A stretch of 64,000 bases of DNA from a virus (Duplodnaviria; Caudoviricetes). A model generated the notes under the pieces. That model did not search any database. It was not told the DNA's origin and was given only the letters and a program-made list of their open reading frames with translations. Where the stretch lies: positions 1 to 64,000 of IMG/VR virus record IMGVR_UViG_3300012038_000181; one strand, given 5' to 3'. Positions within the stretch are counted from its first letter, which is position 1; each line of letters begins with the position of its first letter. Shown here one piece after another: positions 1 to 64,000 of this stretch. The position numbers and the translations under genes are program-made.

Positions 1-210
1 ACGGCGACTAAATCAGAGCGAGTGAGTGCGTTGAATACCGCATCAGGAACTTACCTGACGACTTCAGGGCAAAACGGTCAAGTGTTGATGAAGGGAATTA
101 TTACCACGGGAGTCAACGCCGGAAATTTCACAGTAAAACACTTGAAGGTTACTAGTGGAACATCAACGGTACGCATCAACAGTTTCTTAAAGGTGACAAG
201 AATCAGTTAA
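1..210 (+). CDS. C-terminal part of a probable tail/virion structural protein (truncated by window start)
   Basis: Frame open from base 1 to TAA at 208-210; Thr/Ser/Gly beta-rich tail ending ...STVRINSFLKVTRIS, typical of phage fibre C-terminal domains. Confidence 0.55.
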   Translation, partial: TATKSERVSALNTASGTYLTTSGQNGQVLMKGIITTGVNAGNFTVKHLKVTSGTSTVRINSFLKVTRIS

Positions 211-213
211 TTT

Positions 214-3200
214 ATGAAGCCACGTTACAGTATTGTAATTCCGACGCACAAACACCTCACCGACGCGCTTATTCCCTGCCTCCAAAGTATCCAAAAATAC
301 ACTGACCTTTCTGACTGCGAAGTTTTGGTAATCGCAAACGGCTGTGGCAACGACTTCACGCGGGAGTTCGTGCAGACGCTAGGCGCTCCCTTCAAACTCA
401 TCTGGATAGATGAGCAAAGCGGATATACAAAATCCGTGAATGCAGGGATACGAGCAGCACAAGGCGAATACATTCTCTTGCTGAACAACGACTGTCAGAT
501 ACTTGATAGTCCCCGCAACGAGTGGTTGGAAACTTTAGTTGCGCCGATGGCTGACCCGCAAATAGGGATGGTCGGGATTCACGAACTTTGGAGCGCAGAA
601 ATCAACTCCAACTTCATCGTGTTTTACTGTGCGCTCATCCGTCGCTCAGTGTTTGAGAACATTGGCTTACCGAATGAAATCTTCAGCCCAGGTTTCGGTG
701 AGGACATTGATTTCTGTGCGCGGCTGATGAGAGCAGGGTACAGATACGCTAATGTTGATCCGACTGCTAACCAAGCAGGAGAGTTGTGTATTGGTACTTT
801 CCCTTTGTATCACGCGGGCGGCAAGACATTTCACGACTCAGCACATGACGCGGGTTACAAAGCGATAGTGGAGCGCAACTTGAAGATTTTGCACAATCGG
901 TATCAGCCCGTGAAGATGTTGGCTGTCTTGGTCAACTTCGGAGTTGAGGGCTTGAACCATTTATATCAAACCATCGACAGCCTCAAGAGTTTTGATTCTC
1001 GCTACACGGTGGACATAGTTGTCCATTCCAACGTGGCTGTTGGCAGAGATGACATACGAGAAGTTATTCATTCAGAAGCACCGTGGGGTGATTGGCTCAA
1101 CTTACCGTGGAAGTGTCGAGAAACACTTCATCAGGAACGCGAGAACTATGACCTCTATCTTTATGCCGAACACGATCATCTGTTCACGCAACGAAACATA
1201 GATGCGTTTCTGGAAATAACTCCCTTCTTGTCAGACGCTCAAATTGCGGGATTTATCGAGTGGGAAAATGCCCCTCATGGAGAGCGATTCTATCCCGCAT
1301 GGCACGCTGATTATGGATGGGGCGAGTCATTCACGAACGACGCAGGGACATTTGCCAAGTTTACCAATCTACATCAAGGCAGTTTCTTAGCGACTCGCAG
1401 ACAACTAGCGCGGGCTATCGCAGTAGGTAAGGAAGCGTTTCTTGACCCGCAGCGACGTTTGTTTTCGAGTCCCTATGGCATCCGTGAACGGTGTAACACT
1501 GACTTCTACGATACGGGTTTCAAGAAGGTGATTCCGGTTTCTCGCTTTGAGGACTTTCTGATTCACCATCTGAGCGATCACTACTATGGCGTGTACGGTA
1601 CGAAATGCGACTCGGAGATGAACAAGGCATTAGCAGAACTAACTGAGCGTCCCGAAGTCTCCATCATCATTCCTACCTACAATCATTGTGACGATCTGCT
1701 CCGTCCGTGCTTAGAGAGTTTGCGAGTTAATACCGACTTGGCGAAGACGGAAATCTTGGTTGTTTCAAATGGCTGTACCGATGGAACAGATGCTTACGTT
1801 AAATCGTTGGGGCATCCATTCAAACTCATTAGCCACAGGGCGCAACTCGGTTTCACGAAGGCGACAAACATCGGCTTACGCGCAGCCCGTGGGAAGTATC
1901 TTGTCTTACTGAACAACGACACCATCATTCAAGGTAGTGATTGGATTGACTTGATGAAGGCTCCCTTCCTTGCACGGCATGGAGTAGGGGCTTCAGGGCC
2001 AATGAAGTTTATTGGAAAACCTGACAAGTCCAACGACTTCATAATGATGTTTTGCATGATGACGACAAGGGCTGTTGTGGATGACATTGGCGCGTTGGAC
2101 GAACAGTTTGCCCCTGGTGGCGTCGAAGACGTGGACTACGGACTTCGACTCTTGTTGGCAGGGTATGAGTTAGTCCAAGTACCGGAAAATCACGCAGTAG
2201 CGTTTGAGCCTGATTTATCCACGGGAGCCTTCCCAATCTTCCACAGTGGCAATGCTACCTATCGAGATGAACAAGGATGGCACGCGAACTTGATTCGCAA
2301 CAATGGGCGGCTCAAAGCGAAGTTCCCTGAGTACTTCAAAGGCTTAACGTGGATTGAAGAAATGGCGGTGAGTGAACCACAACCGCTCGACTTTGCGATG
2401 CTCCATGAGCACATGAAAGAAGCAGATAGTTGGCTGCATTGGGAAATGTTTGAGGTAGATGTTAATCAGGCCAAGCGGGAGGAATTAGCAGGCAAGACGG
2501 TAATCGACATTGGGGCCAACAAAGGCTTCTTTGCTATTCACGCTTTGGAGTTGGGAGCCAAAGAAGTTTATTGCTTTGAGCCAGTTCACGAAATCTACGA
2601 ACAGCAACTTGAACTCGTGGGTGACATCCCGCAAGTTCATTCCTTTAATCTGGCAGTCTTGGATGGTTCGGTGTCAGAAGTCCACATGCACGAAGCAGGG
2701 GTGGTGTCGAACATCTGGGGCGACCCAACTACTTCTCCAACTCCATGCGTTTCGCTGGTCACAGCGTTGAGTCGAGTGCCTGATCATTCCAACATGGTCT
2801 TGAAGATTGACTGTGAAGGCTCAGAGTTTGAAATCCTGTTTCATACCCCTGCCAACGTGATTCGGCAGTTTTCAACTATCTACGTTGAGATGCACGATGA
2901 AATGAATCCCAACTTTCAACACAAGACTCCTGAGTTGTTGAGTTATCTACGCTCATTGGGATTCACAAGTGAGCAAGGGCCACAAGCGGCTACTTGGTTG
3001 TCTGATGGTTCATCCGAAGATTCCCCCGTGCGTATCTACAAGCTGCGCCGACATGAACAGCCCCGTGTGACGGTAATCATCCCTACCTATCAACGGTATG
3101 GACTGCTGCGGGAAGCCTTGAATTCCGTGCGCGAGCAGACTTATCGAAACATCTGTGCGCTTGTGGTGGCTGATGGGCCTGACGTGGAAGTGGAACAGAT

Positions 3201-5595
3201 CGTCGCGGAGTATCAAGCGCAGAGTTCAGATATTACCTACGCCTACGCAGATGTTCCGCACGAAGGATTTATCAGTGCGCGTTCCAAGATGCACGGGATT
3301 GATTTGCTACCTCTACATGGCTACGTGTGCTTTCTCGATGATGACAACGTGTTGCTACCTCAGTATGTCGAGAAAATGGTTGGGGTGATCGTGCCCGATG
3401 AGAAAGAAGTAGCGATTGGGCAGGTTCAACTCCAGCGCGTTATCGACGGGGAGTACATGATTAAGACCGCTCCTCCCGATGCAAACTCGTTAGGGTTCTC
3501 AGATATTGACGCGCTGAACATTTTAGTAAAGAACGACATTGCTCGATTGTGTCGTGATGAATGGCACCAAGACAGAGACAAAGCAATCGACCATGACTTC
3601 CGCTTTATTCAGAAGTGCCTGACACATACGGGCTATGGATTCGTGCCTGAAGTAGTCGCCTTCCATCGGGACATGACTCGTGAGACTGCCAAAGTCTTTG
3701 ATTGCTTTCCCTTCTTTAATGAGTTGGACTTGTTGGAGATGAGGTTGAGTGAACTCGACAGCGTGGTGGATTACTTCGTTATCGTGGAAGCAAATCTGAC
3801 CCACAGTGGACAGCCAAAACCGTTGTACTTAGCGGAGAATATGGATCGGTTCAAGAAGTGGGAAAAGAAGATTGTGATTCAGGTAGTTGACTTGAGCACG
3901 ATAGAGTTTGCCAACTTTGACTTTGACCCTTGTTGGGTGCGTGAACATCTACAGCGAGATTCAGGGCGTGACGTTGTTAATCGGATGGCTAAGAAGGGAG
4001 ACTTCTGCATCGTCTCAGATGTAGATGAGATTCCCCGCGCTTCAGCGATACAAGAGTACATCGTGAGCGGGCAGTACGAAGTCGGGGTGTTGGCGCTCGA
4101 AAGATTCATGTACGCCCTAAACTATCGGAATGTGACCACCGATGAGCCACAGTTGAATGCCAAGATTATTCCTACGGATAAATTGCATGATCACAATCTG
4201 AATGACGTGCGCTTTGCGGATAAGGAAAGTATTTTCCCGACTCGTCGCATTGAGAACGGTGGGTGGCATTTTACTTTTCAAAATGGTTTAGACCAAGTGA
4301 TTGAAAAGGTGAAAGCGTTCGCACATCAGGAATATGCCGCACCGGAGAAGATAGACCACGAGCGCATGGAGATGCTGTTTCGTGAAGGCAAGGACGTGTA
4401 CTCCGCGAACACGACTTGGGAAACGGTTGAGATAGACGAAACATTTCCGCAGTACGTGAGAGAGCATGAAGATGAACTGCGGGCAAAGGGTTGGATTAAA
4501 CCGCGTGAGACGGGAACAGTAATTAAGCTAGAGGATTGGAAGCAGTCTCGCTTGACCGTTACGGCAGAAATCAGCACCAAAGATCGTTACCAAACCACGT
4601 TGCCGCTAACTATTAGCGCGATCATTAATCAAACTCACAAGCCTGAGAAACTAAAAATCTACGATGATGGCGAGCAAGCGAATCTCTTTGAACTTGCACC
4701 CTTCAGTGGTCTATTGCAGATGGCGATAGATAAAGGCATTGAAGTGGAAGTCTTGACCACGCCGCGCAAGGGCCAAGTAACTAATCATCAGCACTGCTTG
4801 GAAGTTGCCACGACAGATGTGATTTGGCGATGCGACGATGACAATATTCCTGAACCTGATTGCCTACACAATCTGCTTGCGGAAATGAAAGAGGGGGTAG
4901 GAGCTGTGGGAGGGCTGGTTCACCATCCAGGCGGTATTAGCCCATTACCCAAAGGCGTTGATGGCTCGTTAAATGATTTAGCGATGGGATTAAATATTGC
5001 GTGGTTTGATTGGAACAGCGGCCCGAAAGAGTGCGAGCACTTGTACTCGACATTTGCGTATAGAGTTTCATCAGCAAGGGAAGTTGGTGGCTATCCTCTT
5101 GATTTAAGCCCTTGCGGACACCGTGAGGAAAGCTGGCTCACTCATAAAATCCATCGAGCAGGGTACAAGGTAATTTGTACGCCCTACGCTCGTACCGCTC
5201 ACTTGAGAGAAGCAACGGGCGGCATCCGTACTTATACTGACCCCGCAATGTGGGAGCATGATGAGGGCTTGTTTCAAGCGTATCTACGAGCCATTGGGAA
5301 GGTAAGCCCGAAATCCAAAATGATGATTCTGGACATGGGCTTGGGTGATCATCTTGTGGCAAAGGCCGTGTTATCAGAGATTCGGAAACGCAACAACAAT
5401 CAACATCTCGTTATGGCGGTTTGTTTCCCAAGCGTGTTTGAAGAAGAACCCAACGTGACGTTGATTTCCATTGCGGACGCTAAGGCAATCGTGGGCCACG
5501 GCTACCAGAAACATAGTCTGTATGCTTGGATGTGGGATAATAATTGGGACGCACCGTTGGCTGACGCGATGGTGAAATTTTGGGGTGGTCAATGA
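214..5595 (+). CDS. Giant multi-domain glycosyltransferase: GT2 + unknown GT-A-like + GT2 + FkbM methyltransferase + GT2 + GT17-like + GT2 + GT9 N-half
   Basis: SIVIPT/LLLNND, SIIIPTYN/VLLNND, VIDIGANKG..LKIDCEGSE (FkbM), VIIPTY/FLDDDN, FDCFPFFNELDLLEMRL..DYFVIVE..THSG (GT17), WRCDDD, MGLGDHL motifs in order. Confidence 0.92.
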   Translation: MKPRYSIVIPTHKHLTDALIPCLQSIQKYTDLSDCEVLVIANGCGNDFTREFVQTLGAPFKLIWIDEQSGYTKSVNAGIRAAQGEYILLLNNDCQILDSPRNEWLETLVAPMADPQIGMVGIHELWSAEINSNFIVFYCALIRRSVFENIGLPNEIFSPGFGEDIDFCARLMRAGYRYANVDPTANQAGELCIGTFPLYHAGGKTFHDSAHDAGYKAIVERNLKILHNRYQPVKMLAVLVNFGVEGLNHLYQTIDSLKSFDSRYTVDIVVHSNVAVGRDDIREVIHSEAPWGDWLNLPWKCRETLHQERENYDLYLYAEHDHLFTQRNIDAFLEITPFLSDAQIAGFIEWENAPHGERFYPAWHADYGWGESFTNDAGTFAKFTNLHQGSFLATRRQLARAIAVGKEAFLDPQRRLFSSPYGIRERCNTDFYDTGFKKVIPVSRFEDFLIHHLSDHYYGVYGTKCDSEMNKALAELTERPEVSIIIPTYNHCDDLLRPCLESLRVNTDLAKTEILVVSNGCTDGTDAYVKSLGHPFKLISHRAQLGFTKATNIGLRAARGKYLVLLNNDTIIQGSDWIDLMKAPFLARHGVGASGPMKFIGKPDKSNDFIMMFCMMTTRAVVDDIGALDEQFAPGGVEDVDYGLRLLLAGYELVQVPENHAVAFEPDLSTGAFPIFHSGNATYRDEQGWHANLIRNNGRLKAKFPEYFKGLTWIEEMAVSEPQPLDFAMLHEHMKEADSWLHWEMFEVDVNQAKREELAGKTVIDIGANKGFFAIHALELGAKEVYCFEPVHEIYEQQLELVGDIPQVHSFNLAVLDGSVSEVHMHEAGVVSNIWGDPTTSPTPCVSLVTALSRVPDHSNMVLKIDCEGSEFEILFHTPANVIRQFSTIYVEMHDEMNPNFQHKTPELLSYLRSLGFTSEQGPQAATWLSDGSSEDSPVRIYKLRRHEQPRVTVIIPTYQRYGLLREALNSVREQTYRNICALVVADGPDVEVEQIVAEYQAQSSDITYAYADVPHEGFISARSKMHGIDLLPLHGYVCFLDDDNVLLPQYVEKMVGVIVPDEKEVAIGQVQLQRVIDGEYMIKTAPPDANSLGFSDIDALNILVKNDIARLCRDEWHQDRDKAIDHDFRFIQKCLTHTGYGFVPEVVAFHRDMTRETAKVFDCFPFFNELDLLEMRLSELDSVVDYFVIVEANLTHSGQPKPLYLAENMDRFKKWEKKIVIQVVDLSTIEFANFDFDPCWVREHLQRDSGRDVVNRMAKKGDFCIVSDVDEIPRASAIQEYIVSGQYEVGVLALERFMYALNYRNVTTDEPQLNAKIIPTDKLHDHNLNDVRFADKESIFPTRRIENGGWHFTFQNGLDQVIEKVKAFAHQEYAAPEKIDHERMEMLFREGKDVYSANTTWETVEIDETFPQYVREHEDELRAKGWIKPRETGTVIKLEDWKQSRLTVTAEISTKDRYQTTLPLTISAIINQTHKPEKLKIYDDGEQANLFELAPFSGLLQMAIDKGIEVEVLTTPRKGQVTNHQHCLEVATTDVIWRCDDDNIPEPDCLHNLLAEMKEGVGAVGGLVHHPGGISPLPKGVDGSLNDLAMGLNIAWFDWNSGPKECEHLYSTFAYRVSSAREVGGYPLDLSPCGHREESWLTHKIHRAGYKVICTPYARTAHLREATGGIRTYTDPAMWEHDEGLFQAYLRAIGKVSPKSKMMILDMGLGDHLVAKAVLSEIRKRNNNQHLVMAVCFPSVFEEEPNVTLISIADAKAIVGHGYQKHSLYAWMWDNNWDAPLADAMVKFWGGQ

Positions 5596-6077
5596 GGGTT
5601 TTAATTAGTCCATACGCCGCGAGACTCCCAAACGGCAAGCTCAATCCCAAGAATTTCCCGCATTGGGCTGAGTTGGTCAAGATGCTCAATGCCAATGGTC
5701 ATCACGTGATTCAAATCGGCGTCAAAGGTGAACCTCGAATAGATGGGGTGGCTGAATTTCTTCAAGACATACCGTTAAAAGATTTGGTGAATGTTATTAA
5801 CGGTATTGACGTGTGGTGTTCTGTAGATAGTTTTCTTCCCCATTTCTGCGCGACTAATCATCTCAAGTCGGGCGTCGTAATTTGGTCGCAGGCTTCGCCT
5901 AAAATTTGGGGCTACCCGCACAACACCAATCTCTTAAAAGACGAGTCCTACTTGCGAGAGTGGCAGTACGCTCCTTGGTGGGATTGTGAATACAACGAAG
6001 ATGCCTTTGTTGAACCTCAAGTAGTAATGGATGCACTGCATGGCCGACTTACTTTTAATGCGACCGCTAAATCCTGA
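5592..6077 (+). CDS. GT9 (heptosyltransferase-like) C-terminal domain protein
   Basis: ATGA overlap with previous stop; ISPYA..NPKNFPHWAELVKML..HVIQIG, SVDSFLPH motifs of the GT-B second Rossmann domain. Confidence 0.78.
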   Translation: MRVLISPYAARLPNGKLNPKNFPHWAELVKMLNANGHHVIQIGVKGEPRIDGVAEFLQDIPLKDLVNVINGIDVWCSVDSFLPHFCATNHLKSGVVIWSQASPKIWGYPHNTNLLKDESYLREWQYAPWWDCEYNEDAFVEPQVVMDALHGRLTFNATAKS

Positions 6078-6522
6078 AACCGAACAAGACCTCTTTCGGC
6101 AGGCGTTTTCGTGGCGGGCGAAACAGAAAACACACACTCAAGGTGAGCGCATGGCCTTTGAGGAGTTTGCCGCCACCGATCCGACACAGATAGTGATGGG
6201 ATTGTTCAACGGGGACTTGCAAGCGGTCTATTTGATTAAGGAGTGGGCACCCGCGCACTACGAAACTCATTTTACCTCAAGCCGAAATGCGCCACGGGAG
6301 AGCGTGGTAGCTGGCGCAAAAAGAATCTTGCTGTGGTTAATGGAGAACGGAGCCGAGGAAGTAAGTGCTTTTGTGCGCCCAAGGAACACTCCAGTGTGTC
6401 GTTTTGTCGAGGAAGTAGGTTTTAAGCGTGAGAGTTTGTGTCTTTTTGGTAGACAAGAAGATTTAGATACATGTAGTATGCCCAACAAGTTTGTGAAGTA
6501 CGTTTGTAGCAAAGGCAACTAG
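6058..6522 (+). CDS. GNAT-fold protein, T7 gp13-like virion-associated acetyltransferase candidate
   Basis: YETHF..VSAFVRPRNTPVCRFVEEVGFKRE resembles the GNAT C-terminal motif; sits before an ejection-like gene as in podoviruses. Confidence 0.5.
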   Translation: MRPLNPETEQDLFRQAFSWRAKQKTHTQGERMAFEEFAATDPTQIVMGLFNGDLQAVYLIKEWAPAHYETHFTSSRNAPRESVVAGAKRILLWLMENGAEEVSAFVRPRNTPVCRFVEEVGFKRESLCLFGRQEDLDTCSMPNKFVKYVCSKGN

Positions 6523-6533
6523 CCAACGGAGTT

Positions 6534-7013
6534 ATGGGCCTCTCAGACCAAAAACAAGAGTCAAAAGGGAAAACCGCTACCACGTCCACCGCTCAATACG
6601 GGTGGAAAGCACCACCGACCACGGCCTCATTAGATAAACTCCGTACTCAACAGTTTGAAATCGATCCAGGCATCGCAGCTCAATACGGGCAAGCACGCCA
6701 TGAACTAGAGCACAGTTTTAACCAACCTGCGGGCGCATATCTGCCCAAGCAAGTTCAGCAACAACAACTTCAGTCCGGCAAAGAGCGATTAGGTCGAGAC
6801 GAAGCCCAAGCTATGCGCCAAGGCCAATATGACGTTAATAAACTGAATTATAGTCGTGACCTTGCGGTTGCGGGCATGGATGCCCCGACCTTGACCCAAG
6901 ACCGCAGTGACTCTAGCGGCACATCGTCGGGCACGGTAGTACAGAGCGAATCCCCATTCAGGGTGGGCGCACAAATCGCGGGACAAGTAGCACCATTCGC
7001 AGCCAGTCTTTAG
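6534..7013 (+). CDS. Probable small internal virion (ejection/pilot) protein
   Basis: MG-S/K/T-rich N-terminus, Q/A-rich helical body, amphipathic C-terminus; follows the GNAT gene. Confidence 0.45.
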   Translation: MGLSDQKQESKGKTATTSTAQYGWKAPPTTASLDKLRTQQFEIDPGIAAQYGQARHELEHSFNQPAGAYLPKQVQQQQLQSGKERLGRDEAQAMRQGQYDVNKLNYSRDLAVAGMDAPTLTQDRSDSSGTSSGTVVQSESPFRVGAQIAGQVAPFAASL

Positions 7014-7023
7014 GAGACTCTTA

Positions 7024-7545
7024 ATGTCACCACCAATTAACAGCGCATACGCAACCCAACAGTTTAAGACTGATTCATACACAATCACCGTATCAGACGA
7101 TATTGTGCGGTTCACGCTGGCTGCTCCCGCGACTGCTACGCTGCCCTTTTCTCGCAACTGTTCGATAGTTTCAGGGCAGAACCAAAAGATTATTGCTAAC
7201 GGTGATTCAGGTGGTAATGACCTGACAATCGCGGTGGGTGCGGGCGACACGCTCATTGGAGAAACAACCTTGAGCGCGGGCGAGACAGCCTTTATTACTG
7301 GCGATGGAGTCTTGGTCTGGAATTCCATTGGCGCATCGGGCGTCACGGGAAATTCAGGTTACTCAGGCTACTCAGCATACTCAGGATATTCAGGTAAGAG
7401 TGGATTTAGTGGCATCTCTGGATTCTCTGGCTTCAGCGGCATCAGTGGCGCGAGCGGCAAGAGTGGATTCAGCGGTTACACCGGAATCTCTGGATTCAGC
7501 GGTTACTCAGGCACTACTGGTTACTCAGGTTATTCCAAAGCCTAG
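7024..7545 (+). CDS. Virion fibre/decoration protein with Gly-X-Ser repeat tail
   Basis: RBS AGGAG; KTDSYTIT..ATLP beta domain followed by ~23 G-X-S triplets. Confidence 0.7.
   Translation: MSPPINSAYATQQFKTDSYTITVSDDIVRFTLAAPATATLPFSRNCSIVSGQNQKIIANGDSGGNDLTIAVGAGDTLIGETTLSAGETAFITGDGVLVWNSIGASGVTGNSGYSGYSAYSGYSGKSGFSGISGFSGFSGISGASGKSGFSGYTGISGFSGYSGTTGYSGYSKA
7330..7539 (+). repeat. (Gly-X-Ser)n coding repeat, X mostly Y/F/I
   Basis: GYS/GFS/GIS triplets with varied codons. Confidence 0.85.
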
Positions 7546-8031
7546 AGGAGAGATTAAAACAATTTGACTTCGCTTCAAATCACGCCTTACTTGTTCACAT
7601 GCGCGACACGTTCGCCCCTCGCGTCCGTTTGTGTTGATGAAACGGATATTTTCAGGGGTAAACTCGTGACCTCTAAGACAGTGGGTTTTTCGAGCGTTCC
7701 GCGCCGTAGGGCCATTACCTCGCAGGACATTGGTGTGATTCGAAGCGGGCTCAAGGTGTGCCGGATTGACGCAATTGCGTATGCGACACAGGTGATCAAT
7801 CGTTTCGTCCGGTATTTCTCCAACGAAAAACAAATAAGCCAATCGGTGAGCACGTTGTGGAGCACCTTTATAGAGCAATCGAGCGTAACCTTTGAGCTTA
7901 CATCGGGAACCAGTCCAAAGCCAACACTGGCTTGTTCCGTACCACATGTCAGGATGCAAATAGACTTTTGCGAAAAAGCGGGTGAGTATCGCGGTATTTA
8001 CGGGAAGTCTGTTAGAATTATCTGGAATCAT
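7525..8031 (-). CDS. Free-standing HNH homing endonuclease (HNH_3 type with KTHCxRGH Zn module)
   Basis: CWLWTG..RAHRLAY..IDHLCRIRNCVNPAHL..KTHCLRGHEFTPEN; RBS GGAG; antisense in the late operon. Confidence 0.9.
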   Translation of the reverse strand: MIPDNSNRLPVNTAILTRFFAKVYLHPDMWYGTSQCWLWTGSRCKLKGYARLLYKGAPQRAHRLAYLFFVGEIPDETIDHLCRIRNCVNPAHLEPASNHTNVLRGNGPTARNARKTHCLRGHEFTPENIRFINTNGREGRTCRACEQVRRDLKRSQIVLISPLGFGIT

Positions 8032-8096
8032 CTGAGTCTCCGATACAGATTCAGTGGTCTAGGGTTTCGTGGTCTAGTTCACCGCGAAGCCCTTTC

Positions 8097-8107
8097 ATTT
8101 TAGCACA
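8097..8107 (-). promoter_or_regulatory. Extended -10 promoter (TGTGcTAAAAT) for HNH 7525-8031
   Basis: Reverse complement of ATTTTAGCACA; near-identical element precedes HNH 9050-9688. Confidence 0.6.
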
Positions 8108-8119
8108 AAGAGGAACACT

Positions 8120-8635
8120 ATGCCTCCAATTAATTCGATATACGCCAAGTATGTCACCAAGACAGACAATTACACGCTCACCTTCTCCGACGATGTGGCG
8201 ACTTTTACCATTGCGACCGCAAAGACCGCCACGTTGCCAAAAGCGGGAACGTGTACGGTGATGTCGGGTCAAAACCAGAAGCAGATTATTAACTCTGCGA
8301 ACTCCAGCGACACGCTCACGATAGCAGTACAGAGCGGGGATACGTTGGTTGGTATCGGCTCGCTGGCGGTAGGTCAGGAAACCATTGTTACGTCCAACGG
8401 CACATCTACTTGGACAGGCTTTGGCGGCGGTGGTGCAGCGGGCACATCGGGCTATTCAGGGCCAAGTGGATTCAGCGGCTACAGTGGGCCTTCCGGCTTC
8501 AGTGGCTACACGGGTGTTAGCGGATTCTCCGGTTACACGGGAGTCAGCGGATTCTCTGGCTACAGTGGAGCGAGCGGCTTCAGTGGCTACTCTGGATACT
8601 CTGGCAAGTCTGGATTCTCTGGATTCAGTGCGTAG
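8120..8635 (+). CDS. Paralog of 7024-7545 with Gly-X-Ser repeat tail
   Basis: MPPINSIYA..KTDNYTLT..ATLP..SGQNQK matches 7024 protein; ~21 G-X-S triplets. Confidence 0.75.
   Translation: MPPINSIYAKYVTKTDNYTLTFSDDVATFTIATAKTATLPKAGTCTVMSGQNQKQIINSANSSDTLTIAVQSGDTLVGIGSLAVGQETIVTSNGTSTWTGFGGGGAAGTSGYSGPSGFSGYSGPSGFSGYTGVSGFSGYTGVSGFSGYSGASGFSGYSGYSGKSGFSGFSA
8444..8630 (+). repeat. (Gly-X-Ser)n coding repeat
   Basis: GYS GPS GFS GYT GVS periodicity. Confidence 0.85.
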
Positions 8636-8698
8636 AGCGGTGAACGCGGGGTGGTTTCACACACTGCCACCCCGCACTAATACTCGGAGGTCACTCCT

Positions 8699-9016
8699 AT
8701 GGCGACAAGCGCAGCTCCATTTGGGACAGCACTAGAGATAATTCGTTCCGTTACGGTCACCACTATTATTACTGATGGGGCGACTAACCTTGTGACCTCT
8801 CCGTCAGGCGGAGCGAAGACCGTCACGCTCCCATCTATTGCCAACATGATTGCCAGTCAAAACCTGCTGATTTTTATTAACAATGCGGCGGGGGGCGGCG
8901 GCAACATTACCGTCGCGGCGGCAGGGAGTGATGCCATCATCGGGCAAACAGCGGTAGCAGTTGGTACGGGAGTTACCTACCGTCACGATGGCCGCGCAAC
9001 CTGGTATTCCACATAA
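8699..9016 (+). CDS. Third, repeat-less paralog of the small beta-domain virion protein
   Basis: AKTVTLP..LIFINN..NITVAAAGSDAIIG..DGRATW aligns with 7024/8120 head domains; RBS GGAGG. Confidence 0.65.
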   Translation: MATSAAPFGTALEIIRSVTVTTIITDGATNLVTSPSGGAKTVTLPSIANMIASQNLLIFINNAAGGGGNITVAAAGSDAIIGQTAVAVGTGVTYRHDGRATWYST

Positions 9017-9049
9017 GGCGACGATATGACCTCGACATCGCAGAAGTTT

Positions 9050-9688
9050 TTACTCTACGTGTTTCCAAGTTTGGCGATGTACGATTTTGGCGATACCCGA
9101 AATTGAGAGATTAAATTGTTTAGCAAGTTTACCAAAACTCGATTGGCCCGTAGCGTAAGTGGTGCGAATTTCACGTACTTGCGCTTCGCTCAATCGTGCA
9201 TGATGGGAATCCTCGCCAACGATCATAGAAACAATTTTAAGACGGCCCGAAAGCACTTCTTCCAAAGGGTGTCGTTCCAATCTGCCGTACAGCACTTGAT
9301 AAGACAGTCCCAAGTGTTGTGCCCATTCCGCAATCGAACGAGTCTCACCGTTGAAAGTAATCGACGTAGGATGGCGTCGGTTGTCCACTTGCTCCTTACG
9401 AGTGGCCCATCGCACGTTATTAGGCTCGTAGTTTCCGTTCTTATCGGGGTAGCGATCTATTGTATGTTTAGGGGTGGGGCGAAGCCCAACATCCCTAATG
9501 AAGCACGCAAAAGAATCAATCCATTCTTGACAGACGGTGATACCGCGTCCGCCGTAGTAAGAATAGGCTTGATTGTTTGGATTCAAGCATCGTTGCTTCA
9601 TAGAATCCCAAGTGTGGTATTCAGGACTTCCCGAAAGCCCGTGAGATTCGTGGTGTTGACGAATTTGTGGAGTATAGTTACTCGGCAT
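9050..9688 (-). CDS. Free-standing HNH-like homing endonuclease with C-terminal HTH
   Basis: EYHTWDSMKQRC..YYGGRGITVC..TIDR..NGNYEPNNVRWAT; C-term LSEAQVREIR..LAKQFNLS..TWKH; RBS AAGGAG. Confidence 0.88.
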   Translation of the reverse strand: MPSNYTPQIRQHHESHGLSGSPEYHTWDSMKQRCLNPNNQAYSYYGGRGITVCQEWIDSFACFIRDVGLRPTPKHTIDRYPDKNGNYEPNNVRWATRKEQVDNRRHPTSITFNGETRSIAEWAQHLGLSYQVLYGRLERHPLEEVLSGRLKIVSMIVGEDSHHARLSEAQVREIRTTYATGQSSFGKLAKQFNLSISGIAKIVHRQTWKHVE

Positions 9689-9756
9689 GATCTAGTCTCC
9701 TTAATAGACAGATTGTGTTGGGCTATGTCGGGGGTCACATCCCGCATGGCCCTATC

Positions 9757-9767
9757 ATTTTACCACA
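9757..9767 (-). promoter_or_regulatory. Extended -10 promoter (TGTGgTAAAAT) for HNH 9050-9688
   Basis: Reverse complement of ATTTTACCACA. Confidence 0.6.
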
Positions 9768-9780
9768 AAGAGGCGACGAT

Positions 9781-10164
9781 ATGAGTGGATCGCAGAAGTT
9801 TTTCAGCGAGGTTTGTTCATTAACAGAGCGCACGCCGACAAGCGTAGCGTCGTTGATGATTGCCGCAGGCTATGGCAGAGAGAAAGATGCAAATAACGAC
9901 ATCACGACCCAACCGTCACTAGACGGGTTCATTGGTTCGCAGTGTTTCATCATCCCGCAGACTGCGGGCATCTATATAGGTCACGATCAGTATGTCTCGA
10001 ACACGGCGTTGAGTGGGCCACCAAGAATGTATAAAGGGGTTCCCGTAGCAAGTGGTGATAATTACAACGTGGTGAATCCTATGCGTGGGATAGTTGATGC
10101 AAACGCTATCTGGTTGTTCTCGACCACGACGCAGGAAATTGGCATCGTATTTGTGGCAACGTAA
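9781..10164 (+). CDS. Hypothetical virion structural protein
   Basis: RBS AGAGG then ATG at 9781; beta-rich 127 aa. Confidence 0.65.
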   Translation: MSGSQKFFSEVCSLTERTPTSVASLMIAAGYGREKDANNDITTQPSLDGFIGSQCFIIPQTAGIYIGHDQYVSNTALSGPPRMYKGVPVASGDNYNVVNPMRGIVDANAIWLFSTTTQEIGIVFVAT

Positions 10165-10256
10165 TTTTCAAGGGCGCACAACAACAGCCCTATATTTGGC
10201 GCGGATTGCGGTCTTCTTCCTTTTCACCGTAGGCCGCGCCTTTAGTTTTTTAGATT

Positions 10257-12917
10257 ATGGCAAAAACCATCATAGAGGCGATAAATAGCGCATCGACTTA
10301 CCAGTTTGAAGGCGATACCGCGGAGTTACGGCTGTATCCAACTCAGACCTTTCTTGCTTCTACGGGGCAGATGGTCGGGCAAGGTTCGCCGTGGAACACT
10401 GAGAGTTGGTATTTACCCGTCACTTGTGATGTGCAGCCTACGGGCGTGCTTTATGTCCCATCCTTTGAAATAGATTCCACTACCGATGGTCAGCCGCGCA
10501 CTTCCAAATACATAGCAGCTTTATTTGACGAAGGTGGAGCTTATATAGGGCCATTCCCGTTAATGAATCCGAACGGGTTTGCCATTCCGCCTCCTGAACT
10601 GATGCCTACCCCGACGTGGGGGCAGTTACAGATTTACAACCGACTTCCTACGCTTCTCTATCCACCACAGACCTATCCGACGCGAGATGAGATGTACGCG
10701 GCGATTGCTGCTGCGCTCGGAGAACAAGGGCCAAAGGCGTCAGAAACCGTAGTCGGGATTACGGCGTTAAGCGAAGACCCGACAGACCCGCAGTTTCCGA
10801 TTGCGGTCTCAGTGACCGATCCTATATGGGAAGAATTTGTTGATGGTGGCCCTAACGCTTCCATCACGGTTAAGGGGCTTACCAAACTAGATGTTGCGCC
10901 TGCTAGTGCGACCGATCCTATCGCAGTTGGTGTTAATTCTCCTCGTGTGGCCCAAAAAGCCATTGTAGCTACAGGAGTCGAGGTGACGGATACGGCAGCA
11001 CTTCAGGCGGCTATTACGAGTTTAGGTGCCGCAGGTGGAGTGATCCGCACCCTAAGTTCACTTGCTACTCCGCTAAAAATTGATGGGACGGGAATCACAT
11101 TTCCGGCTTTAACTAACACAATCACATTTGAGGTGTTTGGGTATTGGGATTTGTCTGGTTCAGATCACACGCTGACCTTTCCCAATGGGGTAAATTGGGT
11201 CGGGCTTGGTGGAGCGGCAAATCTTCAATTTCAACACGCAGGCCCGACGGCGGGGATTATTCCGCCAACTGGTAATGTGACAACTCTGAAATTAACTGGA
11301 GCCAATAATCAGTTAATTCAAAATCTGGCTATTGATAGTTGTTCAGGAATTGGAATTTACATGGATGGAGTGAGTGCGTTAGGAGCACTCAAGACGCTGG
11401 AAAACGTAGCGGTTGTAGCATCTACAGCGGTGACTTCACAGCCGATTCAGATAGATGCTGTCTTTTGGGTTTGGATGCGCGATTGTTCATTCCTTTCGAC
11501 CTCGACATCGCTGCATTCAATACGGATTACGACATCTAGTGCTGCTCATAGTGCTGCGGGGTTGATCTACATTGACGATACCATAATTGCAGGGAAAGGA
11601 ATCAAGGTTGACGCGCAGGTAAATGTAAGCAGACAAGGAAATATATTCCTAACAAACGTACACGCTGAGTCGTTAAGCGACAGTTTACTCACCTTGGACG
11701 GAACGAATGGGCCAATCGCTAACATTGCGCTCAACCAAGTAGGCGTATCGGACTCGGTAAGCCTGCCCTATATTTTCAACGTAGTTGCTGGCCCTATAAA
11801 GAACATTTTCGTTAGAGACTCGGATAATTTAGCTACTGAAGCTGGAAGTACGCTGTGGGTTAATAACACAGCCAGCATAAATAATTTAGTCATTGAGGGC
11901 GGCAGAGATTTTGAATATGTGACGGGATGGTCGCTAGGAACCGCGCAACGTAATTACGTCTTAACGAGGGACGGACAAGTAGACAGTTCGTGGTTGGGTC
12001 AAGGCGCGGCCATGAGTCCGAGTTTAATTCCGTATACAAGTTTGGCGGTAAATCAAGACGCGTCAGCATGGGGTGGGTTGACAGGAACCGCGACGGTGAC
12101 TACTGGAATAATTGCTCCAGACGGTACAGCGACCGCCGCCACTCTTTCTTCTGCGGGCGGGGAACGCGCCCGTCGAGTGTATGCTGTGAGTGGCAGGTCA
12201 GCGGCTGTTGGTGATTGGGTTATGGTGGGTGTTTGGATGCGATCCGAAGACGCAACAGTCCCGTCTTATACTGGAAGCGTTTTTGCTACAAATTCAGGTA
12301 GCGGGCCAGCGACATTTGATTCAACCCTCACAACTCTGGGGCTGTCAAACGATCCTTCGCAAAGATTAAGCGCATCATGGGTTCCTGTTGTAGTGGCTGG
12401 CAAGATAACCACGTCACCCTCTGCGACTTATGATTTCATCATGGATTTGAAGTGTGATTCCACTCACCCGACTTCCTATTGGATGCCTTTTATTATTCAC
12501 ATTCCAGCGGCAACTTTGACAGATGCTGAAGTAATAAGGTTCAAACGGTATCTAACGAACGTGGTATCGAGTGTTCCTACAGGATCGTTGGCGATGTACC
12601 CGCACCAAAGTTTCTACGCGGGGAGGGTTATTTCGCAAGTCATTACCACCTTCGCAGACGCCGATACAACCCCCTCAGTGGCTGCCGGAAATGAGTTCAC
12701 GGCAACGAATACGGCCCCCACGTCCATCACTACGTTTGACGACGGAGTGAACGGTCAAACCATTACTATTCTTTTTACCAATGGTAATTCAACGATTGTT
12801 AATGGAGCGTCAGTCAAATTGTTGGCGGCAGGTAACTTTGTGGGTAGTGCCGACGATACCTTAACGCTCACACGTAGAGGCGGAACCTGGTACGAAATCG
12901 GAAGAAGCGTGAACTAG
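10257..12917 (+). CDS. Tailspike/tail fibre with pectin-lyase-like beta-helix
   Basis: Fibre motifs KASETVVGIT / NASITVKGLTKL, DTAALQAAI beta-helix cap, parallel beta-helix-like repeats, C-terminal ..TWYEIGRS domain; no signal peptide. Confidence 0.75.
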   Translation: MAKTIIEAINSASTYQFEGDTAELRLYPTQTFLASTGQMVGQGSPWNTESWYLPVTCDVQPTGVLYVPSFEIDSTTDGQPRTSKYIAALFDEGGAYIGPFPLMNPNGFAIPPPELMPTPTWGQLQIYNRLPTLLYPPQTYPTRDEMYAAIAAALGEQGPKASETVVGITALSEDPTDPQFPIAVSVTDPIWEEFVDGGPNASITVKGLTKLDVAPASATDPIAVGVNSPRVAQKAIVATGVEVTDTAALQAAITSLGAAGGVIRTLSSLATPLKIDGTGITFPALTNTITFEVFGYWDLSGSDHTLTFPNGVNWVGLGGAANLQFQHAGPTAGIIPPTGNVTTLKLTGANNQLIQNLAIDSCSGIGIYMDGVSALGALKTLENVAVVASTAVTSQPIQIDAVFWVWMRDCSFLSTSTSLHSIRITTSSAAHSAAGLIYIDDTIIAGKGIKVDAQVNVSRQGNIFLTNVHAESLSDSLLTLDGTNGPIANIALNQVGVSDSVSLPYIFNVVAGPIKNIFVRDSDNLATEAGSTLWVNNTASINNLVIEGGRDFEYVTGWSLGTAQRNYVLTRDGQVDSSWLGQGAAMSPSLIPYTSLAVNQDASAWGGLTGTATVTTGIIAPDGTATAATLSSAGGERARRVYAVSGRSAAVGDWVMVGVWMRSEDATVPSYTGSVFATNSGSGPATFDSTLTTLGLSNDPSQRLSASWVPVVVAGKITTSPSATYDFIMDLKCDSTHPTSYWMPFIIHIPAATLTDAEVIRFKRYLTNVVSSVPTGSLAMYPHQSFYAGRVISQVITTFADADTTPSVAAGNEFTATNTAPTSITTFDDGVNGQTITILFTNGNSTIVNGASVKLLAAGNFVGSADDTLTLTRRGGTWYEIGRSVN

Positions 12918-12925
12918 GGAGATTT

Positions 12926-13255
12926 ATGAGATTCAAAGTTGTGCTGTTTACCGCAGTTTTGGTTACGTCATTATTTGTAGCTACAAGTGCTCAAGCACCT
13001 TCAGACCCGAAACTTGATGCTGATTCACAGGCGAAGTTGAAGGTTGCATTTGATAACTGGCAGAAGGCGTTAGAAGCGGCAGAAGTCGCTAAGTTGAGTT
13101 TCAATGCCACGATGTATCAGGTTATGGCTGAGGCGAAAGTAAGTCCAAAGGAATATCAGTTGTCGATTGAAAAAGGAGCGTTTGTGTTGACAAAGGTGGA
13201 AGTAGCTAAAGCCCCTGAAGTTCAGAAAGCCCCCGCGAATAAACCGAAGGAATAA
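12926..13255 (+). CDS. Secreted helical protein (Sec signal peptide)
   Basis: MRFKVVLFTAVLVTSLFVATSA-Q; charged helical body. Confidence 0.7.
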   Translation: MRFKVVLFTAVLVTSLFVATSAQAPSDPKLDADSQAKLKVAFDNWQKALEAAEVAKLSFNATMYQVMAEAKVSPKEYQLSIEKGAFVLTKVEVAKAPEVQKAPANKPKE

Positions 13256-13259
13256 TGTA

Positions 13260-14585
13260 ATGAAAAGACTTCTCTTGCTCGTTCTCTTACTTGTTTGTCC
13301 CTTGATTGCGGAAGCGCAAGTCACTTCTACTCCAGTGGTTTTTGTAACTGTTGCTCCCACAGTTTGCCAACCCAAGAAGCTCTACTCGCTCACTACAAAT
13401 GGAAATCTCTATGAGCGTTTAGGCTCATCGGGCACCGCTTGTACCTTGATAGTGAACGCTGCGGGAGGCGTGATTTCGGGATCAGGTACTACCAACACAA
13501 TGACTAAGTGGACGAGCGCAACTGCGTTGGGAAACGCCTTAATGACTGATGATGGCTCGCTTATCGTGGCGGCTGTTACGCCAACTACGGGGAATGGATT
13601 TACAGTATCCGGCGCAACCGTTACTTCAGGCAACTTAGTTTCCATTGCTGCGTCAGGCACGGCAGCGGCGAGTAACACCAAGACCGCTTTGAGTGTCGCC
13701 ACGAGCGGAGCAAATGCAACGAACGCGATGACTACGTTTGGAGCGGTGATCTCCAATACAAGTACTAACGGTACATCGGGAACTAACGTCGCGCTTCAGT
13801 TGACTGCTAGTGGGGCCACCACCGCGAACACTGCGCTGAATATTACCGCAGGGCAAATCCTTGGAGCCGATGGTACGGCGGCGAGTCCTGAATATAGTTT
13901 CGGGACTGAGACCGGAATGGGCATGACTAGAACCAGTTCAGGCATTCTAGGCTTCTATGTCTCAGGTATTCGTCAGTTTGATATTCGAGCGGCGGGAGCT
14001 GTCTATATCCCGCTGAATACAGCGACATTTTCTTTGGGAACTAACGCGGATGTCAGGCTTTCTCGACAAGCTGACGGGGTACTTCAGATAGGCGCGGCAG
14101 CAGGTAACGCCACAGGCTCGCTACTAGCCACCAACGGGACTTTTACTGGCACTATTACTAACGCGGGCATTGCATCTGATGCGGCAACCACTAACAATAC
14201 AGTTTGCACAACTACGACCACGAATGTCTTTACAAAAGGATCGGGCGTCGGAGGTTTGTGTTTGGGTACGTCATCGGCTCGATTCAAGAATCACATTCAG
14301 GGTCTTACTGATGGCCTTGCGGTCGTTACGCAACTTCAGCCGAAACGATTCTTTTACAATAAAGGTTATGGTAACTCAGGGGCTAAAGAGAGTATCGGGT
14401 TTGTTGCTGAAGATGTTCAGAAGATTGCTCCACGATTGGTAGCATTAGACGCTAAGGGGCAACCATCATCCGTAGATTATCTCGGCATAGTGCCAATGCT
14501 GGTCAACGCGATCAGGGAGCAGCAAGCCGAGATTCAGTTACTCAAGCAGCAAGTAAAGTCTTTGACGCGCAAGCGTAAGCATTGA
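13260..14585 (+). CDS. Fibre-like protein with signal peptide and C-terminal peptidase S74 intramolecular chaperone domain
   Basis: MKRLLLLVLLLVCPLIAEA-Q; T/A/S/G-rich shaft; TSSARFKNHI..IGFVAEDV..VDYLGIVPMLVNAIREQQ coiled-coil end. Confidence 0.85.
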   Translation: MKRLLLLVLLLVCPLIAEAQVTSTPVVFVTVAPTVCQPKKLYSLTTNGNLYERLGSSGTACTLIVNAAGGVISGSGTTNTMTKWTSATALGNALMTDDGSLIVAAVTPTTGNGFTVSGATVTSGNLVSIAASGTAAASNTKTALSVATSGANATNAMTTFGAVISNTSTNGTSGTNVALQLTASGATTANTALNITAGQILGADGTAASPEYSFGTETGMGMTRTSSGILGFYVSGIRQFDIRAAGAVYIPLNTATFSLGTNADVRLSRQADGVLQIGAAAGNATGSLLATNGTFTGTITNAGIASDAATTNNTVCTTTTTNVFTKGSGVGGLCLGTSSARFKNHIQGLTDGLAVVTQLQPKRFFYNKGYGNSGAKESIGFVAEDVQKIAPRLVALDAKGQPSSVDYLGIVPMLVNAIREQQAEIQLLKQQVKSLTRKRKH

Positions 14586-14611
14586 CGTACCCGTAGGCAT
14601 AGGCGTAGGAT
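14582..14611 (+). promoter_or_regulatory. Sigma70-type promoter TTGACG-18-TAGGAT
   Basis: Read directly; spacer carries TAGG hexamer repeats; 10 nt before ATG 14622. Confidence 0.6.
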
Positions 14612-14621
14612 GGTTTTTGAA

Positions 14622-14783
14622 ATGCCCTATACAAGTAAAACCATCTCGCTTCACCACCAAGTTTGGGAGTTCCTTGAGTGCCAGAAAAAGGTGTATGGAT
14701 CGTACAACAAGGCGTTGAAAGCACTGCTCATTGACAAGCCAAAGGTTAGCAAGCGAGACAAAAAGAAAGAGGAAATAAAATGA
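14622..14783 (+). CDS. Small ribbon-helix-helix-like DNA-binding protein (53 aa, below the ORF track cutoff)
   Basis: MPYTSKTISLHHQVWEFLECQKKVYGSYNKALKALL; stop overlaps ATG of 14780. Confidence 0.55.
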   Translation: MPYTSKTISLHHQVWEFLECQKKVYGSYNKALKALLIDKPKVSKRDKKKEEIK

Positions 14784-15373
14784 AGGCTCTTTTGCTCGTA
14801 CTCGCGTTTGCTTTACCAATCTTTGCTCAAGAATCCAATGTCCACGTCGCAGGTGTCTTGCAAGCGACTGCTAACTTAGGTTTCGGTAATCCAATCTACG
14901 GCGCACAAGTCGGTGGAGATTATCGCATCAACAAGGTAGTGCTCTCAGGTGACTTCTCAGTGTTACGGCTCAAGAAGAACGTAGGCGGCTCAGGAATGCA
15001 GTTTACCGCCAAAGAGGGCGTCAGGGTCTACCTCAACAAGAAGTTCTTCGTGCAAGGCGTCTCGCGTCAATGGAAGTATGATGTAGAGCAATTCGGTAAG
15101 TCAGGAGTAGATATTGGTGGTGGAGGAGGGGTTTTCTTTCTCGGTGAAAATATGGCAGGGACGTTTGCTGCTAACTATTTACACAACGTCCACGAGACAC
15201 AGCGACCAAGTGGAGTGGATTCCAAGCAGAAAACGGTTGACGCAGAGTTACGATTGTACCTTCAGCATCATGTGTTCTTCGCGCCAAGGTTAGCGGTCTC
15301 AAGATTCAAGTCAGGAAACACGAATTTGACGGGCGTGAGTGTCGCGGTACAAGTTGGATTCTGGTTTAAGTAG
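14780..15373 (+). CDS. Outer-membrane beta-barrel protein candidate
   Basis: Signal peptide IFA-Q; alternating amphipathic strands; C-terminal VAVQVGFWFK resembles a beta-signal. Confidence 0.7.
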   Translation: MKALLLVLAFALPIFAQESNVHVAGVLQATANLGFGNPIYGAQVGGDYRINKVVLSGDFSVLRLKKNVGGSGMQFTAKEGVRVYLNKKFFVQGVSRQWKYDVEQFGKSGVDIGGGGGVFFLGENMAGTFAANYLHNVHETQRPSGVDSKQKTVDAELRLYLQHHVFFAPRLAVSRFKSGNTNLTGVSVAVQVGFWFK

Positions 15374-15385
15374 GTTACTGAGAAT

Positions 15386-16717
15386 ATGAAGAACTTTCTC
15401 GTTGGCGTAATCCTAATCTTGGCTGCTAGTGGGGCCGCGTATTCTCAAGCTAGGACTGCAAGCCAAATTCAAACTGCCCCGTTTTCGCAACTGACTACCG
15501 ACCTTCCTTCGGCCACAGTTCGTGTCTGTATTAACTGCCAAGCAAATGCGGCTACGGGTGTTTGTGAAAGTGGCGCGTACCAGATGGTGGCAACGAGACT
15601 TGACGATGCATGGAAGTGTACGAAGTACGATCCGAACGAGAACGGCGGTGGCATTTGGGGTTCAATTACAGGAACGCTCTCTAATCAAACCGACCTGCAA
15701 ACCGCCTTAAACCTGAAAGCGACGTTAGCAAGTCCCACGTTTACGGGAACAGTAACGATTCCAACTCCGTTTACTTTGGCAGCGGTGTCGGTTTTACCGA
15801 CCGGAACAGAGTTGAATTTTGTTGACGGGGTTACGTCTGCGATTCAAACCCAACTCGATGCGAAGACGCCTACATCGCGCACTGTTTCCACGTCTAGTCC
15901 ACTTGGGGGCGGTGGAGCGTTATCGGGCAATCTTACGCTGACTTGCGCTACATGTGTCACTAGTGCTGCACCCTTGACCTCTACCGCGTTAGTTACGGGC
16001 GCAGGCAGTCAGGGGTCACAAACTCCTTCTGCGACCGCTACACTTGATTCCAGCGGTAATCTCTCTACGGCAGGCTCACTAGCTACGGGCGTTGGCGGGG
16101 CAGTGGCGGGGAATATTGGGTTAGGTCAGGGAACCGCTACTAGTGTGGCTGTAAATACCATTCAGCATCAGGCTCCAACAAGCGTAACGGGTTACAATTT
16201 AGTTTATCCTTCAGCAGCAGGTTCGGGACTCCTTCAGTGGACTAATTCAACCGACGTAATGACTGGTACGTTAAGCGCGTTGACTTCAGGGCGTGTTACC
16301 TTCGCTACGACGAATGGGCTGCTCTCCGATGATGCTGACTTAACCTTCGCTACCGACACACTTACTGCTACTAAGATTATTGGTTCTACGAGTGCTACGT
16401 CAGCAACTTACCTTACGGCAACCAACTGTGCGGATTCAGCAGGGGCAGCGGCTTGTGGTTCAGCGGCAGCAGGTAGCGTGGTAATTGATGCAGCAGGGAC
16501 TTCCGTGGTCGTCAGCACGACTGCCGTAACCGCGAACAGTCAGATTTTTATTCAGGAAGATTCATCGCTCAACACACGACTAAGCGTGACTTGTAATACT
16601 GTTACCGGACGACTCTACACGGTTACGGCACGCACGGCGGCAACGTCATTCACAATTACTACGAGTGCCGCTCCAATAACTGATCCCGCTTGTTTGAGTT
16701 ATAAAATTGTCAACTAA
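15386..16717 (+). CDS. Tail-fibre-like protein with Sec signal peptide
   Basis: AYS-Q cleavage; phage fibre motifs WGSITGTLSNQTDLQTALN, LASPTFTGTVT, LNFVDGVTSAIQTQLDAK. Confidence 0.75.
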   Translation: MKNFLVGVILILAASGAAYSQARTASQIQTAPFSQLTTDLPSATVRVCINCQANAATGVCESGAYQMVATRLDDAWKCTKYDPNENGGGIWGSITGTLSNQTDLQTALNLKATLASPTFTGTVTIPTPFTLAAVSVLPTGTELNFVDGVTSAIQTQLDAKTPTSRTVSTSSPLGGGGALSGNLTLTCATCVTSAAPLTSTALVTGAGSQGSQTPSATATLDSSGNLSTAGSLATGVGGAVAGNIGLGQGTATSVAVNTIQHQAPTSVTGYNLVYPSAAGSGLLQWTNSTDVMTGTLSALTSGRVTFATTNGLLSDDADLTFATDTLTATKIIGSTSATSATYLTATNCADSAGAAACGSAAAGSVVIDAAGTSVVVSTTAVTANSQIFIQEDSSLNTRLSVTCNTVTGRLYTVTARTAATSFTITTSAAPITDPACLSYKIVN

Positions 16718-16724
16718 GGAGATT

Positions 16725-17132
16725 ATGAGAAAAAGCGCGATATTCATTGGTGCCATCTTCCTGCTTAGTGCGGGCGTCTACGCTCAACAAACAGGTTCAC
16801 TAGTCTGGAATCCGAAAGGAGCTGTGACTACAATCGACGCGCCCGCGAGTGGGACTTTCACGTTTACGCTGCCAGGAAAGTCGGGGACGTTTGCGCTGCT
16901 CTCGGACATCCCAACTACGTTACCGACTCCCGTTCCTGCTCCAAGCGTCCCGCAATACTTTGGCGCAGTGGTTTTGGTGAATGGGACGGGCTCAGTGACG
17001 TTTGCTACGGCAGTAAGTGGATGTCGAGTGTCGGATAGAAGTGGTAATTCGGTGAAGTACGGCCCGACTGCTAATGCGGCTATCTGGCAATTCTCTGGAG
17101 TTGGCCCAACCGTTGATTATGAGTGTCGCTAA
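16725..17132 (+). CDS. Small secreted fibre-associated protein
   Basis: RBS AAGGAG; MRKSAIFIGAIFLLSAGVYA-Q; TFTLPGKSGTFALLSDIP fibre motif. Confidence 0.7.
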   Translation: MRKSAIFIGAIFLLSAGVYAQQTGSLVWNPKGAVTTIDAPASGTFTFTLPGKSGTFALLSDIPTTLPTPVPAPSVPQYFGAVVLVNGTGSVTFATAVSGCRVSDRSGNSVKYGPTANAAIWQFSGVGPTVDYECR

Positions 17133-17141
17133 TTGCCAACC

Positions 17142-19688
17142 ATGAGAAGTTTCTTTGCGCTAACCATTCTCCTGCTCGTTAGTACGGCTGCTTACGGACA
17201 TGGAGTAAGGAAGTCTCCTCCCGTAGTCTTTGCCTGCACGGGTTCGTCACCTGCGCTTTCCGCGCCCGACACGGGCAATGCAGTTACCAACGGAGCGAAC
17301 TTCCAACTGTGTATCAACGCCGCAGTTTTAGGTGATACGATCACACTTACCGCAGGAGCTACTTACAACAGCCCGACAGCAGCAGAAGGATTCAGGTTTC
17401 CCAACAAGGGCGCAGGCAGCACGTACATCAACATCGTTTCTTCCAATCCCGCGTCTAGACCCACTGACCTTTCTACCTATCCCTCGCTTGATCCGGCCAC
17501 AGGCTATCCGCGTCGTGTGACCACAGCAGAAGCAGTAGGGATGCCTAAGCTAGTAGGCACAGATGAAGGTTATCCTGCTCTGTTCTTTAATCTGAGTTCG
17601 CATCACTACAACTTGGTTGGCTTAGAAGTAACCAACGCAACAGGGATTCAGTACCAAGTAGGTTTGATTAGAACCGGAGGCGGTGGGCAGGAATCCGTCT
17701 TTTCTGATTTCTCTCATCATTTAATCTTCGATTATCTGTATGTCCATCCGTGGGAGAACGCGAGTCCGACCGAAGACTATGAATACGGTTCAGTAGAAAA
17801 AGCGTTTCTGCTTAATGGTTATGACTTCACAATCACCCATTGTGCAGTTCAAGGATTCACAGGTTATAGCGAGTCAAATCACGCTCTGCGACTCGACACT
17901 AACGCAATCCTAATCGGCTCAGGTACAGGTGATATTCTGATTCAAAACAACCTGTTGGAGTCGATGGCGAATAACATCTTCACAGGTGGTTCGGGAGGCA
18001 TGATTAACCCCACCCACGCCACCACGATTACCGGAGCGGTCATCACTCAAGCAGGAGGCTCTTTTACTACTACGTTAGCGAGTACCACCGACTTAGAAGT
18101 GGGTGATTTCTTTGCTATCTACAACGAGAATATCAACGGACGGGGAAATTGTAATCCGGCTTATCAGGGTGGAATTGTGGGCTGTATCTCACCTCCCTCC
18201 AACGCAAAGATTACAGCAATTAATCACGGCACCGGAGTAGTTACTGCTTCTGGTGGTCTAAGAATGAACTTAGGCTACCGCAAGAACTACATCAACATCT
18301 TCAATTCGTCGGGTAGCTATCCAGCGGGCATGAGTGGCACCTTTACTCTGACGTGGGAAGGACAAACCACAGGCCCGATTACTTACTCATCGACCAAAGC
18401 AACGCTGATGTCGAACATCTCGACCGCGCTCATTGCGCTCTCGAATGTTGACGCGGCAGACTTTCAGATGGTGGACGATCCCGATTGGGGTGTCTATGTA
18501 AACTTTGGTGAGTATTCAGCCATCGTCGGAGCTACTTGTCCTTCGGTAGATCAGTTCTGTGGAGACACTTGGGCCTATCCCGCAACCATGACGGAGATGA
18601 CTGGTAACGGCGCAGGGCTAACGGGTGGTACTTCCCCGACGCTGTACGTTCACTGGAAAGGTCAAGAGTACGGTAGCGGGCTACGCACTGAGGCAGGAGA
18701 CGAGCCGGACAATGGTTCAGAAGCATGGTGGGAAGGTTATGGGCTGAATAACATTCAGATGAAGCAGAACATCATTGCCAAGTACGATGCTTGGTATCAG
18801 TGGCAGGGAGCGCAGAAAGGGTATCTAGAGTTCAAAGCCGGAACTAACATGCTACTGGATGGGAACCTGTTCTTCTGGGACGGAGATGATGAACCGCAAG
18901 GGCCGGGCGCGTTAGTTCTAACTCCTCATCAGGACGGCGGCTGTACGTGGTGCGTGATCACCGATTTGACTGTCTCGAATAATTGGTTTCAAACAGGTGG
19001 GTTTGCAGGGATGCAGTTGCAGGACGCGATTTGGTGGGGGCCAATTTCAGAGAATATTATCTTCACTAATAATCTACAGACCGCACCCCAAACAGGTTCA
19101 CAGCCAGAGTTTGCTTCGGCTATGTCATCGGGTTACATGACGATGACTCACAATACTTTTCTGTTGGGTAACACAAGATTCATTCAAGGCTATAGCGCGA
19201 TGGACGGGGATAGTGGTTCGGCTACGAACATCATCAGAGACAACATTGTGCGAGCGGGTACAGGGCTGTACTGCTTAATACCGTTACCTGCTCCTGGTCA
19301 AGCCGATGACTGTTGGCCTGGTTCAACTAGTGAGAACAGGCAGAACTTACTCATAGACGATCAAGGATGGATTGGGCCATTTAGCAATCCGTTTGCAGAG
19401 TATTGGACGCAATGGGCTGACTTCTGGCCCACGCAGTTCTACAACAACTCGATTAGCAATATTAAGTTTGTGAACGCTCCCGCAACCTTCGGAACGAAGT
19501 ATGGTAACTACCGACTACAAGCCGATAGTCCCTATCACAACGCAGCGAGTGACGGAACAGATGTAGGAGTAGACTTCGATGCAATGGCGGTAGCTGCGGG
19601 TGTTAATTGGTTTCCCACATCAGCGTCGCTTGGTAGCGTAGGGGTTTCGGGCAAAGTTTCCGTTGGGGGGCGCGTCATCATCAAGTGA
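17142..19688 (+). CDS. Secreted right-handed beta-helix (polysaccharide lyase/hydrolase-like) protein
   Basis: MRSFFALTILLLVSTAAYG signal; GDTITLTAGATY cap; N-ladder repeats; C-term NYRLQADSPYHNAASDGTDVG. Confidence 0.72.
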   Translation: MRSFFALTILLLVSTAAYGHGVRKSPPVVFACTGSSPALSAPDTGNAVTNGANFQLCINAAVLGDTITLTAGATYNSPTAAEGFRFPNKGAGSTYINIVSSNPASRPTDLSTYPSLDPATGYPRRVTTAEAVGMPKLVGTDEGYPALFFNLSSHHYNLVGLEVTNATGIQYQVGLIRTGGGGQESVFSDFSHHLIFDYLYVHPWENASPTEDYEYGSVEKAFLLNGYDFTITHCAVQGFTGYSESNHALRLDTNAILIGSGTGDILIQNNLLESMANNIFTGGSGGMINPTHATTITGAVITQAGGSFTTTLASTTDLEVGDFFAIYNENINGRGNCNPAYQGGIVGCISPPSNAKITAINHGTGVVTASGGLRMNLGYRKNYINIFNSSGSYPAGMSGTFTLTWEGQTTGPITYSSTKATLMSNISTALIALSNVDAADFQMVDDPDWGVYVNFGEYSAIVGATCPSVDQFCGDTWAYPATMTEMTGNGAGLTGGTSPTLYVHWKGQEYGSGLRTEAGDEPDNGSEAWWEGYGLNNIQMKQNIIAKYDAWYQWQGAQKGYLEFKAGTNMLLDGNLFFWDGDDEPQGPGALVLTPHQDGGCTWCVITDLTVSNNWFQTGGFAGMQLQDAIWWGPISENIIFTNNLQTAPQTGSQPEFASAMSSGYMTMTHNTFLLGNTRFIQGYSAMDGDSGSATNIIRDNIVRAGTGLYCLIPLPAPGQADDCWPGSTSENRQNLLIDDQGWIGPFSNPFAEYWTQWADFWPTQFYNNSISNIKFVNAPATFGTKYGNYRLQADSPYHNAASDGTDVGVDFDAMAVAAGVNWFPTSASLGSVGVSGKVSVGGRVIIK

Positions 19689-19739
19689 CGATTAATTTCC
19701 GCATCTACTCGTTTCATATCTGAATCAAAGGTTGGCATC

Positions 19740-20261
19740 TTAGGTGTCCTTTCGGAGAGTTTCTAGTTGGGCCTCAAACTCAGGCACTAAGTTTTGCAGT
19801 TCAAGACGCGTGTATTTGTGGCCCTTCGCCCAATCTCGATAGAGTTCATCAAACGCATCTACTCCAAACTTCTTTACAAACCACAGATGGTAAGACGCGG
19901 CAGCGGTCATAGCCGCTTTGTAGTTGCAGGGCCAACATTGTCGAAAGACGTTTCGCAAGTCCCATCGGGTAGCGTAGGAGCGTCGAGATAGAACATGGCC
20001 CGTGGTTGGCTTCTCTACCGAACCGCACTCAACGCACCTTTCGTACATCACGAGCATGATTTGGAAGACTAACCCGTCAATCGTCTTAATTAGCTTCTTC
20101 CGAGTGGTAACTTTGCTGCGTTTTGAGGCTCTTTTGCGCGACGTTGACGCTGGAGACGTTTTTCTGAGAGGGGCAGACCGTTTGATTGCACTTCTTGGCT
20201 TGGAAGGCTTAGAACGAGCCTTCAAAAGTGCTTCTTCGTAATTTTGTGGCTGAAGGCTCAT
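19740..20261 (-). CDS. NinG/Rap-like recombination endonuclease
   Basis: CVECG..GHVLSR..TRWDLRNVFRQCWPCN; basic N-terminus. Confidence 0.75.
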   Translation of the reverse strand: MSLQPQNYEEALLKARSKPSKPRSAIKRSAPLRKTSPASTSRKRASKRSKVTTRKKLIKTIDGLVFQIMLVMYERCVECGSVEKPTTGHVLSRRSYATRWDLRNVFRQCWPCNYKAAMTAAASYHLWFVKKFGVDAFDELYRDWAKGHKYTRLELQNLVPEFEAQLETLRKDT

Positions 20262-20458
20262 TAGTCGATCCGTTTCCAAGTAAGAATAACTATCTTGCGG
20301 GGCAACAGTTCTTTTTCAAGACGCTTGATTGTTCTCTCAATGGCTTCTTGATTATTCAATGGTGATGTTAGGGTAGAAAAAGCAAAGCCGCCCGATGGAA
20401 TCTCTTGGGGGCCAAAGATTAGATAGGGAATGTAGTACCGATACGTCTCATCTGCCAC
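20261..20458 (-). CDS. Hypothetical protein
   Basis: GTG start after GGAAGGAG; stop overlaps the next ATG. Confidence 0.5.
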   Translation of the reverse strand: MADETYRYYIPYLIFGPQEIPSGGFAFSTLTSPLNNQEAIERTIKRLEKELLPRKIVILTWKRID

Positions 20459-20459
20459 G

Positions 20460-20817
20460 CTAAACTCTCCTTCCATTAGGTAAGCGAGCATCACCTTGAA
20501 TCAACTCTAAGGCTGCTACTGCTCCTGCGTCTTCAAGTTCAATTACTGTTATATCAAGTACGGTGGCGATGTGGTGCTCCAACGATGCGCCCTTGGATTT
20601 CTCCCATCCATCCAACATGCAGATGTGGTCACACTCCACTAGACCGAGAATATCCTTCACCATCGCATTGCGATAGGTCTCGCTGACATCGTTCAACTCA
20701 GCGGGGCTAACCACCTCAAACCCCTTCTCGCGCAATTTCTCAGCGGCAGAATGAAAAGCGGGATAATTTCAAATCGGGATAACCCGTCATTGGGCCTGCG
20801 AGATAGACACGCGCCAT
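20460..20817 (-). pseudogene. DUF4406 (nucleoside deoxyribosyltransferase-like) gene with a +1 frameshift
   Basis: MARVYLAGPMTGYPDL then one extra A before (N)YPAFH..GFEVVSPAE..ECDHICMLDGWEKSKGASLE. Confidence 0.75.
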
Positions 20818-20915
20818 TTTAGTTGACTCCTTTGCGTAGGTAGTTCTGAGGTCTGATGGTGAAGTAGTTCATGGATTCCTTCTTTGAAGGGTGAGTGGGG
20901 CAACTCACCTTCGGG

Positions 20916-21155
20916 TTAGTGATTCACGTAACAGCCGACTTGATTCATGCAACTGCGATACTCCTGCACTTCGTAGTAGTGGCAGTAATCAAAACCGTGT
21001 TCAACGCGACAGATCGCAAAGTTGATCTCCGCTACTGCGTTACAAGCCGTGTGCTGTGTCTCACAGAAGTTATCCGCTGCGACGGGTGCAGGGGCTAAAG
21101 AGGTAGCGATAAAAGCTACTACCAAGAGCGTGAAGATTAAGAGTGGTCGTTTCAT
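20916..21155 (-). CDS. Small secreted six-cysteine protein
   Basis: Signal peptide MKRPLLIFTLLVVAFIATSLA; 6 Cys in the mature part; RBS AAAGG. Confidence 0.7.
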   Translation of the reverse strand: MKRPLLIFTLLVVAFIATSLAPAPVAADNFCETQHTACNAVAEINFAICRVEHGFDYCHYYEVQEYRSCMNQVGCYVNH

Positions 21156-21188
21156 TTAGTTACCTTTCTGTGTTTGAATAAAGCCGTG

Positions 21189-21401
21189 TTACGCGGTTCG
21201 TTCAATGTAGTATTGCGCAAATCTCTCGTTGCGCTTCTCAACCATGCGCGTCTGAATCGGCCAACCTTCTTGTCGGAGCGAAAAAACAGCTCCTCCGACA
21301 TTCCACAGACGGAATTTCTTGAGGCAGTCTTGCTTGCTGAGATAGTCACCCGAAAGTAAGGCTTGGAGCAACTTGCGTCTTTTAGCTACTTTATCGCTCA
21401 T
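21189..21401 (-). CDS. Winged-helix DNA-binding protein
   Basis: LLQALLSG..LS..FRLWNVGGAVFSLRQEGWPI. Confidence 0.6.
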   Translation of the reverse strand: MSDKVAKRRKLLQALLSGDYLSKQDCLKKFRLWNVGGAVFSLRQEGWPIQTRMVEKRNERFAQYYIERTA

Positions 21402-21580
21402 CGTGTTTTCCTTCCCGATTTTGTGCAGCGTCGTTTCATTTGGTCTATTTGCGCCCGTGAGAACAGCGGTACGCGCCCCACGGTACGCACGGGGCCGAGC
21501 TTCAACTTCTTAATCACACGGCGCACTTGGCGCGTGCTTAATCGCAGCTCGTCAGCAATGTCCTTAATCTCAATCATCAT
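21398..21580 (-). CDS. Excisionase-like HTH DNA-binding protein
   Basis: IKDIADELRLSTRQVRRVIK..RTVGRVPLFS. Confidence 0.65.
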   Translation of the reverse strand: MMIEIKDIADELRLSTRQVRRVIKKLKLGPVRTVGRVPLFSRAQIDQMKRRCTKSGRKTR

Positions 21581-21669
21581 GGCGATTGTCCTCTCAAGTG
21601 GACTTAAAGTCAACTCCTAAATCAAATAATTTGCGTTAAATTTTGATCTTACGGTAGAATGTGGGGGTT

Positions 21670-21706
21670 AAAAGCAAAGCGGCCAAGAAGATGAATTCTT
21701 GACCGC
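21670..21706 (-). terminator. Intrinsic terminator
   Basis: GCGGTCAAGAA-6nt-TTCTTGGCCGC stem followed by TTTGCTTTT on the - strand. Confidence 0.7.
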
Positions 21707-22292
21707 AGTTTCGCCGGATATGCTTACGGCGTGTGGAACGTATGAATCAATCTTACCATACAACCCCAGCAGTCACGCAAGGTTTCTCCACGGCTAATGA
21801 ACTCCTAGAGTCTAGCTCTGAAAATCAAGCCGCGCTCAAAGGCGATGAGCGGTCTAATCTGACCATCGAAGGGTGGTCACGTACTGCAATACAAACTGAC
21901 TTTCTTGGGAAGAAAAACCAAGTTTTCCCTCGCAACGGGCGAGTAGTATATCTCGCTACGCGGACGTGCAGCCGCGTATTCACGGGTTTACGTCGAGGTA
22001 GAGACACGTGGTGCTGCCCCTCTGTGGCAGATTGTGTGTAAAAAAGTCAGAGAGTAATAGCGCGGTCTTAGACGCTAAACAACTTTCAAAGAGCATATCC
22101 AATTACGCAAGACTATCGCTTCCAAGTGGTGCTCTATCTATTACTACACACCACCAACGGAAGGAAAACCCGTTCTCTGCTTAGATTCAAAGATTAAACG
22201 GAAGGGGCGATCAATCGGCCTTGTCAAGAGAGCCTTGGGATACCCCTTCCGTCGATGACCGCCCTTCCCCAAAGGTCGGTCAAAGGTCAATT

Positions 22293-22493
22293 TTACTTCT
22301 TTCCGATGAGGTAGTGCGGATCGCTTTTATGAAGCACGTCATCCACGCACAGCATTGGCTTAACATCCTTTTCGTGCTGATTGACCAAGTGCTGAGTTGG
22401 CCCTAATTTGCTCTCAGCGACCTTCTGACGGGCAATGTCGCGGGCATGGGGCTTCTCACTATCTACGACTCTTAATCTTAGTTTAGCGGGCAT
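22293..22493 (-). CDS. Hypothetical protein
   Basis: RBS GGAGG; in a tightly packed - operon. Confidence 0.55.
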   Translation of the reverse strand: MPAKLRLRVVDSEKPHARDIARQKVAESKLGPTQHLVNQHEKDVKPMLCVDDVLHKSDPHYLIGKK

Positions 22494-22496
22494 TAT

Positions 22497-22718
22497 TTAC
22501 CTCCAAGCTAGTCCAATGAGAAATCCAAGCATCCCCCCAAGCAGGGAGATAAGCACCAGAACCAAGGCATACAACCAAGTGGGAATCTCACGGGGGCCAT
22601 AAACCGTCAACATGTCCCCATTCTTTAGGTTAGGCGGTACGCGATCTACAGTGAGCACCACCTGGGCATGGGGTTTCATTACATAATCAAGTACTTGGAA
22701 ACGTGGTTTAGCAGTCAT
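22497..22718 (-). CDS. Small membrane protein
   Basis: C-terminal hydrophobic helix; RBS GGAG. Confidence 0.6.
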   Translation of the reverse strand: MTAKPRFQVLDYVMKPHAQVVLTVDRVPPNLKNGDMLTVYGPREIPTWLYALVLVLISLLGGMLGFLIGLAWR

Positions 22719-23206
22719 TATTCGCTCTCCTTTAGTTTTAGAGCAGTGCGGGCGTCCGCTAAAGCTCCCCGATCAACCTGCATCAACACGTAGCGCATTC
22801 GTGGATCATCAAACTCAACTCCTGAGTTCACGATTTCTTGTAACGCCTCCGCTATCTCTGCTCCCCTTTGTAGTCCAGCAGCGTAGCCCTCTGCTCGTTC
22901 GTCTACTGGCCCACTGGCTGAGTCAGTAGCAGGAGCGGCGATGATTCCTAATACATCGTGTTGCTTCAATCCATCAGCGACAGCGTTTACCTCATCGGCA
23001 GATGCGTTCTCAGGCAACAAACCCTTTGCCTCTCTCACATAGTTGTCGTCAGCAGGAGCGGGTGTAGTGGCGATTATGATTGCTGGTGGTTGTGCTGACT
23101 TCGCAATGAACGCTTGGGCATGTTTGATGCCTTCCGCAAATCCTTCCTTGTATCCCGCATCATAGTCAGCGTTGAACATCGGACGTATCGAAGTGGTAAG
23201 GCTCAT
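22718..23206 (-). CDS. Mosaic accessory protein (Ead/Ea22-like region)
   Basis: Coupled start/stop overlaps; shares AGLQRxAEIAE with the neighbour. Confidence 0.55.
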   Translation of the reverse strand: MSLTTSIRPMFNADYDAGYKEGFAEGIKHAQAFIAKSAQPPAIIIATTPAPADDNYVREAKGLLPENASADEVNAVADGLKQHDVLGIIAAPATDSASGPVDERAEGYAAGLQRGAEIAEALQEIVNSGVEFDDPRMRYVLMQVDRGALADARTALKLKESE

Positions 23207-23752
23207 TTGATTTCCTTCCTAATCGCCTCCATGATCTTCTCTGCCGCGTTTGACGCGCCCCTGTCGGCATCATCGTTCGTGTAATGCTCCCGAACTTCTG
23301 CCGCGACCTTAAACGACTCCGCTATCTCTGCTGCTCTTTGTAGTCCAGCGGAATGACCGATACCAAGCGCATTAGTGATGGCGGTTTCCGTGGCATCATT
23401 CTCAGCACGTAGACGGCGTATCTCTGCTATTAGAGTGTCCCGTTCGTTGACCGCTTTGACGATGAGTGCGGCGTTAGCTTCGTTCTCGTCGGAAGTGCAT
23501 TGCGGCCATCCTCCCTCAATCTGAGCGATGCTTTCACCTGTCGGCGTAACACTGACATCCTTTGGGTGATCCAACATCGCGCCCCCGTAATCATAGATGG
23601 CCCACGGACGTGGAGACGCCCCTTCAATAGCTTCTAGGTCTAGTTGAGTCTCTACTACTGAGGGAGCGGGAGTGTTGAAGCCGCATATTCGGCGTGGGCC
23701 TGACTCGAAACAATCGGCGGTATGCTTGGTGCGCTACTGAGTTATCTGACAT
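23203..23752 (-). CDS. Ead/Ea22-like accessory protein, 5' end apparently frameshifted
   Basis: Frame of 23203-23577 extends upstream through LEAIEGASPRPW but has no start; ATG at 23752 is one base out of frame. Confidence 0.45.
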
Positions 23753-23881
23753 CTAGTCGCAAAGTCCTTTCCCAATAGTGAGTCCGACTAATATCCCGCA
23801 TCCGGTCCAAATGAACCAAAGAAAAATGAACAGCGGAATTGCAATGGATTTGTTAGTTGATACAGGTTTGTTATCTGACAT
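23753..23881 (-). CDS. 42-aa single-pass membrane protein
   Basis: MSDNKPVSTNKSIAIPLFIFLWFIWTGCGILVGLTIGKGLCD; abuts the next ATG. Confidence 0.55.
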   Translation of the reverse strand: MSDNKPVSTNKSIAIPLFIFLWFIWTGCGILVGLTIGKGLCD

Positions 23882-24068
23882 TAGTTGGACTCCTTAAATC
23901 CGCTTTGCAATGACGGCAGTTCGTCGGGTATTCCTTCCGAGTAAAGCCGTGTTCGCTCCTGAACTCCGGTACGTTTATCGATCCGCATTCCTTACACACG
24001 ATGCAGTCTAAGACCGGAGTTGGCGCAAAGCGTCCGTTGGCGCGGCGTGGGATAAGTTGCCTGCCCAC
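23871..24068 (-). CDS. Small Zn-ribbon protein
   Basis: CKEC..CRHC. Confidence 0.6.
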   Translation of the reverse strand: MGRQLIPRRANGRFAPTPVLDCIVCKECGSINVPEFRSEHGFTRKEYPTNCRHCKADLRSPTNVR

Positions 24069-24072
24069 CTAG

Positions 24073-25032
24073 TTACTCCTTCTCTGCTGTACGAGCAGCG
24101 GCCAATCTGCGAATCATCACCAACAACGCAGGCTCGAATCCGCTTACATATCCATCGTGCAAGTTGAGTTGCGCCTGAACGCCATCAGCCAACGCTATCG
24201 CTTCGCGGGCTAAGTCATCTTCGCTAACGCTGCTGGTAGTGGTAGGCCGTATTCGGTGGATCGGGTTCTGACAGTTACAGTAATCGCGCACACCACTACC
24301 GCCTTCGCTACATCCATACATCCGCGCTGCCTTACTTTGATCGTCGTGGCCGCAGTCTGGACACTTGCTGCTGGCTGAGTCAGCGGGAGCAGTCTTTAAT
24401 CGGTTAGCGGCGTGGTCTGCGGCGTCCTCAGACTCGTAGCGGGCGTGTACTTCCCACGTCTCACCGCCTATGTGTTCAACGATCAACTGCGTAGGCTTGT
24501 CAGCGGGAGCGGCTGCTAGGTGCTTGGAGAGCAACGGTTCAATTCGATTCGTTGCGGCGTTCTTACTCCATCCTCCAAGAAAATCGTCCATGTTGTAGAG
24601 AATCAACCGCGTAGCTTCGTGCCCTGCCCCGTTGGTAAACAACTCGGTGGCAATTTCCTCTGCCAATGCTCTAGCGTCTACTGTAGTTGCTGGTACAGGG
24701 GCGGCGGGGTGGACTTCTTCGTAGTGCGTGCCTCTGTCGATGTATTGCGCTCCGCATCTATGTTGAGTCTCGATCCACGCTCGGCATCTTTCGCACCAAA
24801 GCCAATTAAGTAAATGGTGGGCCTCTCTCCCAATCAACTCACCTGGGGGAGAGACGCGGGCTTCGATTCCCCAATGGTTAGCGAACGCCTTGCTGACGCA
24901 CTCTTGGCAGTACATAAGGTCTTCAGTGACGTTGAGGACTTCATCTGTCTTGCCGCAACCCGTACAGGCATCAGTCCCGATGTAGTTTGCGATGGTCATT
25001 TCGTCCGGTGCTGGTTGGTTATCTGTAGTCAT
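24073..25032 (-). CDS. Mosaic accessory protein with several Zn-finger motifs
   Basis: ATG at 25032 after AAGAAAGG; CTGC..CQEC, CERC, CPDC motifs. Confidence 0.6.
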   Translation of the reverse strand: MTTDNQPAPDEMTIANYIGTDACTGCGKTDEVLNVTEDLMYCQECVSKAFANHWGIEARVSPPGELIGREAHHLLNWLWCERCRAWIETQHRCGAQYIDRGTHYEEVHPAAPVPATTVDARALAEEIATELFTNGAGHEATRLILYNMDDFLGGWSKNAATNRIEPLLSKHLAAAPADKPTQLIVEHIGGETWEVHARYESEDAADHAANRLKTAPADSASSKCPDCGHDDQSKAARMYGCSEGGSGVRDYCNCQNPIHRIRPTTTSSVSEDDLAREAIALADGVQAQLNLHDGYVSGFEPALLVMIRRLAAARTAEKE

Positions 25033-25336
25033 GGTTGCCTTTCTTGGAACACTCGAATGAATGCTCGGTTCCGTGGTTATCTCGAAGGGTGCATTGATGA
25101 TCTCTTTCCATGTTACGCTCGCAGCCGCCGCATCCAGCGATACATCGCTTGGGTTTAGGGTCATGTGCCTTTAGAAACTTCTGCAACTTCACGGTTACTA
25201 ACTCACTGTGCCTTAACGCTCCCCTCGCTATAGCGAGAACGCGATCATCGTTTAAGGAAGCAACCGCGTCGCTAATGAAGGCGTAACCCTGATCGCTCTC
25301 GACAAGTTTGAATAATTGATGGCCCAACTTCCCCAT
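25019..25336 (-). CDS. Hypothetical Cys/His-rich protein
   Basis: CIAGCGGC..HQC..H..H..C; stop overlaps the downstream start. Confidence 0.5.
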   Translation of the reverse strand: MGKLGHQLFKLVESDQGYAFISDAVASLNDDRVLAIARGALRHSELVTVKLQKFLKAHDPKPKRCIAGCGGCERNMERDHQCTLRDNHGTEHSFECSKKGNHDYR

Positions 25337-25603
25337 CTACTTCCCTTCCTTTCCTGCTGCTGCGGTTTCAAACAATTTGATTAACCGTAAGGTGTCAATA
25401 TTCCCATCCCAACAATCAGCAAGTTGACGATCAGTAATCTCAATCGCTTCTTTCCACACCTTTGCTCGCTCTGCTGCTAGAGCGGTGGCAATCGCGGTGA
25501 TTAAGGTATCGTCGTCGCTTTCCCAATCGTCACGTTGCTTTACGACAATCCCTTTTGCGACTGCTCTATCTTCATCGTTAGGTACTGCATTGATGTCTGT
25601 CAT
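25337..25603 (-). CDS. Hypothetical protein
   Basis: RBS AAGGAG; coupled overlaps. Confidence 0.55.
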   Translation of the reverse strand: MTDINAVPNDEDRAVAKGIVVKQRDDWESDDDTLITAIATALAAERAKVWKEAIEITDRQLADCWDGNIDTLRLIKLFETAAAGKEGK

Positions 25604-25860
25604 TGAGACTCCTTCGTCTTTCGTTCCCACGTAGTCCAGCGCCCGCGAGACTGAGCGCATATTTGATTACGAGCATGATAACCATCTGATTCCATCCATC
25701 CGGCGAACACGTCCCACGGCTTATCGCCCTTCTGAATTGTGTCGCCTTCGTCAATAAGGGAGTACCCGTTTTCGGGGGTGATCGGATCGCCGTAACAGTC
25801 TCGACCGTAGCGCGGTTGGGCCATCAACTCGAACCGATCAAACTCATCTAGCGTTCTCAT
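25600..25860 (-). CDS. Hypothetical protein
   Basis: RBS GGAGAGG; coupled overlaps. Confidence 0.55.
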   Translation of the reverse strand: MRTLDEFDRFELMAQPRYGRDCYGDPITPENGYSLIDEGDTIQKGDKPWDVFAGWMESDGYHARNQICAQSRGRWTTWERKTKESQ

Positions 25861-26069
25861 TCCCTCTCCTTCGGCTCCCAATAGAGTTCCAGCCAATCGT
25901 AAAAGCGTGGCAGTGCGGAATCATCGTGGAACGGATCAAACGCGGTCCCTCGAATCTTCTCCGCTAAACTAGGCCGTTCCATTTCCAGCGTGTTAAATGC
26001 GGTCTGTCCTAGACGCCATTGTTTAGGGCACATCTCACTAACTAACTGCTTAAAGTGCTCAAGTGTCAT
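25857..26069 (-). CDS. Hypothetical phage protein
   Basis: WRLGQTAFN..GTAFDPFHDD; RBS GGAGAGG. Confidence 0.6.
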   Translation of the reverse strand: MTLEHFKQLVSEMCPKQWRLGQTAFNTLEMERPSLAEKIRGTAFDPFHDDSALPRFYDWLELYWEPKERE

Positions 26070-26099
26070 TCCCTCTCCTTCGGCCTGTAGAGTTCAGCC

Positions 26100-26273
26100 T
26101 TACTTTCCTTCTGATAGCCGCTTGGTTTCGTTTACCACGACTCGCTGGTAGGCCGCAGACACAAGGCGTTCTAGTAAGCGATATTGTTTCTCGCCCGTCT
26201 TTTCGGCAATCTTGCGTACCAACATCAACGTGCGTGGCGTAATCTTCGTGGTAATTAAAGTCTCAGTAGTCAT
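26100..26273 (-). CDS. Small ribbon-helix-helix-like protein (57 aa)
   Basis: MTTETLITTKITPRTLMLVRKIAEKTGEKQYRLLERLV, translated by hand. Confidence 0.55.
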   Translation of the reverse strand: MTTETLITTKITPRTLMLVRKIAEKTGEKQYRLLERLVSAAYQRVVVNETKRLSEGK

Positions 26274-26319
26274 GGGTAACTTTATACACCTTCACAAGAA
26301 ATCTGTCTACACCTTTTTT

Positions 26320-26613
26320 CTACCACACCGACCATTTGAATGTCCGATCTGCCTTCTTCCAGTATGGAAGTATCAACAGCGGGAGTTCCTTGAATTCAAC
26401 TTGCTGCTCTCGTTCTGCTTCGCGGTCATACACGTCTTGTTTGGCTCGTAGCAGAGAGAGTTGATAGTCATGCTCATAGCGGGCTAAGAGGTTGTGACTT
26501 TGCAGATCATCTGTGCCCCTGGGAGTGGCACGTTTATTTAGTGGCTCACCACATTCTCGGCAGTTGACTTCATTCGGGGTGGCGATGTTGCAAGTAGCGC
26601 AGAGGACTAGCAT
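26320..26613 (-). CDS. Zn-ribbon protein
   Basis: CATC..CRECGEPL. Confidence 0.55.
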   Translation of the reverse strand: MLVLCATCNIATPNEVNCRECGEPLNKRATPRGTDDLQSHNLLARYEHDYQLSLLRAKQDVYDREAEREQQVEFKELPLLILPYWKKADRTFKWSVW

Positions 26614-26858
26614 CGGGTTTCTCCTTTTTGGTGATAGTCGGTACGGAAAGAAACGGGGAGCGTGGCGTTCGTGCGCTTGGCAAGTAGTCGCAAGTTTTTC
26701 TTGTACTCAGTGGCGCGTCGGACGTTACAGCCGCGACAGTAGATAGACTTCCCCGTTCGGTCGCCCCGTGTGTCGTAGTAGGCGTTACGGCCAAAGGCTT
26801 CGTCGGGTAACATGGTTCCGTAGTGTTCGCATTGGGGATCGCGGCAGAGTCTACTCAT
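26607..26858 (-). CDS. Zn-finger protein (HNH-associated type)
   Basis: CRDPQC..F..SIYCRGCN..EYKK. Confidence 0.55.
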   Translation of the reverse strand: MSRLCRDPQCEHYGTMLPDEAFGRNAYYDTRGDRTGKSIYCRGCNVRRATEYKKNLRLLAKRTNATLPVSFRTDYHQKGETRC

Positions 26859-27324
26859 GGTTGCACGCCGCTCCGTAAGTGTAGTCGCGCCCAAGTACGG
26901 GGTGTCGCTTCTCGAACAAGTAGGTTCCGGTTCCATTGCACTTCGGACAAACGGATGACCCGCGATAGTCGTACTGCCCGATTCTTGGTAATGCATGGCG
27001 TTCGGTTTCCTTGATGGTCTTCCACGCGGCACAAACCTCCGACACGTCCATCAAAAAACTTGAGTTTCGGTTACGGCGAGCATGGACAAACATTTCTGCT
27101 ACGCGGTGTTCGGGAACCACGTCTTGCAACGCTTCCGTCCACGTCGCTACCATCAACTCAAACTCGACGCCTTCAGGACGCGACGGATTCCCCGCGAACA
27201 TCTTGGTTAACTGTTCCGCTACTTTCATCCCGTAACTTTTGGACAACCGAGAGGAGTCCGTTGAAAGAGGCTGACCTTCGCTCATTAGCCGTTGTAAATC
27301 CGTTGTTGGGTTTATTCGATCCAT
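26851..27324 (-). CDS. Helicase loader/inhibitor-like replication protein (start uncertain)
   Basis: Directly after the DUF1376 initiator; WTEAL..FLMDVSEV; C-terminal CPKCNGTG. Confidence 0.5.
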   Translation of the reverse strand: MDRINPTTDLQRLMSEGQPLSTDSSRLSKSYGMKVAEQLTKMFAGNPSRPEGVEFELMVATWTEALQDVVPEHRVAEMFVHARRNRNSSFLMDVSEVCAAWKTIKETERHALPRIGQYDYRGSSVCPKCNGTGTYLFEKRHPVLGRDYTYGAACNHE

Positions 27325-28018
27325 TGGTTTCCTTTCGTGTTTCTAGTTCTCGTAGTCGATTACGAAACGTGGCGTCCCAATCCAGCTTGCGACCCCGCGC
27401 ACCTGCGACCCCGCACCAATAATCTCGGAACTCCGCGAGCGCGGCGTCAACGTCTACGTGCGCGGCGTTAGACTCCGACCAAAGCCTTAAATCCGGCGAT
27501 AAGGAAAAATCACTTGGTAGCCTCGTTCCGCGAGCCTCAGCGGAGCGCGTAGCGCGAGGCACTGTTGTTGTCTTTTCTTTTGTATTAGAAGATGAAATAG
27601 AAGATGAAGAAGAAAAAGAAGTGTTGAACGAGTCCGGTTGCCCTTTGGTTGCACCACCCTGTTGCGGGGTTATGTCTTTGCGCTTCTTGCGTTTGTGAGC
27701 ACTCGCCTTGCCGCCCTTCGCAGATTTCTCGCGCCAAATCTTTTGCTTTTCGCGTTCAATTTCAAGCCTAGTGTGAACCATCCTTGAACCATTTGTGGGG
27801 TCTATTTTGAATCGCGCTAGCACCACCCTTATATCGGTGGTTGAACCACCCTTGCAGAGCATAGAGATAGCACTAGGTTCGGCGGGTATGCTTCCCTCAC
27901 GCCAACAGTAGGCGAGCAGCCGAATGTAGATACCTTCTTGTCGTAGCGTCATCAACTGAACATGCTCGTCTGCGAGATATTCAGCTGCATAAAACTGAAA
28001 CGCGGGGGAAGATGCCAT
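27173..28018 (-). CDS. DUF1376/YdaU-family phage replication initiator
   Basis: PAFQFYAAEYLAD..MTLRQEGIYIRLLAYCW; C-term RGTRLP..FRDYW..KLDWDATFRN. Confidence 0.85.
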   Translation of the reverse strand: MASSPAFQFYAAEYLADEHVQLMTLRQEGIYIRLLAYCWREGSIPAEPSAISMLCKGGSTTDIRVVLARFKIDPTNGSRMVHTRLEIEREKQKIWREKSAKGGKASAHKRKKRKDITPQQGGATKGQPDSFNTSFSSSSSISSSNTKEKTTTVPRATRSAEARGTRLPSDFSLSPDLRLWSESNAAHVDVDAALAEFRDYWCGVAGARGRKLDWDATFRNRLRELETRKETNGSNKPNNGFTTANERRSASFNGLLSVVQKLRDESSGTVNQDVRGESVAS

Positions 28019-28308
28019 CAGAGTTTCTCCTTTGGCAATGTGAGCGGATACAAGATTTCATAACAGAGCATTTTGGAGCCGTTTTTGGGTAACGGTGGTG
28101 TGCGAGGTTTTAGTAGTCCTAGATGTACCATGTGCTCTAGGCGTGTTTCGAGTTTACGTGGGCCTAATGTGGTTGCCTCACGGAGCCAATCCTCACTGCA
28201 GGTAGCAATGCGGCGGGGGCTAGATATGCAATGAAGAACGGAAAGAACTACTTTGTTGCGGCCTTTGACTTGGGGGTCAAGGATTATCTGCTTAAGTTCA
28301 TTGGACAT
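28018..28308 (-). CDS. Winged-HTH protein
   Basis: KVVLSVL..SEDWLREATTLGPRKLETRLEHMVHLGLL. Confidence 0.5.
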   Translation of the reverse strand: MSNELKQIILDPQVKGRNKVVLSVLHCISSPRRIATCSEDWLREATTLGPRKLETRLEHMVHLGLLKPRTPPLPKNGSKMLCYEILYPLTLPKEKL

Positions 28309-28456
28309 AGAAAACGACCTTTCACCGTCGCGCTCGCGTTTGGCTCGACCTTCTGCCAGTCTCCTCAAAAGACAGAAATCGTGTGCGAAACGCGACTGTG
28401 AAAAGTCGCTAAGGAGACGTTAACGCTGGAGCCAGCAGCGCGTCAATTCAGTTGTC

Positions 28457-28512
28457 AAAAAGCGAAGGGATTGTAACACTCTAAACACGAACGCTACAAT
28501 CCCTTTTTCGCT
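28457..28512 (-). terminator. Intrinsic terminator after the SSB-like gene
   Basis: GCGAA..GGGATTGTA / TACAATCCC.TTCGC long stem followed by TTTTT on the - strand. Confidence 0.65.
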
Positions 28513-29131
28513 AGAAGGGAATGTCGTCAGTGTCGTCTCCGAGTGGTGGTGCGGATGCCTTCTTAGGTTCCGGTGCGCCATTCTCGATGTAACTCCACTC
28601 CTCTGACTTCTTAATGATCGCCTTGATGCCATCACTCAATTCGTCAAACTTCTCATGGTCGAAGTTTTCTTCATCAAGCCAAAAGGTTGAAGACGGGTGT
28701 ACCTGTGGCGGGCAAGTCGTGTTCTTAGGCAATCCTGAGACGGTAGCAACCTTTGTTTTGCCGTTCTCTCTCGACACTATGGTCAAGAGACACGGAACGC
28801 CTAGAATCGACTCTAAATCGAATTTCTGGAGTTCGGCGTCAGTGAAACCTCTACCACGCCACGCTTCCAAATCAGCCCTCAAGTTAGCCTTCTCGCCAAG
28901 CGAGTTGGTGTAGAAGCGACTGGTAGTGATCGGGCGCATCTCGTTCTCGATACTAATGAGTTCTTCGGGCAGTTCCCAGGTCACCAAGATTTGATTGCGT
29001 CGGGTTGGTTGGCCCATGTACTCGCCGTGCTGTGTACCTAAATCGGTGATGCGAATACAGCGGGCTATGTGTGTTCCTTGTGGTGCGGGAGTGAAAGAAC
29101 CTCCACCTGAATCGTTCGCGTATCTTCCCAT
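28511..29131 (-). CDS. Phage ssDNA-binding / replication protein (NGO0469-like)
   Basis: PAPQGTHIARCIRITDLGTQ..SLGEKANLRADLEAWRG; acidic DDIPF tail. Confidence 0.8.
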   Translation of the reverse strand: MGRYANDSGGGSFTPAPQGTHIARCIRITDLGTQHGEYMGQPTRRNQILVTWELPEELISIENEMRPITTSRFYTNSLGEKANLRADLEAWRGRGFTDAELQKFDLESILGVPCLLTIVSRENGKTKVATVSGLPKNTTCPPQVHPSSTFWLDEENFDHEKFDELSDGIKAIIKKSEEWSYIENGAPEPKKASAPPLGDDTDDIPF

Positions 29132-29157
29132 TTCTACTTATTCTCCTTCTTCTGCTT

Positions 29158-29517
29158 TTAAGTTCTGTGTCGTTGTTGTATTTGCCATTCATCGCGCAGG
29201 TTTGCGCCCATTGATTGACAGGCTGAAAGCTGTTCCTTTGTTATATCAAGAACAGTTTTCAAGTATTTGTACTTCACGTCAGCGGTCAAAAACCGCTTGT
29301 ATTCCCCTTGACACTTACCGTCTGCAATAGCCTTCTTTTGCTGAACGGTTCCCTCTGCTCGTAAAACTTCTTGACCGTGTTTATCTTCGTAAATCCCGCG
29401 ACTGGTAGCGTACTCATCTCCCGCCTTGTAAATCTCCGTAACTACTTCGTTAGCACGTTGAATCAGCCGCCAGATTTCTTCGTTTACGTCCGATGGTTTT
29501 AGGGGCGTTTGCCTCAT
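29158..29517 (-). CDS. UvsY-like recombination mediator
   Basis: Long helical protein with EGTVQQKKAIAD..LSACQSMGANLR pattern; between SSB and nuclease. Confidence 0.5.
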   Translation of the reverse strand: MRQTPLKPSDVNEEIWRLIQRANEVVTEIYKAGDEYATSRGIYEDKHGQEVLRAEGTVQQKKAIADGKCQGEYKRFLTADVKYKYLKTVLDITKEQLSACQSMGANLRDEWQIQQRHRT

Positions 29518-30305
29518 GCCTTAACCACTCCTTCGCCAATCGCTACGCAAGTTTCGATGAAACTGCAATAACCGCACGGCCACTTGCTGTAAGGCACTTC
29601 TTTGAGTGGGTCACGGATGATCGCCCCGCAGTATTCGCGTTCAGGTATTTTACCCTCACGAGCGAGTGTAACGATAGCTTTTAATCGTGCAATTTCACGC
29701 TGAATTTCTTCCTCAAAGTCTGAGACTTTGAATCTCCACTCTGCTATAATTCTCTCGTCCTTTGTGGCAGTTTTGCGAGCATAAACGATGCAAAGATAGT
29801 CACAGTTAATTGATTTGGCAGAGATGCCTACTTGCAGAACGTGTTCGGGTTTTGGCCCCTCTGCTTTTTGGTCTTTCTTGTTCCATCGACCATTAGATTT
29901 AAGACGGTCGCCTGTGGCTAACTTGAAACCAAAGTCGGACGTGGATTTAATTTCACAGCACACGCTCTTTGAATCATCTGATGGATATTTCAAGTCGGCG
30001 CGACAAGTAATAAAGTCTTCGATAACTCCGTTGACTTCCTTTTCTGCGTCAGGAATCTTGGCGAGCATGGCCGCTTGGATTTTGTCGTGAATAGCATCGC
30101 CCACGTAGAAGTTGAACAACGAGTCTCCGGTCATTGGGCTAGACGCTTCAACGCCAAGCACGCGGAATCCGATAGCACGGGCGCAACCACCAGCGGATGA
30201 CGCATTCGCATGTAACTGATCGGCCAAAAGAGACGGAGCACGCTCGCGCTGATCGCGTTCGGCAACAAGGTGTTCAAAGAGAATATCTTGAATCTTAGGT
30301 AGCAT
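29514..30305 (-). CDS. Cas4-like PD-(D/E)xK exonuclease
   Basis: SSAGGCAR, GDAIH, RADL..EIKS, QVxxxA, C-terminal CGYCSFIETC (1+3 Cys pattern). Confidence 0.8.
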   Translation of the reverse strand: MLPKIQDILFEHLVAERDQRERAPSLLADQLHANASSAGGCARAIGFRVLGVEASSPMTGDSLFNFYVGDAIHDKIQAAMLAKIPDAEKEVNGVIEDFITCRADLKYPSDDSKSVCCEIKSTSDFGFKLATGDRLKSNGRWNKKDQKAEGPKPEHVLQVGISAKSINCDYLCIVYARKTATKDERIIAEWRFKVSDFEEEIQREIARLKAIVTLAREGKIPEREYCGAIIRDPLKEVPYSKWPCGYCSFIETCVAIGEGVVKA

Positions 30306-30492
30306 TTATTTCCTCTTGGTCAGCCCCTACGCATTCAGCGCAAAGGGAATCGGGCGAACAATGTTCATTAGGCCACACACCAACATCATAAACATCTTCA
30401 AAAACGCGCCAAGGTTCCTGCTCACCGTACTGAGAGGTTTCAACCTCACGGCGGGATAGATCGTCAACAAGGGACTTAGTTGATTGGTACAT
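30295..30492 (-). CDS. Hypothetical acidic protein
   Basis: Coupled overlaps; C..CAEC. Confidence 0.5.
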   Translation of the reverse strand: MYQSTKSLVDDLSRREVETSQYGEQEPWRVFEDVYDVGVWPNEHCSPDSLCAECVGADQEEINAT

Positions 30493-30758
30493 TACGCGGC
30501 GTCTCCTTTCACCTCGACACATTTCGCCCCCTTACAGCCCTCAAGCGCATCGAACATCTCTTGAATCTTGATTACCTCTCGCTTGCCGTTCCACTCTACG
30601 GTTATCGTCTCAGCCACGTTAAGCACCAAGAGAAAGTCCGCTTGTGGCGCAGGGGGAGCAGTGATAGTGATGGTGTCAGCCTTTAGTTTCTGCGCTTGGG
30701 CGGTCATGCTTCCGACCATCACGGCAAATAACGCTTGTACTGCGGTTCTTCGATTCAT
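30492..30758 (-). CDS. Small exported protein
   Basis: MNRRTAVQALFAVMVGSMTAQA-Q signal with an RR pair. Confidence 0.6.
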   Translation of the reverse strand: MNRRTAVQALFAVMVGSMTAQAQKLKADTITITAPPAPQADFLLVLNVAETITVEWNGKREVIKIQEMFDALEGCKGAKCVEVKGDAA

Positions 30759-30952
30759 CGGTAATACTCCTCTAAACTAATTCCCAACCCTTTTGCATCT
30801 TCAGCGGCAAAACAATCTTGGCACACGAGCTTTCCACCTTCCATTACTCCACAGTAAACATCTGTACATCTGAACCATCCTTTATGCTCAGGACAGAAAT
30901 GCCGTTGAGAAGGAAAGATTGCTGAATGTAGAACAGCAGCGCGTGTAGTCAT
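30755..30952 (-). CDS. Zn-finger protein
   Basis: CPEH..C..C..CQDC. Confidence 0.5.
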   Translation of the reverse strand: MTTRAAVLHSAIFPSQRHFCPEHKGWFRCTDVYCGVMEGGKLVCQDCFAAEDAKGLGISLEEYYR

Positions 30953-31055
30953 TAGCTCACCGCCCACAGTAAAGCCGCATAAGCGACGACAATTAAAATC
31001 ACTACTGCTAGTCCAAAGCAGTCTTGTTGAAAGTTACTTTTGTCCATTTTGTCTC

Positions 31056-31583
31056 CTACCGATCCACAAACCAAACGAATATCAAGATGCCGCCAACGGT
31101 CACCATGATTATCAGCACTGTGACTATTAGACCGCCAATCCAATCCCACAAAAGAACGTGGTGAGCCTTCCACCAAACGCCCTCAAACACTCCGAGCATT
31201 GCGCCCGCCTCTCCCTGCTCTTGTTGGGTAATTTGTTGAATTGCGGTCTGGTACTGAAACGATGTAACATCCATCTTTTCAATCTCGTGCAATCGTCCCT
31301 GAAGGCTCTTTAACGCTTCCATATTGCGGTCGAAGCTGTTGTCGGGCGTAGGGTAGATGAGGGCGTTGTGTTGCCCCTCTAACCCTTGACTCTCTAGTGC
31401 CACCACGTAGCGATCTACATACTCGGCTTTCTTAGCAATCGTTGAACTCTTATCAGCTAAGTTCCAATACGCACCAATGGCTAAGTTGTAAGCGTAGTCG
31501 GCGCGTATCGCAGCGACTCCCATAATCGTACCCACAATCAGTGAAACAACCACTAAGACTGAACCAATAACGAGTTTTTTCAT
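31056..31583 (-). CDS. Two-TM membrane protein with an extracytoplasmic loop
   Basis: Hydrophobic N- and C-terminal helices. Confidence 0.7.
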   Translation of the reverse strand: MKKLVIGSVLVVVSLIVGTIMGVAAIRADYAYNLAIGAYWNLADKSSTIAKKAEYVDRYVVALESQGLEGQHNALIYPTPDNSFDRNMEALKSLQGRLHEIEKMDVTSFQYQTAIQQITQQEQGEAGAMLGVFEGVWWKAHHVLLWDWIGGLIVTVLIIMVTVGGILIFVWFVDR

Positions 31584-31700
31584 TTACCAAACCTCCCGCA
31601 AGATATTAAACCCCACCACCATGAACCAGAGGACGACTAGTACGATGCCTACGCGGGCAACGGTAGGTAAGTTGAAGAAGCTATCCAGTAAGCGGTTCAT
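31584..31700 (-). CDS. 38-aa membrane peptide
   Basis: MNRLLDSFFNLPTVARVGIVLVVLWFMVVGFNILREVW; coupled overlaps. Confidence 0.5.
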   Translation of the reverse strand: MNRLLDSFFNLPTVARVGIVLVVLWFMVVGFNILREVW

Positions 31701-31948
31701 TCGTCGTAATCCCCTCTCAGGTTTCTTGGTTCATCATCTACTTCAGTAGCCCGACGCTTCCACTTGGCTATTGCTTCGTCTCGGTCATAGGAAGTAGGGC
31801 CAGCGGCTTCACAGCGGGTACACATCACATAGAAGAAATCCTTCCCTACCGCCAAGCCGCTCTCAGGGTCTCGTTCTATATCCATATCCCGTGCTACATC
31901 TAAGTCAGATGAGCCGCAGAAGGGGCAGAATCCTAAGTTTTTATTCAT
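31697..31948 (-). CDS. Lar-like restriction alleviation protein
   Basis: FCPFCGS..YVMCTRCEAAGP..AIAKWKRR. Confidence 0.75.
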   Translation of the reverse strand: MNKNLGFCPFCGSSDLDVARDMDIERDPESGLAVGKDFFYVMCTRCEAAGPTSYDRDEAIAKWKRRATEVDDEPRNLRGDYDE

Positions 31949-32100
31949 CGTGGATTCCTATCAAGGCATTTTTGGCAAACATAGATGGTCGAATAATAGC
32001 CAACGCTCTCGTCATTATCGTCCACGGGGTAGGTATTGACATTCTCCGCGCCACAATGCTCACAAGCGTGGATGACATCTTCTTCTGGCTCGTCACTCAT
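31945..32100 (-). CDS. Small Zn-finger protein
   Basis: CEHC..CQKC, translated by hand. Confidence 0.5.
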   Translation of the reverse strand: MSDEPEEDVIHACEHCGAENVNTYPVDDNDESVGYYSTIYVCQKCLDRNPR

Positions 32101-32293
32101 TGCTCATCCGTCCTCTCAGATCGTCTGCAACAGACCTCATCCCAACTTGGTTGGCTTCAAACAGAAGTCGCTGCCCCAACATCCCTATTCTGGTAATCAA
32201 GGCAATCTCACCTATTCCCTTCGCCTGCCGATTTAACTCAATCAGCGTCTCAAGCCATTCCTCAAGTATTTCTGGAAATTCACGGTTAGCCAT
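32093..32293 (-). CDS. Hypothetical protein, first gene of the leftward operon
   Basis: ATG at 32293 after GAAAGG. Confidence 0.55.
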   Translation of the reverse strand: MANREFPEILEEWLETLIELNRQAKGIGEIALITRIGMLGQRLLFEANQVGMRSVADDLRGRMSNE

Positions 32294-32323
32294 GTTTGGT
32301 TTCCTTTCAATCGAAGCAAGCGA

Positions 32324-32403
32324 ACCATACGCTCTAGCTTTACTATCTGTCAAGCACTTTCTGAATTATTTTCTTGACTAGTGGTAAAGTGATGTTCTAG
32401 GAT
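32324..32403. promoter_or_regulatory. Divergent promoter pair
   Basis: - strand TTGACA(32353-32348)-18-TATGGT; + strand TTGACT(32374)-18-TAGGAT(32398). Confidence 0.65.
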
Positions 32404-32411
32404 GTAGTGCG

Positions 32412-32597
32412 ATGGCATACTTAAGCATACCCGAAACAGCCGAACGGATCGGCGTGTCGCGCCAAGCGGTGTACGACATGATCAAGCGTGAAGAATTAAA
32501 GACTGTCTTTATCGCGGGGCATCAAGTTGTGAGCGCGAGAGTGGCCGATAGAATCAAGGCAGAACGCGCAGCCAAGACCAACGGCAAAGAAAAGTGA
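32412..32597 (+). CDS. HTH DNA-binding protein (Cro/excisionase-like)
   Basis: YLSIPETAERIGVSRQAVYDMIKREEL. Confidence 0.8.
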   Translation: MAYLSIPETAERIGVSRQAVYDMIKREELKTVFIAGHQVVSARVADRIKAERAAKTNGKEK

Positions 32598-32695
32598 ATC
32601 AATGATCCAGCTCATCAAATTATCATCTATTGCTTTGGGGTTGACGTTGGCGGTTGGCTTGGTGGCTTTACTGAGGGAACGAACGAGATAAAAGC

Positions 32696-32911
32696 ATGAA
32701 CGGAATTGAGTATCTATACACCGAAGGCAAGATAGGGGATCGTCTTACCGCTGTGCCTGTTCGAATCTCAGGCTCAACAACGATTGTTGGCGAGATTAGG
32801 CCCGTCGATGGCGGTTGGCAGTATTTACCAAAACAGCAAAAGACTGGCAGTGATGTGTTCGCAACCATGGCCGAATGCCAACGAGATATAGAAGGGGATA
32901 ACTCTCAGTAG
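32696..32911 (+). CDS. Hypothetical protein
   Basis: ORF in the + operon. Confidence 0.5.
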   Translation: MNGIEYLYTEGKIGDRLTAVPVRISGSTTIVGEIRPVDGGWQYLPKQQKTGSDVFATMAECQRDIEGDNSQ

Positions 32912-32952
32912 CGACGGTAACGGATCGAAAGACATTTAGGGAGCGTGCAGCG

Positions 32953-33144
32953 ATGGAGTGGACGAAACTGAAAGCACTAGAAACACTGATCCGCGAAGGT
33001 CAGCGCGACAACGTAACCAAAGCAGGCTTGCAGCGCGTCGAAGCGGCGTGTAAGACGTTGGAATTAGACGTAGCGGAGACGGCGGCGATCAAGTTAGTGC
33101 TGGAGTTCCCTGCTCCGCCCAACACAAAAAAGGACGAGTCTTAA
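32953..33144 (+). CDS. Hypothetical protein
   Basis: RBS AGGGAG. Confidence 0.5.
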   Translation: MEWTKLKALETLIREGQRDNVTKAGLQRVEAACKTLELDVAETAAIKLVLEFPAPPNTKKDES

Positions 33145-33304
33145 TGTGGCGACGGTTTAAGTGTTGGGTCATAGGCCACGACTGGAAGGGCGATCCGAAG
33201 GATGCCACAATCCATCTGTGTTTCAGGTGTTGGCAGACTCGGAAGTGTTTCATCTGTCCGCAATGCGGGTCGATAGTTACTCAGGAAGCCAAAGGGTAAA
33301 CTTA

Positions 33305-33466
33305 ATGGCTGAACCAGAGAAACCAGCAAGCGAGAAGGGGCACATCTTTACGACTTGCGTTCTTATAGCAACTATTTGGATAGCGTCTTGGATGGGAAGT
33401 TGCGGTGCCGATAGTAAATTCAAGAAACTGCACGACCGCTTAGACAGAATGGAAAGGTGCAAGTGA
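33305..33466 (+). CDS. Small membrane protein
   Basis: IFTTCVLIATIWIASW helix. Confidence 0.45.
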   Translation: MAEPEKPASEKGHIFTTCVLIATIWIASWMGSCGADSKFKKLHDRLDRMERCK

Positions 33467-33467
33467 G

Positions 33468-33662
33468 ATGGCAGTCAAGAGAACGACATTTGCGGAGTTT
33501 AAGATCGCCCACGAAGGACGCGGAGACTCGGTAATGCAGCTCGCGTACTACGCTCAACTTCTCTCTGACGACAAAGAGCTTCAGGAAGCGGGTGCGGCGG
33601 CGATAGCGGCAGAAGATAAGTTCCATGAGTTGCTACATGATCGCGGTTTCAATCGCGGCTGA
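33468..33662 (+). CDS. Hypothetical protein
   Basis: Packed ORF. Confidence 0.5.
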   Translation: MAVKRTTFAEFKIAHEGRGDSVMQLAYYAQLLSDDKELQEAGAAAIAAEDKFHELLHDRGFNRG

Positions 33663-33837
33663 ACGCTATCAACGAAACTGTTAAGGAGTGAGAATGGAAA
33701 CTGTTCCGATTATTAGTGACGCATTCCTAGCCGTGCAACCGCAAGCCACCGCGCCAAATGGTGACTATCGAAGCTGCTCACCTTCAAGGAGTGAGTTGTT
33801 AGTGCGGCAATTTGAGGAGCAACAAAAGAGTTGAGCA

Positions 33838-34044
33838 GTGAAACGTGATCTACACCATACGCAACGAGACCTGGCAGAGCGCAACGATGCTCTGTTAGTT
33901 AAGTGTCCTTACTGTAAGGCAGTGGTCGGAGAGTTATGTTGGGGCATAAGTTCATCATCAGGCAAGCCCGTAAAGAAGCCGCACGTACCTCATAAACAAC
34001 GGGTGTTAGCGTTAGTAGCACAGAGATTGAAAGAAAAAGAATGA
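33838..34044 (+). CDS. Zn-finger protein
   Basis: CPYCKA..GELC..H..R. Confidence 0.55.
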   Translation: MKRDLHHTQRDLAERNDALLVKCPYCKAVVGELCWGISSSSGKPVKKPHVPHKQRVLALVAQRLKEKE

Positions 34045-34069
34045 ATCCTCATCTCTTCGTTTGAAGTGC

Positions 34070-34312
34070 CTAGTACTCTGACGTAACTTTGCGTTCAAAC
34101 AGCGTCCCGTGACCCTCAGAGCAGGAATACAAACAAGTCGATAGATACCTCTCACAGTCCCGACAAATGCGCTCATAGCAGCCGCAATCTCTCGCCGGAA
34201 GGGTTGTTACCACACCGCTACAACAGATTACGCTCTTGCCACGTCTCAATCTTAAATTCGGTGTCTTTGGCTTCTTTGACGAGCCGTCGATAGAACGCTG
34301 CCCGCGTTTCAT
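34070..34312 (-). CDS. Cys-rich hypothetical protein (start uncertain)
   Basis: CC..DCGC..CRDC..C..C. Confidence 0.4.
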   Translation of the reverse strand: MKRGQRSIDGSSKKPKTPNLRLRRGKSVICCSGVVTTLPARDCGCYERICRDCERYLSTCLYSCSEGHGTLFERKVTSEY

Positions 34313-34730
34313 ATTTGATATGTCCTGACTTGGTTCCTATGTCTGTGCGAAACACGTAGATCGGAAGTTCGCGCTTCTTAGCCATCTTAATCATGTGCTT
34401 AGTGCCCGTTGAGCGTCCGTCCCAAATCGCTATTAGAGCCTCAGCATGAACAGCCATTAACTCGTTGCGTCTCAGACCTGCTCTAGCGTCGTACTTCTGC
34501 CCCCACTTATTTCTCTTTATGAGCGCGTTCGGGTGTGTTAAATTCGTCCAATCCGGCTCAAATTGCTCAACCGGAACTGAATTTCGTTCAGCCCACATCA
34601 TTGCAAAGGTATCAACGCCCTTAGCACAGCCTGAAATGACTTCTGTAACTTCAAATCCTGAATCTTCAATCGCCCATTCAATGACTTCAGGATCAGTTAC
34701 ATCTCTAGAGCCAGCGATAACAACCTTCAT
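34218..34730 (-). CDS. SLOG/YspA-like (DUF2493) protein
   Basis: KVVIAGSR..VISGCAKGVD..AGLRRNELM..IAIWDGRSTGTKHMI. Confidence 0.85.
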   Translation of the reverse strand: MKVVIAGSRDVTDPEVIEWAIEDSGFEVTEVISGCAKGVDTFAMMWAERNSVPVEQFEPDWTNLTHPNALIKRNKWGQKYDARAGLRRNELMAVHAEALIAIWDGRSTGTKHMIKMAKKRELPIYVFRTDIGTKSGHIKYETRAAFYRRLVKEAKDTEFKIETWQERNLL

Positions 34731-35048
34731 CTTCAGCAACCTCTTAAATCTTGATCTTTAAGATGCCCCCACTTACAAACAATACTACCATTGTGTTTTT
34801 AGTTGAACATTTCCTTTAACCTCTGAACCGAGTAAGAGTTACACGAATAATGTAAAACTTACATACCATCTACTATGTAAGAATTACACGGTTGTAGGTT
34901 TACTGAGGATTTCGATTGAAAATAATTTGCTCCGAACGGCTAAAAAGTGAAGATTTCGCTTGACAGCTTTTTGGGGAAACGCGGAGAGAAACGCAACTGT
35001 GTAATTTTTACATACCTCATGGTGTTTCACGACTTGGTTACAAAAGGA

Positions 35049-35077
35049 TTGCCAATTAGACCACCTACGGTCATAAT
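35049..35077 (+). promoter_or_regulatory. Promoter TTGCCA-17-CATAAT for the lysis operon
   Basis: Read directly in the AT-rich intergenic region. Confidence 0.55.
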
Positions 35078-35120
35078 GCGCGGCGAAATGAAGCAAACCC
35101 CTAAAGGAGCCTCCACCTAA

Positions 35121-35393
35121 ATGTTTCAGCGCGAACCCGCAGTAATCTTCAACGGAGTAGCGGAACTGTTACGACAGCTCGTTCCCTTGCTCATTGTGTT
35201 TGGATTTATCCATTGGACAGACGTACAGATTGCCGCCGTGTTTGCCTTTTCTAGTGTGGCTCTGACGTTTCTCACGACCATCGCTACTCGCTCGCAAACA
35301 GTTTCGACGCAGACAGCAAACGCGCAGATTGAAACCGCGCTACGACTGCCCGCCTCAACTCCGGTAGCGCAAGTTGTTGAGCAGACCAAATAA
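35121..35393 (+). CDS. Holin candidate
   Basis: RBS AAGGAG; REPAVI start; two hydrophobic helices. Confidence 0.6.
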   Translation: MFQREPAVIFNGVAELLRQLVPLLIVFGFIHWTDVQIAAVFAFSSVALTFLTTIATRSQTVSTQTANAQIETALRLPASTPVAQVVEQTK

Positions 35394-35564
35394 AAGTTTG
35401 TGGTTGCAGGTGAGCCAATGAAACGAGATGGTGAAAACGAAGGGAAAAATCAAACCGTCGGGTTCTAAGAATCACACGTTAGAAGACCTATAGTGGAGCG
35501 ACACTAAACCAAATACGGACGGCACTGTGACCACAATTTAACCAAAGAAAGCAGGTGATTTGAT

Positions 35565-36173
35565 TTGTTGAGACGTTCAAGACCTTACATCGCAAGTCTC
35601 TTAATGGTAGTAATCCTCGCCTGTAGTCCCGCAACCCTCGCTAATTACGCTGAATCAGTTGGTAAGTACGCACTCAAGACCAAACCTATCTTCCAGACCC
35701 TAATCGACTCAGGGAGTCTCCCGAACAACAACATCCTGGCACGCATTGATCAAGTATCACGAGACTCCAAGATACTCGCTGACGCGATCCGCGCAGGAGT
35801 GCATACCTCGATACTGACTGCGACCGCAGCCGTGATCAATGGCATTGAAGCCTTGATTGAGCAGGATGCGGAGTTAATCAAGAATCCACAGACTAGAGCG
35901 AAGGTTATCGGGTTTTTAGTAGCGGCAGAGATAGCTATTGGAATCATTACCGACTCGTTCCCTGACACACATCACGCATACGCCTATGCTACTCAGGAGC
36001 AAGCAAAGGCTCTGGAAGTAGTGAAGGCTTTTAAGAAAAAGGTTCGTTGTCGCATGGCGGGAAGTGTCTACGACGAAGTAGATAAGAAACAGCGTGGCGC
36101 GGGACAATTTGCTCCCTTCAGGATGTGTGAGAAGTATCCTGACAAGACGGTGGTGGAGAGGATAAAACCGTGA
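35565..36173 (+). CDS. Lipoprotein (possible spanin-related)
   Basis: Lipobox ILA-C after a basic/hydrophobic N-terminus; helical body. Confidence 0.6.
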   Translation: MLRRSRPYIASLLMVVILACSPATLANYAESVGKYALKTKPIFQTLIDSGSLPNNNILARIDQVSRDSKILADAIRAGVHTSILTATAAVINGIEALIEQDAELIKNPQTRAKVIGFLVAAEIAIGIITDSFPDTHHAYAYATQEQAKALEVVKAFKKKVRCRMAGSVYDEVDKKQRGAGQFAPFRMCEKYPDKTVVERIKP

Positions 36174-36325
36174 TGACCGAACAAAAGAAGATTGAGCGGC
36201 TAGCAGAGAACATCAAGCGGATCGTGAACAACCCAATAGGCATTTACCGAGGTCGTGAAGAACTCCGACTAAAGGTAATCAACGGCACGGTAGCGAGTGC
36301 CTTGACAACGATCAAAAAGAAGTAA
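36173..36325 (+). CDS. 50-aa basic hypothetical protein
   Basis: Coupled overlaps on both sides. Confidence 0.45.
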   Translation: MTEQKKIERLAENIKRIVNNPIGIYRGREELRLKVINGTVASALTTIKKK

Positions 36326-36636
36326 TGTGGGCACACGTAATCATCATCGGTTTGTTGCTGGCAGTCTTACTACAGCGTCAAACAAAACTATCAACCTTAA
36401 AGAGAATCGAGGCAAAGATGAGTACTCAAGAAGAAAAATTGCAGGCCATAGCAGCGTCCCTTCCCGCGATTGCGGCAGGGATTGACACGTTGCAAGCGCA
36501 AGTAGCAGAACTCAAAGAGGGCAATCCTGATCTCAACGATGAGATTGCGGCAATTGAAACAACCTTAGCGACGATTGCCGCAGACTTGAATCCACCTGCT
36601 CCTGAGCCGGAACCCGAACCAACACCAGAGCCTTAA
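36325..36636 (+). CDS. Membrane-anchored coiled-coil protein with PEPEP tail
   Basis: N-terminal TM, heptad repeats. Confidence 0.6.
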   Translation: MWAHVIIIGLLLAVLLQRQTKLSTLKRIEAKMSTQEEKLQAIAASLPAIAAGIDTLQAQVAELKEGNPDLNDEIAAIETTLATIAADLNPPAPEPEPEPTPEP

Positions 36637-36736
36637 CAAAGATTTGCGAGAATTGGCGGTGGGCCTAGGACTCCGAAGACGAACCGAATGGCAAGCAATA
36701 CAGCAATGGCACGTTGATTCTCGCAAGTACATCCAC

Positions 36737-37018
36737 ATGTTCAAGATCAACCTGGAAAGATTCGATGCCCGCGAACTTGGCGCATTGCTCGCCTTGGCTA
36801 CCGTGTGCATTGTAGTCACAGTAACCGTGATAGGAATGCTTTTTAGACCACCCCATCCAGACGGGAGAGAAGCCTTGTATCACACCGTTAGCGGCTTGAC
36901 TGGCTTGGCCGCAGGGTTATTAGGTGGTGGTGCAGCCGGATTTGCTCTTGCCGCTAAGAAGGCTGAGAAAGAGAAAGAAACCAAAGATGAGCGACCTAAC
37001 GCTGACGCAGTTAGCTAA
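36737..37018 (+). CDS. Two-TM protein, holin/antiholin candidate
   Basis: Two hydrophobic helices, charged tail; directly before the endolysin. Confidence 0.5.
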   Translation: MFKINLERFDARELGALLALATVCIVVTVTVIGMLFRPPHPDGREALYHTVSGLTGLAAGLLGGGAAGFALAAKKAEKEKETKDERPNADAVS

Positions 37019-37517
37019 CATCGCAAGTAGCTGTCCAGTCCCTAAGCTGGAAATCTATTTGCCCTTCCTCAACGAAGCAATGGCTGAAGGCGAAATCAAC
37101 ACACCTCTCCGACAGTCAATGTTTCTCGCTCAACTACTGCATGAGTCCGGCGATTTCAAATGGATGGAAGAAATAGCATCAGGCGCAGCCTATGAAGGAC
37201 GCAAAGACTTAGGGAATACACACACCGGAGACGGTAAACGCTTCAAGGGCAGAGGCCCAATCCAATTAACAGGTAGAGCCAACTACAAGGCCGCAGGAGA
37301 CGCGCTAGGCGTGGACTTTATCAACAGTCCTGAGATAGCAGCGTTCCCTGAATACGGCTTTAGAACCGCAGTCTGGTTCTGGGGTACACGTAACTTGAAT
37401 GTCCCGTCTGACGCAGGAGACATCAAGACTGTAACCAAGAAGATCAACGGGGGCTTCAACGGTCTTGAGGATAGAAAAGCGCGATACGCAAAAGCAAAGA
37501 AGGTGCTCGGTGTATGA
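36987..37517 (+). CDS. Endolysin, glycoside hydrolase family 19
   Basis: MFLAQLLHESG..EE..GRKDLGN..GDGKRFKGRGPIQLTGRANY..TKKINGGFNGLEDR. Confidence 0.92.
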   Translation: MSDLTLTQLANIASSCPVPKLEIYLPFLNEAMAEGEINTPLRQSMFLAQLLHESGDFKWMEEIASGAAYEGRKDLGNTHTGDGKRFKGRGPIQLTGRANYKAAGDALGVDFINSPEIAAFPEYGFRTAVWFWGTRNLNVPSDAGDIKTVTKKINGGFNGLEDRKARYAKAKKVLGV

Positions 37518-37705
37518 CGTTGGAGATAGCCGACATCGCCGCGTTAACAGGCATGATGGTAGTAGTTACCGGAGCCTTGGCCGTAATCACGAGATATTAT
37601 GTGAAGGCAGAAATTCAACAAGCGGTAAATGAATTGCGCTTGGAGTTATCCAAGGAAAGAGCAAGTATTTTGGAGTCACGAGTAGGAGAGAATAACAAGG
37701 CTTAA
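37514..37705 (+). CDS. Small single-TM protein (holin-like)
   Basis: N-terminal TM plus coiled coil; ATGA overlap. Confidence 0.55.
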   Translation: MTLEIADIAALTGMMVVVTGALAVITRYYVKAEIQQAVNELRLELSKERASILESRVGENNKA

Positions 37706-37914
37706 AATCAACGGGAACGACACCAGATAAAGCGTTCTCACCCCTGAGAATTATCCGATGCCGCCCCCGATTAGGTTGCCAATGTATACAGTAAGCGAGT
37801 AGAACGTAACTGAGAAAAGGTTACAAAATCAAGTATTAAACGTACAAAGGGTAGTGGAATAGAACCTTTTTGAAACTGATTTGAACCCGACTATGGCATA
37901 TATTTGTCGCCATT

Positions 37915-38409
37915 ATGCGAGCCGAACACTTGAGCGATAACGTGAATGTACATCTCCATGCAACTAGAGCAGCAGAACGGGTTAAGACCAACGGACGGAT
38001 GCCACAAATGTTGGATACGTCACAACCTTTTGCCAATCACGGGGATAGTGTATGGAAACGCTTTAAGGAACGCTGGTTTAAATGGGAGTACAACCTTACC
38101 GTGGCAGGAAGAACGATAGAAAAAGGGTGGGTCGTCCCTCAACCTCTCGGTATTGCCCTCATTCTCGTAATGATCAGCGGTACTAGCGTGTTGTATTGGC
38201 GCATTATTGACAGCCAGGCATCGCAAGACAGAGAAGTCACTGAGAAGCTGCAAGCCCAACGCGATCTCCTCATAGAAGTCAAAACAACGCTAGCAATCAA
38301 GGCTGAGGCCGACAGAGAGAAGCAGCGCAAGAACGAAGAAGACGATCAGCTTCAAGATATGCAGATTCAGGACTTAAAGGACAAGCTCTTGGTACTCAAC
38401 TCGAAATGA
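37915..38409 (+). CDS. Membrane-anchored coiled-coil protein (start uncertain)
   Basis: LGIALILVMISGTSVLYW followed by heptads. Confidence 0.6.
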   Translation: MRAEHLSDNVNVHLHATRAAERVKTNGRMPQMLDTSQPFANHGDSVWKRFKERWFKWEYNLTVAGRTIEKGWVVPQPLGIALILVMISGTSVLYWRIIDSQASQDREVTEKLQAQRDLLIEVKTTLAIKAEADREKQRKNEEDDQLQDMQIQDLKDKLLVLNSK

Positions 38410-38432
38410 GGTTAGCTTAAATGGGTGGGCAG

Positions 38433-39113
38433 TCAAGATCGTTGCCGCAGTCGGCGCACATTCCATCCGGTCTTGTCGGTATCGACAGGAATAGTGAGCG
38501 TGTCTTCCGTACTCCATCCGTCAATCAGGCGGTTCCAGATATTAGTTTGACTGATTCCCAACTCGGTCGCCCACTGAGAAATCGTTTGAACTTTCCCTCG
38601 AAATCTCAAGCGGCGATTGGTTCGCTTATTGTTGGTCTGTTCTGGCATAGTGGCCCATACGCAGTTATCAGGAGAGTAGCCGAGTTCGTTGTTTTCGCGC
38701 TCAAGCGAGTGATTAGCGGAAGGACGTTTGCCCATATCACTCAGAAAGTTAGCAGCCGTTTTCCATCGGTCGCAGACCGTAATACCCCGCGCTCCGTAGT
38801 TGTGGTATTCGACATTCTTAGGGTTCCCGCAGCGATCCATCATGTGCGCCCAAGCGGCATACTCAGGAGTCTTGGTCATACCATGTTTGAACTGTCGCGC
38901 TATTTGCAGTTCTGTTTTATGACATCCGCAGGAAACGCTAGATTCATTCTTCAGCGTATTGCCGCGCACTATCTTCTCTTTCCCACACGCACAGCGACAC
39001 AGCCAACGCGGAACGGTGCTTCCGCCTTTGGCATACTTGTAAATGGCTTTATCGTGAAATTTAAGCACAGTCCAGCGTCCGAACGATTGGCCTGTAATGT
39101 CTTGTATCTGCAT
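38433..39113 (-). CDS. Free-standing HNH-like homing endonuclease (AP2/NUMOD-type N-terminus)
   Basis: DITGQSFGRWTVL..WLCRCACG..SCGC..EYAAWAHMMDRC..YGARGITVCDRW..SLERENNELGYSPDNCVWAT. Confidence 0.9.
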   Translation of the reverse strand: MQIQDITGQSFGRWTVLKFHDKAIYKYAKGGSTVPRWLCRCACGKEKIVRGNTLKNESSVSCGCHKTELQIARQFKHGMTKTPEYAAWAHMMDRCGNPKNVEYHNYGARGITVCDRWKTAANFLSDMGKRPSANHSLERENNELGYSPDNCVWATMPEQTNNKRTNRRLRFRGKVQTISQWATELGISQTNIWNRLIDGWSTEDTLTIPVDTDKTGWNVRRLRQRS

Positions 39114-39148
39114 GCATTAAGCATAGCATAACAAAGGAGAAATGGGAA

Positions 39149-39382
39149 GTGGGGGGCCAGTCTTGCAAATTGAAAATCATTCTCAACGGTGGCGTGGTTG
39201 AATCCGTCGCTCACAAACTCTGCTATGCAGTCGAAGAAACCCCTGCGGACGCTATCGACTATGATTACGGGATTAAGATCGTGGAACAGTTGAACAAGGC
39301 TGAGGATGCCATGTTCGCCGCCCAACGATTATTCCTTGAGTCGCAAGACTTCCACGGGCCGTGGCCTAAATCTCTTTCGTAG
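39149..39382 (+). CDS. Hypothetical protein with a regenerated start
   Basis: GTG after AAAGGAG; MGGQS start duplicated at 38421. Confidence 0.55.
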   Translation: MGGQSCKLKIILNGGVVESVAHKLCYAVEETPADAIDYDYGIKIVEQLNKAEDAMFAAQRLFLESQDFHGPWPKSLS

Positions 39383-39556
39383 TTACCCCTTAATCGGCCA
39401 ACCAAAGGCAGCGATACCAAGTAACGCCAAGAGAACCCACAGCAAAAGACTGTAGCCAAAGGGTCGATAGTTAGGCGCACTTGTCGGTGGATAGATAAAC
39501 CAACCAAAGATTAACGTCAGCAGCATCAAAATCCAGAATAATAAAGCTATAGTCAA
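39383..39556 (-). CDS. Small two-TM protein
   Basis: TTG start after AGGAG; hydrophobic hairpin. Confidence 0.6.
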   Translation of the reverse strand: MTIALLFWILMLLTLIFGWFIYPPTSAPNYRPFGYSLLLWVLLALLGIAAFGWPIKG

Positions 39557-39766
39557 AATAGTTTCTCCTAGTCGAGATATGGGACTACTAAAGGGGTGAG
39601 GCCCAAGTATAGCACTACATCCAAGTTCCGAGTTGGTAATGCTTAGGCGGCAGCGGTTCGTCAATAATGCGCCTATCCTTTGCAATCCAGCGAGCAAGCC
39701 GATCAATCGGTACGCCTAGCAACGCTCGCACAAAGCAGAACACCATTACATTAAACCAAAGGTATC

Positions 39767-39961
39767 TCATGTTGTTACCGCCTTTCTCGGTCTACCTAAA
39801 GCCCTCGGATAGTTCCTTACCTGGTCAGCTTGTTTCTCAGTCAGAACGAAGACTCTCCCGATCTGTTTCGGTTTAATGTTCAAGAGTTTAATCCTATTGG
39901 TAAGTTGTCGTTGTTTAACCTTTAGTTCAGCTTCTAAGTCCTTAGTAGTGATATAATTCAT
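39767..39961 (-). CDS. HTH DNA-binding protein
   Basis: ITTKDLEAELKVKQRQL..QIGRVFVL..GRPRK. Confidence 0.65.
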   Translation of the reverse strand: MNYITTKDLEAELKVKQRQLTNRIKLLNIKPKQIGRVFVLTEKQADQVRNYPRALGRPRKAVTT

Positions 39962-40356
39962 GCTGATACGGCCTCTGCTTTCTTGAATGTCTCCCACGTT
40001 GGCTCGTTGAGAGCAGCAAAGGCATCAAAGGAAATCTTGTTGCCAATAGCAACGGCCATGTCTCCACCTTGTTCTTTGGTGGTGTAAATCATGCCGCTAT
40101 CAGGATCAACCACGATGATCGGATACGAGTTGTCCCAAACTTTTGTTGTGATACCAAAGCCCGTTTCATCACCTTGACAGCCATCAGTCATGGCATCAAA
40201 GATAATCCGTGAAAGGTACTGAGTGTCACCCCATCGCACACGCCGCGAGATTGCCTTGTGAAGCATTGCGGGCAGTTGATAGCCTCCTGAGTGTGTGTAA
40301 AGAACAACGGCACTCCCATCACCTTGTAGAATTGCGATATTTGCTCTGTCTCCCAT
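39958..40356 (-). CDS. Conserved early phage protein
   Basis: MGDRANI..LYTHSGG..RWGD..YLSRIIF; RBS AAGG. Confidence 0.65.
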   Translation of the reverse strand: MGDRANIAILQGDGSAVVLYTHSGGYQLPAMLHKAISRRVRWGDTQYLSRIIFDAMTDGCQGDETGFGITTKVWDNSYPIIVVDPDSGMIYTTKEQGGDMAVAIGNKISFDAFAALNEPTWETFKKAEAVSA

Positions 40357-40359
40357 TGT

Positions 40360-40806
40360 CTACCTTCTTTCTGCTACTTCTTCTAGTAGCGTGTCTAGAT
40401 CGTTTAGAATGCTTTCGTCGTCCGATGGAAACTCAGACCGTTTTGTCGTCATGGACTCCATCAAGTCACGCTCGCGCAACGGATCAATCGTGGCCTTCTC
40501 TGCGATTTGCTCGCCTTGTGAGACGTTTTCAGCTATTGGTTGAGGGTTAGTACCCTGTAAGGCTTGGCGAGCCTTTAGCATTACTTCAGGCGTTAAATCG
40601 ACGCAAGAATCGACAGCGTTGTAAAGATCGCCCAAAGCGGATTCTAGTTCACTAATACGTGCTAGTAGTTGCTCTGTAGTCGGCTTAGTAGTTGCTTGCT
40701 GAACGCGCCATCTATCTAAAAACCGTTGTTCATCGGTCGTGCGCTCATTCCAAACCTTGTCGTAAATCCGATCTGCTTCTCTCCTATCTGCAATTAGGTT
40801 GTCCAT
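40360..40806 (-). CDS. Hypothetical early protein
   Basis: RBS AAGGAG. Confidence 0.6.
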   Translation of the reverse strand: MDNLIADRREADRIYDKVWNERTTDEQRFLDRWRVQQATTKPTTEQLLARISELESALGDLYNAVDSCVDLTPEVMLKARQALQGTNPQPIAENVSQGEQIAEKATIDPLRERDLMESMTTKRSEFPSDDESILNDLDTLLEEVAERR

Positions 40807-40890
40807 TTCTTCTCCTTCTGCGTTAGTAAGTTAAGATTCCAAAGCGGCTGAATTGATAACCGTAGCAGCCGCTACTACGGACTTGAAGGT

Positions 40891-41067
40891 TTAGCTCAAA
40901 AGGTCGTACACGTTAAGAACTATCTCGTTACCTTCACACCGTTCAGCATTTGCAGCCTCTTGAGTAGGAAATTTGCGCGCATTCTCTAGGCTGTGTGTAT
41001 AGCTAGACTTGCTACCCTCACGAGCCACATAGCCGCCACCTTGATCCGTTCGTTTGATTACGTACAT
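40891..41067 (-). CDS. 58-aa early protein
   Basis: MYVIKRTDQGGGYV..ARKFPTQEAA; RBS AAGGAG. Confidence 0.55.
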   Translation of the reverse strand: MYVIKRTDQGGGYVAREGSKSSYTHSLENARKFPTQEAANAERCEGNEIVLNVYDLLS

Positions 41068-41146
41068 TTGCCTATCTCCTTCTAAGTTTAAGATTTAGCG
41101 ATAGTTTACGTGTACCGCTAACACGGGCAGAATAGGATCAGTTATC

Positions 41147-41965
41147 CTACCTGCTGGAATAACTGCGGGCTTGTGCTTTGATTTCGTAGTCAAAGGGAAA
41201 CTCTGATGCTACGTCTAACAATTTGCTTGCAAAGTCGTCCGTTACCTTGTCGCGCCATCCAAACGTCAAGATTTTTGTGTGATCGTAATAGATAGCGTTA
41301 TCGGTCGGGATGTCGTGATCCATGAGCCAAAGCATTACATCGCGGTTTTCGGTTGCTTTGCGTATTGTTTGATCACATTGATCAACTACGTCTTGCCTAC
41401 GCTTGGCTTTCAAGTCGGCTTGTCGTTCCGCTAACGGCTTTTTAGGTGCAGGAATGGTTAGCGGCTTGGCTTCCGGTAGTTCGGGTAGGTTGTCGCCAAA
41501 CAATGCGGCCATGTCTTCGCGCCATTTAGCCATCAACGCGGGAAAGCGAGCGACTAGAAACGATTGTAATTCCACGTCCGTTAGCGTCTCAAGATTCACT
41601 TCAGCGTCGGATTCTAACGCGCCATAAACTATGGTAGACTTGAGGTATTCCAGGTTGCGAGCATTCTCCATGCCTACGCAAAAACCAGCGTGATACTCGG
41701 CGTTAGCTAGATAGTGCATAGGGCCATCTGTACTCGTAAGATGCCAACGCACCAAAGGAGCTAATTCAGGAAAGAACTGCTCAACTTCGTCGTGCATACA
41801 ACCACCGGCAACCCACCTATTACCTTCTCGAAGGTCGCCTCTGATGCTGAAATATGGGTGTTGATTGCCAATGCTGTGAAGTTCGGCTTTTGCTGTGAAT
41901 GTGCCTTTATCCGGCAAACCTGCCTTGATGAAAGTCTTGACTGCGTAAGTTTTATCGTTTGCCAT
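41147..41965 (-). CDS. Conserved early phage protein
   Basis: YFSIRG..GGCMHDEV..FPELAPLVRWHL..GPMHYLANA; RBS GAGAGG. Confidence 0.7.
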   Translation of the reverse strand: MANDKTYAVKTFIKAGLPDKGTFTAKAELHSIGNQHPYFSIRGDLREGNRWVAGGCMHDEVEQFFPELAPLVRWHLTSTDGPMHYLANAEYHAGFCVGMENARNLEYLKSTIVYGALESDAEVNLETLTDVELQSFLVARFPALMAKWREDMAALFGDNLPELPEAKPLTIPAPKKPLAERQADLKAKRRQDVVDQCDQTIRKATENRDVMLWLMDHDIPTDNAIYYDHTKILTFGWRDKVTDDFASKLLDVASEFPFDYEIKAQARSYSSR

Positions 41966-42106
41966 GATGCTGATCCTCTCGATGATTTTTGTACTCTCTT
42001 AGAGTAAATAAAGGGTTAGATACCGAGGTCTTCGACTTTCTTACTTGCGGTATAAAGCGCGTTTGACGCACTTTCCCAGGGTTTAGCTGTCGCGTTATCT
42101 TGCCAA

Positions 42107-42229
42107 TTAACCTTGATAGGCATCCCAGAAGTAAGGCACATAAAGCATTTCGCCTTCAAACTTGCCAGGGTTACGAATGATGCCATTATCATCAATGTTG
42201 TACTCGGAAGTGATTTGTTCGCGTGTCAT
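42107..42229 (-). CDS. Short early protein, possibly truncated
   Basis: RBS AAGGAG; IIRNPGKFEGEMLYVPYFWD. Confidence 0.45.
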   Translation of the reverse strand: MTREQITSEYNIDDNGIIRNPGKFEGEMLYVPYFWDAYQG

Positions 42230-42316
42230 TAGTTTATCTACTCCTTTGTTGTTTCAATCTCGAACATTTGAGAGAACGCGGCAAAGTTTCAATAAACTCT
42301 GCCGGATTGCCTCAAA

Positions 42317-42574
42317 TTAGATATAATGCTCACCACGAAACGCGTCGTAATTAACACGTTGACACTCGTTGTACATGCGCTCGATAGCGTTACAATTCGC
42401 GTCATCGTAAACCTTCCACCAGCCCTGAGAGCTGTAGTACTCTTCGTCTGTTAAGACTTGCGCGACCATTGCATCAGCAATAGCATGGCGACGATCATCG
42501 CGGACTTGCTCTTCCAGCCAAGCGGTCAAGTGTTTACGGACATAAGGATCAGAAAGTTGTTTAATAGAATCCAT
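42317..42574 (-). CDS. Hypothetical early protein
   Basis: RBS AAGGAG. Confidence 0.6.
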   Translation of the reverse strand: MDSIKQLSDPYVRKHLTAWLEEQVRDDRRHAIADAMVAQVLTDEEYYSSQGWWKVYDDANCNAIERMYNECQRVNYDAFRGEHYI

Positions 42575-42613
42575 AGCGTATCTCCTTTATCAAGTAAGCA
42601 TCGAACAAACATA

Positions 42614-42643
42614 CTTATACTCTTGAGAGTAATCATCTGTCAA
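42614..42643 (-). promoter_or_regulatory. Strong early promoter TTGACA-18-TATAAG with a palindromic operator in the spacer
   Basis: Read directly; TACTCT-TG-AGAGTA at 42618-42631. Confidence 0.65.
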
Positions 42644-42752
42644 TACAATTCTTCTCTCAAGAGCATTATTAAAGCGCGATACTGTTCGCCCTTTGTACGC
42701 CAATAAAAGAACTTGCCAAAATATTGAGTAAATTGCTAAGGTTTAGCGCAAG

Positions 42753-43199
42753 ATGGCCACAGAGACCGCGCAACTAGAAATCCGGCGAGCACAGTACCGT
42801 GATTACCCAGAAGACCTAAAAGCCGCTGTAATCGCCGCAATTGAGAACAACGGCGGCAATGTCCTCGCTACCTCAAAGCTTTTCAATCTTCCCAGGGATA
42901 CCGTCAACTATTGGTGGAAACACTCAGACCGCTTTGTTGAAGTTAAACAAGCTAGCTCTGCCAATCTTGCCGATAAATACGAACAATTAGCCCATTCTTA
43001 CGTCGAATCTCTTTCAGAACATGATCAATCTTTAGTGACCGCAAGAGATAAAATCTACATTGCTTCAACCGCAACACAGATGACGCAGCTCTTGAGAGGT
43101 GAGCCGACCGCAATTGTTGGACAGGTTGAGCGCACAGATGTGACAGTGATCCTGCAATCCGCCTTGAGCGATGCAATCGACATAACACCTACAGACTGA
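42753..43199 (+). CDS. terS: Terminase small subunit
   Basis: N-terminal HTH (YPEDLKAAV..ATSKLFNLPRDTVNYW), helical middle, LLRGEPTAIV C-terminal motif. Confidence 0.65.
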   Translation: MATETAQLEIRRAQYRDYPEDLKAAVIAAIENNGGNVLATSKLFNLPRDTVNYWWKHSDRFVEVKQASSANLADKYEQLAHSYVESLSEHDQSLVTARDKIYIASTATQMTQLLRGEPTAIVGQVERTDVTVILQSALSDAIDITPTD

Positions 43200-43506
43200 G
43201 CAAGTTAAACCTCGAACAACAAAATAACATATGGTCTATTATCAGACCCAACGCGCTAAGTGTATGCGTATCAGTGTGTTGTGAGTGTGACCATCGAGCG
43301 TGACCGATGCTCTAGAGCGTGTGTGTACGTGTTACATGCGGTCAAGTTCTTGATAATTGAGGGTTTAGGGGTGGGGTGAGGGATCGATCTTTCCGGCTGG
43401 ATTGCCAGGTCGAGGTACGTCAGGTTCGCGGGGCAGTGCGTCTTGCCAGATCGTCACGAAGCGTATTGAGAGAGATGTCTTGGGAGAGGGACTTCTGAAA
43501 TACCTA

Positions 43507-43536
43507 TTGACATAGGACTAGGATTAGGTATAGGAT
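43507..43536 (+). promoter_or_regulatory. Promoter TTGACA-18-TAGGAT with tandem TAGGAY hexamers
   Basis: TAGGAC TAGGAT TAGGTA TAGGAT TAGG at 43513-43540. Confidence 0.65.
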
Positions 43537-43571
43537 TAGGCCGTTCTATTCATATAGGAGGAGGTATAGGA

Positions 43572-43922
43572 ATGGCGTTTCAAGAGTTCAGGAAGACGGA
43601 TGGGAATTCGGAGCCAAAGGTGACTCTCCGAGCAAATAGTAATTCGGCAGAGGTGAGCGGGGCGGTTCGGGGATTAATGGGGAGTCCGGCGCGGGTAAAA
43701 TGGCTTTGGGACGCTGAGGCTGGGAGGATTGGGCTGCGAGTGTCAGAGAACGGAGAAGCGGGGTATCCGCTACGGAAGTCAAGGCAAGGACATGTCTCGT
43801 TGTTGAGTTCGGGGGCTTTTGTAAACCGCTACGGCGTTCCTGCTGGTGTTTATCAGTACGTTTCGACCGAGAGTGGGGTGTACATCTTTGAGCGCGAGGG
43901 AGAAAATGGGCTTTCAAAGTAA
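43572..43922 (+). CDS. Hypothetical protein
   Basis: RBS GGAGGAGG. Confidence 0.65.
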   Translation: MAFQEFRKTDGNSEPKVTLRANSNSAEVSGAVRGLMGSPARVKWLWDAEAGRIGLRVSENGEAGYPLRKSRQGHVSLLSSGAFVNRYGVPAGVYQYVSTESGVYIFEREGENGLSK

Positions 43923-44337
43923 GACGTACTCGCTTTCGGATGAAGTGATCGAGGCGATTGAAGCGGAAAAGGCAGCGGGAGTTAGCCCGAATCAGTTTCT
44001 CCGGCGACTTTTGGGTATTGAGAAGTCTGAGATGCCAATGAAGCAGGGGCCGTTACGCTCCGATAAGGGCCATCCGGCGGCAATTCAGCCACAACCGAGT
44101 GTTAGGGAGCCTAAACCGATAGCGGGGCGGCAGAAATGCCTTCACTGCGGCGACTTGGATGCGTTGCCGGAAGGGAGTCCCGTTTGGCGAACGTGTATTC
44201 CGTGTAATCGGGGTGGTCATAAGCCGTGGGAAGCGTGTCCCGTGTGTGCGCGAAAGGCTCACGCGGCGAAAGTGGCATCGGAAAGTACGGTTTGCGATCC
44301 TGACGCCGTGGATTTTGATCCATATCAGCCTGCGTAG
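43906..44337 (+). CDS. RHH-domain plus Zn-finger protein
   Basis: SKTYSLSDEVIEAIEA..SPNQFLRRLL; CLHC..CIPC..CPVC. Confidence 0.6.
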   Translation: MGFQSKTYSLSDEVIEAIEAEKAAGVSPNQFLRRLLGIEKSEMPMKQGPLRSDKGHPAAIQPQPSVREPKPIAGRQKCLHCGDLDALPEGSPVWRTCIPCNRGGHKPWEACPVCARKAHAAKVASESTVCDPDAVDFDPYQPA

Positions 44338-44399
44338 TTCAAAGAACTGGCTAATTTTACCAAAAGAGAAGGACGTAAACAAGAAATGAGCGAGAAAAA

Positions 44400-44639
44400 A
44401 TGAGCAGTTCAAACGATATTGAGGTAATGATCCACTATTTTTGCACGATGTCACCGCATCCGCGTCTTGATGCGCCCGTCGTGGCTGACGCGGTTCGCCG
44501 TTTGGTTGCCGCTGGCCTGCTAGAAGAAGATACGGGCAGCTATCAGCCGACCGAGGGTGGTCACATGTATATGGATGCACTGCGAGCAGTTCCGTGGCCC
44601 GTGCGGGGTTGGGTTGTTCCGAAGGTAGACAGCAATTAA
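44400..44639 (+). CDS. Small winged-helix-like protein
   Basis: AVRRLVAAGLL..YQPTEGG. Confidence 0.5.
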   Translation: MSSSNDIEVMIHYFCTMSPHPRLDAPVVADAVRRLVAAGLLEEDTGSYQPTEGGHMYMDALRAVPWPVRGWVVPKVDSN

Positions 44640-44654
44640 GTGTTAGGGGGAGCA

Positions 44655-44975
44655 ATGAGTCGAATTGATGAAATCAGAGCGCGTAGAGCGGCAATTAGTC
44701 CCGCGCCGTGGGTTCACATGGGGCCGACCGATAACGAAGATCGGCGGGGCGAATTGCGCCAATACGTAGCCCGCACTGTGGGTTGTGGCGACGTGCCGCC
44801 CGAAAAGTTCGTCATCACAATCCTGCACTGTGGAAACGAACAGCGGGACGTATCTGACGCTAAATTCATCGCCGCTGCGCCTGAAGACATTGACTTCTTG
44901 TTGGCTGAAATAGAGCGATTGTCAAAGAGCAAGAACGCTGAAACTACTGAGCATATTAGCATAAAAGAGGGATAA
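44655..44975 (+). CDS. Ead/Ea22-like protein
   Basis: IDEIRARRAAISPAPW..DAKFIAAAPEDIDFLLAEIERL. Confidence 0.75.
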   Translation: MSRIDEIRARRAAISPAPWVHMGPTDNEDRRGELRQYVARTVGCGDVPPEKFVITILHCGNEQRDVSDAKFIAAAPEDIDFLLAEIERLSKSKNAETTEHISIKEG

Positions 44976-45392
44976 ATGAGCGAAGAAATGAGTGTCGAGA
45001 CCAAGTTGATTGCGCGGTATCAGCAGTGTGTTTACCGAATTTGGGATTTATTTCCGAACGATCCGTTGCCCGATGGTGATCCGGCGCACTTTCTGTGTGA
45101 GCGGTTGGAATCAATTCTTGATCGCGGCTTGCTTGTTCCTAAAAACGATGCTGATGGGGATAAATTCAGTGCAAATTTCCTTGAAGCGTTCGCGTCCGAG
45201 TCGCCCGAAACTCAGTGGAAGTTGATTGAGCAGCGGCGCAAGTTAGATCGTTCGCGGCAGCAATTTGATCGGGCACATGAAGATCAAGAAAAGCGTTTGC
45301 AAGAGCGGTGGTTAATGGTTCCCGTGTGGCGGCGAGCAATCATTTTGGCTGCGGAATGGGTTCAACTCAAGTTCACGCCTAAATATTTCTGA
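44976..45392 (+). CDS. Hypothetical protein
   Basis: Packed ORF. Confidence 0.55.
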   Translation: MSEEMSVETKLIARYQQCVYRIWDLFPNDPLPDGDPAHFLCERLESILDRGLLVPKNDADGDKFSANFLEAFASESPETQWKLIEQRRKLDRSRQQFDRAHEDQEKRLQERWLMVPVWRRAIILAAEWVQLKFTPKYF

Positions 45393-45505
45393 GTTGTCAA
45401 ACAACCAGGAGCATTTTACCACGTAACAAGGGGGATAATCAGGCTTTATCATCCTAAAATCAGAAAGGACTGCTGCTTAGAGTAAATTTGTACGGAAAAG
45501 TTGGA

Positions 45506-45541
45506 GATGAGGGGCACCTTTCGCGGTGCCCTTCGTCTTTT
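45506..45541 (+). terminator. Intrinsic terminator
   Basis: GATGAGGGGCACC-6nt-GGTGCCCTTCGTC-TTTT. Confidence 0.75.
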
Positions 45542-45837
45542 AGGAAGCGGTATAGAGCTTTATTCAGAGCCTTCAAACCAAGACCAGAAGCAACACTCGC
45601 TGAAATGCGCTCGCGCTGAGGCGGAAGCCAACTTAAAACCTCTTGTCTACTTGTATATCACGACAAAGTTTTCCACAGTCACCGAAAGTTACACAGTGTA
45701 ACTTAATGTAACAGGGATTGCAAAAATCTAAGGAAATTAAGGGTTTACGATTTTACTTGACAAGGTTTTTGGAAATCGTCGGAAATTGTTAAGAAGTTAC
45801 TTGAATGTAACTTTAAGTAACACTCAATTCAAACCTA

Positions 45838-45866
45838 TTGACGCCAAAATGACACAAGCGTACACT
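45838..45866 (+). promoter_or_regulatory. Head operon promoter TTGACG-17-TACACT
   Basis: Read directly; 47 nt before ATG 45914. Confidence 0.65.
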
Positions 45867-45913
45867 CCGCTTCGTGCAGCTAGCCACGCAACCAGCGTTT
45901 GCGGCTGTGATTA

Positions 45914-47470
45914 ATGAGTCAGTCAGAAAGTTCTATTGGGGCTAATACCAGCGCACCGTCCGACGCTGGAGTCACATCGACCGTGGGAGCACCTGAAAGC
46001 TCAAGCCCATCCACGCAGGACACATCTCTCGCTCCACAGAGCACGGCTAGCACTCCTACTGCTGAGAATGTTCAAGGTAGTCAACCTTCAAGCGATACTG
46101 AGACCGATTTTCTCGACCAGTTACCTTCTATTGACGAATTGAAGGCGCAGGCAGGACAAGGAATCAAGTACGCCGATGCGTTGGCAAGTCTGAAGGGGGC
46201 ATTTGACCCGCTAAAGGCCAATTATAAAGAACTTCAATCTAAATATCAGCCTTATCAAGACGTTTTATCGCGTTTTGAGCAGCCTGAACAACTGCAAGAA
46301 GTTCTGGGATTCCGAGACAGCATAATTGCGTGGGAGAACGATCCCGTAACAGGGGAACCCGTACCTGCGCCGAATGTGCAGTTTTTACAGGAAAAGTACC
46401 GCTCACACGCGGACTATCTCGTTGCTGATTTATTGAATTTGCCTACGGTTGACCCTGAAACGGGTCGAGAAGTACCACGGGCGGATTTGATTCTTGAAGC
46501 GTGGCGGGATTCGCCTGAAAGACGTGCCCATGTAGCCAAAGTCTTGGGATTAGTTGAGCCATCGGCTATCGCCCCACAGTGGCAACCTACTGAAGAAGAA
46601 TTAAGCCTGGTTCGTCCTGAATTGCAGGATGTTTATCGGAAATTGCCTTACGAAGAACGTGAGGAATTGAAGCTGAACAGCCCTGAATTCATCAATCGAG
46701 CGTTGGAGAAAGAGCAATTCCAACAACAACTCATTGAGCGCGACAAGCAAACGCAAGAAGCGCAGAAACAACAGGCCCAACAGCGTGAACAATACCTCAA
46801 TTCCCAAGCCCAACAAGCGGGAACTGAGTATGTGAACACGCAACTTAATCAGGCGTTGACCACTTTCCATGAATCGGTTGTGCAACAGTGCAACTTCATC
46901 AAACCGCTTGATCCGGCAAACCTCCCACAAGGGGTTACGCCTGAGCAGGCCGCGCAAATGAACCAGCAAATTGCTGCGTCTAACAAAGCTGAGGCTGCTC
47001 AGATAACAGGACTCGTAGTGAGCCTGTTTAACCCGCAGACACAGGCTTATGTACTGCCGCTCTTGAAAGAGATTGGGGCGGTGGACGACAAGATGTTGAG
47101 TCAGATGGAAAAAGCGGCAAGCGCGTTTGGAAACAACGGCAGAAATTACGGGAACCTGAATTATCGTCAACAGTTACAGACGAACGGCAACGGTTATCAG
47201 CCGAGTGCGGATGTAACGGGGATGAATAATGAAGCCCAGAGAGCGTTGAAAACCATGATTGGCTACGCGAACCAGATTCGCGGGAAATTGATGGAGCAAC
47301 GCAGTAATTTCTTTAGTTTGAAGGCCACTGAGCATAATCAAACCTTGAACGGCGCAGGAACGGTGCGACCCCCCATCAACGGAACGGGCTACAATCCTAC
47401 TACCGCGCCTCCGGCTCAATTACCCTCTGGAAAACTAACCAGAGCGGATATTGACCGCCTCTACGGTTAA
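45914..47470 (+). CDS. Probable capsid scaffolding protein
   Basis: S/T/P-rich disordered N-terminus, Q/E coiled coils, short C-terminal ..LTRADIDRLYG helix; directly upstream of the capsid gene. Confidence 0.6.
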   Translation: MSQSESSIGANTSAPSDAGVTSTVGAPESSSPSTQDTSLAPQSTASTPTAENVQGSQPSSDTETDFLDQLPSIDELKAQAGQGIKYADALASLKGAFDPLKANYKELQSKYQPYQDVLSRFEQPEQLQEVLGFRDSIIAWENDPVTGEPVPAPNVQFLQEKYRSHADYLVADLLNLPTVDPETGREVPRADLILEAWRDSPERRAHVAKVLGLVEPSAIAPQWQPTEEELSLVRPELQDVYRKLPYEEREELKLNSPEFINRALEKEQFQQQLIERDKQTQEAQKQQAQQREQYLNSQAQQAGTEYVNTQLNQALTTFHESVVQQCNFIKPLDPANLPQGVTPEQAAQMNQQIAASNKAEAAQITGLVVSLFNPQTQAYVLPLLKEIGAVDDKMLSQMEKAASAFGNNGRNYGNLNYRQQLQTNGNGYQPSADVTGMNNEAQRALKTMIGYANQIRGKLMEQRSNFFSLKATEHNQTLNGAGTVRPPINGTGYNPTTAPPAQLPSGKLTRADIDRLYG

Positions 47471-47483
47471 ATAGGAGAGAATC

Positions 47484-48785
47484 ATGCCAGAAGTCGATAC
47501 CGTATCTAATTGGGTGGATTTCTATGCCCAACAGCTAATCCGCGCAAAGGATTGGTCAATTCTAGCCGCCCCGTTCTGGAATTCCCTTGGGGAAGTAACG
47601 ACCGCCGAAGAAGTTTCCCAACGTGGCGCACGTCTTTATTTCGTCAAGAACCAAGCAGGCGGCGTTTCGTTGCCGACCATTGCTAATCCCGACAACAACC
47701 GCGCAATTCCACCGCAGTCAGACAGCATGTGGGCAGTTCCACAGATGTCCACTATCGCAGCGGTGCTTGATTATTCCCTGATGGTGGATGCAGGTGGCGC
47801 AAATGGCCCCAAGAAGGCCAACGCCATGTTCTCCATTCAGGAAATCATCTCACAGACCGTGGATGCCTTTGCCCAACGGCAAGAGTTCTTTGCCTGTGGC
47901 AACGGTTCGGACGCAATGGCGTTCTCAGCGGGCAGCATTGCCGCCCCAGGCGCGGGTCAGACCTTGACTTGCACCACCACCGCCGCCGCAACCCCAGGAC
48001 AGACCAAAGGCGCAGTGAGACTGAAAGCCAATCAGTATTATCAGTCCTACGACACCACGACAGGTTTGGCCGAAGGAACCTTCTTGGTCACGAGTTCCAA
48101 CAACAAGACGACCGCAACCATCACCTTGTTGAGCGGCATCATCACGAGCGGTAATCCAATCTGTGATGTGGGCGGCTACAACGGTGCGCCCGTAGGAGTT
48201 TCGGGACTGATTGACGACAACAACCGTGTCATTCAGGGTCGAGATTCCAGCGTGGACACTCTGCTTAACTGCCCAAGCGTTGACTTGAACGGAACAAAGT
48301 TCACTGTCAGCGACCGTGAGACAGTGAAGACCCAACTCGTAGTTCGCAACTTGAGCAAATCGGAGCGCGGCGGTCTAAACAACCTCGTCACTCCAGGCTT
48401 GATGAGCGACCTCCGCAAACAAGGCTACGGCTTCCACCGCACCAACGGCGACGAACCCGTAGTTGACATCGCAGGCGGCTACAAAGATGCAGATGGTACA
48501 CGCATCATGGAGATGTCGAATTGGGAAGAAGATCGTTCAACCTTCTGGAAGGGCGACGCGCTTCAGAAGCACACCCAATTCCCCGTAGGCGATCTGATGC
48601 CCAACGGCAACAACCTCGACTGGTGGAACCTCCCAGGCGTCAACGGCACCGGATCACGGAGCTACTACCGCCAGTGGGGAACTTCCTGGACTTGCGCATT
48701 GGTGAACCCCAACTGCGTGACCACCGTGAAGCGAGCGTCCCTAACCGGAATCGTTACCCAGGTTTCAATCGGAGCCGGAAACTAA
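47484..48785 (+). CDS. Major capsid protein (HK97 fold, P22 coat-like)
   Basis: 433 aa, strong RBS, C-ending codon bias, inserted beta domain, position after the scaffold. Confidence 0.7.
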   Translation: MPEVDTVSNWVDFYAQQLIRAKDWSILAAPFWNSLGEVTTAEEVSQRGARLYFVKNQAGGVSLPTIANPDNNRAIPPQSDSMWAVPQMSTIAAVLDYSLMVDAGGANGPKKANAMFSIQEIISQTVDAFAQRQEFFACGNGSDAMAFSAGSIAAPGAGQTLTCTTTAAATPGQTKGAVRLKANQYYQSYDTTTGLAEGTFLVTSSNNKTTATITLLSGIITSGNPICDVGGYNGAPVGVSGLIDDNNRVIQGRDSSVDTLLNCPSVDLNGTKFTVSDRETVKTQLVVRNLSKSERGGLNNLVTPGLMSDLRKQGYGFHRTNGDEPVVDIAGGYKDADGTRIMEMSNWEEDRSTFWKGDALQKHTQFPVGDLMPNGNNLDWWNLPGVNGTGSRSYYRQWGTSWTCALVNPNCVTTVKRASLTGIVTQVSIGAGN

Positions 48786-48796
48786 GGAGGAATCGC

Positions 48797-49048
48797 ATGG
48801 CTTACACAACCGCAGCCGCTCCTTATCAGATTGGCCCTGGATCGAATGATAATTCGTCGGGGATGATCTTTGAGGACATCACTGTTACAGGTGCAGGTGA
48901 CACAACCGGAACCTACACCACCAAGTATGTGAAGCAGCCCGTTTATGTTTTAGGCCCGTTTACTTACAGTATTTCGGGTCAAGTGGTCACGCTTGGCAGC
49001 GCGTCCTTAACAGGAGTTGAGGCCGCACGGATCATTGGATTCGCATGA
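48797..49048 (+). CDS. Small capsid decoration-like protein
   Basis: RBS AAGGAGG; 83 aa beta-rich; follows the MCP. Confidence 0.55.
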   Translation: MAYTTAAAPYQIGPGSNDNSSGMIFEDITVTGAGDTTGTYTTKYVKQPVYVLGPFTYSISGQVVTLGSASLTGVEAARIIGFA

Positions 49049-49785
49049 TCATCAATCCGCGCGACGGGGCGGAAAGTTGGAACGTCAACGAGCCGCCCCC
49101 AAGCAACTTCGATAAAGCCGCGTATCAGCAGAAAATCGACCAGATCGTCGGGACTAAAGATACGCGGCCCATCATTAAACTCGCGTGGGCACCAGAAGAA
49201 TTTCGTTGGTGGCCCATTCGGGTAGATGAAGAAGAACCCAAGGGTTATGTCTTTCCAATCTTTCATGCTTACACGACCGCGCAAGGGGAGTTGGTAGCTG
49301 CGCCTCGGTGGGTATTGTTAGAACGTATCGAGCCTGCTCAGTATGCTCCGACACCGCAGTTTTGGGAGAGCAAGCGGTATCAGTTTGATGACGGTTCATT
49401 GTGGGACTTGACGGGGCCAGTGCCCGACGAGAAGTACATTGAATTACGCTGCCACTCGCACCATGACGGAATCTGCTGTGCGTGCATTGGAACAACTTGT
49501 GAATGCGGGATTGAGTATGCTCATTGTTGGGGCAGGTACGCAGAACCGGATGAGTATCTATTAAATTGGATACGGCAAAAGAATTGGGAAGCGCAACGTG
49601 ATAATGACGTGCAACCCGATGCTGATGCGCGCTACTTTTCCGCTCCGCAAGGTCAGGCTGATTACAAGTCAGAGATTGTGAATCGGCAGGAGCAACAAAA
49701 AGAAGATCGGCGCAAGTACAACGATTACATGTTAGACCATTGGGAACGTAAACCCGTTTCGACCGTAGGCCCAACTAGGGCATAA
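49045..49785 (+). CDS. Hypothetical head-module protein
   Basis: ATGA overlap; Cys/His cluster CHSHHDGICCACIGTTCEC. Confidence 0.65.
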   Translation: MIINPRDGAESWNVNEPPPSNFDKAAYQQKIDQIVGTKDTRPIIKLAWAPEEFRWWPIRVDEEEPKGYVFPIFHAYTTAQGELVAAPRWVLLERIEPAQYAPTPQFWESKRYQFDDGSLWDLTGPVPDEKYIELRCHSHHDGICCACIGTTCECGIEYAHCWGRYAEPDEYLLNWIRQKNWEAQRDNDVQPDADARYFSAPQGQADYKSEIVNRQEQQKEDRRKYNDYMLDHWERKPVSTVGPTRA

Positions 49786-49793
49786 AGGACATT

Positions 49794-51029
49794 TTGATGT
49801 CGCAAGTTTTAGAAGTTTCGGCAGGTTATCCGGTAGAAGGTCGGCCCTTTGAGCCGCCACAACTCAGTCGGCAGAACGAGCAGCCCCGTTACATCACCTT
49901 TGTTGGCAGTCTCGTTGAGGCAGGTGTCGCGCTTGACCGTCCGTGGACAAAAGGTGGGGGCATTGAAATCGGCAATCCTTGTCTGCGTTACACGAAGAAC
50001 TTTGTCCGCAAGGGACGGATTACTCCGGTATTGAAAGATGTTCACGATTGGGTGACTCAAGATTATTGGGAGAAAGCCACGGGCAGGGACGCGAGTTACT
50101 TTCCGCGCCAAGTTCCCGCAGGTTATGTCTCGCCGCTGAACGAGAGTGGACACCCTAGCCCTATTCGAGCCATGTACGGCAAGATCGCGGTGCCTGGTGA
50201 GCAGATGGATTCGATCCTCAATGGTTCAGCCAACATCCTTGACCGCACGCGACGGGGAGTGGTGGAACTGACGGAGTTAGTGGGACATGACTACAACCCG
50301 CAGGACTTGGGTGACGGGATTGTTACCGACCCGACAGTGTGGAAGATTCAACGCACCATCCTGCCTGATTATCCCTTCATTATGAAAGATGGTCAGCCAA
50401 CCGTGTTGTTGGATGACATTGAGGAAGTCTTGCTTGACGCACAGCGACACACTTCACTGCGGTCGATTGTGGACAAGTACCTGACTTCGTTAAATCAGTT
50501 CCGCGACTTTGCGAAAGGCTCAGTTGATCAAACTCATTATCGAATGAAAGAGTCGGCGGTGAAGTCGGATTCAGGCTACATCTGGAAGTACACGGAACTT
50601 GATTTCGTGCTGATGGAGCAGTTGGGTGTAGCACGGCAGGATCGGGAGATTCGCCAAGCGAACAAGACTCAACCAAACGAGCGGTTGGAGAACATGTTCG
50701 AGCAGTGGTTGGCGATTCAGATTGAGGAGAAGCAGGCCAACCTTGAGCGGCAGAAACAGTTCACAGTTGACCAGAACACGATGGCCGCAGCCCCGATTCA
50801 AGACAAAGGATTTGACGGGGCATCTGGTTATTCAGGCTATTCAGGGGAAGTGGTAACTAATGTCACAGCCCAAGGCCAAGAGGAAATCGCCGTAGCAATG
50901 GCTGATACGATGCACACTTGCGAGTGTGGGAAAGAATTCGACACCGCGCAGGGTATCTCAATGCACAAGGCTCGTTGGTGTGAACTGCTGAAGACACCTG
51001 ACGCCGAAAGTACACAGTCGGAGGCATAA
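49794..51029 (+). CDS. Hypothetical head-module protein with a C-terminal C2H2-like finger
   Basis: TCECGKEFDTAQGISMHKARWC; GASGYSGYSG mini-repeat. Confidence 0.7.
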   Translation: MMSQVLEVSAGYPVEGRPFEPPQLSRQNEQPRYITFVGSLVEAGVALDRPWTKGGGIEIGNPCLRYTKNFVRKGRITPVLKDVHDWVTQDYWEKATGRDASYFPRQVPAGYVSPLNESGHPSPIRAMYGKIAVPGEQMDSILNGSANILDRTRRGVVELTELVGHDYNPQDLGDGIVTDPTVWKIQRTILPDYPFIMKDGQPTVLLDDIEEVLLDAQRHTSLRSIVDKYLTSLNQFRDFAKGSVDQTHYRMKESAVKSDSGYIWKYTELDFVLMEQLGVARQDREIRQANKTQPNERLENMFEQWLAIQIEEKQANLERQKQFTVDQNTMAAAPIQDKGFDGASGYSGYSGEVVTNVTAQGQEEIAVAMADTMHTCECGKEFDTAQGISMHKARWCELLKTPDAESTQSEA

Positions 51030-51049
51030 CCATTCCGTCACTTTATGGC

Positions 51050-51793
51050 ATGATGGACAATGTTCGTTTGAGGCTTGGCGATAGTCGCGCTCAAGCCCCA
51101 AACGATGCCCAACTGTTGAATCAAGTCTGTTCGCAGGTAAGGAACCTACAGAGATTCAAACGGGTGACGGGGAACCCGTGGAACTTCAACGACCTCATCT
51201 TAGAGACCAACGCCAACGACTCGACGTATCAGATAGCTCTGACGGATTTCGGATACCCGCTAGCAGTTTTGACGTGGGCGCCGGAACTCTCCACATGGAC
51301 GCCTCGCTTAATCAAAATTTACGAACCGCAGAACTTGGCGTTGGACATTCCCATTAGGGGTAATGACCAGCTAGCCTCATTTTCGTATTTGCCATGGGAC
51401 GGAAGCAACGCCACGGCACAAAGATGTGCCTTTTATTGGCGCAATAACGTGCCTTTTATCGAGTTTTGGCCTGCTCCGACAACTTCGATAGCGAATTACA
51501 AAATCCGCTACATCCAGAATAGTGACGGGTTAGATACGGCGGCATTAAGCGAGTCTCCGTTGAGCAATGACGAGTCCGATTTAGCCGAAATCAGAAGCGC
51601 GATTGCATTGCTTCCTTTGACTCAGTGGATGGCTGATGCAGGCGATGGGATTGGCTACAATCAGATGAAGCGGAAGGAATTAGCGATAAGTCTAAGCGCA
51701 GAAGAAAGAGAAGCCACCCGCTTGTTTGAGGCTATCGCCCGCGTAACTTCTGGCCCCGTGATCAGACAACGATGGAATCCGACAGTGGGCTAA
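51050..51793 (+). CDS. Head-tail adaptor candidate
   Basis: VRLRLGD..QLLNQV..WNF..; IEFWPAPT..YKIRY pattern of podovirus adaptors. Confidence 0.55.
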   Translation: MMDNVRLRLGDSRAQAPNDAQLLNQVCSQVRNLQRFKRVTGNPWNFNDLILETNANDSTYQIALTDFGYPLAVLTWAPELSTWTPRLIKIYEPQNLALDIPIRGNDQLASFSYLPWDGSNATAQRCAFYWRNNVPFIEFWPAPTTSIANYKIRYIQNSDGLDTAALSESPLSNDESDLAEIRSAIALLPLTQWMADAGDGIGYNQMKRKELAISLSAEEREATRLFEAIARVTSGPVIRQRWNPTVG

Positions 51794-52072
51794 ATGCAGA
51801 CCTCACCACTCCGCAACGGCGACAAACTTCCCGATCATCCCGACTCCACTACCTCTCTAACAGTAACCAAATACGGACGAGTCTTTGACGCGACTGATGG
51901 GCTAGAGTTGCTGCCTAATCTCCATCGAACTGAACAGATGATGCTCAAGGGTGGAGAGCGTGGTGGTCTAAGTCACATGTACCGCTATGCAGTCATTGAT
52001 GGTCGGATTTATCACACGAGACCAAGTGTTATAATCATGGTAGAGACCACTGATGCCGAAACTGACTCGTGA
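51794..52072 (+). CDS. Hypothetical protein
   Basis: Packed ORF. Confidence 0.5.
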   Translation: MQTSPLRNGDKLPDHPDSTTSLTVTKYGRVFDATDGLELLPNLHRTEQMMLKGGERGGLSHMYRYAVIDGRIYHTRPSVIIMVETTDAETDS

Positions 52073-54098
52073 AGAAACCAAAACCCTCTTTGCCGCGTTA
52101 GAAATCCAATCGCTCGCGGAGATCACCGATGATTGGGTAGGCCAGTTTCTCTCCAAACTCAATGACCCCGTAAAGAAAGCCGCATGGAATCAGCTTCTCG
52201 GAATCATCGAAGAATTCCGTCCTGAAGAATACAAACGCCTCAACAACTTCGCCAAGAACAACAAGGGAATGCTGCTGGAGTTCCAAGGATGGGAACGCTG
52301 GCTCAAGACCCTCGGAGCGCAGACCTTTACCCGTGATTTCGCCCCGATTCAGAAACGCTTCTGGGATTGGAATTGGCGAGCCTTACTGAAGATTCGCAAG
52401 AACATTCCCCTTGATCCAAAAGAGACAGTTGGTTTTCTTCCTTGGAGCCGTGAGACCGGAAAGTCGAGTACGGTTGAGTGGGCGTGCATTGCCGAAGGAG
52501 CCTTGTTACGTGGCGGGTATGTAATCTTCTACAGCGGTAAACAGTCGCAAGCTGAAGAACACGTTACTTCAATCCGTGACCGCATCGAGTCAGAACATGT
52601 CAGCGACCTCTACCCGTGGCTAGGCAAGCCAAAACTCGGCGCACATGGAAACAAGTTCGGGTGGGGCAAAGAGTTCCTGATGACGAGCGGTGGTTGGGCC
52701 ATCCGACCCGTTGGCGCAGACGTAGCGATACGCGGCGGTAAGACACTCAACCTTAGACCAACGCTCATTGTAGTGGACGATTTAGACGAACTAGGGGAAT
52801 CACCCGTAGTAGTTGAGCACAAGGAACAGATTCTCACTCGCTCAATCCTGCCAATGGGGAATGACAAGACCCGTGTGCTTGTCCCGCAGAATCCGATTCA
52901 TCCGAACTCGGTAGTCAACCGAATGTTGACGGGCGTGTCAATGGCTCTGTCACCTTTGATTCGTACGGTCTTTGGAGAATTAAACGACGATGGATCAATG
53001 TCCCCCCGTCCCGTTCCTGCCATGCGGAACTTTGCTTCGGAAGTGCGACAAGGCGAAGATGGGCCATATTCAGTAATCACGCAGGGAGAATCAAACTGGC
53101 CTGGGATTGACACCGAAGGTTGGAACCGCACGCTGAACCGTGTTGGCCCACCCGCCTTCATGTCCGAGTATCAGCATGACATGACGGTCTCGCAGGAAGA
53201 AAGAGTGCTTCCTGAATACGATGACCGCAATTTGAAGATTCATGTTATTACGTGGTCACAGTATGAGGCCAAGTATGGTATGCGACGAATCCCTTCTGAT
53301 TGGCCCTGTTCAGCAGGATTAGATATTGGTTATACGGGTTCCCATAAATCAGCATGGTCATTCATCTCTAAAGTCCCGCAAGCGTATGAACTCGCGGGCG
53401 CGATCTTTCGCTATCGGGGCAGAACCTTCACGGGCACGGGCATAGATGAGCAAGCGGTGAGTGTGCGGAGCGAGTTATGGCCGCAAGAAAACGTCGAGAT
53501 TCACTTGATGTCACATGAGAAGCTAGGTGAACGGAATGTCTTGAATCAGAAACACGGTTGGCACTTCCAACCTTGTGATTCAGCGAAGACCGCAGGCATC
53601 GCACAATGGCGTCATTTCCTCAAACCAGACCGAACCCAACCACACCCCTTCCATCGGGATGAAAAGGCGTTAGATGGACTGTGGAAGCTAGGAAGGCCCG
53701 CTTGGTTCGACATCGTGGACGACCGACAGTTTCATGCACCGATTGATGATCTGGGAATGAAGCGACACAGAGACGGTGCGTTTAATTGGCGTCAAGTTCC
53801 CATCAAACTTACCGACAAGGGTTTGACCATTGAGCAGCCCGCTAAAGTGGACGACGATGAGGTCGATTCTACACGTCAATTGCTGACCCGCTTCGGAAAT
53901 CCTGATAAGCCAATGACGCAAGCACAACGAGTGCAGTCGTTGATACCGACAGCGTTTCGGCAGGCAGAATTAGCCAAGACTGATATGCACCCAAACGAGC
54001 AATACATGGCAAATCAGATGGCTACATTTCTAGCCAAGAGACAGTTAGGATTGGATAAACCGAAGTTGGTAGACGCTTTCGGTCAGCCCCTTCGCTAA
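52053..54098 (+). CDS. terL: Terminase large subunit
   Basis: Walker A SRETGKSS, Walker B LIVVDDLD, PQNPIH coupling motif, FMSEYQ linker, RNase-H AGLDIG. Confidence 0.85.
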   Translation: MPKLTREETKTLFAALEIQSLAEITDDWVGQFLSKLNDPVKKAAWNQLLGIIEEFRPEEYKRLNNFAKNNKGMLLEFQGWERWLKTLGAQTFTRDFAPIQKRFWDWNWRALLKIRKNIPLDPKETVGFLPWSRETGKSSTVEWACIAEGALLRGGYVIFYSGKQSQAEEHVTSIRDRIESEHVSDLYPWLGKPKLGAHGNKFGWGKEFLMTSGGWAIRPVGADVAIRGGKTLNLRPTLIVVDDLDELGESPVVVEHKEQILTRSILPMGNDKTRVLVPQNPIHPNSVVNRMLTGVSMALSPLIRTVFGELNDDGSMSPRPVPAMRNFASEVRQGEDGPYSVITQGESNWPGIDTEGWNRTLNRVGPPAFMSEYQHDMTVSQEERVLPEYDDRNLKIHVITWSQYEAKYGMRRIPSDWPCSAGLDIGYTGSHKSAWSFISKVPQAYELAGAIFRYRGRTFTGTGIDEQAVSVRSELWPQENVEIHLMSHEKLGERNVLNQKHGWHFQPCDSAKTAGIAQWRHFLKPDRTQPHPFHRDEKALDGLWKLGRPAWFDIVDDRQFHAPIDDLGMKRHRDGAFNWRQVPIKLTDKGLTIEQPAKVDDDEVDSTRQLLTRFGNPDKPMTQAQRVQSLIPTAFRQAELAKTDMHPNEQYMANQMATFLAKRQLGLDKPKLVDAFGQPLR

Positions 54099-54105
54099 AA
54101 CTTTG

Positions 54106-54134
54106 TTGTACCACAGGTAATAACAGTATAGAAT
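54106..54134 (+). promoter_or_regulatory. Promoter TTGTAC-17-TAGAAT, probably giving a leaderless mRNA
   Basis: ATG 54142 lies 7 nt after the -10 box; no RBS. Confidence 0.6.
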
Positions 54135-54141
54135 CGCGCCG

Positions 54142-54315
54142 ATGCCCTACAAGTCTGACGCGCAAAGACGATTTTTTCATTCTAGTGGAGCGGCAAAGGC
54201 AGGGATTACGCTCAAACAGGTGAAAGAATTTGACAGCGCAAGTAAGGGTATGAAGTTACCAGAAAAGAAGATTAAAAAGCGTGGCTTGAAGCACGTAAAA
54301 ATTGGGGGAAAATAA
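54142..54315 (+). CDS. Small basic phage protein (MPYKSxAQRR type, 57 aa)
   Basis: Translated by hand: MPYKSDAQRRFFHSSGAAKAG..EFDSASKGMKLPEKK. Confidence 0.7.
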   Translation: MPYKSDAQRRFFHSSGAAKAGITLKQVKEFDSASKGMKLPEKKIKKRGLKHVKIGGK

Positions 54316-54317
54316 TC

Positions 54318-54677
54318 ATGGCAGGACTCACGACGTACACCGCAGATAACAGGCAGACAAGCGCATTGGTTGGTTATGCAATTTTGCAAGCCTATGTTTG
54401 CGGCTATCTTACAAACTCGAATGTTACTGGCGCAGCTACAGCAGATGAGTTGATCGCCTTCGTGAACGCCGCTGTAGTTACCCCTGGTGGCGAGTCCTTT
54501 TCACAGCGTAATTCTATCGCTCGCGCACTCGCCGTAGGCAAGGCACTTGGCGATCTTTCGGACGCCCGTGTTGCCGCCGCAACGAGCGTGAACGATCTCG
54601 CCGTTACCTACACATGGGTTTCACTTGATAGCGCAGCGAGCATCACAGGCCACCTCGGAACGAATTTGATCCCATGA
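54318..54677 (+). CDS. Hypothetical virion protein
   Basis: Ala-rich; RBS GGGGG. Confidence 0.6.
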   Translation: MAGLTTYTADNRQTSALVGYAILQAYVCGYLTNSNVTGAATADELIAFVNAAVVTPGGESFSQRNSIARALAVGKALGDLSDARVAAATSVNDLAVTYTWVSLDSAASITGHLGTNLIP

Positions 54678-54686
54678 GGTAACAGT

Positions 54687-55046
54687 ATGGCTGAAGTAGA
54701 TAGTTTAGCCCGCGCCGCGTGGGAAGCGACTCGTTCGGAACACGCTGTCCCTTATGACGAGTTAGAGCCTGCGTATCGAGACAACTTAATCAGACGGGCA
54801 GAAGCGGTCTTAGGTGGTGAACAGCCTGCTGGCCCGTGGGAAGTCTATGAGAAGCAAGTATGTGAATTGGCCTCAACGAATACGATGGCGATGGCGGCAG
54901 AGATTCCTGAAGAAGTAAAAGAGGAATTAGTAGAAGAGGTTCAGGAAGAAGCCAAGCCCAAGAAAGCAACAAAGAAAGCCGCGCCAAAGAAAGTAGCTAC
55001 CAAGAAGCCAATTAAGGTAGTCAAGCCCGTAGCCAAGAAAAAGTGA
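54687..55046 (+). CDS. Hypothetical protein with a KKA-rich histone-like tail
   Basis: KPKKATKKAAPKKVATKK. Confidence 0.65.
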   Translation: MAEVDSLARAAWEATRSEHAVPYDELEPAYRDNLIRRAEAVLGGEQPAGPWEVYEKQVCELASTNTMAMAAEIPEEVKEELVEEVQEEAKPKKATKKAAPKKVATKKPIKVVKPVAKKK

Positions 55047-55459
55047 AACGACTATTTCGCATCCTACATTGGCAAGCCCGCTGTCGTTTTTGGCGCACGC
55101 AAGCCGAAGCAGCCAAGCGAGAAGTCGCACGCCTCCAATTATCTCTCTTAGCTGAACGTTATCGAAATTTACAACGTGAAGATATGTTTGTAAGTGCGAG
55201 TGTGATGGGAGCGAGAGGGATGTACGGAGTTGCCCCGCGTGGTGGGCCTGCATTGGCTGAACCGACTCAACCTAAAGTTCCGGCAGTTGATCCTTATCAA
55301 TTAAGCGGAGCGGACTTGATGGAGTTTGAGACGTTCTGGAAGCCGGATGCAGAAGCGGCAGGGATTTCGTTAGTTGTAGCCAAGCAAAAGTTTATTCAGG
55401 AAGTAGTAATACCTCGTCGCGCACCATTGCAAGACGATCCTTTTTCGAGGGCTAACTAA
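55043..55459 (+). CDS. Hypothetical protein
   Basis: GTGA overlap. Confidence 0.55.
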   Translation: MKRLFRILHWQARCRFWRTQAEAAKREVARLQLSLLAERYRNLQREDMFVSASVMGARGMYGVAPRGGPALAEPTQPKVPAVDPYQLSGADLMEFETFWKPDAEAAGISLVVAKQKFIQEVVIPRRAPLQDDPFSRAN

Positions 55460-55478
55460 GCCAACAAGTGAGCAGTGA

Positions 55479-58097
55479 TTGAACGATTCCCGTGAGTCCC
55501 CGAACTTTACCCCGCTCTCGGTCGCCACAGCTCGTGGGGCGCAAAACTTCGCGCCTGCCAAACCAATCCATGATGTTCTTCAATCTCGCCAATTAAGCGA
55601 AAAACGCACGCCTTCAAAACTCGAAGCAGGCATTAAAGAACTTTACTCTCACTATCTAAACAAGGAAAGTGCGGCTTGGAATAGCCTCATTTCTATGGCT
55701 CAGTTAGTTTCCCTTTTTCGCAAGGGTTCTCAGCTATTACAACGCCGTCCCTTTGGTGCTCCTGGATACTACGTTAGACCACTCACAGACAATGATGACA
55801 CGGTAATGAAGCAGACAGCGATGAACCTGATGGGGTTCTTTTCGCAAGCGTGTGAGTCGAAAGTCATTGCTTCAAATCCGAATGTGAATATGCGTCCTGG
55901 TGATGACACGCCGGAAGCCATTGCCGCCGCGCAAGCGTGTCGTCCGGTAGTGGATTACTACGAGACTGAGTGGTACACCGTTCCCTTTGTCCGCCGTGAG
56001 GCAATCCGCTTTTTGACTGATGGAGTTGTGATTCATCAAGTCAGGTGGAATCCGTTTCTTGGTGGTTATGAAGTCAATGAGCGGGAGGTTACGCATGAGG
56101 ACGTAACGATTGACGAAGGTGGCGGTCAATGTCTTGATTGCCAATTTGAAGGCTCGCACGAAGCGTTTCAAGGCGAGTATTCGGCGCAATGTCCTGAGTG
56201 TGAAAGTCCGGCAGTAGATGTAAGAGACCCGATAAAGCAGAAGTTAGCAAGGATCGGGATGGGTCAATCGAAGCCCGTGGGTGAGCCGGAAATCGTTTCA
56301 TCATCTTTCATGTCGTGGCGTTGGGACTTGACGAAAGATTTGGAGTTATCGACATGGGCCATTAAGCGTCAGTACATCGGGCAAGGCGCAATCAAGTTGA
56401 TGTTAGGGGATGTGACCATCCCCGATTCACAGAGTTCCGAAGCTCACGGTTTGGATGTGATGTACGCCCTCGCCTACAGTGGACAAGCTTTTGCGGGCCA
56501 AAGTTCAAGTCAGTACACAAACACATCGTTAGTTGATAAGAAACCAACTCTCGCAGAGTTTTGGTTAAGCCCTGAAGACCAAGCCATGATTGAGACCGAA
56601 GGTGGCGAGACAATCTGTGGGCAGACGCTTCCTAAAGGTCGCTTGAGTGAATTCTTTGGCGGTAAACCGATTTGCGTAGTTGGTTTGAACGATATGTCCC
56701 TGATTATAGGGATGTATGCGAACGAGTCTCAGCAGAAGGAAGTCGTGACCGCACAGTGGTTCATGGATGCGGATTCAGGCGCAGGACGCGGCATGGAAGA
56801 TACCGCCGCCGTACAGCGAAGATTCAACGCGGTCGATGGGCAGATTTATCAAGGGCTTGCGACTACGGCGACTCCCGCAGTGTTTACCGACATGTCGTTG
56901 ATTAAGGAAGATCAGGGAAGGTACTTGTTTGCCCCAGGTCACAACATCGACATCTCGCTGGCGTTGTTACCACCCAACATGAAGTTGCAGGATGCAATCT
57001 ATGTGGGAAATCCTGGAGCAGTCAGTCAACAATTTGTTCAGTACGGCTCTCAGTTCTTGCGGGAGATGGCCCAGATTTCCTCCCTCGTTACCGAGTTTAC
57101 GAACGGGTTGATTGGAGTGGACAATCGGACAGCGACGGGCGCACAGATAACGGCTCAGTTAGCTAATTCGTTGTATGGGCCAATGCTCGCTTCCAAAGGT
57201 CAGATGAGGGTTGATATTGCGAAGAAGATCGTTCGTTTGGTGGCTGAACACGACTTCTCAGGAAGGTACTATCCAGGTAAAGGCGCAGCGAAGGGGAGAA
57301 TGGTTGGCGGACAGGATTTGAAGTCGAAAGTGGTCTTTGAGTTGGTGCCTAACAGCGAGTTGCCCGTAAGTCCATTTACTGAGCAGACAGACATCAGAGT
57401 GTTTGGAGAATCTTTTGGGGGACTGCTAGGTGCCGCACAGTTGCAGGCACAGTTTCCGCGCTTCTTCAGGGCCGTTGCGAAGCCGTTTAACATCGCCTTC
57501 GATTCTGAGGACGAAGATGATGTATCGACGCTGTGTTTGAAGCGACTTGAGAGCATGAGAATGAATTTGGAAGCGGGTGTAACTGACCCTGCGGTATTAG
57601 TGCAGATGGTCAAGCCTCCCGTAAGTAAGGTTGAGCCAAAACACGCTGAGAAAGCGGAATGGTACAGCGACTATTTAGACTTGGAGAGAGGTCAAACTGC
57701 CCCGTTGGAATTACGCGAAGCGATTGAACAAATGTATTGGTCTCATTTGAACTTACAAACTGAGAAGTCCATGCCGCAGTCCTTTAATCAAGGTTTGGTT
57801 GCCGCCGCAGGCGCAGCACCCGCCGCGATTGGGGGAGCGTTGTTGCAAGGTCAAGAGCAGCAAGCAGAACCTCAAGTTGAGGACAAAACGGCAGAGTTGG
57901 AAGCGAAGGCCGCGATGGAGTCAGAGAAGCGACAGACCGAGTTGCAGACGAAACAGATGGAATCGGAGACAGCAATCGGAGTGGCGACAATTCAGGGGCA
58001 ATCGCAACTTGCTAACACAAAACTCGCGGGCGAGAACCAAATTAAGGTGGAAAAAAGTAAGCCTAGACCAAAACCCGCAGCAAGGAAGTCGGCATAA
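55479..58097 (+). CDS. Portal protein (P22/podovirus-like) with a Zn-ribbon insertion
   Basis: 872 aa; downstream of TerL; NPNVNMRPG..AIAAAQA, GRGM..QRRFN, NRTATGAQI..; Q/E-rich barrel tail. Confidence 0.78.
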   Translation: MNDSRESPNFTPLSVATARGAQNFAPAKPIHDVLQSRQLSEKRTPSKLEAGIKELYSHYLNKESAAWNSLISMAQLVSLFRKGSQLLQRRPFGAPGYYVRPLTDNDDTVMKQTAMNLMGFFSQACESKVIASNPNVNMRPGDDTPEAIAAAQACRPVVDYYETEWYTVPFVRREAIRFLTDGVVIHQVRWNPFLGGYEVNEREVTHEDVTIDEGGGQCLDCQFEGSHEAFQGEYSAQCPECESPAVDVRDPIKQKLARIGMGQSKPVGEPEIVSSSFMSWRWDLTKDLELSTWAIKRQYIGQGAIKLMLGDVTIPDSQSSEAHGLDVMYALAYSGQAFAGQSSSQYTNTSLVDKKPTLAEFWLSPEDQAMIETEGGETICGQTLPKGRLSEFFGGKPICVVGLNDMSLIIGMYANESQQKEVVTAQWFMDADSGAGRGMEDTAAVQRRFNAVDGQIYQGLATTATPAVFTDMSLIKEDQGRYLFAPGHNIDISLALLPPNMKLQDAIYVGNPGAVSQQFVQYGSQFLREMAQISSLVTEFTNGLIGVDNRTATGAQITAQLANSLYGPMLASKGQMRVDIAKKIVRLVAEHDFSGRYYPGKGAAKGRMVGGQDLKSKVVFELVPNSELPVSPFTEQTDIRVFGESFGGLLGAAQLQAQFPRFFRAVAKPFNIAFDSEDEDDVSTLCLKRLESMRMNLEAGVTDPAVLVQMVKPPVSKVEPKHAEKAEWYSDYLDLERGQTAPLELREAIEQMYWSHLNLQTEKSMPQSFNQGLVAAAGAAPAAIGGALLQGQEQQAEPQVEDKTAELEAKAAMESEKRQTELQTKQMESETAIGVATIQGQSQLANTKLAGENQIKVEKSKPRPKPAARKSA

Positions 58098-58100
58098 GTC

Positions 58101-59519
58101 ATGGCCTTTACTGACAGACTACGGAAACGAATCAGCAGCCCGACCGGATTTGCGGGCGGCACGTTGGAAGAACAACTTCTGCGAGCCGCGCAAGAGTCGG
58201 GAGATGTAAACGCTCCGCGAGTTGATGTGCGTGAAGCTGCATTAGGACAAGGCATGACTCCACAGCCTGAACGTGGTGGGTTTATTCGTGGCCCACAGCT
58301 GACAATGGCTGATGAAGCAATGGCCCGTGCTACTGAACCTCAACCCGCGTTAGCGCAGCCAATGGCGCGTCCACGTTCATTCAAAGATGCGTTATCACGA
58401 CCCGCGCAAGTCCCGACGGGAAGTTTTGAGCCACCACAGCCCACTCAGACAACGGATTTAGGACAAGGAAGCGTGTTTACCGAAGGCGGTACGAATGATG
58501 TGCGTGCGCGTAGAACTCAACCACGAGATTTCATTGCTGATGATGAAGCGTATTTACGTGATCTAAGAAACAAGCCCCGCACTTGGCGAGACAAGTTAGT
58601 AGACGTGACAGACGCTCTGAATGTGGTTGCGGGGGGACAGAAAAGAATTCTCCCAACCAAGCGTGAGCGAGAAATCGGAGAGGTAGAGAACAGAATTGGA
58701 CAAGGGTTGGCGATAGATAGAGCGCAAAGCTCAAGAGCAAGTGAGCGGGGGCAAATATCCACACGGGTAGTGAATGAAGGTGAGTATCCCGATGTGGAAG
58801 CAGGAACAGAGATTCGGGTACGAATTGACCAACGCACGGGCGAGCTTACAGACATGATAGGGGCGAATAAACGCCCCGTGGTAGCGGGTCTGCCAAAAAA
58901 GGGAGCAGAGAGAGCACCCCATTATGAAAAGGACGCAGAGGGCTACTTAATCACCGTGCAAGAGGGTCGGGCGAAGCGGGTAACAGATGAAAAAGGCGAA
59001 CCCGTTCAGGTGAAAAAGAGTGGTGACGAAGAATTCGTGGAAGTGGAAATCAACGGGCGGAAGTTGAAGGTCACGCCTTCTCAGGCATTGAACTACTACG
59101 GGCAAATTGGCAAGCAGGAAAACGAACGTACTGCGGAACAGCGAGAAGTAGACGCCAAACGCAATGCTGCCTTGAAGCGAGCAGCGGATTTCAAGTCTTT
59201 TGGAGAGATTTACGACAATAATGCAGACGAGAAGGAGAAGGAGTTAGTTCGCTTACGGGAGCGTCCTGAAGGAGTGCTACCTTCTCAAGTGAGTGCGTTG
59301 ACAGCAGAAATAAATCGTCTGCGACAGCAAGCAGAAAGTTCACGGGCAGATGCGTTGAAGGCGCGTTCCGATGCTGAGTCGCTACCATCTGCGGAACAAA
59401 CACCTACTGCCACAACCAAGAAGCTTGATCCTGCTGTAGAAAAGAAAATCAGGGATGCGGCATCTGCCAAAGGTCTTGATCCTAACATCGCTATTCAACG
59501 CGCTTTAGAGCGTCAATAA
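58101..59519 (+). CDS. Probable internal virion (ejection) protein
   Basis: Low-complexity, charged, helical; between the portal and a giant ORF. Confidence 0.55.
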   Translation: MAFTDRLRKRISSPTGFAGGTLEEQLLRAAQESGDVNAPRVDVREAALGQGMTPQPERGGFIRGPQLTMADEAMARATEPQPALAQPMARPRSFKDALSRPAQVPTGSFEPPQPTQTTDLGQGSVFTEGGTNDVRARRTQPRDFIADDEAYLRDLRNKPRTWRDKLVDVTDALNVVAGGQKRILPTKREREIGEVENRIGQGLAIDRAQSSRASERGQISTRVVNEGEYPDVEAGTEIRVRIDQRTGELTDMIGANKRPVVAGLPKKGAERAPHYEKDAEGYLITVQEGRAKRVTDEKGEPVQVKKSGDEEFVEVEINGRKLKVTPSQALNYYGQIGKQENERTAEQREVDAKRNAALKRAADFKSFGEIYDNNADEKEKELVRLRERPEGVLPSQVSALTAEINRLRQQAESSRADALKARSDAESLPSAEQTPTATTKKLDPAVEKKIRDAASAKGLDPNIAIQRALERQ

Positions 59520-62500
59520 ATGCCCGATGAATACGACGTACTCTTAGATTCTGTCCTGCCAAAACCTCGGCGGGTTAAGTCAAACTACGACGTTTCAAAC
59601 CGGAAACAATCTACTTATGAGCCTGATGAGGCTCTAAACCTGATTGCGAAGTACGAGAGTGGCGACCGCAATGTCCGCAACTATCGCTACGATCCGACCC
59701 ACACCGCGCAGGGTAATTTCCAGATAGTAAACAAAACGTGGCGTGGTGCTGCGCCTCAAGCGAACGTGGATTTGAAGCAGTATCCCACTGCTGAGACCGC
59801 GCCAAGGGATGTGCAAGCGCGGGTAGCAAAGCACCTTTATAAGACACGCGGGTTTGCTGATTGGGCACCATATAATCCGAGACTCAAAGCAGCCATTGAA
59901 CGTGGTGAGCGATTTGGACAGTCAGCACAGCCCCGTGCAAGGTTAAGAGCGCAACCGCAAAAGAAGCGCGATGCCTATGACGATTTGCTTGATGAAGTAG
60001 CCCCAACGCAGAAAACAACCCCGCGAGTGGCTGATGAATACGACAAGTTACTTGATGAAGTAACACCTTCGGGACAGACCCAACCTGCCGACTTGAAGCT
60101 AAACCGTGTCAACAACCTACCCCCAACTCCAGCTACAACCCCCGTAGAATCTCGGCAACAGTCTGTCCCGAAACCGACATCCTTTTGGGGAATGGATTTG
60201 CAACGTCCCTCAAAACTAGAAGCGGGCGTACGAGTCGGTGGCCCACGTTTAGAGGCAGGCGCAAAGGTTGGTGAGGAACAACTGTCACCCGCGGGTTTAG
60301 GGAGTGGAGACTTCCGTCGCGCTCAAGCATCCCAAGCCCGACAAGACCGACTCAATCAAGGTCGTGGTGCGGGAGAATTACGACGCGCTGAAGGCAAACT
60401 TCCACAAGGGGGTATGGCAGCAGCAGAGTTCCGTCGCCAAGAGCAAGCGGAGATGGGCCGCTTGAACCGCATACGAGGGCAGGTAGCCGCTGAACAGACC
60501 GCAGGGGAGCAACAGATAGGTCGTGCCCCAAACACTGCTCAGACACGCTTATTTGACCCGAAACTGACCAATGAAGAAGAAGTTTTGCGTCGAATCAGCC
60601 AAGAGCAAGGAGTAGAGCAAGCCGATGCTGCCGCGAGAGCCGAACGCGAGCGGTTACAAGGACAGTTTACCGAGTCTGATAAGCAGCAACTACTTGGTCT
60701 TGCTGCCCAACTCAAAGGACGTGACGGTGGGGTCAAGCGGGGCATGGACGTAGCTATCCAACGGGGCATGTCTAGTGCTTTGTATAAACTCGCGGGAGCG
60801 GTTGATTTAGGTGGTTTGATTGATGTTCTCCCTAGCATACGTGGAGTTCGTTCATCGGTTGTGGACAATCTACGTCGCAAGGCACTCGCAGGTGAGTTGG
60901 CCTTGGAAGACATTCAAGATTTGCCAAAGCCTGCCCGTGAGAAGGTGGCAGAGTTCCTGACCGAAACGGCGATTGGGTTGACGGAGTTGGCGGTAGTACC
61001 TGGGGGTATCGCAACCAAGTTTGCCACGCTTGCGGGCACAGAGGCGCAAGGACGAAATCGTCCACTAGGAGAGGTTTTACAAGAGACGGGCAAGGGCGCG
61101 GCAATGGGAGCCGTTCAGAAGTTTGGTGAAGGCATTGCGCCTGCAACCGCAAGCCGTGTACGAAGACTTGGAACAGCAGCACCCGTAGTTGGTTTAGGTA
61201 GTGGAGCAGTCGAACTAGCGACGGGTGGAACCCCTGAACAAGCGGCTCAATCGGCACTAACGAATGCTGTGTTTCAAGGTGCCGTAGAACTAGGCCGTGC
61301 GCCAAAGGCGCGTCCTAGACGACTTGGTGAAACCCAAACTAAAGTTCCCGATATTGAAGGTATTTTAGCCAAGCGTGAACAAGATATTCGTCCTTCAGAA
61401 GAAGTAAATGTCCCTGAGCGTCCTGAGACGATTCAAGCACAACTAGCAGCCGTACAGCAGGGCACAAGACCCGCTGTGTTAGTGACGAGAGGTGAGAAAC
61501 AACCCAACACTCCGAGAGGAATGAGCGCGGTTAGAACAAGTGAAGGAACCTTCTACTACGACCCGAAACAAGTTAGTCGGGAAACACTTTTGGCGAAGGT
61601 CAAAGATGGAACTTACGGTGAAGTTCTTGGACACGTGGAACCCAAGTCGGAAGTGACTACAGAAGCGGTGGTAGCGCGTGCTGCTGATGGAACCGAAGTA
61701 CAAGCATCGGCTGTTTCACCTGAGAACGTAGCGAAGCAAGCGGAAGTGTTACAGACACAGCACCCTGAAGCCACGATTGAAACGGGTGGCAATGAATTAG
61801 CGCAGAAAGTCATTCAGGATCGGGTTGCACCTGAAGTAAGAGGCTTTGATGATGTTCCTTTAACTGAGCGAGAAAGAGTGGAACTAGACACCTTCTTTGA
61901 TGTGGAATCGGGAATTCCTGAAGGTGGGCGAGTACCACCTAAACCTGCCAAGTTGGACATTCTGAGTGAGACTGAAGTCGCCCCCAAACCCACAGCGGCA
62001 GCACCTATTGAGCCAGTAGTAGCTAAACCTAAAACTCCAGTTACGGAAACACCTGTTACGCCAGAGAAGTCTCCGTCGTCAATGACGCAAGACGAATTGT
62101 TTACAGCATATCGGCAAAACATGAAGGAGCGCACGGCGGCGATTGAGTCTAATGATTCTGAAGGCATAAAACGCACCGCAGATCGTATGGTTGAAATTGC
62201 TCGCTATGGCGGCGATCCTGAAATGTCTGTCGAGGGGCAACGAGCAGCAAGGCAACTCAATCTTGAACCTTGGCAGAAAACAAAGACAGAATATCTCGAT
62301 GAAGTGGCACGGGGCATTAAAGAGACTACCGCAAAAGATATTGCACGGGCTAGTAAAAAAGAAGGTGGTATAAATCGAACACAGAAGTTTCTGCTAGAGG
62401 CTCAAACTAATCGTTTAGCGAAGGAAAATCGTTATGCCCGCGAGGTGCATAAACGAGCGGTTGAGCAAGCCATCCGAGAAGGCAAATCTATTCCCCCTGA

Positions 62501-64000
62501 AGTGTTAGCCGACTACCCTGACTTAGCACCAAAGACCGCTGAAACTCCTCGCGCAGCAACACCTGAACTCCAACGTCATGCTGATAAGGCGGCAAGCCTT
62601 CGTGCGGAACTTGAAGCGGGGGGACAGAGTGAACTTGCACGAGCGGCACTAGAGCGACAAATCAAGAAGCTAGACACCAAAGCAACGGGCGTTCAGGAAA
62701 GAAGGTCGGGCGCAGACCCGATGGACTTGATTGACGACATCATCATCTACGGCGACAAGTTAATTCGCAAAGGCAAAGCAGCATTTGATGAGTGGGCCAA
62801 AGATGTACGGGAGAAGTTTGGTAAGGATGCTGACCCGCATCTGCGTGAAATCTATTCACAACTAAAGGGCGGACGTGACGCTACATCTATCAAGAATGAG
62901 GCTAGTAACGAACTACGTGCGGAACTTGATTTGGCCGAAATGGAGCGTCCTGAACGTAAGTCATGGGAAACAGCGATTGAGAATGCCCAACAGAAGGGGC
63001 TGATTGAGCGAGCCGACAAGATTGCCGACGAAGTGATTCAGGGTGGACGGGAAAGAGGCTTGGACTACGAAGAAGCCGCCGCACTCTTGGTGAAGATTCG
63101 AGAAGCAGAAAACCGATGGGAAGAAGCCTACCGCAACGATCCTAACGATCCTGCTCTAGTCAAAATCAAAGCAGAACTCGATAAGTATTCACAAGCAGTG
63201 GATATAGGTGGCACTGAGGTTGCTCGTGCTTTGGGCATCCGTCGCGCCATGATGGACAAGAGTTTTCGTCTAATCAGCCTGATTCGCACAGCAGAGAAGG
63301 CCAAAGGGCGCAAAGTCACCGCCGAAGAAGTGGCTCGTTACGATGAGTTAGTCAAAGAGCGTGATGCGGCTCTGAAAGCACGCGATGAAGCCTTAGCCAA
63401 GGTAGATGCGGAACGCTCCCAAGAGACTACTGAGAAGTTTGTCCAAGAAGAAAAGATCAAGATACGTCGTCAAGGTCGGCGGCGTTCTCAAGAGAAGTTG
63501 CTTGCTGAACGAGTGGAACTGAAAAAGGAAATCTCTGCTCTATTTGCCAAGATTACGCCTAAAACCTCAAATCTCACGATGGGTGGTATTGCGGACTTGA
63601 ATCCCAAGGATTTAGGCGATCTAACGCGAGCCTTGACGAATCTGGCTCGCAACTACATTGAATCAGGTGTGATTAAGTCGGCAGATTTAGTTGATGCCGT
63701 ACATAGCGAAATCAAGGATGTAGCGGATTTAAGCAAGCGAGAAGTGAGTGATGTGATTTCTGGCTATGGTCGGATTCGTAAATCCACTACTGATCCGATT
63801 GAGCAGAAACTACATGAGATTAAATCCATCCTAGCCGCCACGTCAGGCAAAGCCGATGTGTTGGAAAAAGGGATGCGCCCACTCAGACGGGGACAGCAAC
63901 GCGAGAAGCCCACTGAAGATCAACGTCATGCCCTCCGAGAACTTAACGAAGCCATGCGTGAACGGGGAGTCGAATTGGGGCAACGACCTCAGAATGTAGC
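59520..64000 (+). CDS. Giant internal virion/ejection protein (>1490 aa, runs off the window) with an N-terminal Rpf-like lytic transglycosylase domain
   Basis: Absent from the ORF track because it has no stop; ATG at 59520; frame spot-checked open at 60540, 61800, 62400, 63900; IAKYESG..AQGNFQI..TW..Q..VA..L..GFADW. Confidence 0.8.
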   Translation, partial: MPDEYDVLLDSVLPKPRRVKSNYDVSNRKQSTYEPDEALNLIAKYESGDRNVRNYRYDPTHTAQGNFQIVNKTWRGAAPQANVDLKQYPTAETAPRDVQARVAKHLYKTRGFADWAPYNPRLKAAIERGERFGQSAQPRARLRAQPQKKRDAYDDLLDEVAPTQKTTPRVADEYDKLLDEVTPSGQTQPADLKLNRVNNLPPTPATTPVESRQQSVPKPTSFWGMDLQRPSKLEAGVRVGGPRLEAGAKVGEEQLSPAGLGSGDFRRAQASQARQDRLNQGRGAGELRRAEGKLPQGGMAAAEFRRQEQAEMGRLNRIRGQVAAEQTAGEQQIGRAPNTAQTRLFDPKLTNEEEVLRRISQEQGVEQADAAARAERERLQGQFTESDKQQLLGLAAQLKGRDGGVKRGMDVAIQRGMSSALYKLAGAVDLGGLIDVLPSIRGVRSSVVDNLRRKALAGELALEDIQDLPKPAREKVAEFLTETAIGLTELAVVPGGIATKFATLAGTEAQGRNRPLGEVLQETGKGAAMGAVQKFGEGIAPATASRVRRLGTAAPVVGLGSGAVELATGGTPEQAAQSALTNAVFQGAVELGRAPKARPRRLGETQTKVPDIEGILAKREQDIRPSEEVNVPERPETIQAQLAAVQQGTRPAVLVTRGEKQPNTPRGMSAVRTSEGTFYYDPKQVSRETLLAKVKDGTYGEVLGHVEPKSEVTTEAVVARAADGTEVQASAVSPENVAKQAEVLQTQHPEATIETGGNELAQKVIQDRVAPEVRGFDDVPLTERERVELDTFFDVESGIPEGGRVPPKPAKLDILSETEVAPKPTAAAPIEPVVAKPKTPVTETPVTPEKSPSSMTQDELFTAYRQNMKERTAAIESNDSEGIKRTADRMVEIARYGGDPEMSVEGQRAARQLNLEPWQKTKTEYLDEVARGIKETTAKDIARASKKEGGINRTQKFLLEAQTNRLAKENRYAREVHKRAVEQAIREGKSIPPEVLADYPDLAPKTAETPRAATPELQRHADKAASLRAELEAGGQSELARAALERQIKKLDTKATGVQERRSGADPMDLIDDIIIYGDKLIRKGKAAFDEWAKDVREKFGKDADPHLREIYSQLKGGRDATSIKNEASNELRAELDLAEMERPERKSWETAIENAQQKGLIERADKIADEVIQGGRERGLDYEEAAALLVKIREAENRWEEAYRNDPNDPALVKIKAELDKYSQAVDIGGTEVARALGIRRAMMDKSFRLISLIRTAEKAKGRKVTAEEVARYDELVKERDAALKARDEALAKVDAERSQETTEKFVQEEKIKIRRQGRRRSQEKLLAERVELKKEISALFAKITPKTSNLTMGGIADLNPKDLGDLTRALTNLARNYIESGVIKSADLVDAVHSEIKDVADLSKREVSDVISGYGRIRKSTTDPIEQKLHEIKSILAATSGKADVLEKGMRPLRRGQQREKPTEDQRHALRELNEAMRERGVELGQRPQNV

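Follow-up and report, generated by a model that had tools for sequence, protein, structure and literature searches.

Organization of the locus

The window analyzed here, a stretch of 64,000 nt, belongs to an uncultured freshwater-sediment phage in which a cassette points against a late operon. Two plus-strand genes, here called gene A and gene B, flank a minus-strand gene for a putative nuclease, HNH1, and the region is laid out as follows.

8699–9016, plus strand: gene A (105 aa), part of the tail-fibre module, from the ORF list
9010–9051, plus strand: left copy of the duplication, a resident stub with the end of gene A, the old ribosome-binding site (RBS) TAAGG, an ATG at 9026 and the start of gene B
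9026–9106, plus strand: stub ORF, read by translation from the old ATG through 26 codons to a TGA at 9104–9106
9050–9688, minus strand: HNH1 (212 aa), an ORF that matches PHROG 3377
9052–9803, no strand: inserted segment of 752 bp, absent from a sister phage by blastn of the two genomes (G000, the window phage, and G001)
9116–9784, plus strand: candidate relay ORF, 222 stop-free codons antisense to HNH1 and in exact codon register with it
9720–9752, minus strand: hairpin, predicted by folding, in the 5′ leader of the presumed HNH1 transcript
9755–9773, no strand: candidate dual-use motif TCATTTTACCACAAAGAGG, from a motif search in the 64 kb
9763–9803, plus strand: right copy of the duplication, the rebuilt start
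9781–10164, plus strand: gene B, intact at 127 aa and starting MSGSQKFFSEV, the interrupted and rebuilt target

A preliminary description of this sequence had noted a repeat at 9016–9051 and 9771–9803. The repeat is real and consists of two exact, collinear direct repeats, AGGCGACGATATGA (14 nt, at 9016–9029 and 9771–9784) and ATCGCAGAAGTTTTT (15 nt, at 9037–9051 and 9789–9803), with the minus-strand gene between the copies and with a spacer that reads CCTCGAC (7 nt) on the left and GTGG (4 nt) on the right. By chance, about 0.005 exact 14-mer pairs would be expected in 1.7 kb, and a further exact 15-mer in the matching register has a probability of about 2e-8; the repeat pair is not a product of chance. 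When aligned to the sister genome by blastn, the duplicated segment spans 9010–9051 and 9763–9803 (42 and 41 nt), and 43 nt of the sister sequence aligns twice.

In the left copy, the stop codon of gene A (TAA, 9014–9016) abuts the old RBS of gene B, and codons 2–8 and part of codon 9 of gene B follow the ATG, so that the copy reads MTSTSQKF. The right copy holds, in order, CCACA, AAGA in place of the TAA stop, GGCGACGAT, the ATG at 9781, AGT GGA, and TCG CAG AAG TTT TT. The HNH1 stop codon, TAA, is the complement of 9050–9052 and shares two bases with the end of the left repeat, as had been remarked. The left copy had been called a remnant. It is indeed a stub of eight codons, but it is not merely dead DNA: with its RBS and ATG preserved, it begins the short stub ORF, which runs antisense into the 3′ end of HNH1.

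Judging from its homologues, gene B is a conserved phage protein with no assigned function. Its amino acid identity to six relatives is 50–98%, with 98% to HNH-free alleles, and four homologues in the databases cover the same range (50–98%). It has no family assignment in Pfam, PHROG or NCBIfam, its atlas neighbours are viral hypothetical proteins, and no relative is present in a one-genome-per-species bacterial collection.

HNH-free alleles and the direction of change

Seven HNH-free alleles of the locus were recovered, one from the sister phage G001 (locus L001), which is about 85–90% identical to the window phage at the nucleotide level, and six from more distant metagenomic relatives (L003, L004, L005, L006, L007 and L040). 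Each has a single RBS-ATG-(S)TSQKFF junction, and gene A lies directly upstream of gene B in L001, L003, L004, L006 and L040. The junction of the sister phage reads TAAGGCAACGATATGACCTCGACATCGCAGAAGTTTTTCAGCG, which is the left copy of the window fused directly to the sequence that follows the right copy; the left copy and the single junction differ by one base (GGCGACG and GGCAACG, respectively). Since this junction matches the left copy, 9052–9803 is an insertion of 752 bp carrying the right copy (MSGSQKF), with ends that can slide within the 15-nt repeat. By sequence comparison, then, the left copy belongs to the resident gene, and the right copy, with its altered bases, would have come with the insertion or arisen at it.

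In the blastn alignment, positions 8123–9051 of the window correspond to 36990–37918 of the sister genome and 9763–10708 to 37876–38814, and the flanks of the insert are 84–94% identical. These observations agree with the preliminary description, which had the element entering about eight codons into the gene and restoring it with an altered RBS and first codons: the right copy, MSGSQKF, starts the intact 127-aa gene. That description had also predicted HNH-free alleles with a single RBS-ATG-..SQKFF junction, and none of the seven carries the duplication.

The opposite direction of change, in which the occupied, duplicated form is ancestral and the empty alleles derive from it by a deletion between the repeats, is very improbable. 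Recombination across the 15-nt repeat would recreate the exact junction of the sister phage, and both copies in the window have the G of GGCGACG at a position where the four close empty alleles all have A. However, the seven HNH-free alleles all have a single junction, relatives at 50–72% amino acid identity from different studies among them, and none contains a relic of the nuclease gene. A stub that cannot serve as the start of gene B is, moreover, in keeping with an insertion and not with an original state. Because the distant relatives (50–72% identity) are also empty, the empty form is taken as the ancestral state.

The occupied form is represented by loci L002/L038 and by three further sequencing runs in which identical contig pieces bridge both junctions of the insert; identical pieces of the cassette occur in runs from three other samples (2017–2025). 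No contig skipping the cassette was found in four DNA runs, in which contigs cannot show rare variants. A metagenome scan yielded one further empty allele (L040) and found G001 again. The rebuilt allele (ATATGAGTGGATCGCAGAAGTT) was not found in IMG/VR in a form lacking HNH1, its sole match being the HNH-bearing contig L038, and blastn in distant mode gave no match among GenBank phages. The window and L038 are separated by three substitutions inside HNH1, which change three residues in a linker modeled with low confidence; these tell nothing about selection on either strand.

Three of the empty alleles (L003, L004 and L040) differ by eight synonymous changes within 21 nt at the insertion point, the densest such patch in 711 nt. 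The a priori probability of this clustering is P = 4e-4, and a permutation over the whole alignment gives a borderline p of about 0.05–0.07. The patch may be a sign of an arms race at the site. The window phage has a synonymous patch of its own at about 8970–8990, towards the 3′ end of gene A.

Several classes of mobile element were considered and rejected. An intein does not fit an ORF lying on the strand opposite to the host gene. A transposon or insertion sequence with a target-site duplication does not fit the lack of a transposase or the imperfect repeat (42 and 41 nt, with two block changes), and an integrase-type integrative element does not fit 752 bp that contain one gene and no recombinase and restore a 5′ end. 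With permissive filters, cmscan found no group I or group II intron family at E <= 1.

A self-splicing intron carrying a backwards endonuclease gene, with the stub as exon 1 and splicing restoring MTSTSQKFFSE, was weighed separately. Introns with leftward HNH genes are known in phage structural genes, for example in the capsid gene of mycobacteriophage LittleE (PMC3706429), and joining 9051 to 9804 recreates the G001 protein exactly. Nevertheless, we regard an intron as extremely improbable. The cmscan result holds for 7300–10300 and for the whole window, the ORF takes up all but about 113 nt of the insert, and an intron would have no use for the complete RBS, ATG and first codons that the insert supplies. 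Moreover, a neighbouring cassette, HNH2, has no usable exon 1, its target ATG having been destroyed. The difference between the two phages is a precise presence or absence of the insert between conserved flanks and outside any intron or intein, as would be expected of a free-standing homing endonuclease gene.

Recurrence of the design at other start codons

The window phage harbors two more backwards HNH cassettes, at 7564–8122 (HNH2) and 38436–39148 (HNH3), each of which is located at a start codon and supplies a new RBS and start. In the HNH2 cassette, 4 nt at the ATG that starts the gene at 8120–8635 have given way to 559 nt, and the start of the protein changes from MAPPINS to MPPINS. The HNH3 cassette leaves a stub, ATGGGTGGGCAGTC, and supplies a rebuilt start, GTGGGGGGCCAGTC. 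The repeat has no fixed length, measuring 42 nt for HNH1 and about 14 nt and about 2 nt for the other two cassettes. The sister phage has one backwards HNH gene at a start codon, located on a TAATG overlap, where it brings TGCTATAAT together with a new RBS and ATG. The start-rebuilding design thus recurs in other cassettes. At least five endonuclease genes distinguish the two sister phages, each occupying a site in one phage from which it is missing in the other, and all four of the reversed inserts that differ between them are endonuclease-type, belonging to two unrelated families.

Signals at the end of the cassette

The 19-nt motif at 9755–9773 could serve both strands. On the minus strand it contains an extended −10 element, TGGTAAAAT (9757–9765), which is a candidate promoter for HNH1, and on the plus strand it contains the new Shine-Dalgarno sequence AAAGAGG (9767–9773). 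With up to three mismatches, the motif has two matches in the 64 kb, where 0.05 are expected; the other lies at 8095–8113 in the HNH2 cassette, and the ends of the HNH1 and HNH2 cassettes align over it. From these features we infer a promoter role, with the qualification that the motif has no −35 element and was not called by a promoter scan. Elsewhere in IMG/VR, apart from L038, the motif is found beside a hairpin in two contigs of another virus (L041 and L042), with no endonuclease-sized ORF (70 aa or more) near it.

The leader hairpin at 9720–9752 has a folding energy of −23.9 kcal/mol (z −3.45), and none of 200 shuffled sequences folds as well. Read on the plus strand together with TATCATTTTA, it looks like a weak terminator, and the equivalent hairpin of HNH2 is likewise terminator-like on the plus strand. 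On its minus strand the cassette would then carry the 212-aa nuclease gene preceded by an extended −10 promoter, a hairpin leader and an RBS, and the plus strand at the promoter end would supply a stronger RBS, an ATG and seven recoded first codons of gene B, from which gene B could be made intact. Among public runs, no RNA run containing the phage is listed.

The duplication itself most likely originated in illegitimate break repair at microhomology, a route of new-site invasion that has been documented for free-standing endonuclease genes (PMC2988022). The arrangement could also protect the carrier from its own nuclease, because the left copy has lost the right half of the site and the right copy has a 7-to-4-nt block change 16–22 nt upstream of the junction. 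At the right junction of the carrier, however, the 15 nt to the left and all of the sequence to the right are rebuilt unchanged, and self-immunity is consequently not obvious. Destruction of the cleavage site in the carrier is plausible; the cleavage sites of free-standing endonucleases of T4 are often located away from the insertion (PMC2988022).

An open antisense frame

In all three cassettes of the window phage the longest ORF is the antisense frame and not the nuclease gene, and a naive choice of the longest ORF as the gene would take the former over the latter. The codons TTA, CTA and TCA, which read as stops on the opposite strand, make up 1 of 591 codons in the three cassettes, compared with 3.7% of 13,099 reference codons (P = 5e-9), and HNH1 has one such codon against an expectation of 7.6. 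In the cassettes, GC3 and the use of other A-ending codons are normal. The remaining two frames contain 9–14 stops each across the cassettes, and the two on the plus strand opposite HNH1 contain 14 each. Controls are not depleted: the endonuclease genes of the sister phage have 6, 3 and 9 TTA, CTA or TCA codons (6.6, 7.0 and 9.8 expected), and 19 homologues, 16 of which have both neighbours in the same orientation, have 1–12. The three cassettes avoid antisense stops. The open frame is not universal among reversed genes, for the reversed HNH gene of the sister phage lacks one.

This avoidance leaves the operon strand with a frame that is open between the displaced start and its replacement. 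The candidate relay ORF, with a TTG at 9116, is in frame with the old ATG, with one stop between them, and its TGA (9782–9784) overlaps the rebuilt ATG (as ATGA). We infer from this register a relay of ribosomes that acts against polarity. Ribosomes leaving gene A would start at the old ATG, restart after the one stop, translate across the insert and stop at the ATGA where the relay frame meets the rebuilt start. Such read-through would keep the operon translated and gene B coupled, avoiding Rho-type polarity or the effect of the terminator-like hairpin.

More generally, the backwards cassettes of this phage could be built to be “translation-transparent,” that is, in register with the displaced start, purged of antisense stops, and ending at a rebuilt RBS and start. 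We hold this reading tentatively, as a serious possibility somewhat short of the probable. If it is true, a selfish gene could be hidden without polarity in a tightly packed, coupled late operon, in a way not described before, and elements of this kind could be searched for by the depletion of antisense stops at the codon level. Should a ribosome relay underlie the depletion, this would amount to a general, testable requirement for reverse-oriented inserts in operons, and to a simple statistic by which to find them.

The HNH1 protein

The HNH label given to this gene in the preliminary description stands in part. HNH1 matches PHROG 3377, “HNH endonuclease,” at E 1.7e-50, and PHROGs with that label are matched at E 1.7e-50 to 5e-11, the labels being annotations only; the matches to HNH-labeled PHROG families that bear on the mobility class lie at E 1e-50 to 1e-27. 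The part that does not stand is the catalytic histidine implied by the name. Arg79 stands where the general-base histidine would be expected and is invariant in two alignments, of 40 and 39 family members, and the family alignment contains no invariant or near-invariant histidine. HNH1 has no HNH match in Pfam even at E = 10 (only a chance Mor hit), no match in NCBIfam, and no match to PDB sequences by phmmer, including at the sequence level to the restriction enzyme PacI. An hhalign comparison of HNH1 with HNH2, the HNH_3 protein next door, also gave no match.

HNH1 has 3508 homologues. The donor genome of the cassette was not found, the nearest full-length homologues being 50–55% identical (closest, 55%). 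Homologues in IMG/VR are at most 60% identical over the best segment, occur in unrelated contexts and, for the most part, point the same way as the genes beside them.

AlphaFold models of HNH1 (pLDDT 90.9 and 93.2) predict a PacI-like, His-Me-finger-like domain (residues ~13–107), a helical module and a C-terminal helix-turn-helix; the latter two, as DNA-binding modules, account for half of the protein. The order of a nuclease-like domain followed by DNA-binding modules is that of I-TevI or I-HmuI. A beta-beta-alpha unit at residues 76–103 (strands 76–79 and 92–95, helix 97–103) is modeled at pLDDT above 95. Searches with the whole model in Foldseek were swamped by the C-terminal helix-turn-helix (residues 156–212 have helix-turn-helix structural matches), and a domain-only model was needed; with it, the top matches, all weak, were I-HmuI, PacI and Gme HNH. 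The best PDB match of the domain is PacI, at Z 6.1–6.2 over 79 residues, well above the next rows and below the safe level of Z 8. HNH1 and PacI (PDB 3m7k/3ldy; Z 6.2, rmsd 3.6 Å, 79 residues, 19% identity) both lack a general-base histidine. PacI is an active enzyme of His-Me finger group 20 that uses an omega-loop tyrosine instead (PMC5714182), and the invariant Tyr87 of HNH1 is located in the equivalent loop. PacI is, however, a restriction enzyme that acts as a dimer, has zinc sites and targets an 8-bp palindrome (PMC5714182), whereas HNH1 has two extra DNA-binding modules and is monomeric-homing-like in its modeled architecture.

The missing histidine speaks for a passive origin, in which a moron-type gene entered by ordinary illegitimate or short-homology recombination at the RBS and start sequences of a gene boundary. 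Its product would then bind DNA but have lost the ability to cut, or never have had it, and the duplication would be a by-product of that recombination and not of homing. The invariant Arg79, the absence of a Pfam HNH match, and the devotion of half of HNH1 to two DNA-binding modules would all suit such a gene, and elsewhere in the window short repeats at the RBS or start bound two small non-nuclease genes (at 23741/23870, 12 nt, and at 25857/26066, 19 nt). We consider this origin improbable. All four reversed inserts differing between the sister phages are endonuclease-type, from two unrelated families, and HNH-free alleles carry a synonymous recoding patch exactly at the site. PacI, furthermore, is active without the histidine by means of a loop tyrosine (PMC5714182), and the HNH1 family keeps Tyr87 in the same loop.

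The segment at 9052–9803 is very probably a free-standing cassette of the homing-endonuclease type that entered gene B slightly more than eight codons past its start, and this is our best explanation of the locus as a whole. On this explanation, HNH1 would be a putative nuclease with a cleavage site at or near the insertion. The family, with over 3500 members found, is a very large group of “HNH” proteins that lack the histidine and match no Pfam model, and the literature searched contains no characterization of it.

Comparison with known systems

Endonuclease ORFs of fungal mitochondria, such as that in Allomyces atp6, supply their target gene with a new terminus, the displaced one persisting as a remnant, and integrative elements, which use integrases, restore the 3′ end of their target. 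As in the window, the mobile element carries a copy of the displaced part of the target. In both of these systems, however, it is a 3′ end that is restored, whereas the present cassette restores a 5′ end, with its RBS and start, in the absence of a recombinase. The preliminary description had called 5′ regeneration unusual, which is fair: no rebuilding of a 5′ end is described in the literature searched, though close precedents exist.

The free-standing seg and mob genes of T4-like phages resemble the cassette in being small nuclease genes with their own signals between conserved phage genes, present or absent among relatives, and spread or presumed to spread by double-strand-break repair (PMC2988022). 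The T4 genes are intergenic and, except for segD, co-oriented (PMC2988022), whereas the present cassette lies within the first codons of its target, backwards, with a start stub and a replacement start. The GIY-YIG gene segD, between late genes 23 and 24, is similarly a reverse-oriented endonuclease gene in a late structural operon, with no promoter identified; the review is silent on any rebuilt start or open antisense frame (PMC2988022). MobE in nrdA of Aeromonas phage Aeh1 and MobA at T4 39/60 are inserted within an ORF and supply new translation signals, by which the host gene remains functional (PMC3045599, PMC2988022). There the gene is split and two polypeptides reassemble, while at the present locus eight codons are cut off, a recoded copy is supplied, and one full-length protein is encoded, the severed piece being discarded.

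These “split gene” and “3′-end replacement” solutions are here extended to the 5′ end, and an endonuclease gene could colonize a phage whose genome has hardly any intergenic DNA, by inserting within the first codons of a gene and supplying that gene with a second start. The free-standing HNH genes of Cluster J mycobacteriophages are likewise precise insertions recognized by comparative genomics, and one of them gives lysin A a new end, which was put down to faulty repair or to a donor that had come from a different context (PMC3706429). In that case it is the 3′ end that is remodeled, with a loss of 35 bp, whereas the window has a remodeled 5′ end, a 42-nt duplication and a retained stub. The allele series in the present data (putatively sensitive, occupied and recoded empty) provides substrates for mapping the target.

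Insertion and rebuilt start at gene B

The G000 record is 72.5 kb long (CheckV completeness 97%), the window is its first 64 kb, and its source is freshwater sediment. The HNH1 insert is surrounded by a tail-fibre or late block on the plus strand.

Genes of the late/tail-fibre block and the HNH1 insert
7024-7545 and 8120-8635, plus strand, two collagen-like fibre paralogues
8699-9016, plus strand, gene A (105 aa)
9050-9688, minus strand, HNH1 ORF (212 aa), between gene A and gene B
9781-10164, plus strand, gene B (127 aa)
plus strand, fibre-like gene (886 aa)

A repeat search identified two exact direct repeats, arranged collinearly, one of 14 nt (9016-9029 and 9771-9784) and one of 15 nt (9037-9051 and 9789-9803). 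By chance, this region should hold roughly 0.005 exact 14-mer pairs, and for a second exact 15-mer in register the figure is about 2e-8. The left copy retains an RBS and ATG (9026) and encodes MTSTSQKF, while the right copy is the start of intact gene B (MSGSQKFFSEV); two bases of the HNH1 stop (complement of 9050-9052) are also the final two of the left repeat. Repeat search and ORF reading thus bear out every detail of the duplication, reading frames and HNH1 stop position in the preliminary description, which had proposed that the element entered gene B about eight codons in and brought an altered RBS and first codons. From left to right copy, two blocks differ. TAA becomes AAGA, by which the gene A stop is lost and a better Shine-Dalgarno sequence is made, and the spacer between the two repeats changes from CCTCGAC to GTGG, 3 nt shorter and 16-22 nt upstream of the junction.

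In the sister phage G001 (IMG/VR 3300027743_000002; 74.7 kb, with terminal repeats), which is 84-94% identical to the window in the gene A/B block, gene B directly follows gene A at the junction TAAGGCAACGATATGACCTCGACATCGCAGAAGTTTTTCAGCG (MTSTSQKFFSE). In a whole-genome blastn comparison, positions 8123-9051 and 9763-10708 of G000 each align to G001, where the two alignments share 43 nt. The window thus has 752 bp of additional DNA (9052-9803), and the shared 43 nt are duplicated in it (42 nt at 9010-9051, 41 nt at 9763-9803). The G001 junction carries the CCTCGAC block; the left copy is therefore resident, and the right copy is part of the insert. The single RBS-ATG-SQKF junction predicted for HNH-free alleles was found in G001 and in all six others, which come from other samples and share 98% (L003, L004, L040), 72% (L005, L006) or 50% (L007) amino acid identity, and none of the seven carries the duplication. 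Because distant relatives are empty as well, the empty state is ancestral, and an origin of the HNH-free alleles by deletion is unlikely given seven of them, out to 50% amino acid identity. The occupied allele was recovered in an independent IMG/VR contig (L002/L038, 99.6% identical), and identical contig pieces span both insert junctions in three more sequencing runs dated 2017-2025. The insertion with a rebuilt 5′ start at gene B is real and well-supported.

Two other classes of element were considered and rejected. An intron is contradicted by the lack of an Rfam match, by the fact that only approximately 113 nt fall outside the ORF and by the complete start that the insert holds, and a transposon by the lack of a transposase and by repeats that are imperfect and variable in length. 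In the way it works, the insert resembles T4's free-standing seg and mob genes (PMC2988022). As with MobE in Aeh1 nrdA and MobA in T4 gene 39/60, an insert within an ORF supplies new translation signals (PMC3045599), and like segD, the sole reversed T4 endonuclease gene, it is reversed. An HNH insertion in Cluster J mycobacteriophages gave lysin A a new 3′ end (PMC3706429), whereas here the 5′ end is rebuilt. The literature searched contained no description of a 5′ end being rebuilt while a start stub stays behind.

The HNH1 protein

HNH1 hits PHROG families that carry the label HNH endonuclease (phrog_3377, E 1.7e-50), and no match was found in Pfam, NCBIfam or PDB sequences. In the family alignments Arg79 is invariant where HNH_3 proteins carry the general-base histidine, Tyr87 is invariant in a loop between two strands, and no histidine is invariant or nearly so. 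Confident AlphaFold models (pLDDT 90.9 and 93.2) contain a beta-beta-alpha unit at residues 76-103, a small helical module and a C-terminal helix-turn-helix. Among solved structures, PacI matches the first domain best (Z 6.1-6.2, 78-79 residues, rmsd 3.6-4.0 Å), clearly above the lower-ranked matches yet under Z 8; the top Foldseek matches, all weak, are I-HmuI, the I-TevI DNA-binding domain, PacI and Gme HNH. PacI is a known His-Me finger without the histidine, using a loop tyrosine instead (PMC5714182). On the basis of the invariant Arg/Tyr pattern, the model and the PacI match, we call HNH1 a putative PacI-like, His-less relative of the His-Me fingers with the modular build of a homing enzyme, and nuclease activity is predicted as likely. 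The family has more than 3500 members, called 'HNH endonuclease' in phage databases, and neither a Pfam model nor a catalytic histidine; its chemistry appears to be uncharacterised.

Recurrence of reversed cassettes and endonuclease turnover

Recurrence of the reversed, start-rebuilding design carries most of the weight behind our interpretation. The HNH2 gene lies on the minus strand (7525-8031), encodes a true Pfam HNH_3 protein and is flanked by the two collagen-like fibre paralogues, which are adjacent in G001 (..AGGAGAGATTAAAACAATGGCTCCACCAATT..); in the window, 559 nt stand in place of 4 nt at the downstream paralogue's ATG. The old RBS is kept on the left, and the right end supplies AAAGAGGAACACTATG and a recoded start (MAPPINS to MPPINS). 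Lacking its own stop codon, the HNH2 ORF continues for 13 codons within the upstream gene (cassette 7525-8122). HNH3 (38433-39113, minus strand) is 42% identical to HNH1. Its cassette has a stub ATGGGTGGGCAGTC (MGGQS) and a rebuilt start GTGGGGGGCCAGTC (MGGQSCKLK..; gene 39149-39382) with a GTG start codon, and the HNH3 stop again falls on the junction. The G001 homologue (MGGLACKTK.., 47% amino acid identity) directly follows its upstream neighbour with no insert. HNH3 is an HNH1 paralogue with an N-terminal Cys-rich region (cassette region 38421-39163).

At least five endonuclease genes distinguish the two sister phages; three of them are present in G001 and absent from the window at the corresponding sites. 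A reversed HNH_3-like gene (25459-26001) stands where G000 has a TAATG stop/start overlap, and it supplies TGCTATAAT with a new RBS and ATG. A co-oriented GIY-YIG gene (34164-34973) fits into a stop/start overlap without duplication and takes over its neighbour's last two codons, stop and overlapping start. The third (9531-10226) is a co-oriented HNH1-family gene.

At 23741-23881 and 25857-26084 in the window (minus strand), exact direct RBS/start repeats of 12 nt and 19 nt flank two very small genes. These are not nuclease genes; the repeats suggest that start-region duplication also goes with the gain of non-nuclease genes in this phage, and they favor passive recombination at gene-boundary sequences with a protein that does not cut, an explanation we nevertheless consider improbable.

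A shared, putative regulatory end

The HNH1 and HNH2 proteins are unrelated; their cassettes have similar RBS and start regions and share a 19-nt motif, TCATTTTA[C/G]CACAAAGAGG, with two matches in 64 kb versus 0.05 expected. On the minus strand the motif is a predicted extended -10 (TG[G/C]TAAAAT) with a stable hairpin leader downstream (z -3.45 and -2.82), and on the plus strand it provides the new Shine-Dalgarno sequence. The 19-nt motif, as TCATTTTAGCACAAAGAGG, also follows a hairpin in two contigs of another virus (L041 3955-3973, L042 1180-1198), with no endonuclease-sized ORF (≥70 aa) nearby and few ORFs under the standard code.

Origin of the duplication and the target site

Two readings of the duplication remain. 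It could have been made in situ during illegitimate break repair: both copies have G in GGCGACG where the four close empty alleles all have A, their flanking bases are identical (29/29), and the right-hand joint could draw on microhomology between the cassette motif CACAAAGAGG and the target CACATAAGG. It could also be the imported 5′ end of a donor allele, as the right copy begins ATGAGT like the 127-aa L003-type alleles.

The two block changes leave the occupied genome without an intact copy of a stretch of about 35 bp across the junction. This would fit self-immunity of the carrier, which we treat as a hypothesis because the rebuilt sequence is unchanged over the 15 nt left of the junction and throughout on its right. 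The HNH-free alleles L003, L004 and L040 differ from G001 by 8 synonymous changes in 21 nt at the insertion site, the densest patch in a 711-nt alignment (a-priori P = 4e-4, permutation P ~0.05). Judged from sequence, these are candidate resistant alleles, and the G001 allele is sensitive-looking. Relative to G001 and the window, codons 2-9 of gene B are synonymously recoded in all three (ACC TCC CAA AAA TTC TTC TCT; L003 383-410, L004 448-475, L040 677-704). The final codons of gene A (~8970-8990) carry a series of synonymous changes in the occupied allele only (GGA GTT ACC TAC CGT CAC versus GGC GTA ACC TAC AGA CAT); this series could be a co-conversion tract or a real or alternative cleavage or immunity site. 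Together, the two patches hint at conflict here.

An open antisense frame

In each of the three window cassettes, an open frame runs along the plus strand in codon register with the nuclease gene.

Open plus-strand frames
7564-8103, plus strand, HNH2 cassette, 179 codons
9116-9784, plus strand, HNH1 cassette, 222 codons
38421-39131, plus strand, HNH3 cassette, 236 codons

At HNH1 it is in frame with the old ATG at 9026, with one stop, after 26 codons, and its final TGA overlaps the rebuilt ATG (ATGA). The HNH3 frame begins at the old ATG itself, and that of HNH2 at a TTG two bases past the old ATG position. The codons TTA, CTA and TCA make up 1 of the 591 codons of HNH1-3, versus 3.7% of 13,099 reference codons (binomial P = 5e-9); 7.6 (HNH1), 5.2 and 6.3 are expected from the Leu/Ser content of the three genes. 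Other A-ending codons (21% versus 19.5%) and GC3 are normal, and the other two plus frames of the cassettes hold 9-14 stops each. Controls are not depleted: the reversed G001 HNH gene, with no open antisense frame, has 6 such codons (6.6 expected), the co-oriented HNH gene 3 (7.0) and the GIY-YIG gene 9 (9.8). All 19 IMG/VR homologues examined carry 1-12 of them, and in 16 of these both neighbours have the same orientation. Depletion in the three cassettes, with undepleted controls, indicates that selection maintains the open frame, at any rate in this phage. Neither the papers covered by searches on reverse orientation or antisense nor the T4 review describe such depletion of antisense stops.

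The three antisense products are unrelated junk sequences, and the selected feature is most plausibly translation itself, given the established coupling of transcription and translation. Ribosomes would run on from gene A across the insert to the rebuilt start, and this relay may protect 0.6-0.75 kb that would otherwise go untranslated from Rho-type polarity, and may melt the hairpin and T-run just upstream of the new RBS, which on the plus strand resemble a weak terminator. In each of the three cassettes the antisense frame exceeds the true nuclease gene in length, and gene choice by longest ORF annotates the wrong strand in all of them.

What the first reader, a model, noticed from the sequence alone, without database searches (positions are those of the whole stretch)
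12926..19688. Phage tail-fibre-like proteins carrying Sec signal peptides: a possible exported fibre/adhesin system
Seen: six genes (12926, 13260, 14780, 15386, 16725, 17142; only a 53-aa RHH gene interrupts the run) begin with n-h-c signal peptides, five with Gln at +1 after the AxA-like site. Two are built from phage fibre motifs, one ends in an S74 trimer autochaperone, one is an OM barrel and one a beta-helix enzyme. The adjacent tailspike (10257) has no signal. Knowledge: tailed virions assemble in the cytoplasm, so exported fibres should not reach the particle before lysis; +1 Gln (pyroglutamate) is typical of some diderm phyla. Inference: either fibres fold in the periplasm and join virions at lysis, or the phage builds a cell-surface adhesin/receptor-masking structure on its host. 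Strongest candidate for an undescribed system, possibly tied to the GT.
Basis: partly seen in the sequence, partly recalled or inferred. Interest (0 to 1): 0.82.

Follow-up and report, generated by a model that had tools for sequence, protein, structure and literature searches.

The report
Phage tail-fibre genes carrying export signals
An uncultured freshwater-sediment phage puts ordinary bacterial secretion signals on six neighbouring late genes (two fibres, a short fibre-like protein, a large sugar-cutting-type enzyme, an outer-membrane barrel and a small helper), so its host-recognition gear very probably matures outside the cytoplasm where tailed phages are thought to build all their parts.

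Summary
Six + strand genes in a row (12926-19688) start with n-h-c leaders, five with Gln at +1. Only about five of some 100 other ORFs of this 72.5-kb phage do.

The S74 chaperone is confirmed by Pfam. The barrel is confirmed by an AF2 model (pLDDT 92, 10 strands, OpcA Z 18.9). The fibre motifs are confirmed. The "beta-helix enzyme" is only probable. "RHH" and the link to the GT are unsupported.

The leaders are conserved in a related phage. In at least four phage lineages the barrel family travels with leader-bearing S74 fibres, leader-bearing large enzymes and a small leader-bearing helical protein. About 40% of a 98-member fibre family carry such leaders.

Two cultured Cellulophaga phages (phi18:3, phi10:1) have leader-bearing fibre and pectate-lyase proteins that their records call virion proteins by MS/MS. 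I checked the leaders myself.

Best reading (about 0.4): the receptor-binding proteins are exported, mature in the periplasm and meet the particle at lysis; the barrel and the helper stay in the envelope. The main rival (about 0.3): they act on the infected cell's own surface.

The host is unknown: Gln+1 points to the FCB group, Shine-Dalgarno use and the lack of sequon enrichment do not. This scan has found leader-bearing phage fibres before on other DNA. I found no printed description.

The parts
10257..12917 (+). Leaderless tailspike (886 aa). Context and control for the block.
   Evidence: No leader. The N-terminal 195 aa are 79% identical to the relative's tailspike, the rest is unrelated. 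The last ~88 aa are 58% identical to the C-terminus of the L017 tailspike.
12926..13255 (+). Small exported helical protein (109 aa, leader 1-22, Pro/Lys-rich tail).
   Evidence: Leader. Weak but repeated similarity to leader-bearing small proteins next to the barrel in L006 (E 1e-5) and L008 (E 7e-5). A look-alike small leader protein family lies beside leader fibres in L007, L011, L016 and L018. No family hit.
13260..14585 (+). Exported fibre with a C-terminal S74 intramolecular chaperone (441 aa, leader 1-19).
   Evidence: PF13884 at 338-394, E 1.1e-10. Tail-fibre PHROGs. SSARFK at residue 338. The orthologue in the relative keeps a leader of different sequence.
14622..14783 (+). Small leaderless ORF (53 aa; 57 aa if started at 14610). 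Its stop overlaps the barrel start.
   Evidence: Conserved in the relative at 61% identity. No family hit, so the RHH reading is pattern only.
14780..15373 (+). Ten-stranded outer-membrane beta-barrel (197 aa, leader 1-16).
   Evidence: AF2 pLDDT 91.9. OpcA Z 18.9 and pOmpT Z 17.7. 41 family representatives among 1.8e9 proteins. In the 30-sequence alignment Gln is nearly invariant at +1, and most members end in an aromatic-rich G-x-W-F-like motif. 36 of 40 family members of 150-260 aa have a leader-like start followed by [AGSC]Q.
15386..16717 (+). Exported fibre (443 aa, leader 1-20). Cys-rich N-domain, fibre repeat, and a C-terminus weakly like K1-lyase_C.
   Evidence: phrog_25379 at E 4.6e-8; PF24146 at E 2.5e-4, below its cutoff. 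The N-terminal part (about 250-300 aa) is 68% identical to the relative's fibre, the C-terminus is replaced.
16725..17132 (+). Short exported fibre-like protein (135 aa, leader 1-20).
   Evidence: Leader. 74% identical to the relative's 137-aa protein. Weak PHROG hit, virion structural protein, E 0.003.
17142..19688 (+). Large exported protein (848 aa, leader 1-19), probably a right-handed beta-helix carbohydrate-active enzyme.
   Evidence: Homologues P0005 (51% identity, phage contig next to an SU10-type adaptor), P0007 and P0012 have leaders, P0006 has none. PF13229 is found only on the homologue P0007. ESM Atlas leads. Weak PL6 alginate lyase hit, E 0.0014.

Best explanation
The block is a conserved set of Sec / signal-peptidase-I substrates at the distal end of the late (tail) operon of an uncultured 72.5-kb phage from freshwater sediment.

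Four products are receptor-binding-type proteins: an S74 fibre, a second fibre, a short fibre-like protein and a large probable beta-helix enzyme. Two are envelope proteins: a 10-stranded outer-membrane barrel and a small helical periplasmic protein.

Proposed course:
1. The genes are made late and pass unfolded through SecYEG.
2. The leader is cut before Gln, which the host probably cyclises to pyroglutamate.
3. The fibres and the enzyme fold, oxidise and trimerise in the periplasm. The S74 domain then cuts itself off.
4. The barrel is inserted into the outer membrane.
5. When holin, the GH19 endolysin and the spanin-like genes (35.5-37.7 kb) open the envelope, the matured receptor-binding proteins meet the cytoplasm-built particles and dock as accessory host-recognition parts. 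This would be a two-compartment assembly.
6. The barrel and the small protein stay in the host envelope. Their role (staging site or superinfection exclusion) is open.

Shown: the leaders, their conservation, the domain content and the recurrence of the module.

Inferred: export itself (about 0.9), periplasmic maturation, and attachment to virions (about 0.4).
For: - **Leaders.** They are present on 6 of 7 consecutive genes against about 5% elsewhere in the genome.
- **Packing.** Tiny intergenic gaps (4-36 nt) leave no room for later starts.
- **Conservation.** The relative phage keeps a hydrophobic leader-like N-terminus on all five orthologues, four of them with an AxA-like site before Gln; the enzyme's looks more like a signal anchor. 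The leader sequences themselves differ.
- **Barrel family.** 36 of 40 members have a leader plus [AGSC]Q.
- **Recurrence.** Leader-bearing S74 fibres and leader-bearing large enzymes lie beside the barrel in L008 and L011.
- **Fibre family.** 42 of 98 proteins are leader-like, 35 of them with [AGSC]Q, against 5 of 56 leaderless members.
- **Architecture.** After the leader the proteins have full virion-fibre architecture. Their conserved N-domains and swapped C-termini match the pattern of the leaderless tailspike.
- **Same families with and without leaders.** The L009 fibre has none. L018:6155-8962 is a leader-bearing orthologue of the tailspike N-domain.
- **Divergence.** The block diverges like host-range genes (26-74% identity) while the GT upstream is 95% identical.
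- **Cultured analogues.** Cellulophaga phage phi18:3 gp085-087 and phi10:1 gp091-094 have leaders with Gln+1. Their records call them virion, structural or tail proteins 'based on experimental MS/MS proteomics'.
- **From established knowledge.** P22 heads accept purified tailspikes in vitro, so docking after lysis is chemically plausible.
Against: - No tailed phage is known to assemble this way.
- No experiment or trained predictor was available here.
- This phage already has a leaderless tailspike and collagen-like fibres, so the exported set is not needed for a complete particle.
- The barrel, an integral membrane protein, sits in the middle of the block and cannot be a virion part.
- The MS/MS annotations could reflect co-purified envelope material, and those phages are unrelated to this one.
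- Cys counts in the mature parts are not consistently even.
- An earlier, separately checked case in this scan priced the virion-attachment reading at about 10%.
Confidence: 0.4

Rival explanations
1. The exported proteins act only on the infected cell's own envelope. The enzyme degrades nascent or surface polysaccharide receptor. The fibres and the barrel bind or mask receptors. The result is superinfection exclusion and protection of progeny from sticking to debris. None of them becomes part of the particle.
For: - The barrel and the small periplasmic protein must work in the envelope, and they sit inside the block.
- The barrel family always lies beside receptor-binding genes, on either strand. 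From knowledge, known exclusion genes (T5 llp, phi80 cor, lambda lom) also lie next to tail-fibre genes.
- In the relative, the leader-bearing fibre shares a 130-aa C-terminal domain (57% identity) with that phage's own leaderless tailspike.
- Exported tailspike-like enzymes exist in bacteria (WceF, PMC7949094, title and abstract only).
Against: - In this window the exported proteins share no detectable domain with the leaderless tailspike.
- Long fibres with S74 chaperones and conserved N-domains are costly for mere masking.
- No route across the outer membrane is evident, and there is no T9SS C-terminal domain.
- Leader-bearing analogues are annotated as virion proteins by MS/MS in two cultured phages.
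Confidence: 0.3
2. A phage-borne cell-surface adhesin system. The barrel anchors or translocates the trimeric fibres, which decorate the host surface like Bdellovibrio MAT fibres, for example as a conversion trait.
For: - MAT fibres combine a signal peptide, a trimeric fibre and S74, and they sit on the cell surface (PMC10769870).
- Barrel and leader-bearing fibres co-occur in the window, its relative, L008 and L011.
- The conserved Cys-rich N-domains could be anchors.
Against: - No integrase was found among the ten large ORFs of the window scanned with Pfam.
- Leader-bearing fibres occur without this barrel in L016-L018.
- The barrel occurs with leaderless fibres in L009 and L012.
- A 10-strand barrel without a periplasmic or passenger part has no known translocator role.
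- The N-domains here are 50-65 aa, not the ~130-aa MAT domain.
Confidence: 0.1
3. Diffusible goods. The enzyme (and perhaps the fibres) is exported only so that it folds in an oxidising compartment. It is then set free at lysis as a soluble depolymerase that strips neighbouring cells or releases sugars.
For: - Most homologues of the enzyme carry leaders, and the distant ones (P0008-P0018) do not look phage-borne by sequence and domain content, though their contexts were not examined.
- From knowledge, free depolymerase is a known by-product of phage infection.
- Prophage CAZymes with signal peptides have been catalogued (PMC13507307, abstract only).
Against: It does not explain non-enzymatic fibres with conserved N-domains, nor the barrel. 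The position and the mosaic evolution are those of receptor-binding genes.
Confidence: 0.1
4. The hydrophobic N-termini are not working export signals. They would be mis-called starts, or temporary inner-membrane tethers of cytoplasmic proteins.
For: No trained predictor or experiment was available. The relative's enzyme has a less typical, anchor-like start.
Against: - Gaps of 4-36 nt leave no alternative starts.
- n-h-c design and an AxA-like site before Gln recur across divergent orthologues and families.
- One of the six is a bona fide outer-membrane barrel that needs Sec.
Confidence: 0.05

Closest known systems
Leader-bearing virion proteins of cultured Cellulophaga baltica phages (phi18:3 gp085-087; phi10:1 gp091-095)
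   Same: Runs of adjacent fibre, pectate-lyase and tail proteins start with Sec-type leaders and Gln at +1. In phi10:1 they lie at the distal end of the tail module; in phi18:3 they lie just upstream of the lysis genes, apart from the main structural module. Seven of them are annotated as virion proteins from MS/MS.
   Different: There is no detectable sequence kinship with this phage. No barrel of this family was looked for there. The leaders are not discussed in any paper I could find. The host there is a known Bacteroidota; here it is unknown.
Bdellovibrio bacteriovorus MAT (mosaic adhesive trimer) fibres, Caulton et al. 2024 (PMC10769870)
   Same: A signal peptide, then a conserved N-domain, then a long trimeric phage-like fibre with a swappable tip, often ending in a self-cleaving S74 chaperone. 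These fibres work outside the cytoplasm.
   Different: MAT fibres are chromosomal genes of a predator, about 1000 aa long, with a ~130-aa N-domain. Here the genes are phage late genes of 135-848 aa with 50-65-aa Cys-rich N-domains. They lie beside a tailspike and a phage-borne barrel.
Phage outer-membrane morons and exclusion proteins next to tail-fibre genes (lambda Lom/Bor, T5 Llp, phi80 Cor)
   Same: A small exported envelope protein encoded among or beside receptor-binding genes. BFVD holds many small phage barrels, with TM about 0.6 to this one.
   Different: Lom is an 8-stranded Ail/Lom barrel, and Llp and Cor are lipoproteins. This is a 10-stranded, OpcA-like barrel with no Pfam or NCBIfam hit. 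It comes with a small helical periplasmic partner.
Q-rule signal-peptide genes of Porphyromonas gingivalis phages (Matrishin et al. 2023, PMC10367356)
   Same: Phage genes whose leaders expose Gln after cleavage, read as adaptation to the host's secretion system.
   Different: Those are five genes of unknown function, and tail parts are not mentioned. Here the leaders sit on recognisable fibres, an S74 fibre and a tailspike-type enzyme.
Pantoea stewartii WceF, an exported bacterial enzyme with a tailspike fold (PMC7949094)
   Same: A tailspike-like glycan-modifying enzyme that works outside the cytoplasm (title and abstract).
   Different: It is bacterial and lies in an EPS biosynthesis locus. 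I ran no sequence comparison.

Membership tests
Sec / signal peptidase I substrates | Positively charged n-region, 7-15-residue hydrophobic h-region, small residues at -3 and -1 | tested here: met
   All six pass the heuristic, against about 5 of 102 other ORFs. The cleavage sites were read by eye.
Sec / signal peptidase I substrates | Call by a trained predictor (SignalP or similar), or experimental cleavage | not testable with these tools
   No predictor or proteomics for this phage was available.
Peptidase_S74 intramolecular chaperone fibres | Pfam PF13884 above its gathering score, at the C-terminus of a fibre | tested here: met
   42 bits against a cutoff of 22, residues 338-394 of 441.
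Peptidase_S74 intramolecular chaperone fibres | Ser-Lys dyad in an S-x4-K motif at the cleavage site | tested here: met
   SSARFK at residue 338. Asp at position 2 of the SDxxxK consensus quoted in PMC10769870 is replaced by Ser.
Peptidase_S74 intramolecular chaperone fibres | Autoproteolysis after trimerisation | not testable with these tools
   This needs expression of the protein.
Outer-membrane beta-barrel, 10-stranded (OpcA / omptin-like fold) | Leader plus a closed antiparallel barrel with an even number of strands | tested here: met
   AF2 pLDDT 91.9, 10 strands. OpcA Z 18.9 with rmsd 2.5 over 179 residues; pOmpT Z 17.7.
Outer-membrane beta-barrel, 10-stranded (OpcA / omptin-like fold) | Aromatic C-terminal strand (BAM signal) | tested here: met
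   The 30-sequence consensus ends in VGxWF and most members end in an aromatic-rich G-x-W-F-like motif; the window protein ends in VGFWFK.
Ail/Lom family (lambda Lom) | Pfam Ail_Lom / OMP_b-brl match and 8 strands | tested here: not met
   No Pfam or NCBIfam hit. The model has 10 strands.
Bdellovibrio MAT fibres | Conserved ~130-aa beta-rich domain right after the signal peptide | not tested
   MAT sequences were not at hand. The N-domains here are only about 50-65 aa.
Bacteroidota Q-rule substrates | Gln at +1 after signal peptidase I cleavage | tested here: met
   5 of 6 here. 36 of 40 barrel relatives and 35 of 42 leader-bearing fibres have [AGSC]Q.
Bacteroidota Q-rule substrates | Host in Bacteroidota (or another high-Q group) | tested here: inconclusive
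   - SD-like motifs precede 31 of 62 genes.
- The D[ST][AILVMT] sequon is not enriched: 3 seen against 7.4 expected.
- MAG labels of related contigs disagree.
- Ignavibacterium also has a high Q-value (PMC5837995).
Type IX secretion cargo | C-terminal sorting domain | tested here: inconclusive
   No Pfam or NCBIfam hit on any of the six. The enzyme family does share a short C-terminal G-K-x-x-V-G-G-[KR] tail.
Right-handed beta-helix depolymerase / tailspike | Beta_helix (PF13229) or pectate-lyase repeats on the protein itself | tested here: inconclusive
   There is none on the window protein. PF13229 is found on homologue P0007 at E 4.9e-7. ESM Atlas leads score 0.83-0.87.

The most novel reading that the evidence does not exclude
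Some tailed phages build their particle in two compartments. The head and core tail form in the cytoplasm. The receptor-binding fibres and enzymes go through Sec, are trimmed (pyroGlu), oxidised and trimerised in the periplasm, possibly on a phage-encoded outer-membrane barrel with a small periplasmic partner as a staging site. They dock only once the holin breaches the inner membrane.
Probability: 0.3. Interest if true: 0.85.

Novelty: new variant of a known kind. Interest (0 to 1): 0.68.

Why it matters
Textbook tailed-phage assembly is wholly cytoplasmic. A widespread class of receptor-binding proteins that matures in the periplasm would add a step to that pathway. It would also explain how such parts gain disulfides and blocked N-termini, and it would tie host range to the host's secretion and lysis machinery.

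It matters practically in two ways. Fibres and depolymerases of such phages may need export to fold when they are expressed for biotechnology. Annotation pipelines that call leader-bearing proteins 'non-structural' would mislabel them.

The question can be tested now in cultured Cellulophaga phages. If the rival reading is right, the block is instead a new kind of receptor-directed exclusion module encoded beside the receptor-binding genes.

Tried and rejected
- **T9SS C-terminal domain or any NCBIfam/Pfam family on the six:** nothing beyond S74 and a sub-threshold K1-lyase_C.
- **Bacteroidota O-glycosylation sequon:** not enriched, 3 seen against 7.4 expected.
- **Even Cys counts as a disulfide signature:** not consistent, with 11, 9, 15, 7 and 13 in some members. 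Cys density is only modestly higher than in leaderless neighbours.
- **Promoter and terminator scan of 9.5-21.5 kb:** fewer sites than in shuffles, so there is no evidence for an own transcription unit. One weak site lies at 14582-14611.
- **Host identification:**
  - TerL has only remote hits in isolated phages.
  - The barrel and the fibre core have no match among 50,697 phage records.
  - The genome-contig scan gave three MAG contigs labelled with three different groups.
  - There are no tRNAs.
  - Relatives cannot be drawn for a virus record.
- **PDB by sequence:** nothing for the tailspike and the fibre; for the enzyme only marginal hits (E 0.001-0.002) to a tail tip cage, a tail tube and a PL6 alginate lyase.
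- **Expression:** no RNA holder is listed among public runs.
- **Laid contigs:** they show only that the same sequence occurs in several freshwater-sediment runs.
- **First barrel model from 4 sequences:** poor (pLDDT 57) and superseded.
- **Kinship with Cellulophaga phage phi18:3:** none detectable.

Full report
**Setting**

The window is bases 1-64000 of a 72,532-bp IMG/VR virus record rated 97% complete. It has a large terminase at 52053-54098 (phrog_38) and very few other PHROG hits. A 1793-aa multi-glycosyltransferase lies at 214-5595. Collagen-like fibres lie at 7024 and 8120. Three antisense HNH genes are present. A leaderless 886-aa tailspike lies at 10257-12917. A lysis region with a GH19 endolysin lies around 35.5-37.7 kb.

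No integrase was found among the ten large ORFs of the window scanned with Pfam. The same sequence occurs, without differences, in contigs of several freshwater-sediment metagenomes. No isolated phage is close.

**The observation**

A simple n-h-c heuristic applied to all 109 non-overlapping ORFs of the record flags all six. Outside the block it flags five others. These include a lipobox protein in the lysis region, a membrane anchor and two small proteins of the early region.

Six of seven genes in a row at a background rate of about 5% is, by my estimate, of the order of 1e-5, even allowing for position. The gaps between the genes are 4-36 nt, and the 53-aa ORF overlaps the barrel start. Later start codons are therefore not credible. 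Gln follows the predicted cut in five of the six.

Checks on the individual proteins:
- The S74 domain is solid: PF13884, 42 bits against a cutoff of 22, with SSARFK at its start.
- Protein 15386 carries a classical fibre repeat (phrog_25379) and a sub-threshold K1-lyase_C end.
- Protein 16725 has only a weak PHROG hit.
- The barrel had no family hit. HMMER against 1.8 billion representatives found 41 relatives of about 190 aa.
- With 30 of those relatives, AF2 gave a 10-stranded barrel at pLDDT 91.9. Its best solved neighbours are OpcA (Z 18.9) and pOmpT (Z 17.7). Foldseek lists only outer-membrane barrels, and BFVD lists small uncharacterised phage barrels.
- The 848-aa protein is only probably a beta-helix enzyme. 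It has no Pfam hit itself. PF13229 is present on one homologue. It has weak ESM Atlas leads and a marginal PL6 alginate lyase hit.
- 'RHH' for the small ORF is unverified.

**Conservation**

One related phage (IMGVR_UViG_3300027743_000002) has the same block after its tailspike:
- an S74 fibre,
- the small ORF,
- the barrel (69% identity),
- the 137-aa protein (74%),
- the fibre (68% over the N-terminal part, with the C-terminus replaced),
- an enzyme that is only 26-33% identical.

All five orthologues of the exported proteins start with a hydrophobic leader-like segment, four of them with an AxA-like site before Gln, although the leader sequences differ. The enzyme's N-terminus looks more like a signal anchor. 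The 109-aa gene was not found there.

The glycosyltransferase upstream is 95% identical between the two phages. The block therefore diverges and recombines like host-range genes.

In the relative, the leader-bearing fibre and the leaderless tailspike share a 130-aa C-terminal domain at 57% identity. In the window no such sharing is seen.

**Recurrence in other phage lineages**

All barrel relatives whose contexts I could read lie in phage-like contigs at the border between tail-fibre genes and early genes.
- In L008 and L011 the barrel and a small leader-bearing protein are convergent with a leader-bearing S74 fibre (726 aa and about 850-917 aa by start) and a leader-bearing 836/1013-aa protein.
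- In L009/L010 and L012 the barrel follows leaderless fibres.
- The L009 fibre is the same family as the L008 and L011 S74 fibres (56-69% identity) but starts where their mature parts start.

The small helical protein 12926 is weakly but repeatedly similar to the small leader-bearing proteins of L006 and L008. A second, look-alike small family lies directly next to leader-bearing fibres or the barrel in L007, L011, L016 and L018.

A word-based search with the L008 fibre found 98 fibres that share a conserved core. Of these, 42 have leader-like starts, and 35 of those have [AGSC]Q just after the hydrophobic run. Only 5 of the 56 leaderless members have that dipeptide in the same kind of window. 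Many sit on 63-76-kb contigs.

In L016 and L017 the leader-bearing fibre is the gene right after a leaderless tailspike. In L018 a 935-aa protein with a leader shares the N-terminal domain of the leaderless tailspikes (E 1e-5 to 4e-4, at matching positions).

A 51%-identical homologue of the enzyme, with a leader, lies just upstream of an SU10-type adaptor in yet another phage contig. It follows another leader-bearing protein.

**What is known**

- Exported S74 fibres exist in bacteria. The 21 MAT fibres of Bdellovibrio have a signal peptide, a conserved N-domain and a trimeric fibre. Thirteen end in S74, and they sit on the predator's surface (PMC10769870).
- The Q-rule is characteristic of Bacteroidetes. 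High values also occur in Ignavibacterium and some Chlorobi (PMC5837995).
- Porphyromonas phages carry five Q-rule genes of unknown function (PMC10367356).
- I found no paper describing Sec leaders on tail fibres or tailspikes.

**Earlier notes of this scan**

A word search returned 407 earlier notes in at least 365 genomes that hold all of its words. The eight shown all describe phage fibre or tail proteins with export signals on other DNA, and they pointed to cultured Cellulophaga phages. I tested that lead.
- In phi18:3 (NC_021794), gp085, gp086 and gp087 start MKNKITIIMILMSISFGYS|Q, MKKTIYILSILLLTISGVSA|Q and MKHTFSIVLFFILSIGLNA|Q. The record labels them virion, structural and tail protein 'based on experimental MS/MS proteomics analysis'.
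- In phi10:1 (NC_021802), gp091-094 likewise have such leaders and carry the same MS/MS note. gp095 also has such a leader but is annotated as pectate lyase by similarity only.
- These phages share no detectable sequence with the present one.

This is the only experimental hint on the fate of such proteins. It favours association with particles, with the caveat that envelope vesicles can co-purify. One earlier case in this scan was re-priced by a later check at about 10% for the virion-attachment reading. I keep my own odds moderate.

**Host**

Gln+1 suggests the FCB group. However, SD-like motifs precede half of the genes, which from my knowledge is atypical of Bacteroidota. The Bacteroidota O-glycosylation sequon is not enriched in the six proteins. 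MAG labels of related contigs disagree. The host stays open. The habitat is freshwater sediment.

**Reading**

Export of the six is very likely (about 0.9). One is an outer-membrane barrel that cannot reach its place otherwise, and the leader design is conserved where the sequence is not.

For the four receptor-binding-type proteins I favour, at about 0.4, maturation in the periplasm followed by docking to particles when the envelope is opened. The grounds are as follows:
- full fibre architecture after the leader;
- conserved N-domains with swapped tips;
- the same families with and without leaders;
- a leader on a tailspike orthologue;
- the high frequency of leaders in the fibre family;
- the Cellulophaga MS/MS annotations;
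- the known ability of tailspikes to bind heads in vitro (knowledge).

The chief rival, at about 0.3, is action on the infected cell's own envelope, as receptor destruction or masking, or exclusion.

The barrel and the small helical protein behave as a mobile pair that also accompanies leaderless fibres. I do not count the six as one proven system. The link to the glycosyltransferase is unsupported.

**Verdict**

This is a further, well-equipped instance of a phenomenon that appears unreported in print. Here it comes with a new 10-stranded phage barrel family and a small periplasmic partner.

Noticed in passing
window 20916-21155 (-) and 30492-30758 (-): Two further small leader-bearing ORFs lie in the early region. 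One is a 79-aa Cys-rich protein. The other is an 88-aa protein whose leader ends in TAQA|QKL. The phage therefore exports more than the late block.
   Followed up: no
window 17142-19688; P0006, P0007; L004:12112-14286: The enzyme family shares a conserved C-terminal end: ...SPYxNAASDGTDxGVxF... followed by a short G-K-V-x-V-G-G-[KR]-V-x-x tail. No family matches this tail and its role is unknown.
   Followed up: partly
L005:755-2128 and L005:2125-4560: In an SU10-adaptor-type phage contig, two adjacent leader-bearing proteins both end in a C-N-W-x(3-6)-C-N motif. This could be a shared C-terminal disulfide loop or a sorting tag.
   Followed up: no
P0064-P0161 (alignment A4, roughly residues 120-225 of the L008 fibre, per the invariant columns): A ~100-aa core (SPRGI..Q...GAR..F.KARGT...GD.LG...F.GYDG..Y...) is nearly invariant across 98 metagenomic fibres whose N-termini are otherwise unrelated. 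It has no Pfam name.
   Followed up: partly
L004:17745-18803 (-): The related phage carries a 352-aa TnpB-like (IS200/IS605-type, by sequence pattern) gene in its early region. It is absent from the window at the matching place.
   Followed up: no
window 6534-7013; L011:18684-19139; L017:5219-5521; L009:2330-2551: A small Gln/Ser/Thr-rich protein just upstream of the receptor-binding genes is shared (38-54% identity) by several of the phages that carry the barrel or the leader-bearing fibres. This suggests that they form one broad uncultured phage group with genomes of 63-76 kb.
   Followed up: partly
L016:12470-12874 (-) and L017:12094-12504 (-): Homologous 134/136-aa leader-bearing, probably membrane-embedded proteins lie convergent to the leader-bearing fibre in two phages that lack the barrel family.
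   Followed up: no
window 214-5595 vs L003:436-5802: The 1793-aa multi-glycosyltransferase is 95% identical between the two phages, whereas the receptor-binding region is 26-79% identical. That is a sharp drop in conservation within about 5 kb.
   Followed up: partly

Follow-up and report, generated by a model that had tools for sequence, protein, structure and literature searches.

An antisense HNH gene at a phage spanin/ORF77 junction: a probable homing cassette that supplies the start of the downstream gene beside a five-codon stub

The window, that is the whole stretch of DNA analysed here, comprises the first 64 kb (64,000 nucleotides) of a 72.5-kb IMG/VR phage record with a completeness rating of 97%. 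In its rightward late/lysis block an i-spanin-like gene, which is the last lysis gene ahead of the junction and closest to those of loci L006 and L096, is followed by an oppositely oriented gene for a free-standing HNH-type endonuclease, here called HNH2, and then by ORF77, the final gene of the block (Table 1). Two short sequences that both encode MGGQS lie at the two ends of the HNH2 gene. The upstream copy, hereafter the stub, starts after a gap of 11 nt from the stop codon TGA (38407-38409) of the spanin-like ORF, and its Shine-Dalgarno (SD) sequence GAGG is found inside this gap, overlapping the stop. The downstream copy is the beginning of ORF77, GTG GGG GGC CAG TCT (39149-39163), and is preceded by an SD sequence AAAGGAG (39133-39139) and 9 nt. 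The repeats are identical at 11 of 15 nt; the four mismatches fall on the initial base of the start codon and on three wobble positions. The TCA at 38433-38435 is both codon 5 of the stub and the reverse complement of the HNH2 stop codon; the stub proper is 12 nt long, with as many as 3 nt more shared with this stop. The coordinates given in an earlier sequence-only reading of the window are right base by base, as are its statements that both copies read MGGQS and that the HNH2 stop is the last stub codon. A stub extending beyond codon 5 was considered and rejected, the following 15 nt matching at 4 of 15 positions.

Table 1. Features at the spanin/ORF77 junction in window coordinates, with the basis of each assignment
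Feature	Coordinates	Strand	Basis
i-spanin-like gene	37915..38409	+	One transmembrane segment and a coiled coil; weak Rz-like spanin PHROG matches; alignment with the upstream genes of relatives
GAGG Shine-Dalgarno sequence of the stub	38408..38411	+	9 nt 5' of ATG 38421; in empty-site relatives an SD at the same place relative to the ORF77 start
Stub, ATG GGT GGG CAG TCA (MGGQS)	38421..38435	+	Uniqueness of the pattern in the genome and geometry of empty sites
Sense frame of 236 codons from the stub ATG	38421..39131	+	Exact codon register with the antisense HNH gene; TAA end 1 nt ahead of the ORF77 SD
Free-standing HNH-type endonuclease gene (HNH2), 226 aa	38433..39113	-	phrog_374, homologs, predicted fold
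Right arm of the cassette, 35 nt	39114..39148	.	Alignment of the three filled sites
ORF77, 77 aa, GTG start, N-terminus MGGQSCKLKIILNGG	39149..39382	+	Homologs of 76-80 aa, alignment A3; conserved, function unassigned

Parts of the stretch are contained in 19 public runs, and seven of these, with at least one fifth of the sampled words each, are freshwater, freshwater-sediment or sediment metagenomes; no RNA run is among those listed. Contigs from four DNA runs belonging to four studies were compared with the window over 37500-39900. Nearly all pieces are at least 99% identical, and piecewise they bridge both HNH junctions. In these low-depth contigs the filled allele with the stub is the sole form seen; a joint skipping the HNH gene, which would represent an empty allele of this phage, was sought over the same interval and not found.

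The downstream gene is well conserved. Seven proteins of 76-80 aa are 48-62% identical to ORF77 and align with it from residue 1, with MGG, C6, K9 and ILNGG invariant. An exhaustive search gave 23 representatives, and in the wider alignment the N-terminus MGGxxCKxKIILNGG is kept and nearly invariant, while none of the family libraries names the protein. Judged by this conservation, ORF77 is a real conserved gene. Its product on record has 70 aa, corresponding to 91% query coverage, and is missing seven conserved N-terminal residues. Because the family alignment runs from residue 1, the comparison supports GTG 39149, and not the start chosen by the gene caller, as the true start of ORF77. A start at the TTG at 39170 would yield the 70-aa length.

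By sequence, HNH2 is a member of the HNH endonuclease family. It matches phrog_374 ('HNH endonuclease', E 2.6e-63) and phrog_3377 (E 4.4e-49) and has 1213 homologs at E<=1e-20; searches of Pfam (E<=10), NCBIfam and, by sequence and profile, the PDB returned nothing usable. In the AF2 model (pLDDT 91) a beta-barrel with CxC...CxC makes up the N-terminal part, a probable beta-beta-alpha core the centre and a helical domain the C-terminal part. A Foldseek search of the PDB with the whole model yielded nothing, and the best solved match to the model is the PacI HNH restriction enzyme (3m7k_A; residues 77-166, 76 residues, rmsd 2.2 A), with a Z of 6.3 that is moderate and below the advised value of ~8. 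Structural neighbours in BFVD, down to E 1e-23, are annotated as HNH or homing endonucleases. The HNH protein of a first case in the same phage, HNH1 (9050-9688), shares one core with HNH2 at 42% identity (E 1e-33), both match the same two PHROGs, and their flanking domains are unlike. HNH2 had been assigned to a different HNH subfamily from the letters of the window; this assignment is not supported, since the two proteins belong to the same catalytic family and differ in their flanking domains.

The junction was then sought in other phages. Scans of IMG/VR with alignment A1 as query led to one locus, L008, and the scan of metagenome contigs to a single distant locus, L092. Single-protein scans of IMG/VR with ORF77 or the spanin as query returned nothing, megablast and tblastn searches of the INPHARED phages with the region, ORF77 and the spanin gave no match, and the right-arm motif GGAGNAATGGGAAGTGGG had 8 unrelated matches in IMG/VR, with no HNH gene or ORF77 near any of them. 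Altogether, empty sites are present in 9-10 relatives, namely L004, L005, L006, L007, L008, L093, L094, L095 and one locus listed without DNA. Here an i-spanin-like gene is followed on the same strand by an ORF77 homolog, and in the eight named loci the gaps are, in that order, 1, 4, 54, 12, 1, 15, 15 and 26 nt, after which comes ATG/GTG GGN GGN. The window's stub, 11 nt past the spanin stop, lies at the place equivalent to these starts. As such, the most likely reading of the upstream MGGQS is a relic of the first codons of a resident ORF77, and GAGG 38408-38411 is, by its position, the original ribosome site of that gene. The sequence-only reading had named empty-site alleles without the predicted junction as the observation that would speak against an insertion; the layout of spanin stop, short gap and start in the 9-10 relatives favours it. 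The 54-nt spacer of L006 was also considered as the scar of a deleted HNH gene, which is unsupported, its significant match being the 11-nt GGAGGAATGGG only.

Filled sites were found three times, in the window, in L009 and in L010/L011. The HNH proteins of the latter two are the two closest homologs of HNH2, with 67% and 61% identity, respectively, and their genes are likewise antisense and flanked by a spanin-like gene and an ORF77 homolog; the next-closest homologs, P0035 (L096) and P0040 (L097), occupy other sites without ORF77. Presence in three cases and absence in 9-10 at one spanin/ORF77 junction directly reveal an insertion. The phages of L009 and L010 are highly diverged from the window genome: the identity of ORF77 is 33% to L009 and 51% to L010, the spanin, like nearly every other gene, has no match, and the HNH gene is by far the most similar gene. 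Since the HNH gene is far more alike than its flanks, the cassette has moved horizontally to one site. Alternatively, the three filled sites could be descendants of one old insertion, the spanin modules having been swapped later at the nuclease boundary.

An alignment of the filled sites defines the right arm, whose conservation is directly visible. Among the three sites, DNA identity peaks at 83-93% over 39110-39154, an interval that covers the right arm and GTGGG and is better conserved than any other part of the cassette; within the HNH gene it is 55-85%, and inside ORF77 it falls off. On the plus strand the arm holds the TAA (39129-39131) that ends the frame spanning the insert, then the SD and its 9-nt spacer. 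On the minus strand it is the 5' leader of the HNH gene, with a conserved TTATGCTA motif, and we regard it as a putative HNH promoter region with TTATGCTA as a candidate -10 element; no sigma-70-like site for this gene came up in a simple promoter scan. Because the 35-nt arm with GTGGG is the best-conserved part, SD and GTG travel with the cassette. Indeed, L009 and L010 contain neither stub nor repeat, the spanin stop abutting or overlapping the HNH stop, and yet they share the right arm with SD and GTG, which indicates that the cassette supplies the start.

The left side behaves differently: each of the three filled sites has a left junction of its own, whereas the right junction is constant. 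To the left of the HNH stop, identity in the profile is 10-47%, which we read as no homology, against 70-93% for the right side overall (right arm plus 5' end of ORF77), and the window's spanin is of another type than those of L009 and L010. The filled L010 and the empty L004 have a common spanin end, ...AAAAGTAACTAAC, and diverge exactly there. HNH2 stops at the same position as the L010 enzyme (...RQRS* against ...RQSS*), hence the TCA is the cassette's own stop, overlapping codon 5 of the stub.

We propose, with a probability of about 0.72, that the segment from ~38433 to ~39150 is a free-standing HNH homing-endonuclease cassette which sits antisense at the spanin/ORF77 junction and supplies the start of ORF77, and that the stub is what one-sided homing left of the resident gene. 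The cassette would consist of the HNH gene and the 35-nt right arm, which carries the SD and, with the next bases, the GTG and first ORF77 codons, so that expression of ORF77 would be kept wherever the cassette lands. Its left junction would lie 12-15 nt inside the resident ORF77, so that the ribosome site of that gene, its ATG and 4-5 codons would be left abutting the HNH stop. As to the order of events, we infer that the putative endonuclease would cut a phage devoid of the HNH gene near the ORF77 start and that the break would be repaired from an HNH-bearing phage. The right side would recombine through the conserved 5' coding sequence of ORF77, and the left side would be joined illegitimately at a microhomology of 2-3 nt (TCA), as no homology is available on the left, where the spanin genes are unrelated. 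TCA is common to codon 5 of the stub and the HNH stop, and in L010, by comparison with the empty L004, the ends of the spanin and HNH genes have CTAAC in common. Both the microhomology at TCA and the direction of transfer are putative. Against the proposal speak the shortness of the stub (12-15 nt), the blank family searches and moderate fold match of HNH2, the filled allele as the one form seen in the contigs, and the alternative of a single old insertion.

What the stub does today is a separate matter from where it came from. From the stub ATG a sense frame runs open through the whole insert and ends 1 nt before AAAGGAG, and the other two antisense frames of HNH2 contain 9 and 13 stops. We compared the occurrence of TTA, CTA and TCA, which read as stops on the sense strand, with counts expected from amino-acid content and the genome's synonymous codon usage. 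HNH2 contains none of them against 6.3 expected (P=0.001), the three antisense HNH genes of this phage together 3 against 19.9, and the L010 HNH gene none against 6.2. In the same three genes A-ending codons of other kinds show no depletion (126 observed, 110 expected). A stop-free frame covers the L010 gene completely and each of this phage's two other antisense HNH genes for the most part; where stops occur in the sense frame, they are confined to the far left end. In the HNH family at large there is no depletion, with observed/expected ratios of 1.25 for 17 antisense loci and 1.40 for 40 co-oriented loci. These counts suggest that sense-strand translation across the insert matters in this phage group. 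One tentative functional reading, compatible with a relic origin, is that the stub has been kept for its use: its SD and ATG would load ribosomes that traverse the 236-codon frame, held free of stops by selection, and are released at the SD of ORF77, which would prevent Rho-type polarity and couple ORF77 to the late operon. Although the open frame, its end beside the SD and the depletion, specific to these codons and to this group, all favour such a ribosome bridge, the L009 frame has two stops (2 observed, 3.9 expected), L010 has no SD-led start, just a TTG 5 nt past the spanin stop, and the codon depletion could have another cause. We thus consider the bridge possible and, on balance, doubtful.

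A rival account of the origin concerns the four silent differences between the repeats. The sequence-only reading had taken them for a synonymous recoding, and in the same vein the first 15 nt of ORF77 might have been duplicated in situ and then silently recoded, either to escape the HNH enzyme or to block recombination between the repeats. That all four differences are silent fits this account, as does the general protection of homing-endonuclease carriers by changes at the target site, exemplified by the MobA bypass insert that shields gene 60 (bioRxiv 10.1101/2022.08.31.505936). However, ATG versus GTG and the same wobble positions also vary among natural ORF77 alleles. The L009 and L010 cassettes share the GTG start and SD context without any duplication, and the empty L006 also has GGAGGAATGGG-N3-GTGGG. 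Moreover, a fill-in duplication would begin identical and occur at every insertion. We therefore think this origin unlikely; recoding is at best partly supported, and not as a designed feature. Under one-sided homing, the simplest reading would be that the stub is the allele of the recipient and the working copy that of the donor, their silent differences being natural divergence. All differences would then be silent because natural ORF77 alleles differ likewise, and the recurrence of the GTG context in the other cassettes and in the empty L006 would be accounted for. The silent differences could still make the resident copy a poor substrate and so confer a putative immunity to cleavage.

A transposon-like target-site duplication was rejected as well, the repeats being 11/15 identical and absent from L009 and L010, and not identical, of fixed length and present everywhere. 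That the upstream MGGQS resembles the ORF77 start by pure chance is highly improbable: as plain DNA the match of the copies is weak (13/16 identity, local score 17, a value that ~5% of region pairs drawn at random from the genome with this spacing also attain, p about 0.05), but a search of both strands of the whole 72.5-kb genome for the degenerate pattern [ATG/GTG/TTG]-GGN-GGN-CAR-Ser returns 38421 and the true start 39149 only, with ~0.05 occurrences expected per genome, and the copy sits with its SD at the exact empty-site position, the chance of such a copy within 30 nt 3' of the spanin stop being ~1e-5 by our estimate. Altogether, the reading of the locus from its letters as an HNH insertion that regenerates a start stands in its core: a real gene is interrupted near its start by an antisense HNH gene, with a relic at the empty-site position of 9-10 relatives and a working start in a right arm shared with two other filled sites.

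The proposed cassette can be compared with four groups of known systems. New N-termini that an element brings to the gene it interrupts are on record for MobA in T4 gene 39/60 and MobE in Aeh1 nrdA (bioRxiv 10.1101/2022.08.31.505936). As in these systems, an HNH element is found here inside a coding sequence and encodes a new translation start for the downstream part, and one insertion site is used across several diverged phage clades; in MobA/MobE the carrier is protected by an adjacent sequence change (bioRxiv 10.1101/2022.08.31.505936). Unlike MobA and MobE, however, the putative cut here lies no more than 4-5 codons from the start of the gene, the endonuclease gene has antisense orientation, a bypass element is absent, and the element provides an equivalent copy of the same N-terminus instead of a novel extension. 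Since an equivalent N-terminus is supplied, ORF77 is not split into two working halves. Indeed, a split of the MobA/MobE type, with both parts as working ORFs with extensions, is not what we found, for the upstream part is a five-codon stub running into the antisense HNH gene and the downstream ORF has full length in comparison with its homologs.

One-sided homing in T4 with illegitimate junctions at microhomology is documented in the work of Parker and Belfort, as summarised in PMC2988022. On our proposal the likeness would extend to homology on one side, a non-homologous junction at microhomology on the other and recipient sequence kept beside the break; the T4 case is an engineered plasmid-phage cross, while ours is a putative one read from natural genomes. 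The intronless homing of the T-even seg and mob genes is similar in that a free-standing endonuclease gene at an intergenic junction spreads with flanking DNA and in that the insert carries expression signals for the downstream host gene (PMC2988022). In seg and mob genes these are host promoters that the endonuclease gene contains or carries; the T4 examples differ in bringing promoters instead of an SD and start codon, and all except segD are co-oriented with their neighbours (PMC2988022). Finally, as with the nuclease genes at phage exchange boundaries described in PMC10448857, the HNH gene sits exactly where homology between otherwise unrelated phages starts or stops; the words remnant, start codon and direct repeat do not occur in the text of PMC10448857.

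How widespread is the arrangement? In the first case of this phage, at HNH1, the repeat is much stronger as DNA: 9016-9051 against 9771-9803 gives a score of 48, equalled by none of 5000 random pairs, and the intact copy, MSGSQKFFSE, agrees with an L010 homolog that starts MANTLSRKFFS and has no HNH gene adjoining. We further scored direct repeats between the two flanks at 79 IMG/VR loci with HNH proteins 35-49% identical to HNH2. Repeats at p<0.01 were found at 4 of the 79 loci, with about 0.8 expected. In the clearest case, L074, two copies of a 22-bp segment with an SD (20/22 identical) flank the HNH gene, one immediately before its start and the other immediately after its stop, ahead of the next gene; L086 and L032 are AT-rich and less convincing. 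The suggestion that the shared geometry of the two HNH insertions points to a general strategy is thus borne out in part: flank repeats do recur above expectation, but at a minority of loci, and two sister insertions at the very site studied here lack a stub. On these comparisons the start-stub device is a recurring but minority outcome.

In summary, the junction represents a natural variant of known homing-endonuclease behaviour and no new kind of system. It differs from MobA, MobE and the seg and mob genes in that the same N-terminus is restored, that a 5-codon stub alone is left and that the endonuclease gene is antisense. The locus offers a base-resolved natural example of how a free-standing homing endonuclease can enter coding sequence without an intron or intein, by bringing with it a ribosome site and start for the displaced gene. 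The break probably occurred where the stub now lies or close to it, and if the stub marks the break, the likely target of the putative enzyme is the conserved 5' end of ORF77. The empty and filled sites together present one cassette at the same junction in phages that otherwise share almost nothing. The open-frame result is the part most worth follow-up, as the frame-specific dearth of sense-strand stops suggests a rule for how operons tolerate antisense selfish genes. If the ribosome bridge were true, a backwards selfish gene could sit inside a late operon without polarity.

The three antisense HNH genes of the window contain only 3 TTA, CTA or TCA codons where 19.9 are expected from their amino-acid content and the genome's synonymous codon usage. 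These are the codons that read as in-register stops on the sense strand, and other A-ending codons in the same genes show no depletion (126 observed versus 110 expected); the avoidance is specific to TTA, CTA and TCA. The few sense-strand stops that do occur are confined to the far left end; the sense frame across each antisense HNH gene closes 0–17 nt upstream of the start of the next gene. In L010, a locus that also carries an HNH gene at the junction between spanin and ORF77, 6.2 such codons are expected and none is found. Across the HNH family at large, the depletion is absent.

HNH genes examined for sense-strand stops, and the repeat flanking the HNH gene of L074
Feature	Coordinates	Strand	Remark
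Antisense HNH gene	window 7525-8031	minus	
Antisense HNH gene	window 9050-9688	minus	
Antisense HNH gene	window 38433-39113	minus	
HNH gene of L010	L010:632-1300		
Direct repeat copies of L074	L074:2482-2503 and L074:3134-3155		contain SD region

The endonuclease encoded next to ORF77 (the gene at 38433) belongs to a large family of phage proteins, with more than 1200 members at E<=1e-20, which is not covered by sequence in Pfam, NCBIfam or solved structures. Its structural model comprises an N-terminal SH3/Tudor-like β-barrel with a CxC...CxC motif (residues 1–60), a PacI-like core (residues 77–166) and a helical C-terminal domain. No Shine-Dalgarno sequence precedes its ATG (39114-39135, minus strand). 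TTATGCTAnGCTnA is conserved 1–14 nt 5' of the ATG on the minus strand in all three filled sites and may act as a –10-like element, in which case the leader would be very short; read-through from genes that lie to the right of ORF77 and point leftward could likewise reach the HNH gene.

ORF77 itself (39149-39382, plus strand) is annotated on the record as a 70-residue product, shorter by seven residues at the N-terminus, and has no name in any family library. In its small family (76–103 residues; alignments A1 and A3), the N-terminus MGGxxCKxKIILNGG is almost unchanged between members, and the C-terminus has a GPWPxSL motif. In most loci the homologs lie directly 3' of an i-spanin-like gene, often where rightward and leftward genes meet. 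By spanin type and ORF77 identity (61%), the closest empty-site relative is L006, whose spacer is unusually long (54 nt; L006:1913-1971) and ends 3' in GGAGGAATGGG, 3 nt and GTGGG, matching the right arm of the window's HNH cassette. This spacer could be a donor-type allele or the trace of a lost cassette. At L096:175-891, an antisense HNH gene whose product is 56% identical to that of the gene at 38433 lies after a gene for 107 residues, which in turn follows a spanin gene very similar to the one in the window; the insertion site differs, and the phage is related at this locus.

The sequence-only reading had pointed to the HNH gene at 9050 as another start-regenerating insertion, and this case is confirmed in the form of a strong, imperfect direct repeat (9016-9051/9771-9803; local score 48) spanning the SD, the ATG and the first codons, with MTSTSQKF in the stub and MSGSQKFF in the intact copy. 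L010 carries a homolog of this intact gene (5487-5873, minus strand) that begins with MANTLSRKFFS and lacks a neighboring HNH gene. In L074, an unrelated IMG/VR phage with a co-oriented HNH gene, a 22-bp direct repeat (20/22 identical) flanks the insert, one copy 3 nt upstream of the HNH ATG and the other directly past its stop, before the ATG of the next gene. It seems that a translation-initiation region was duplicated by this insert.
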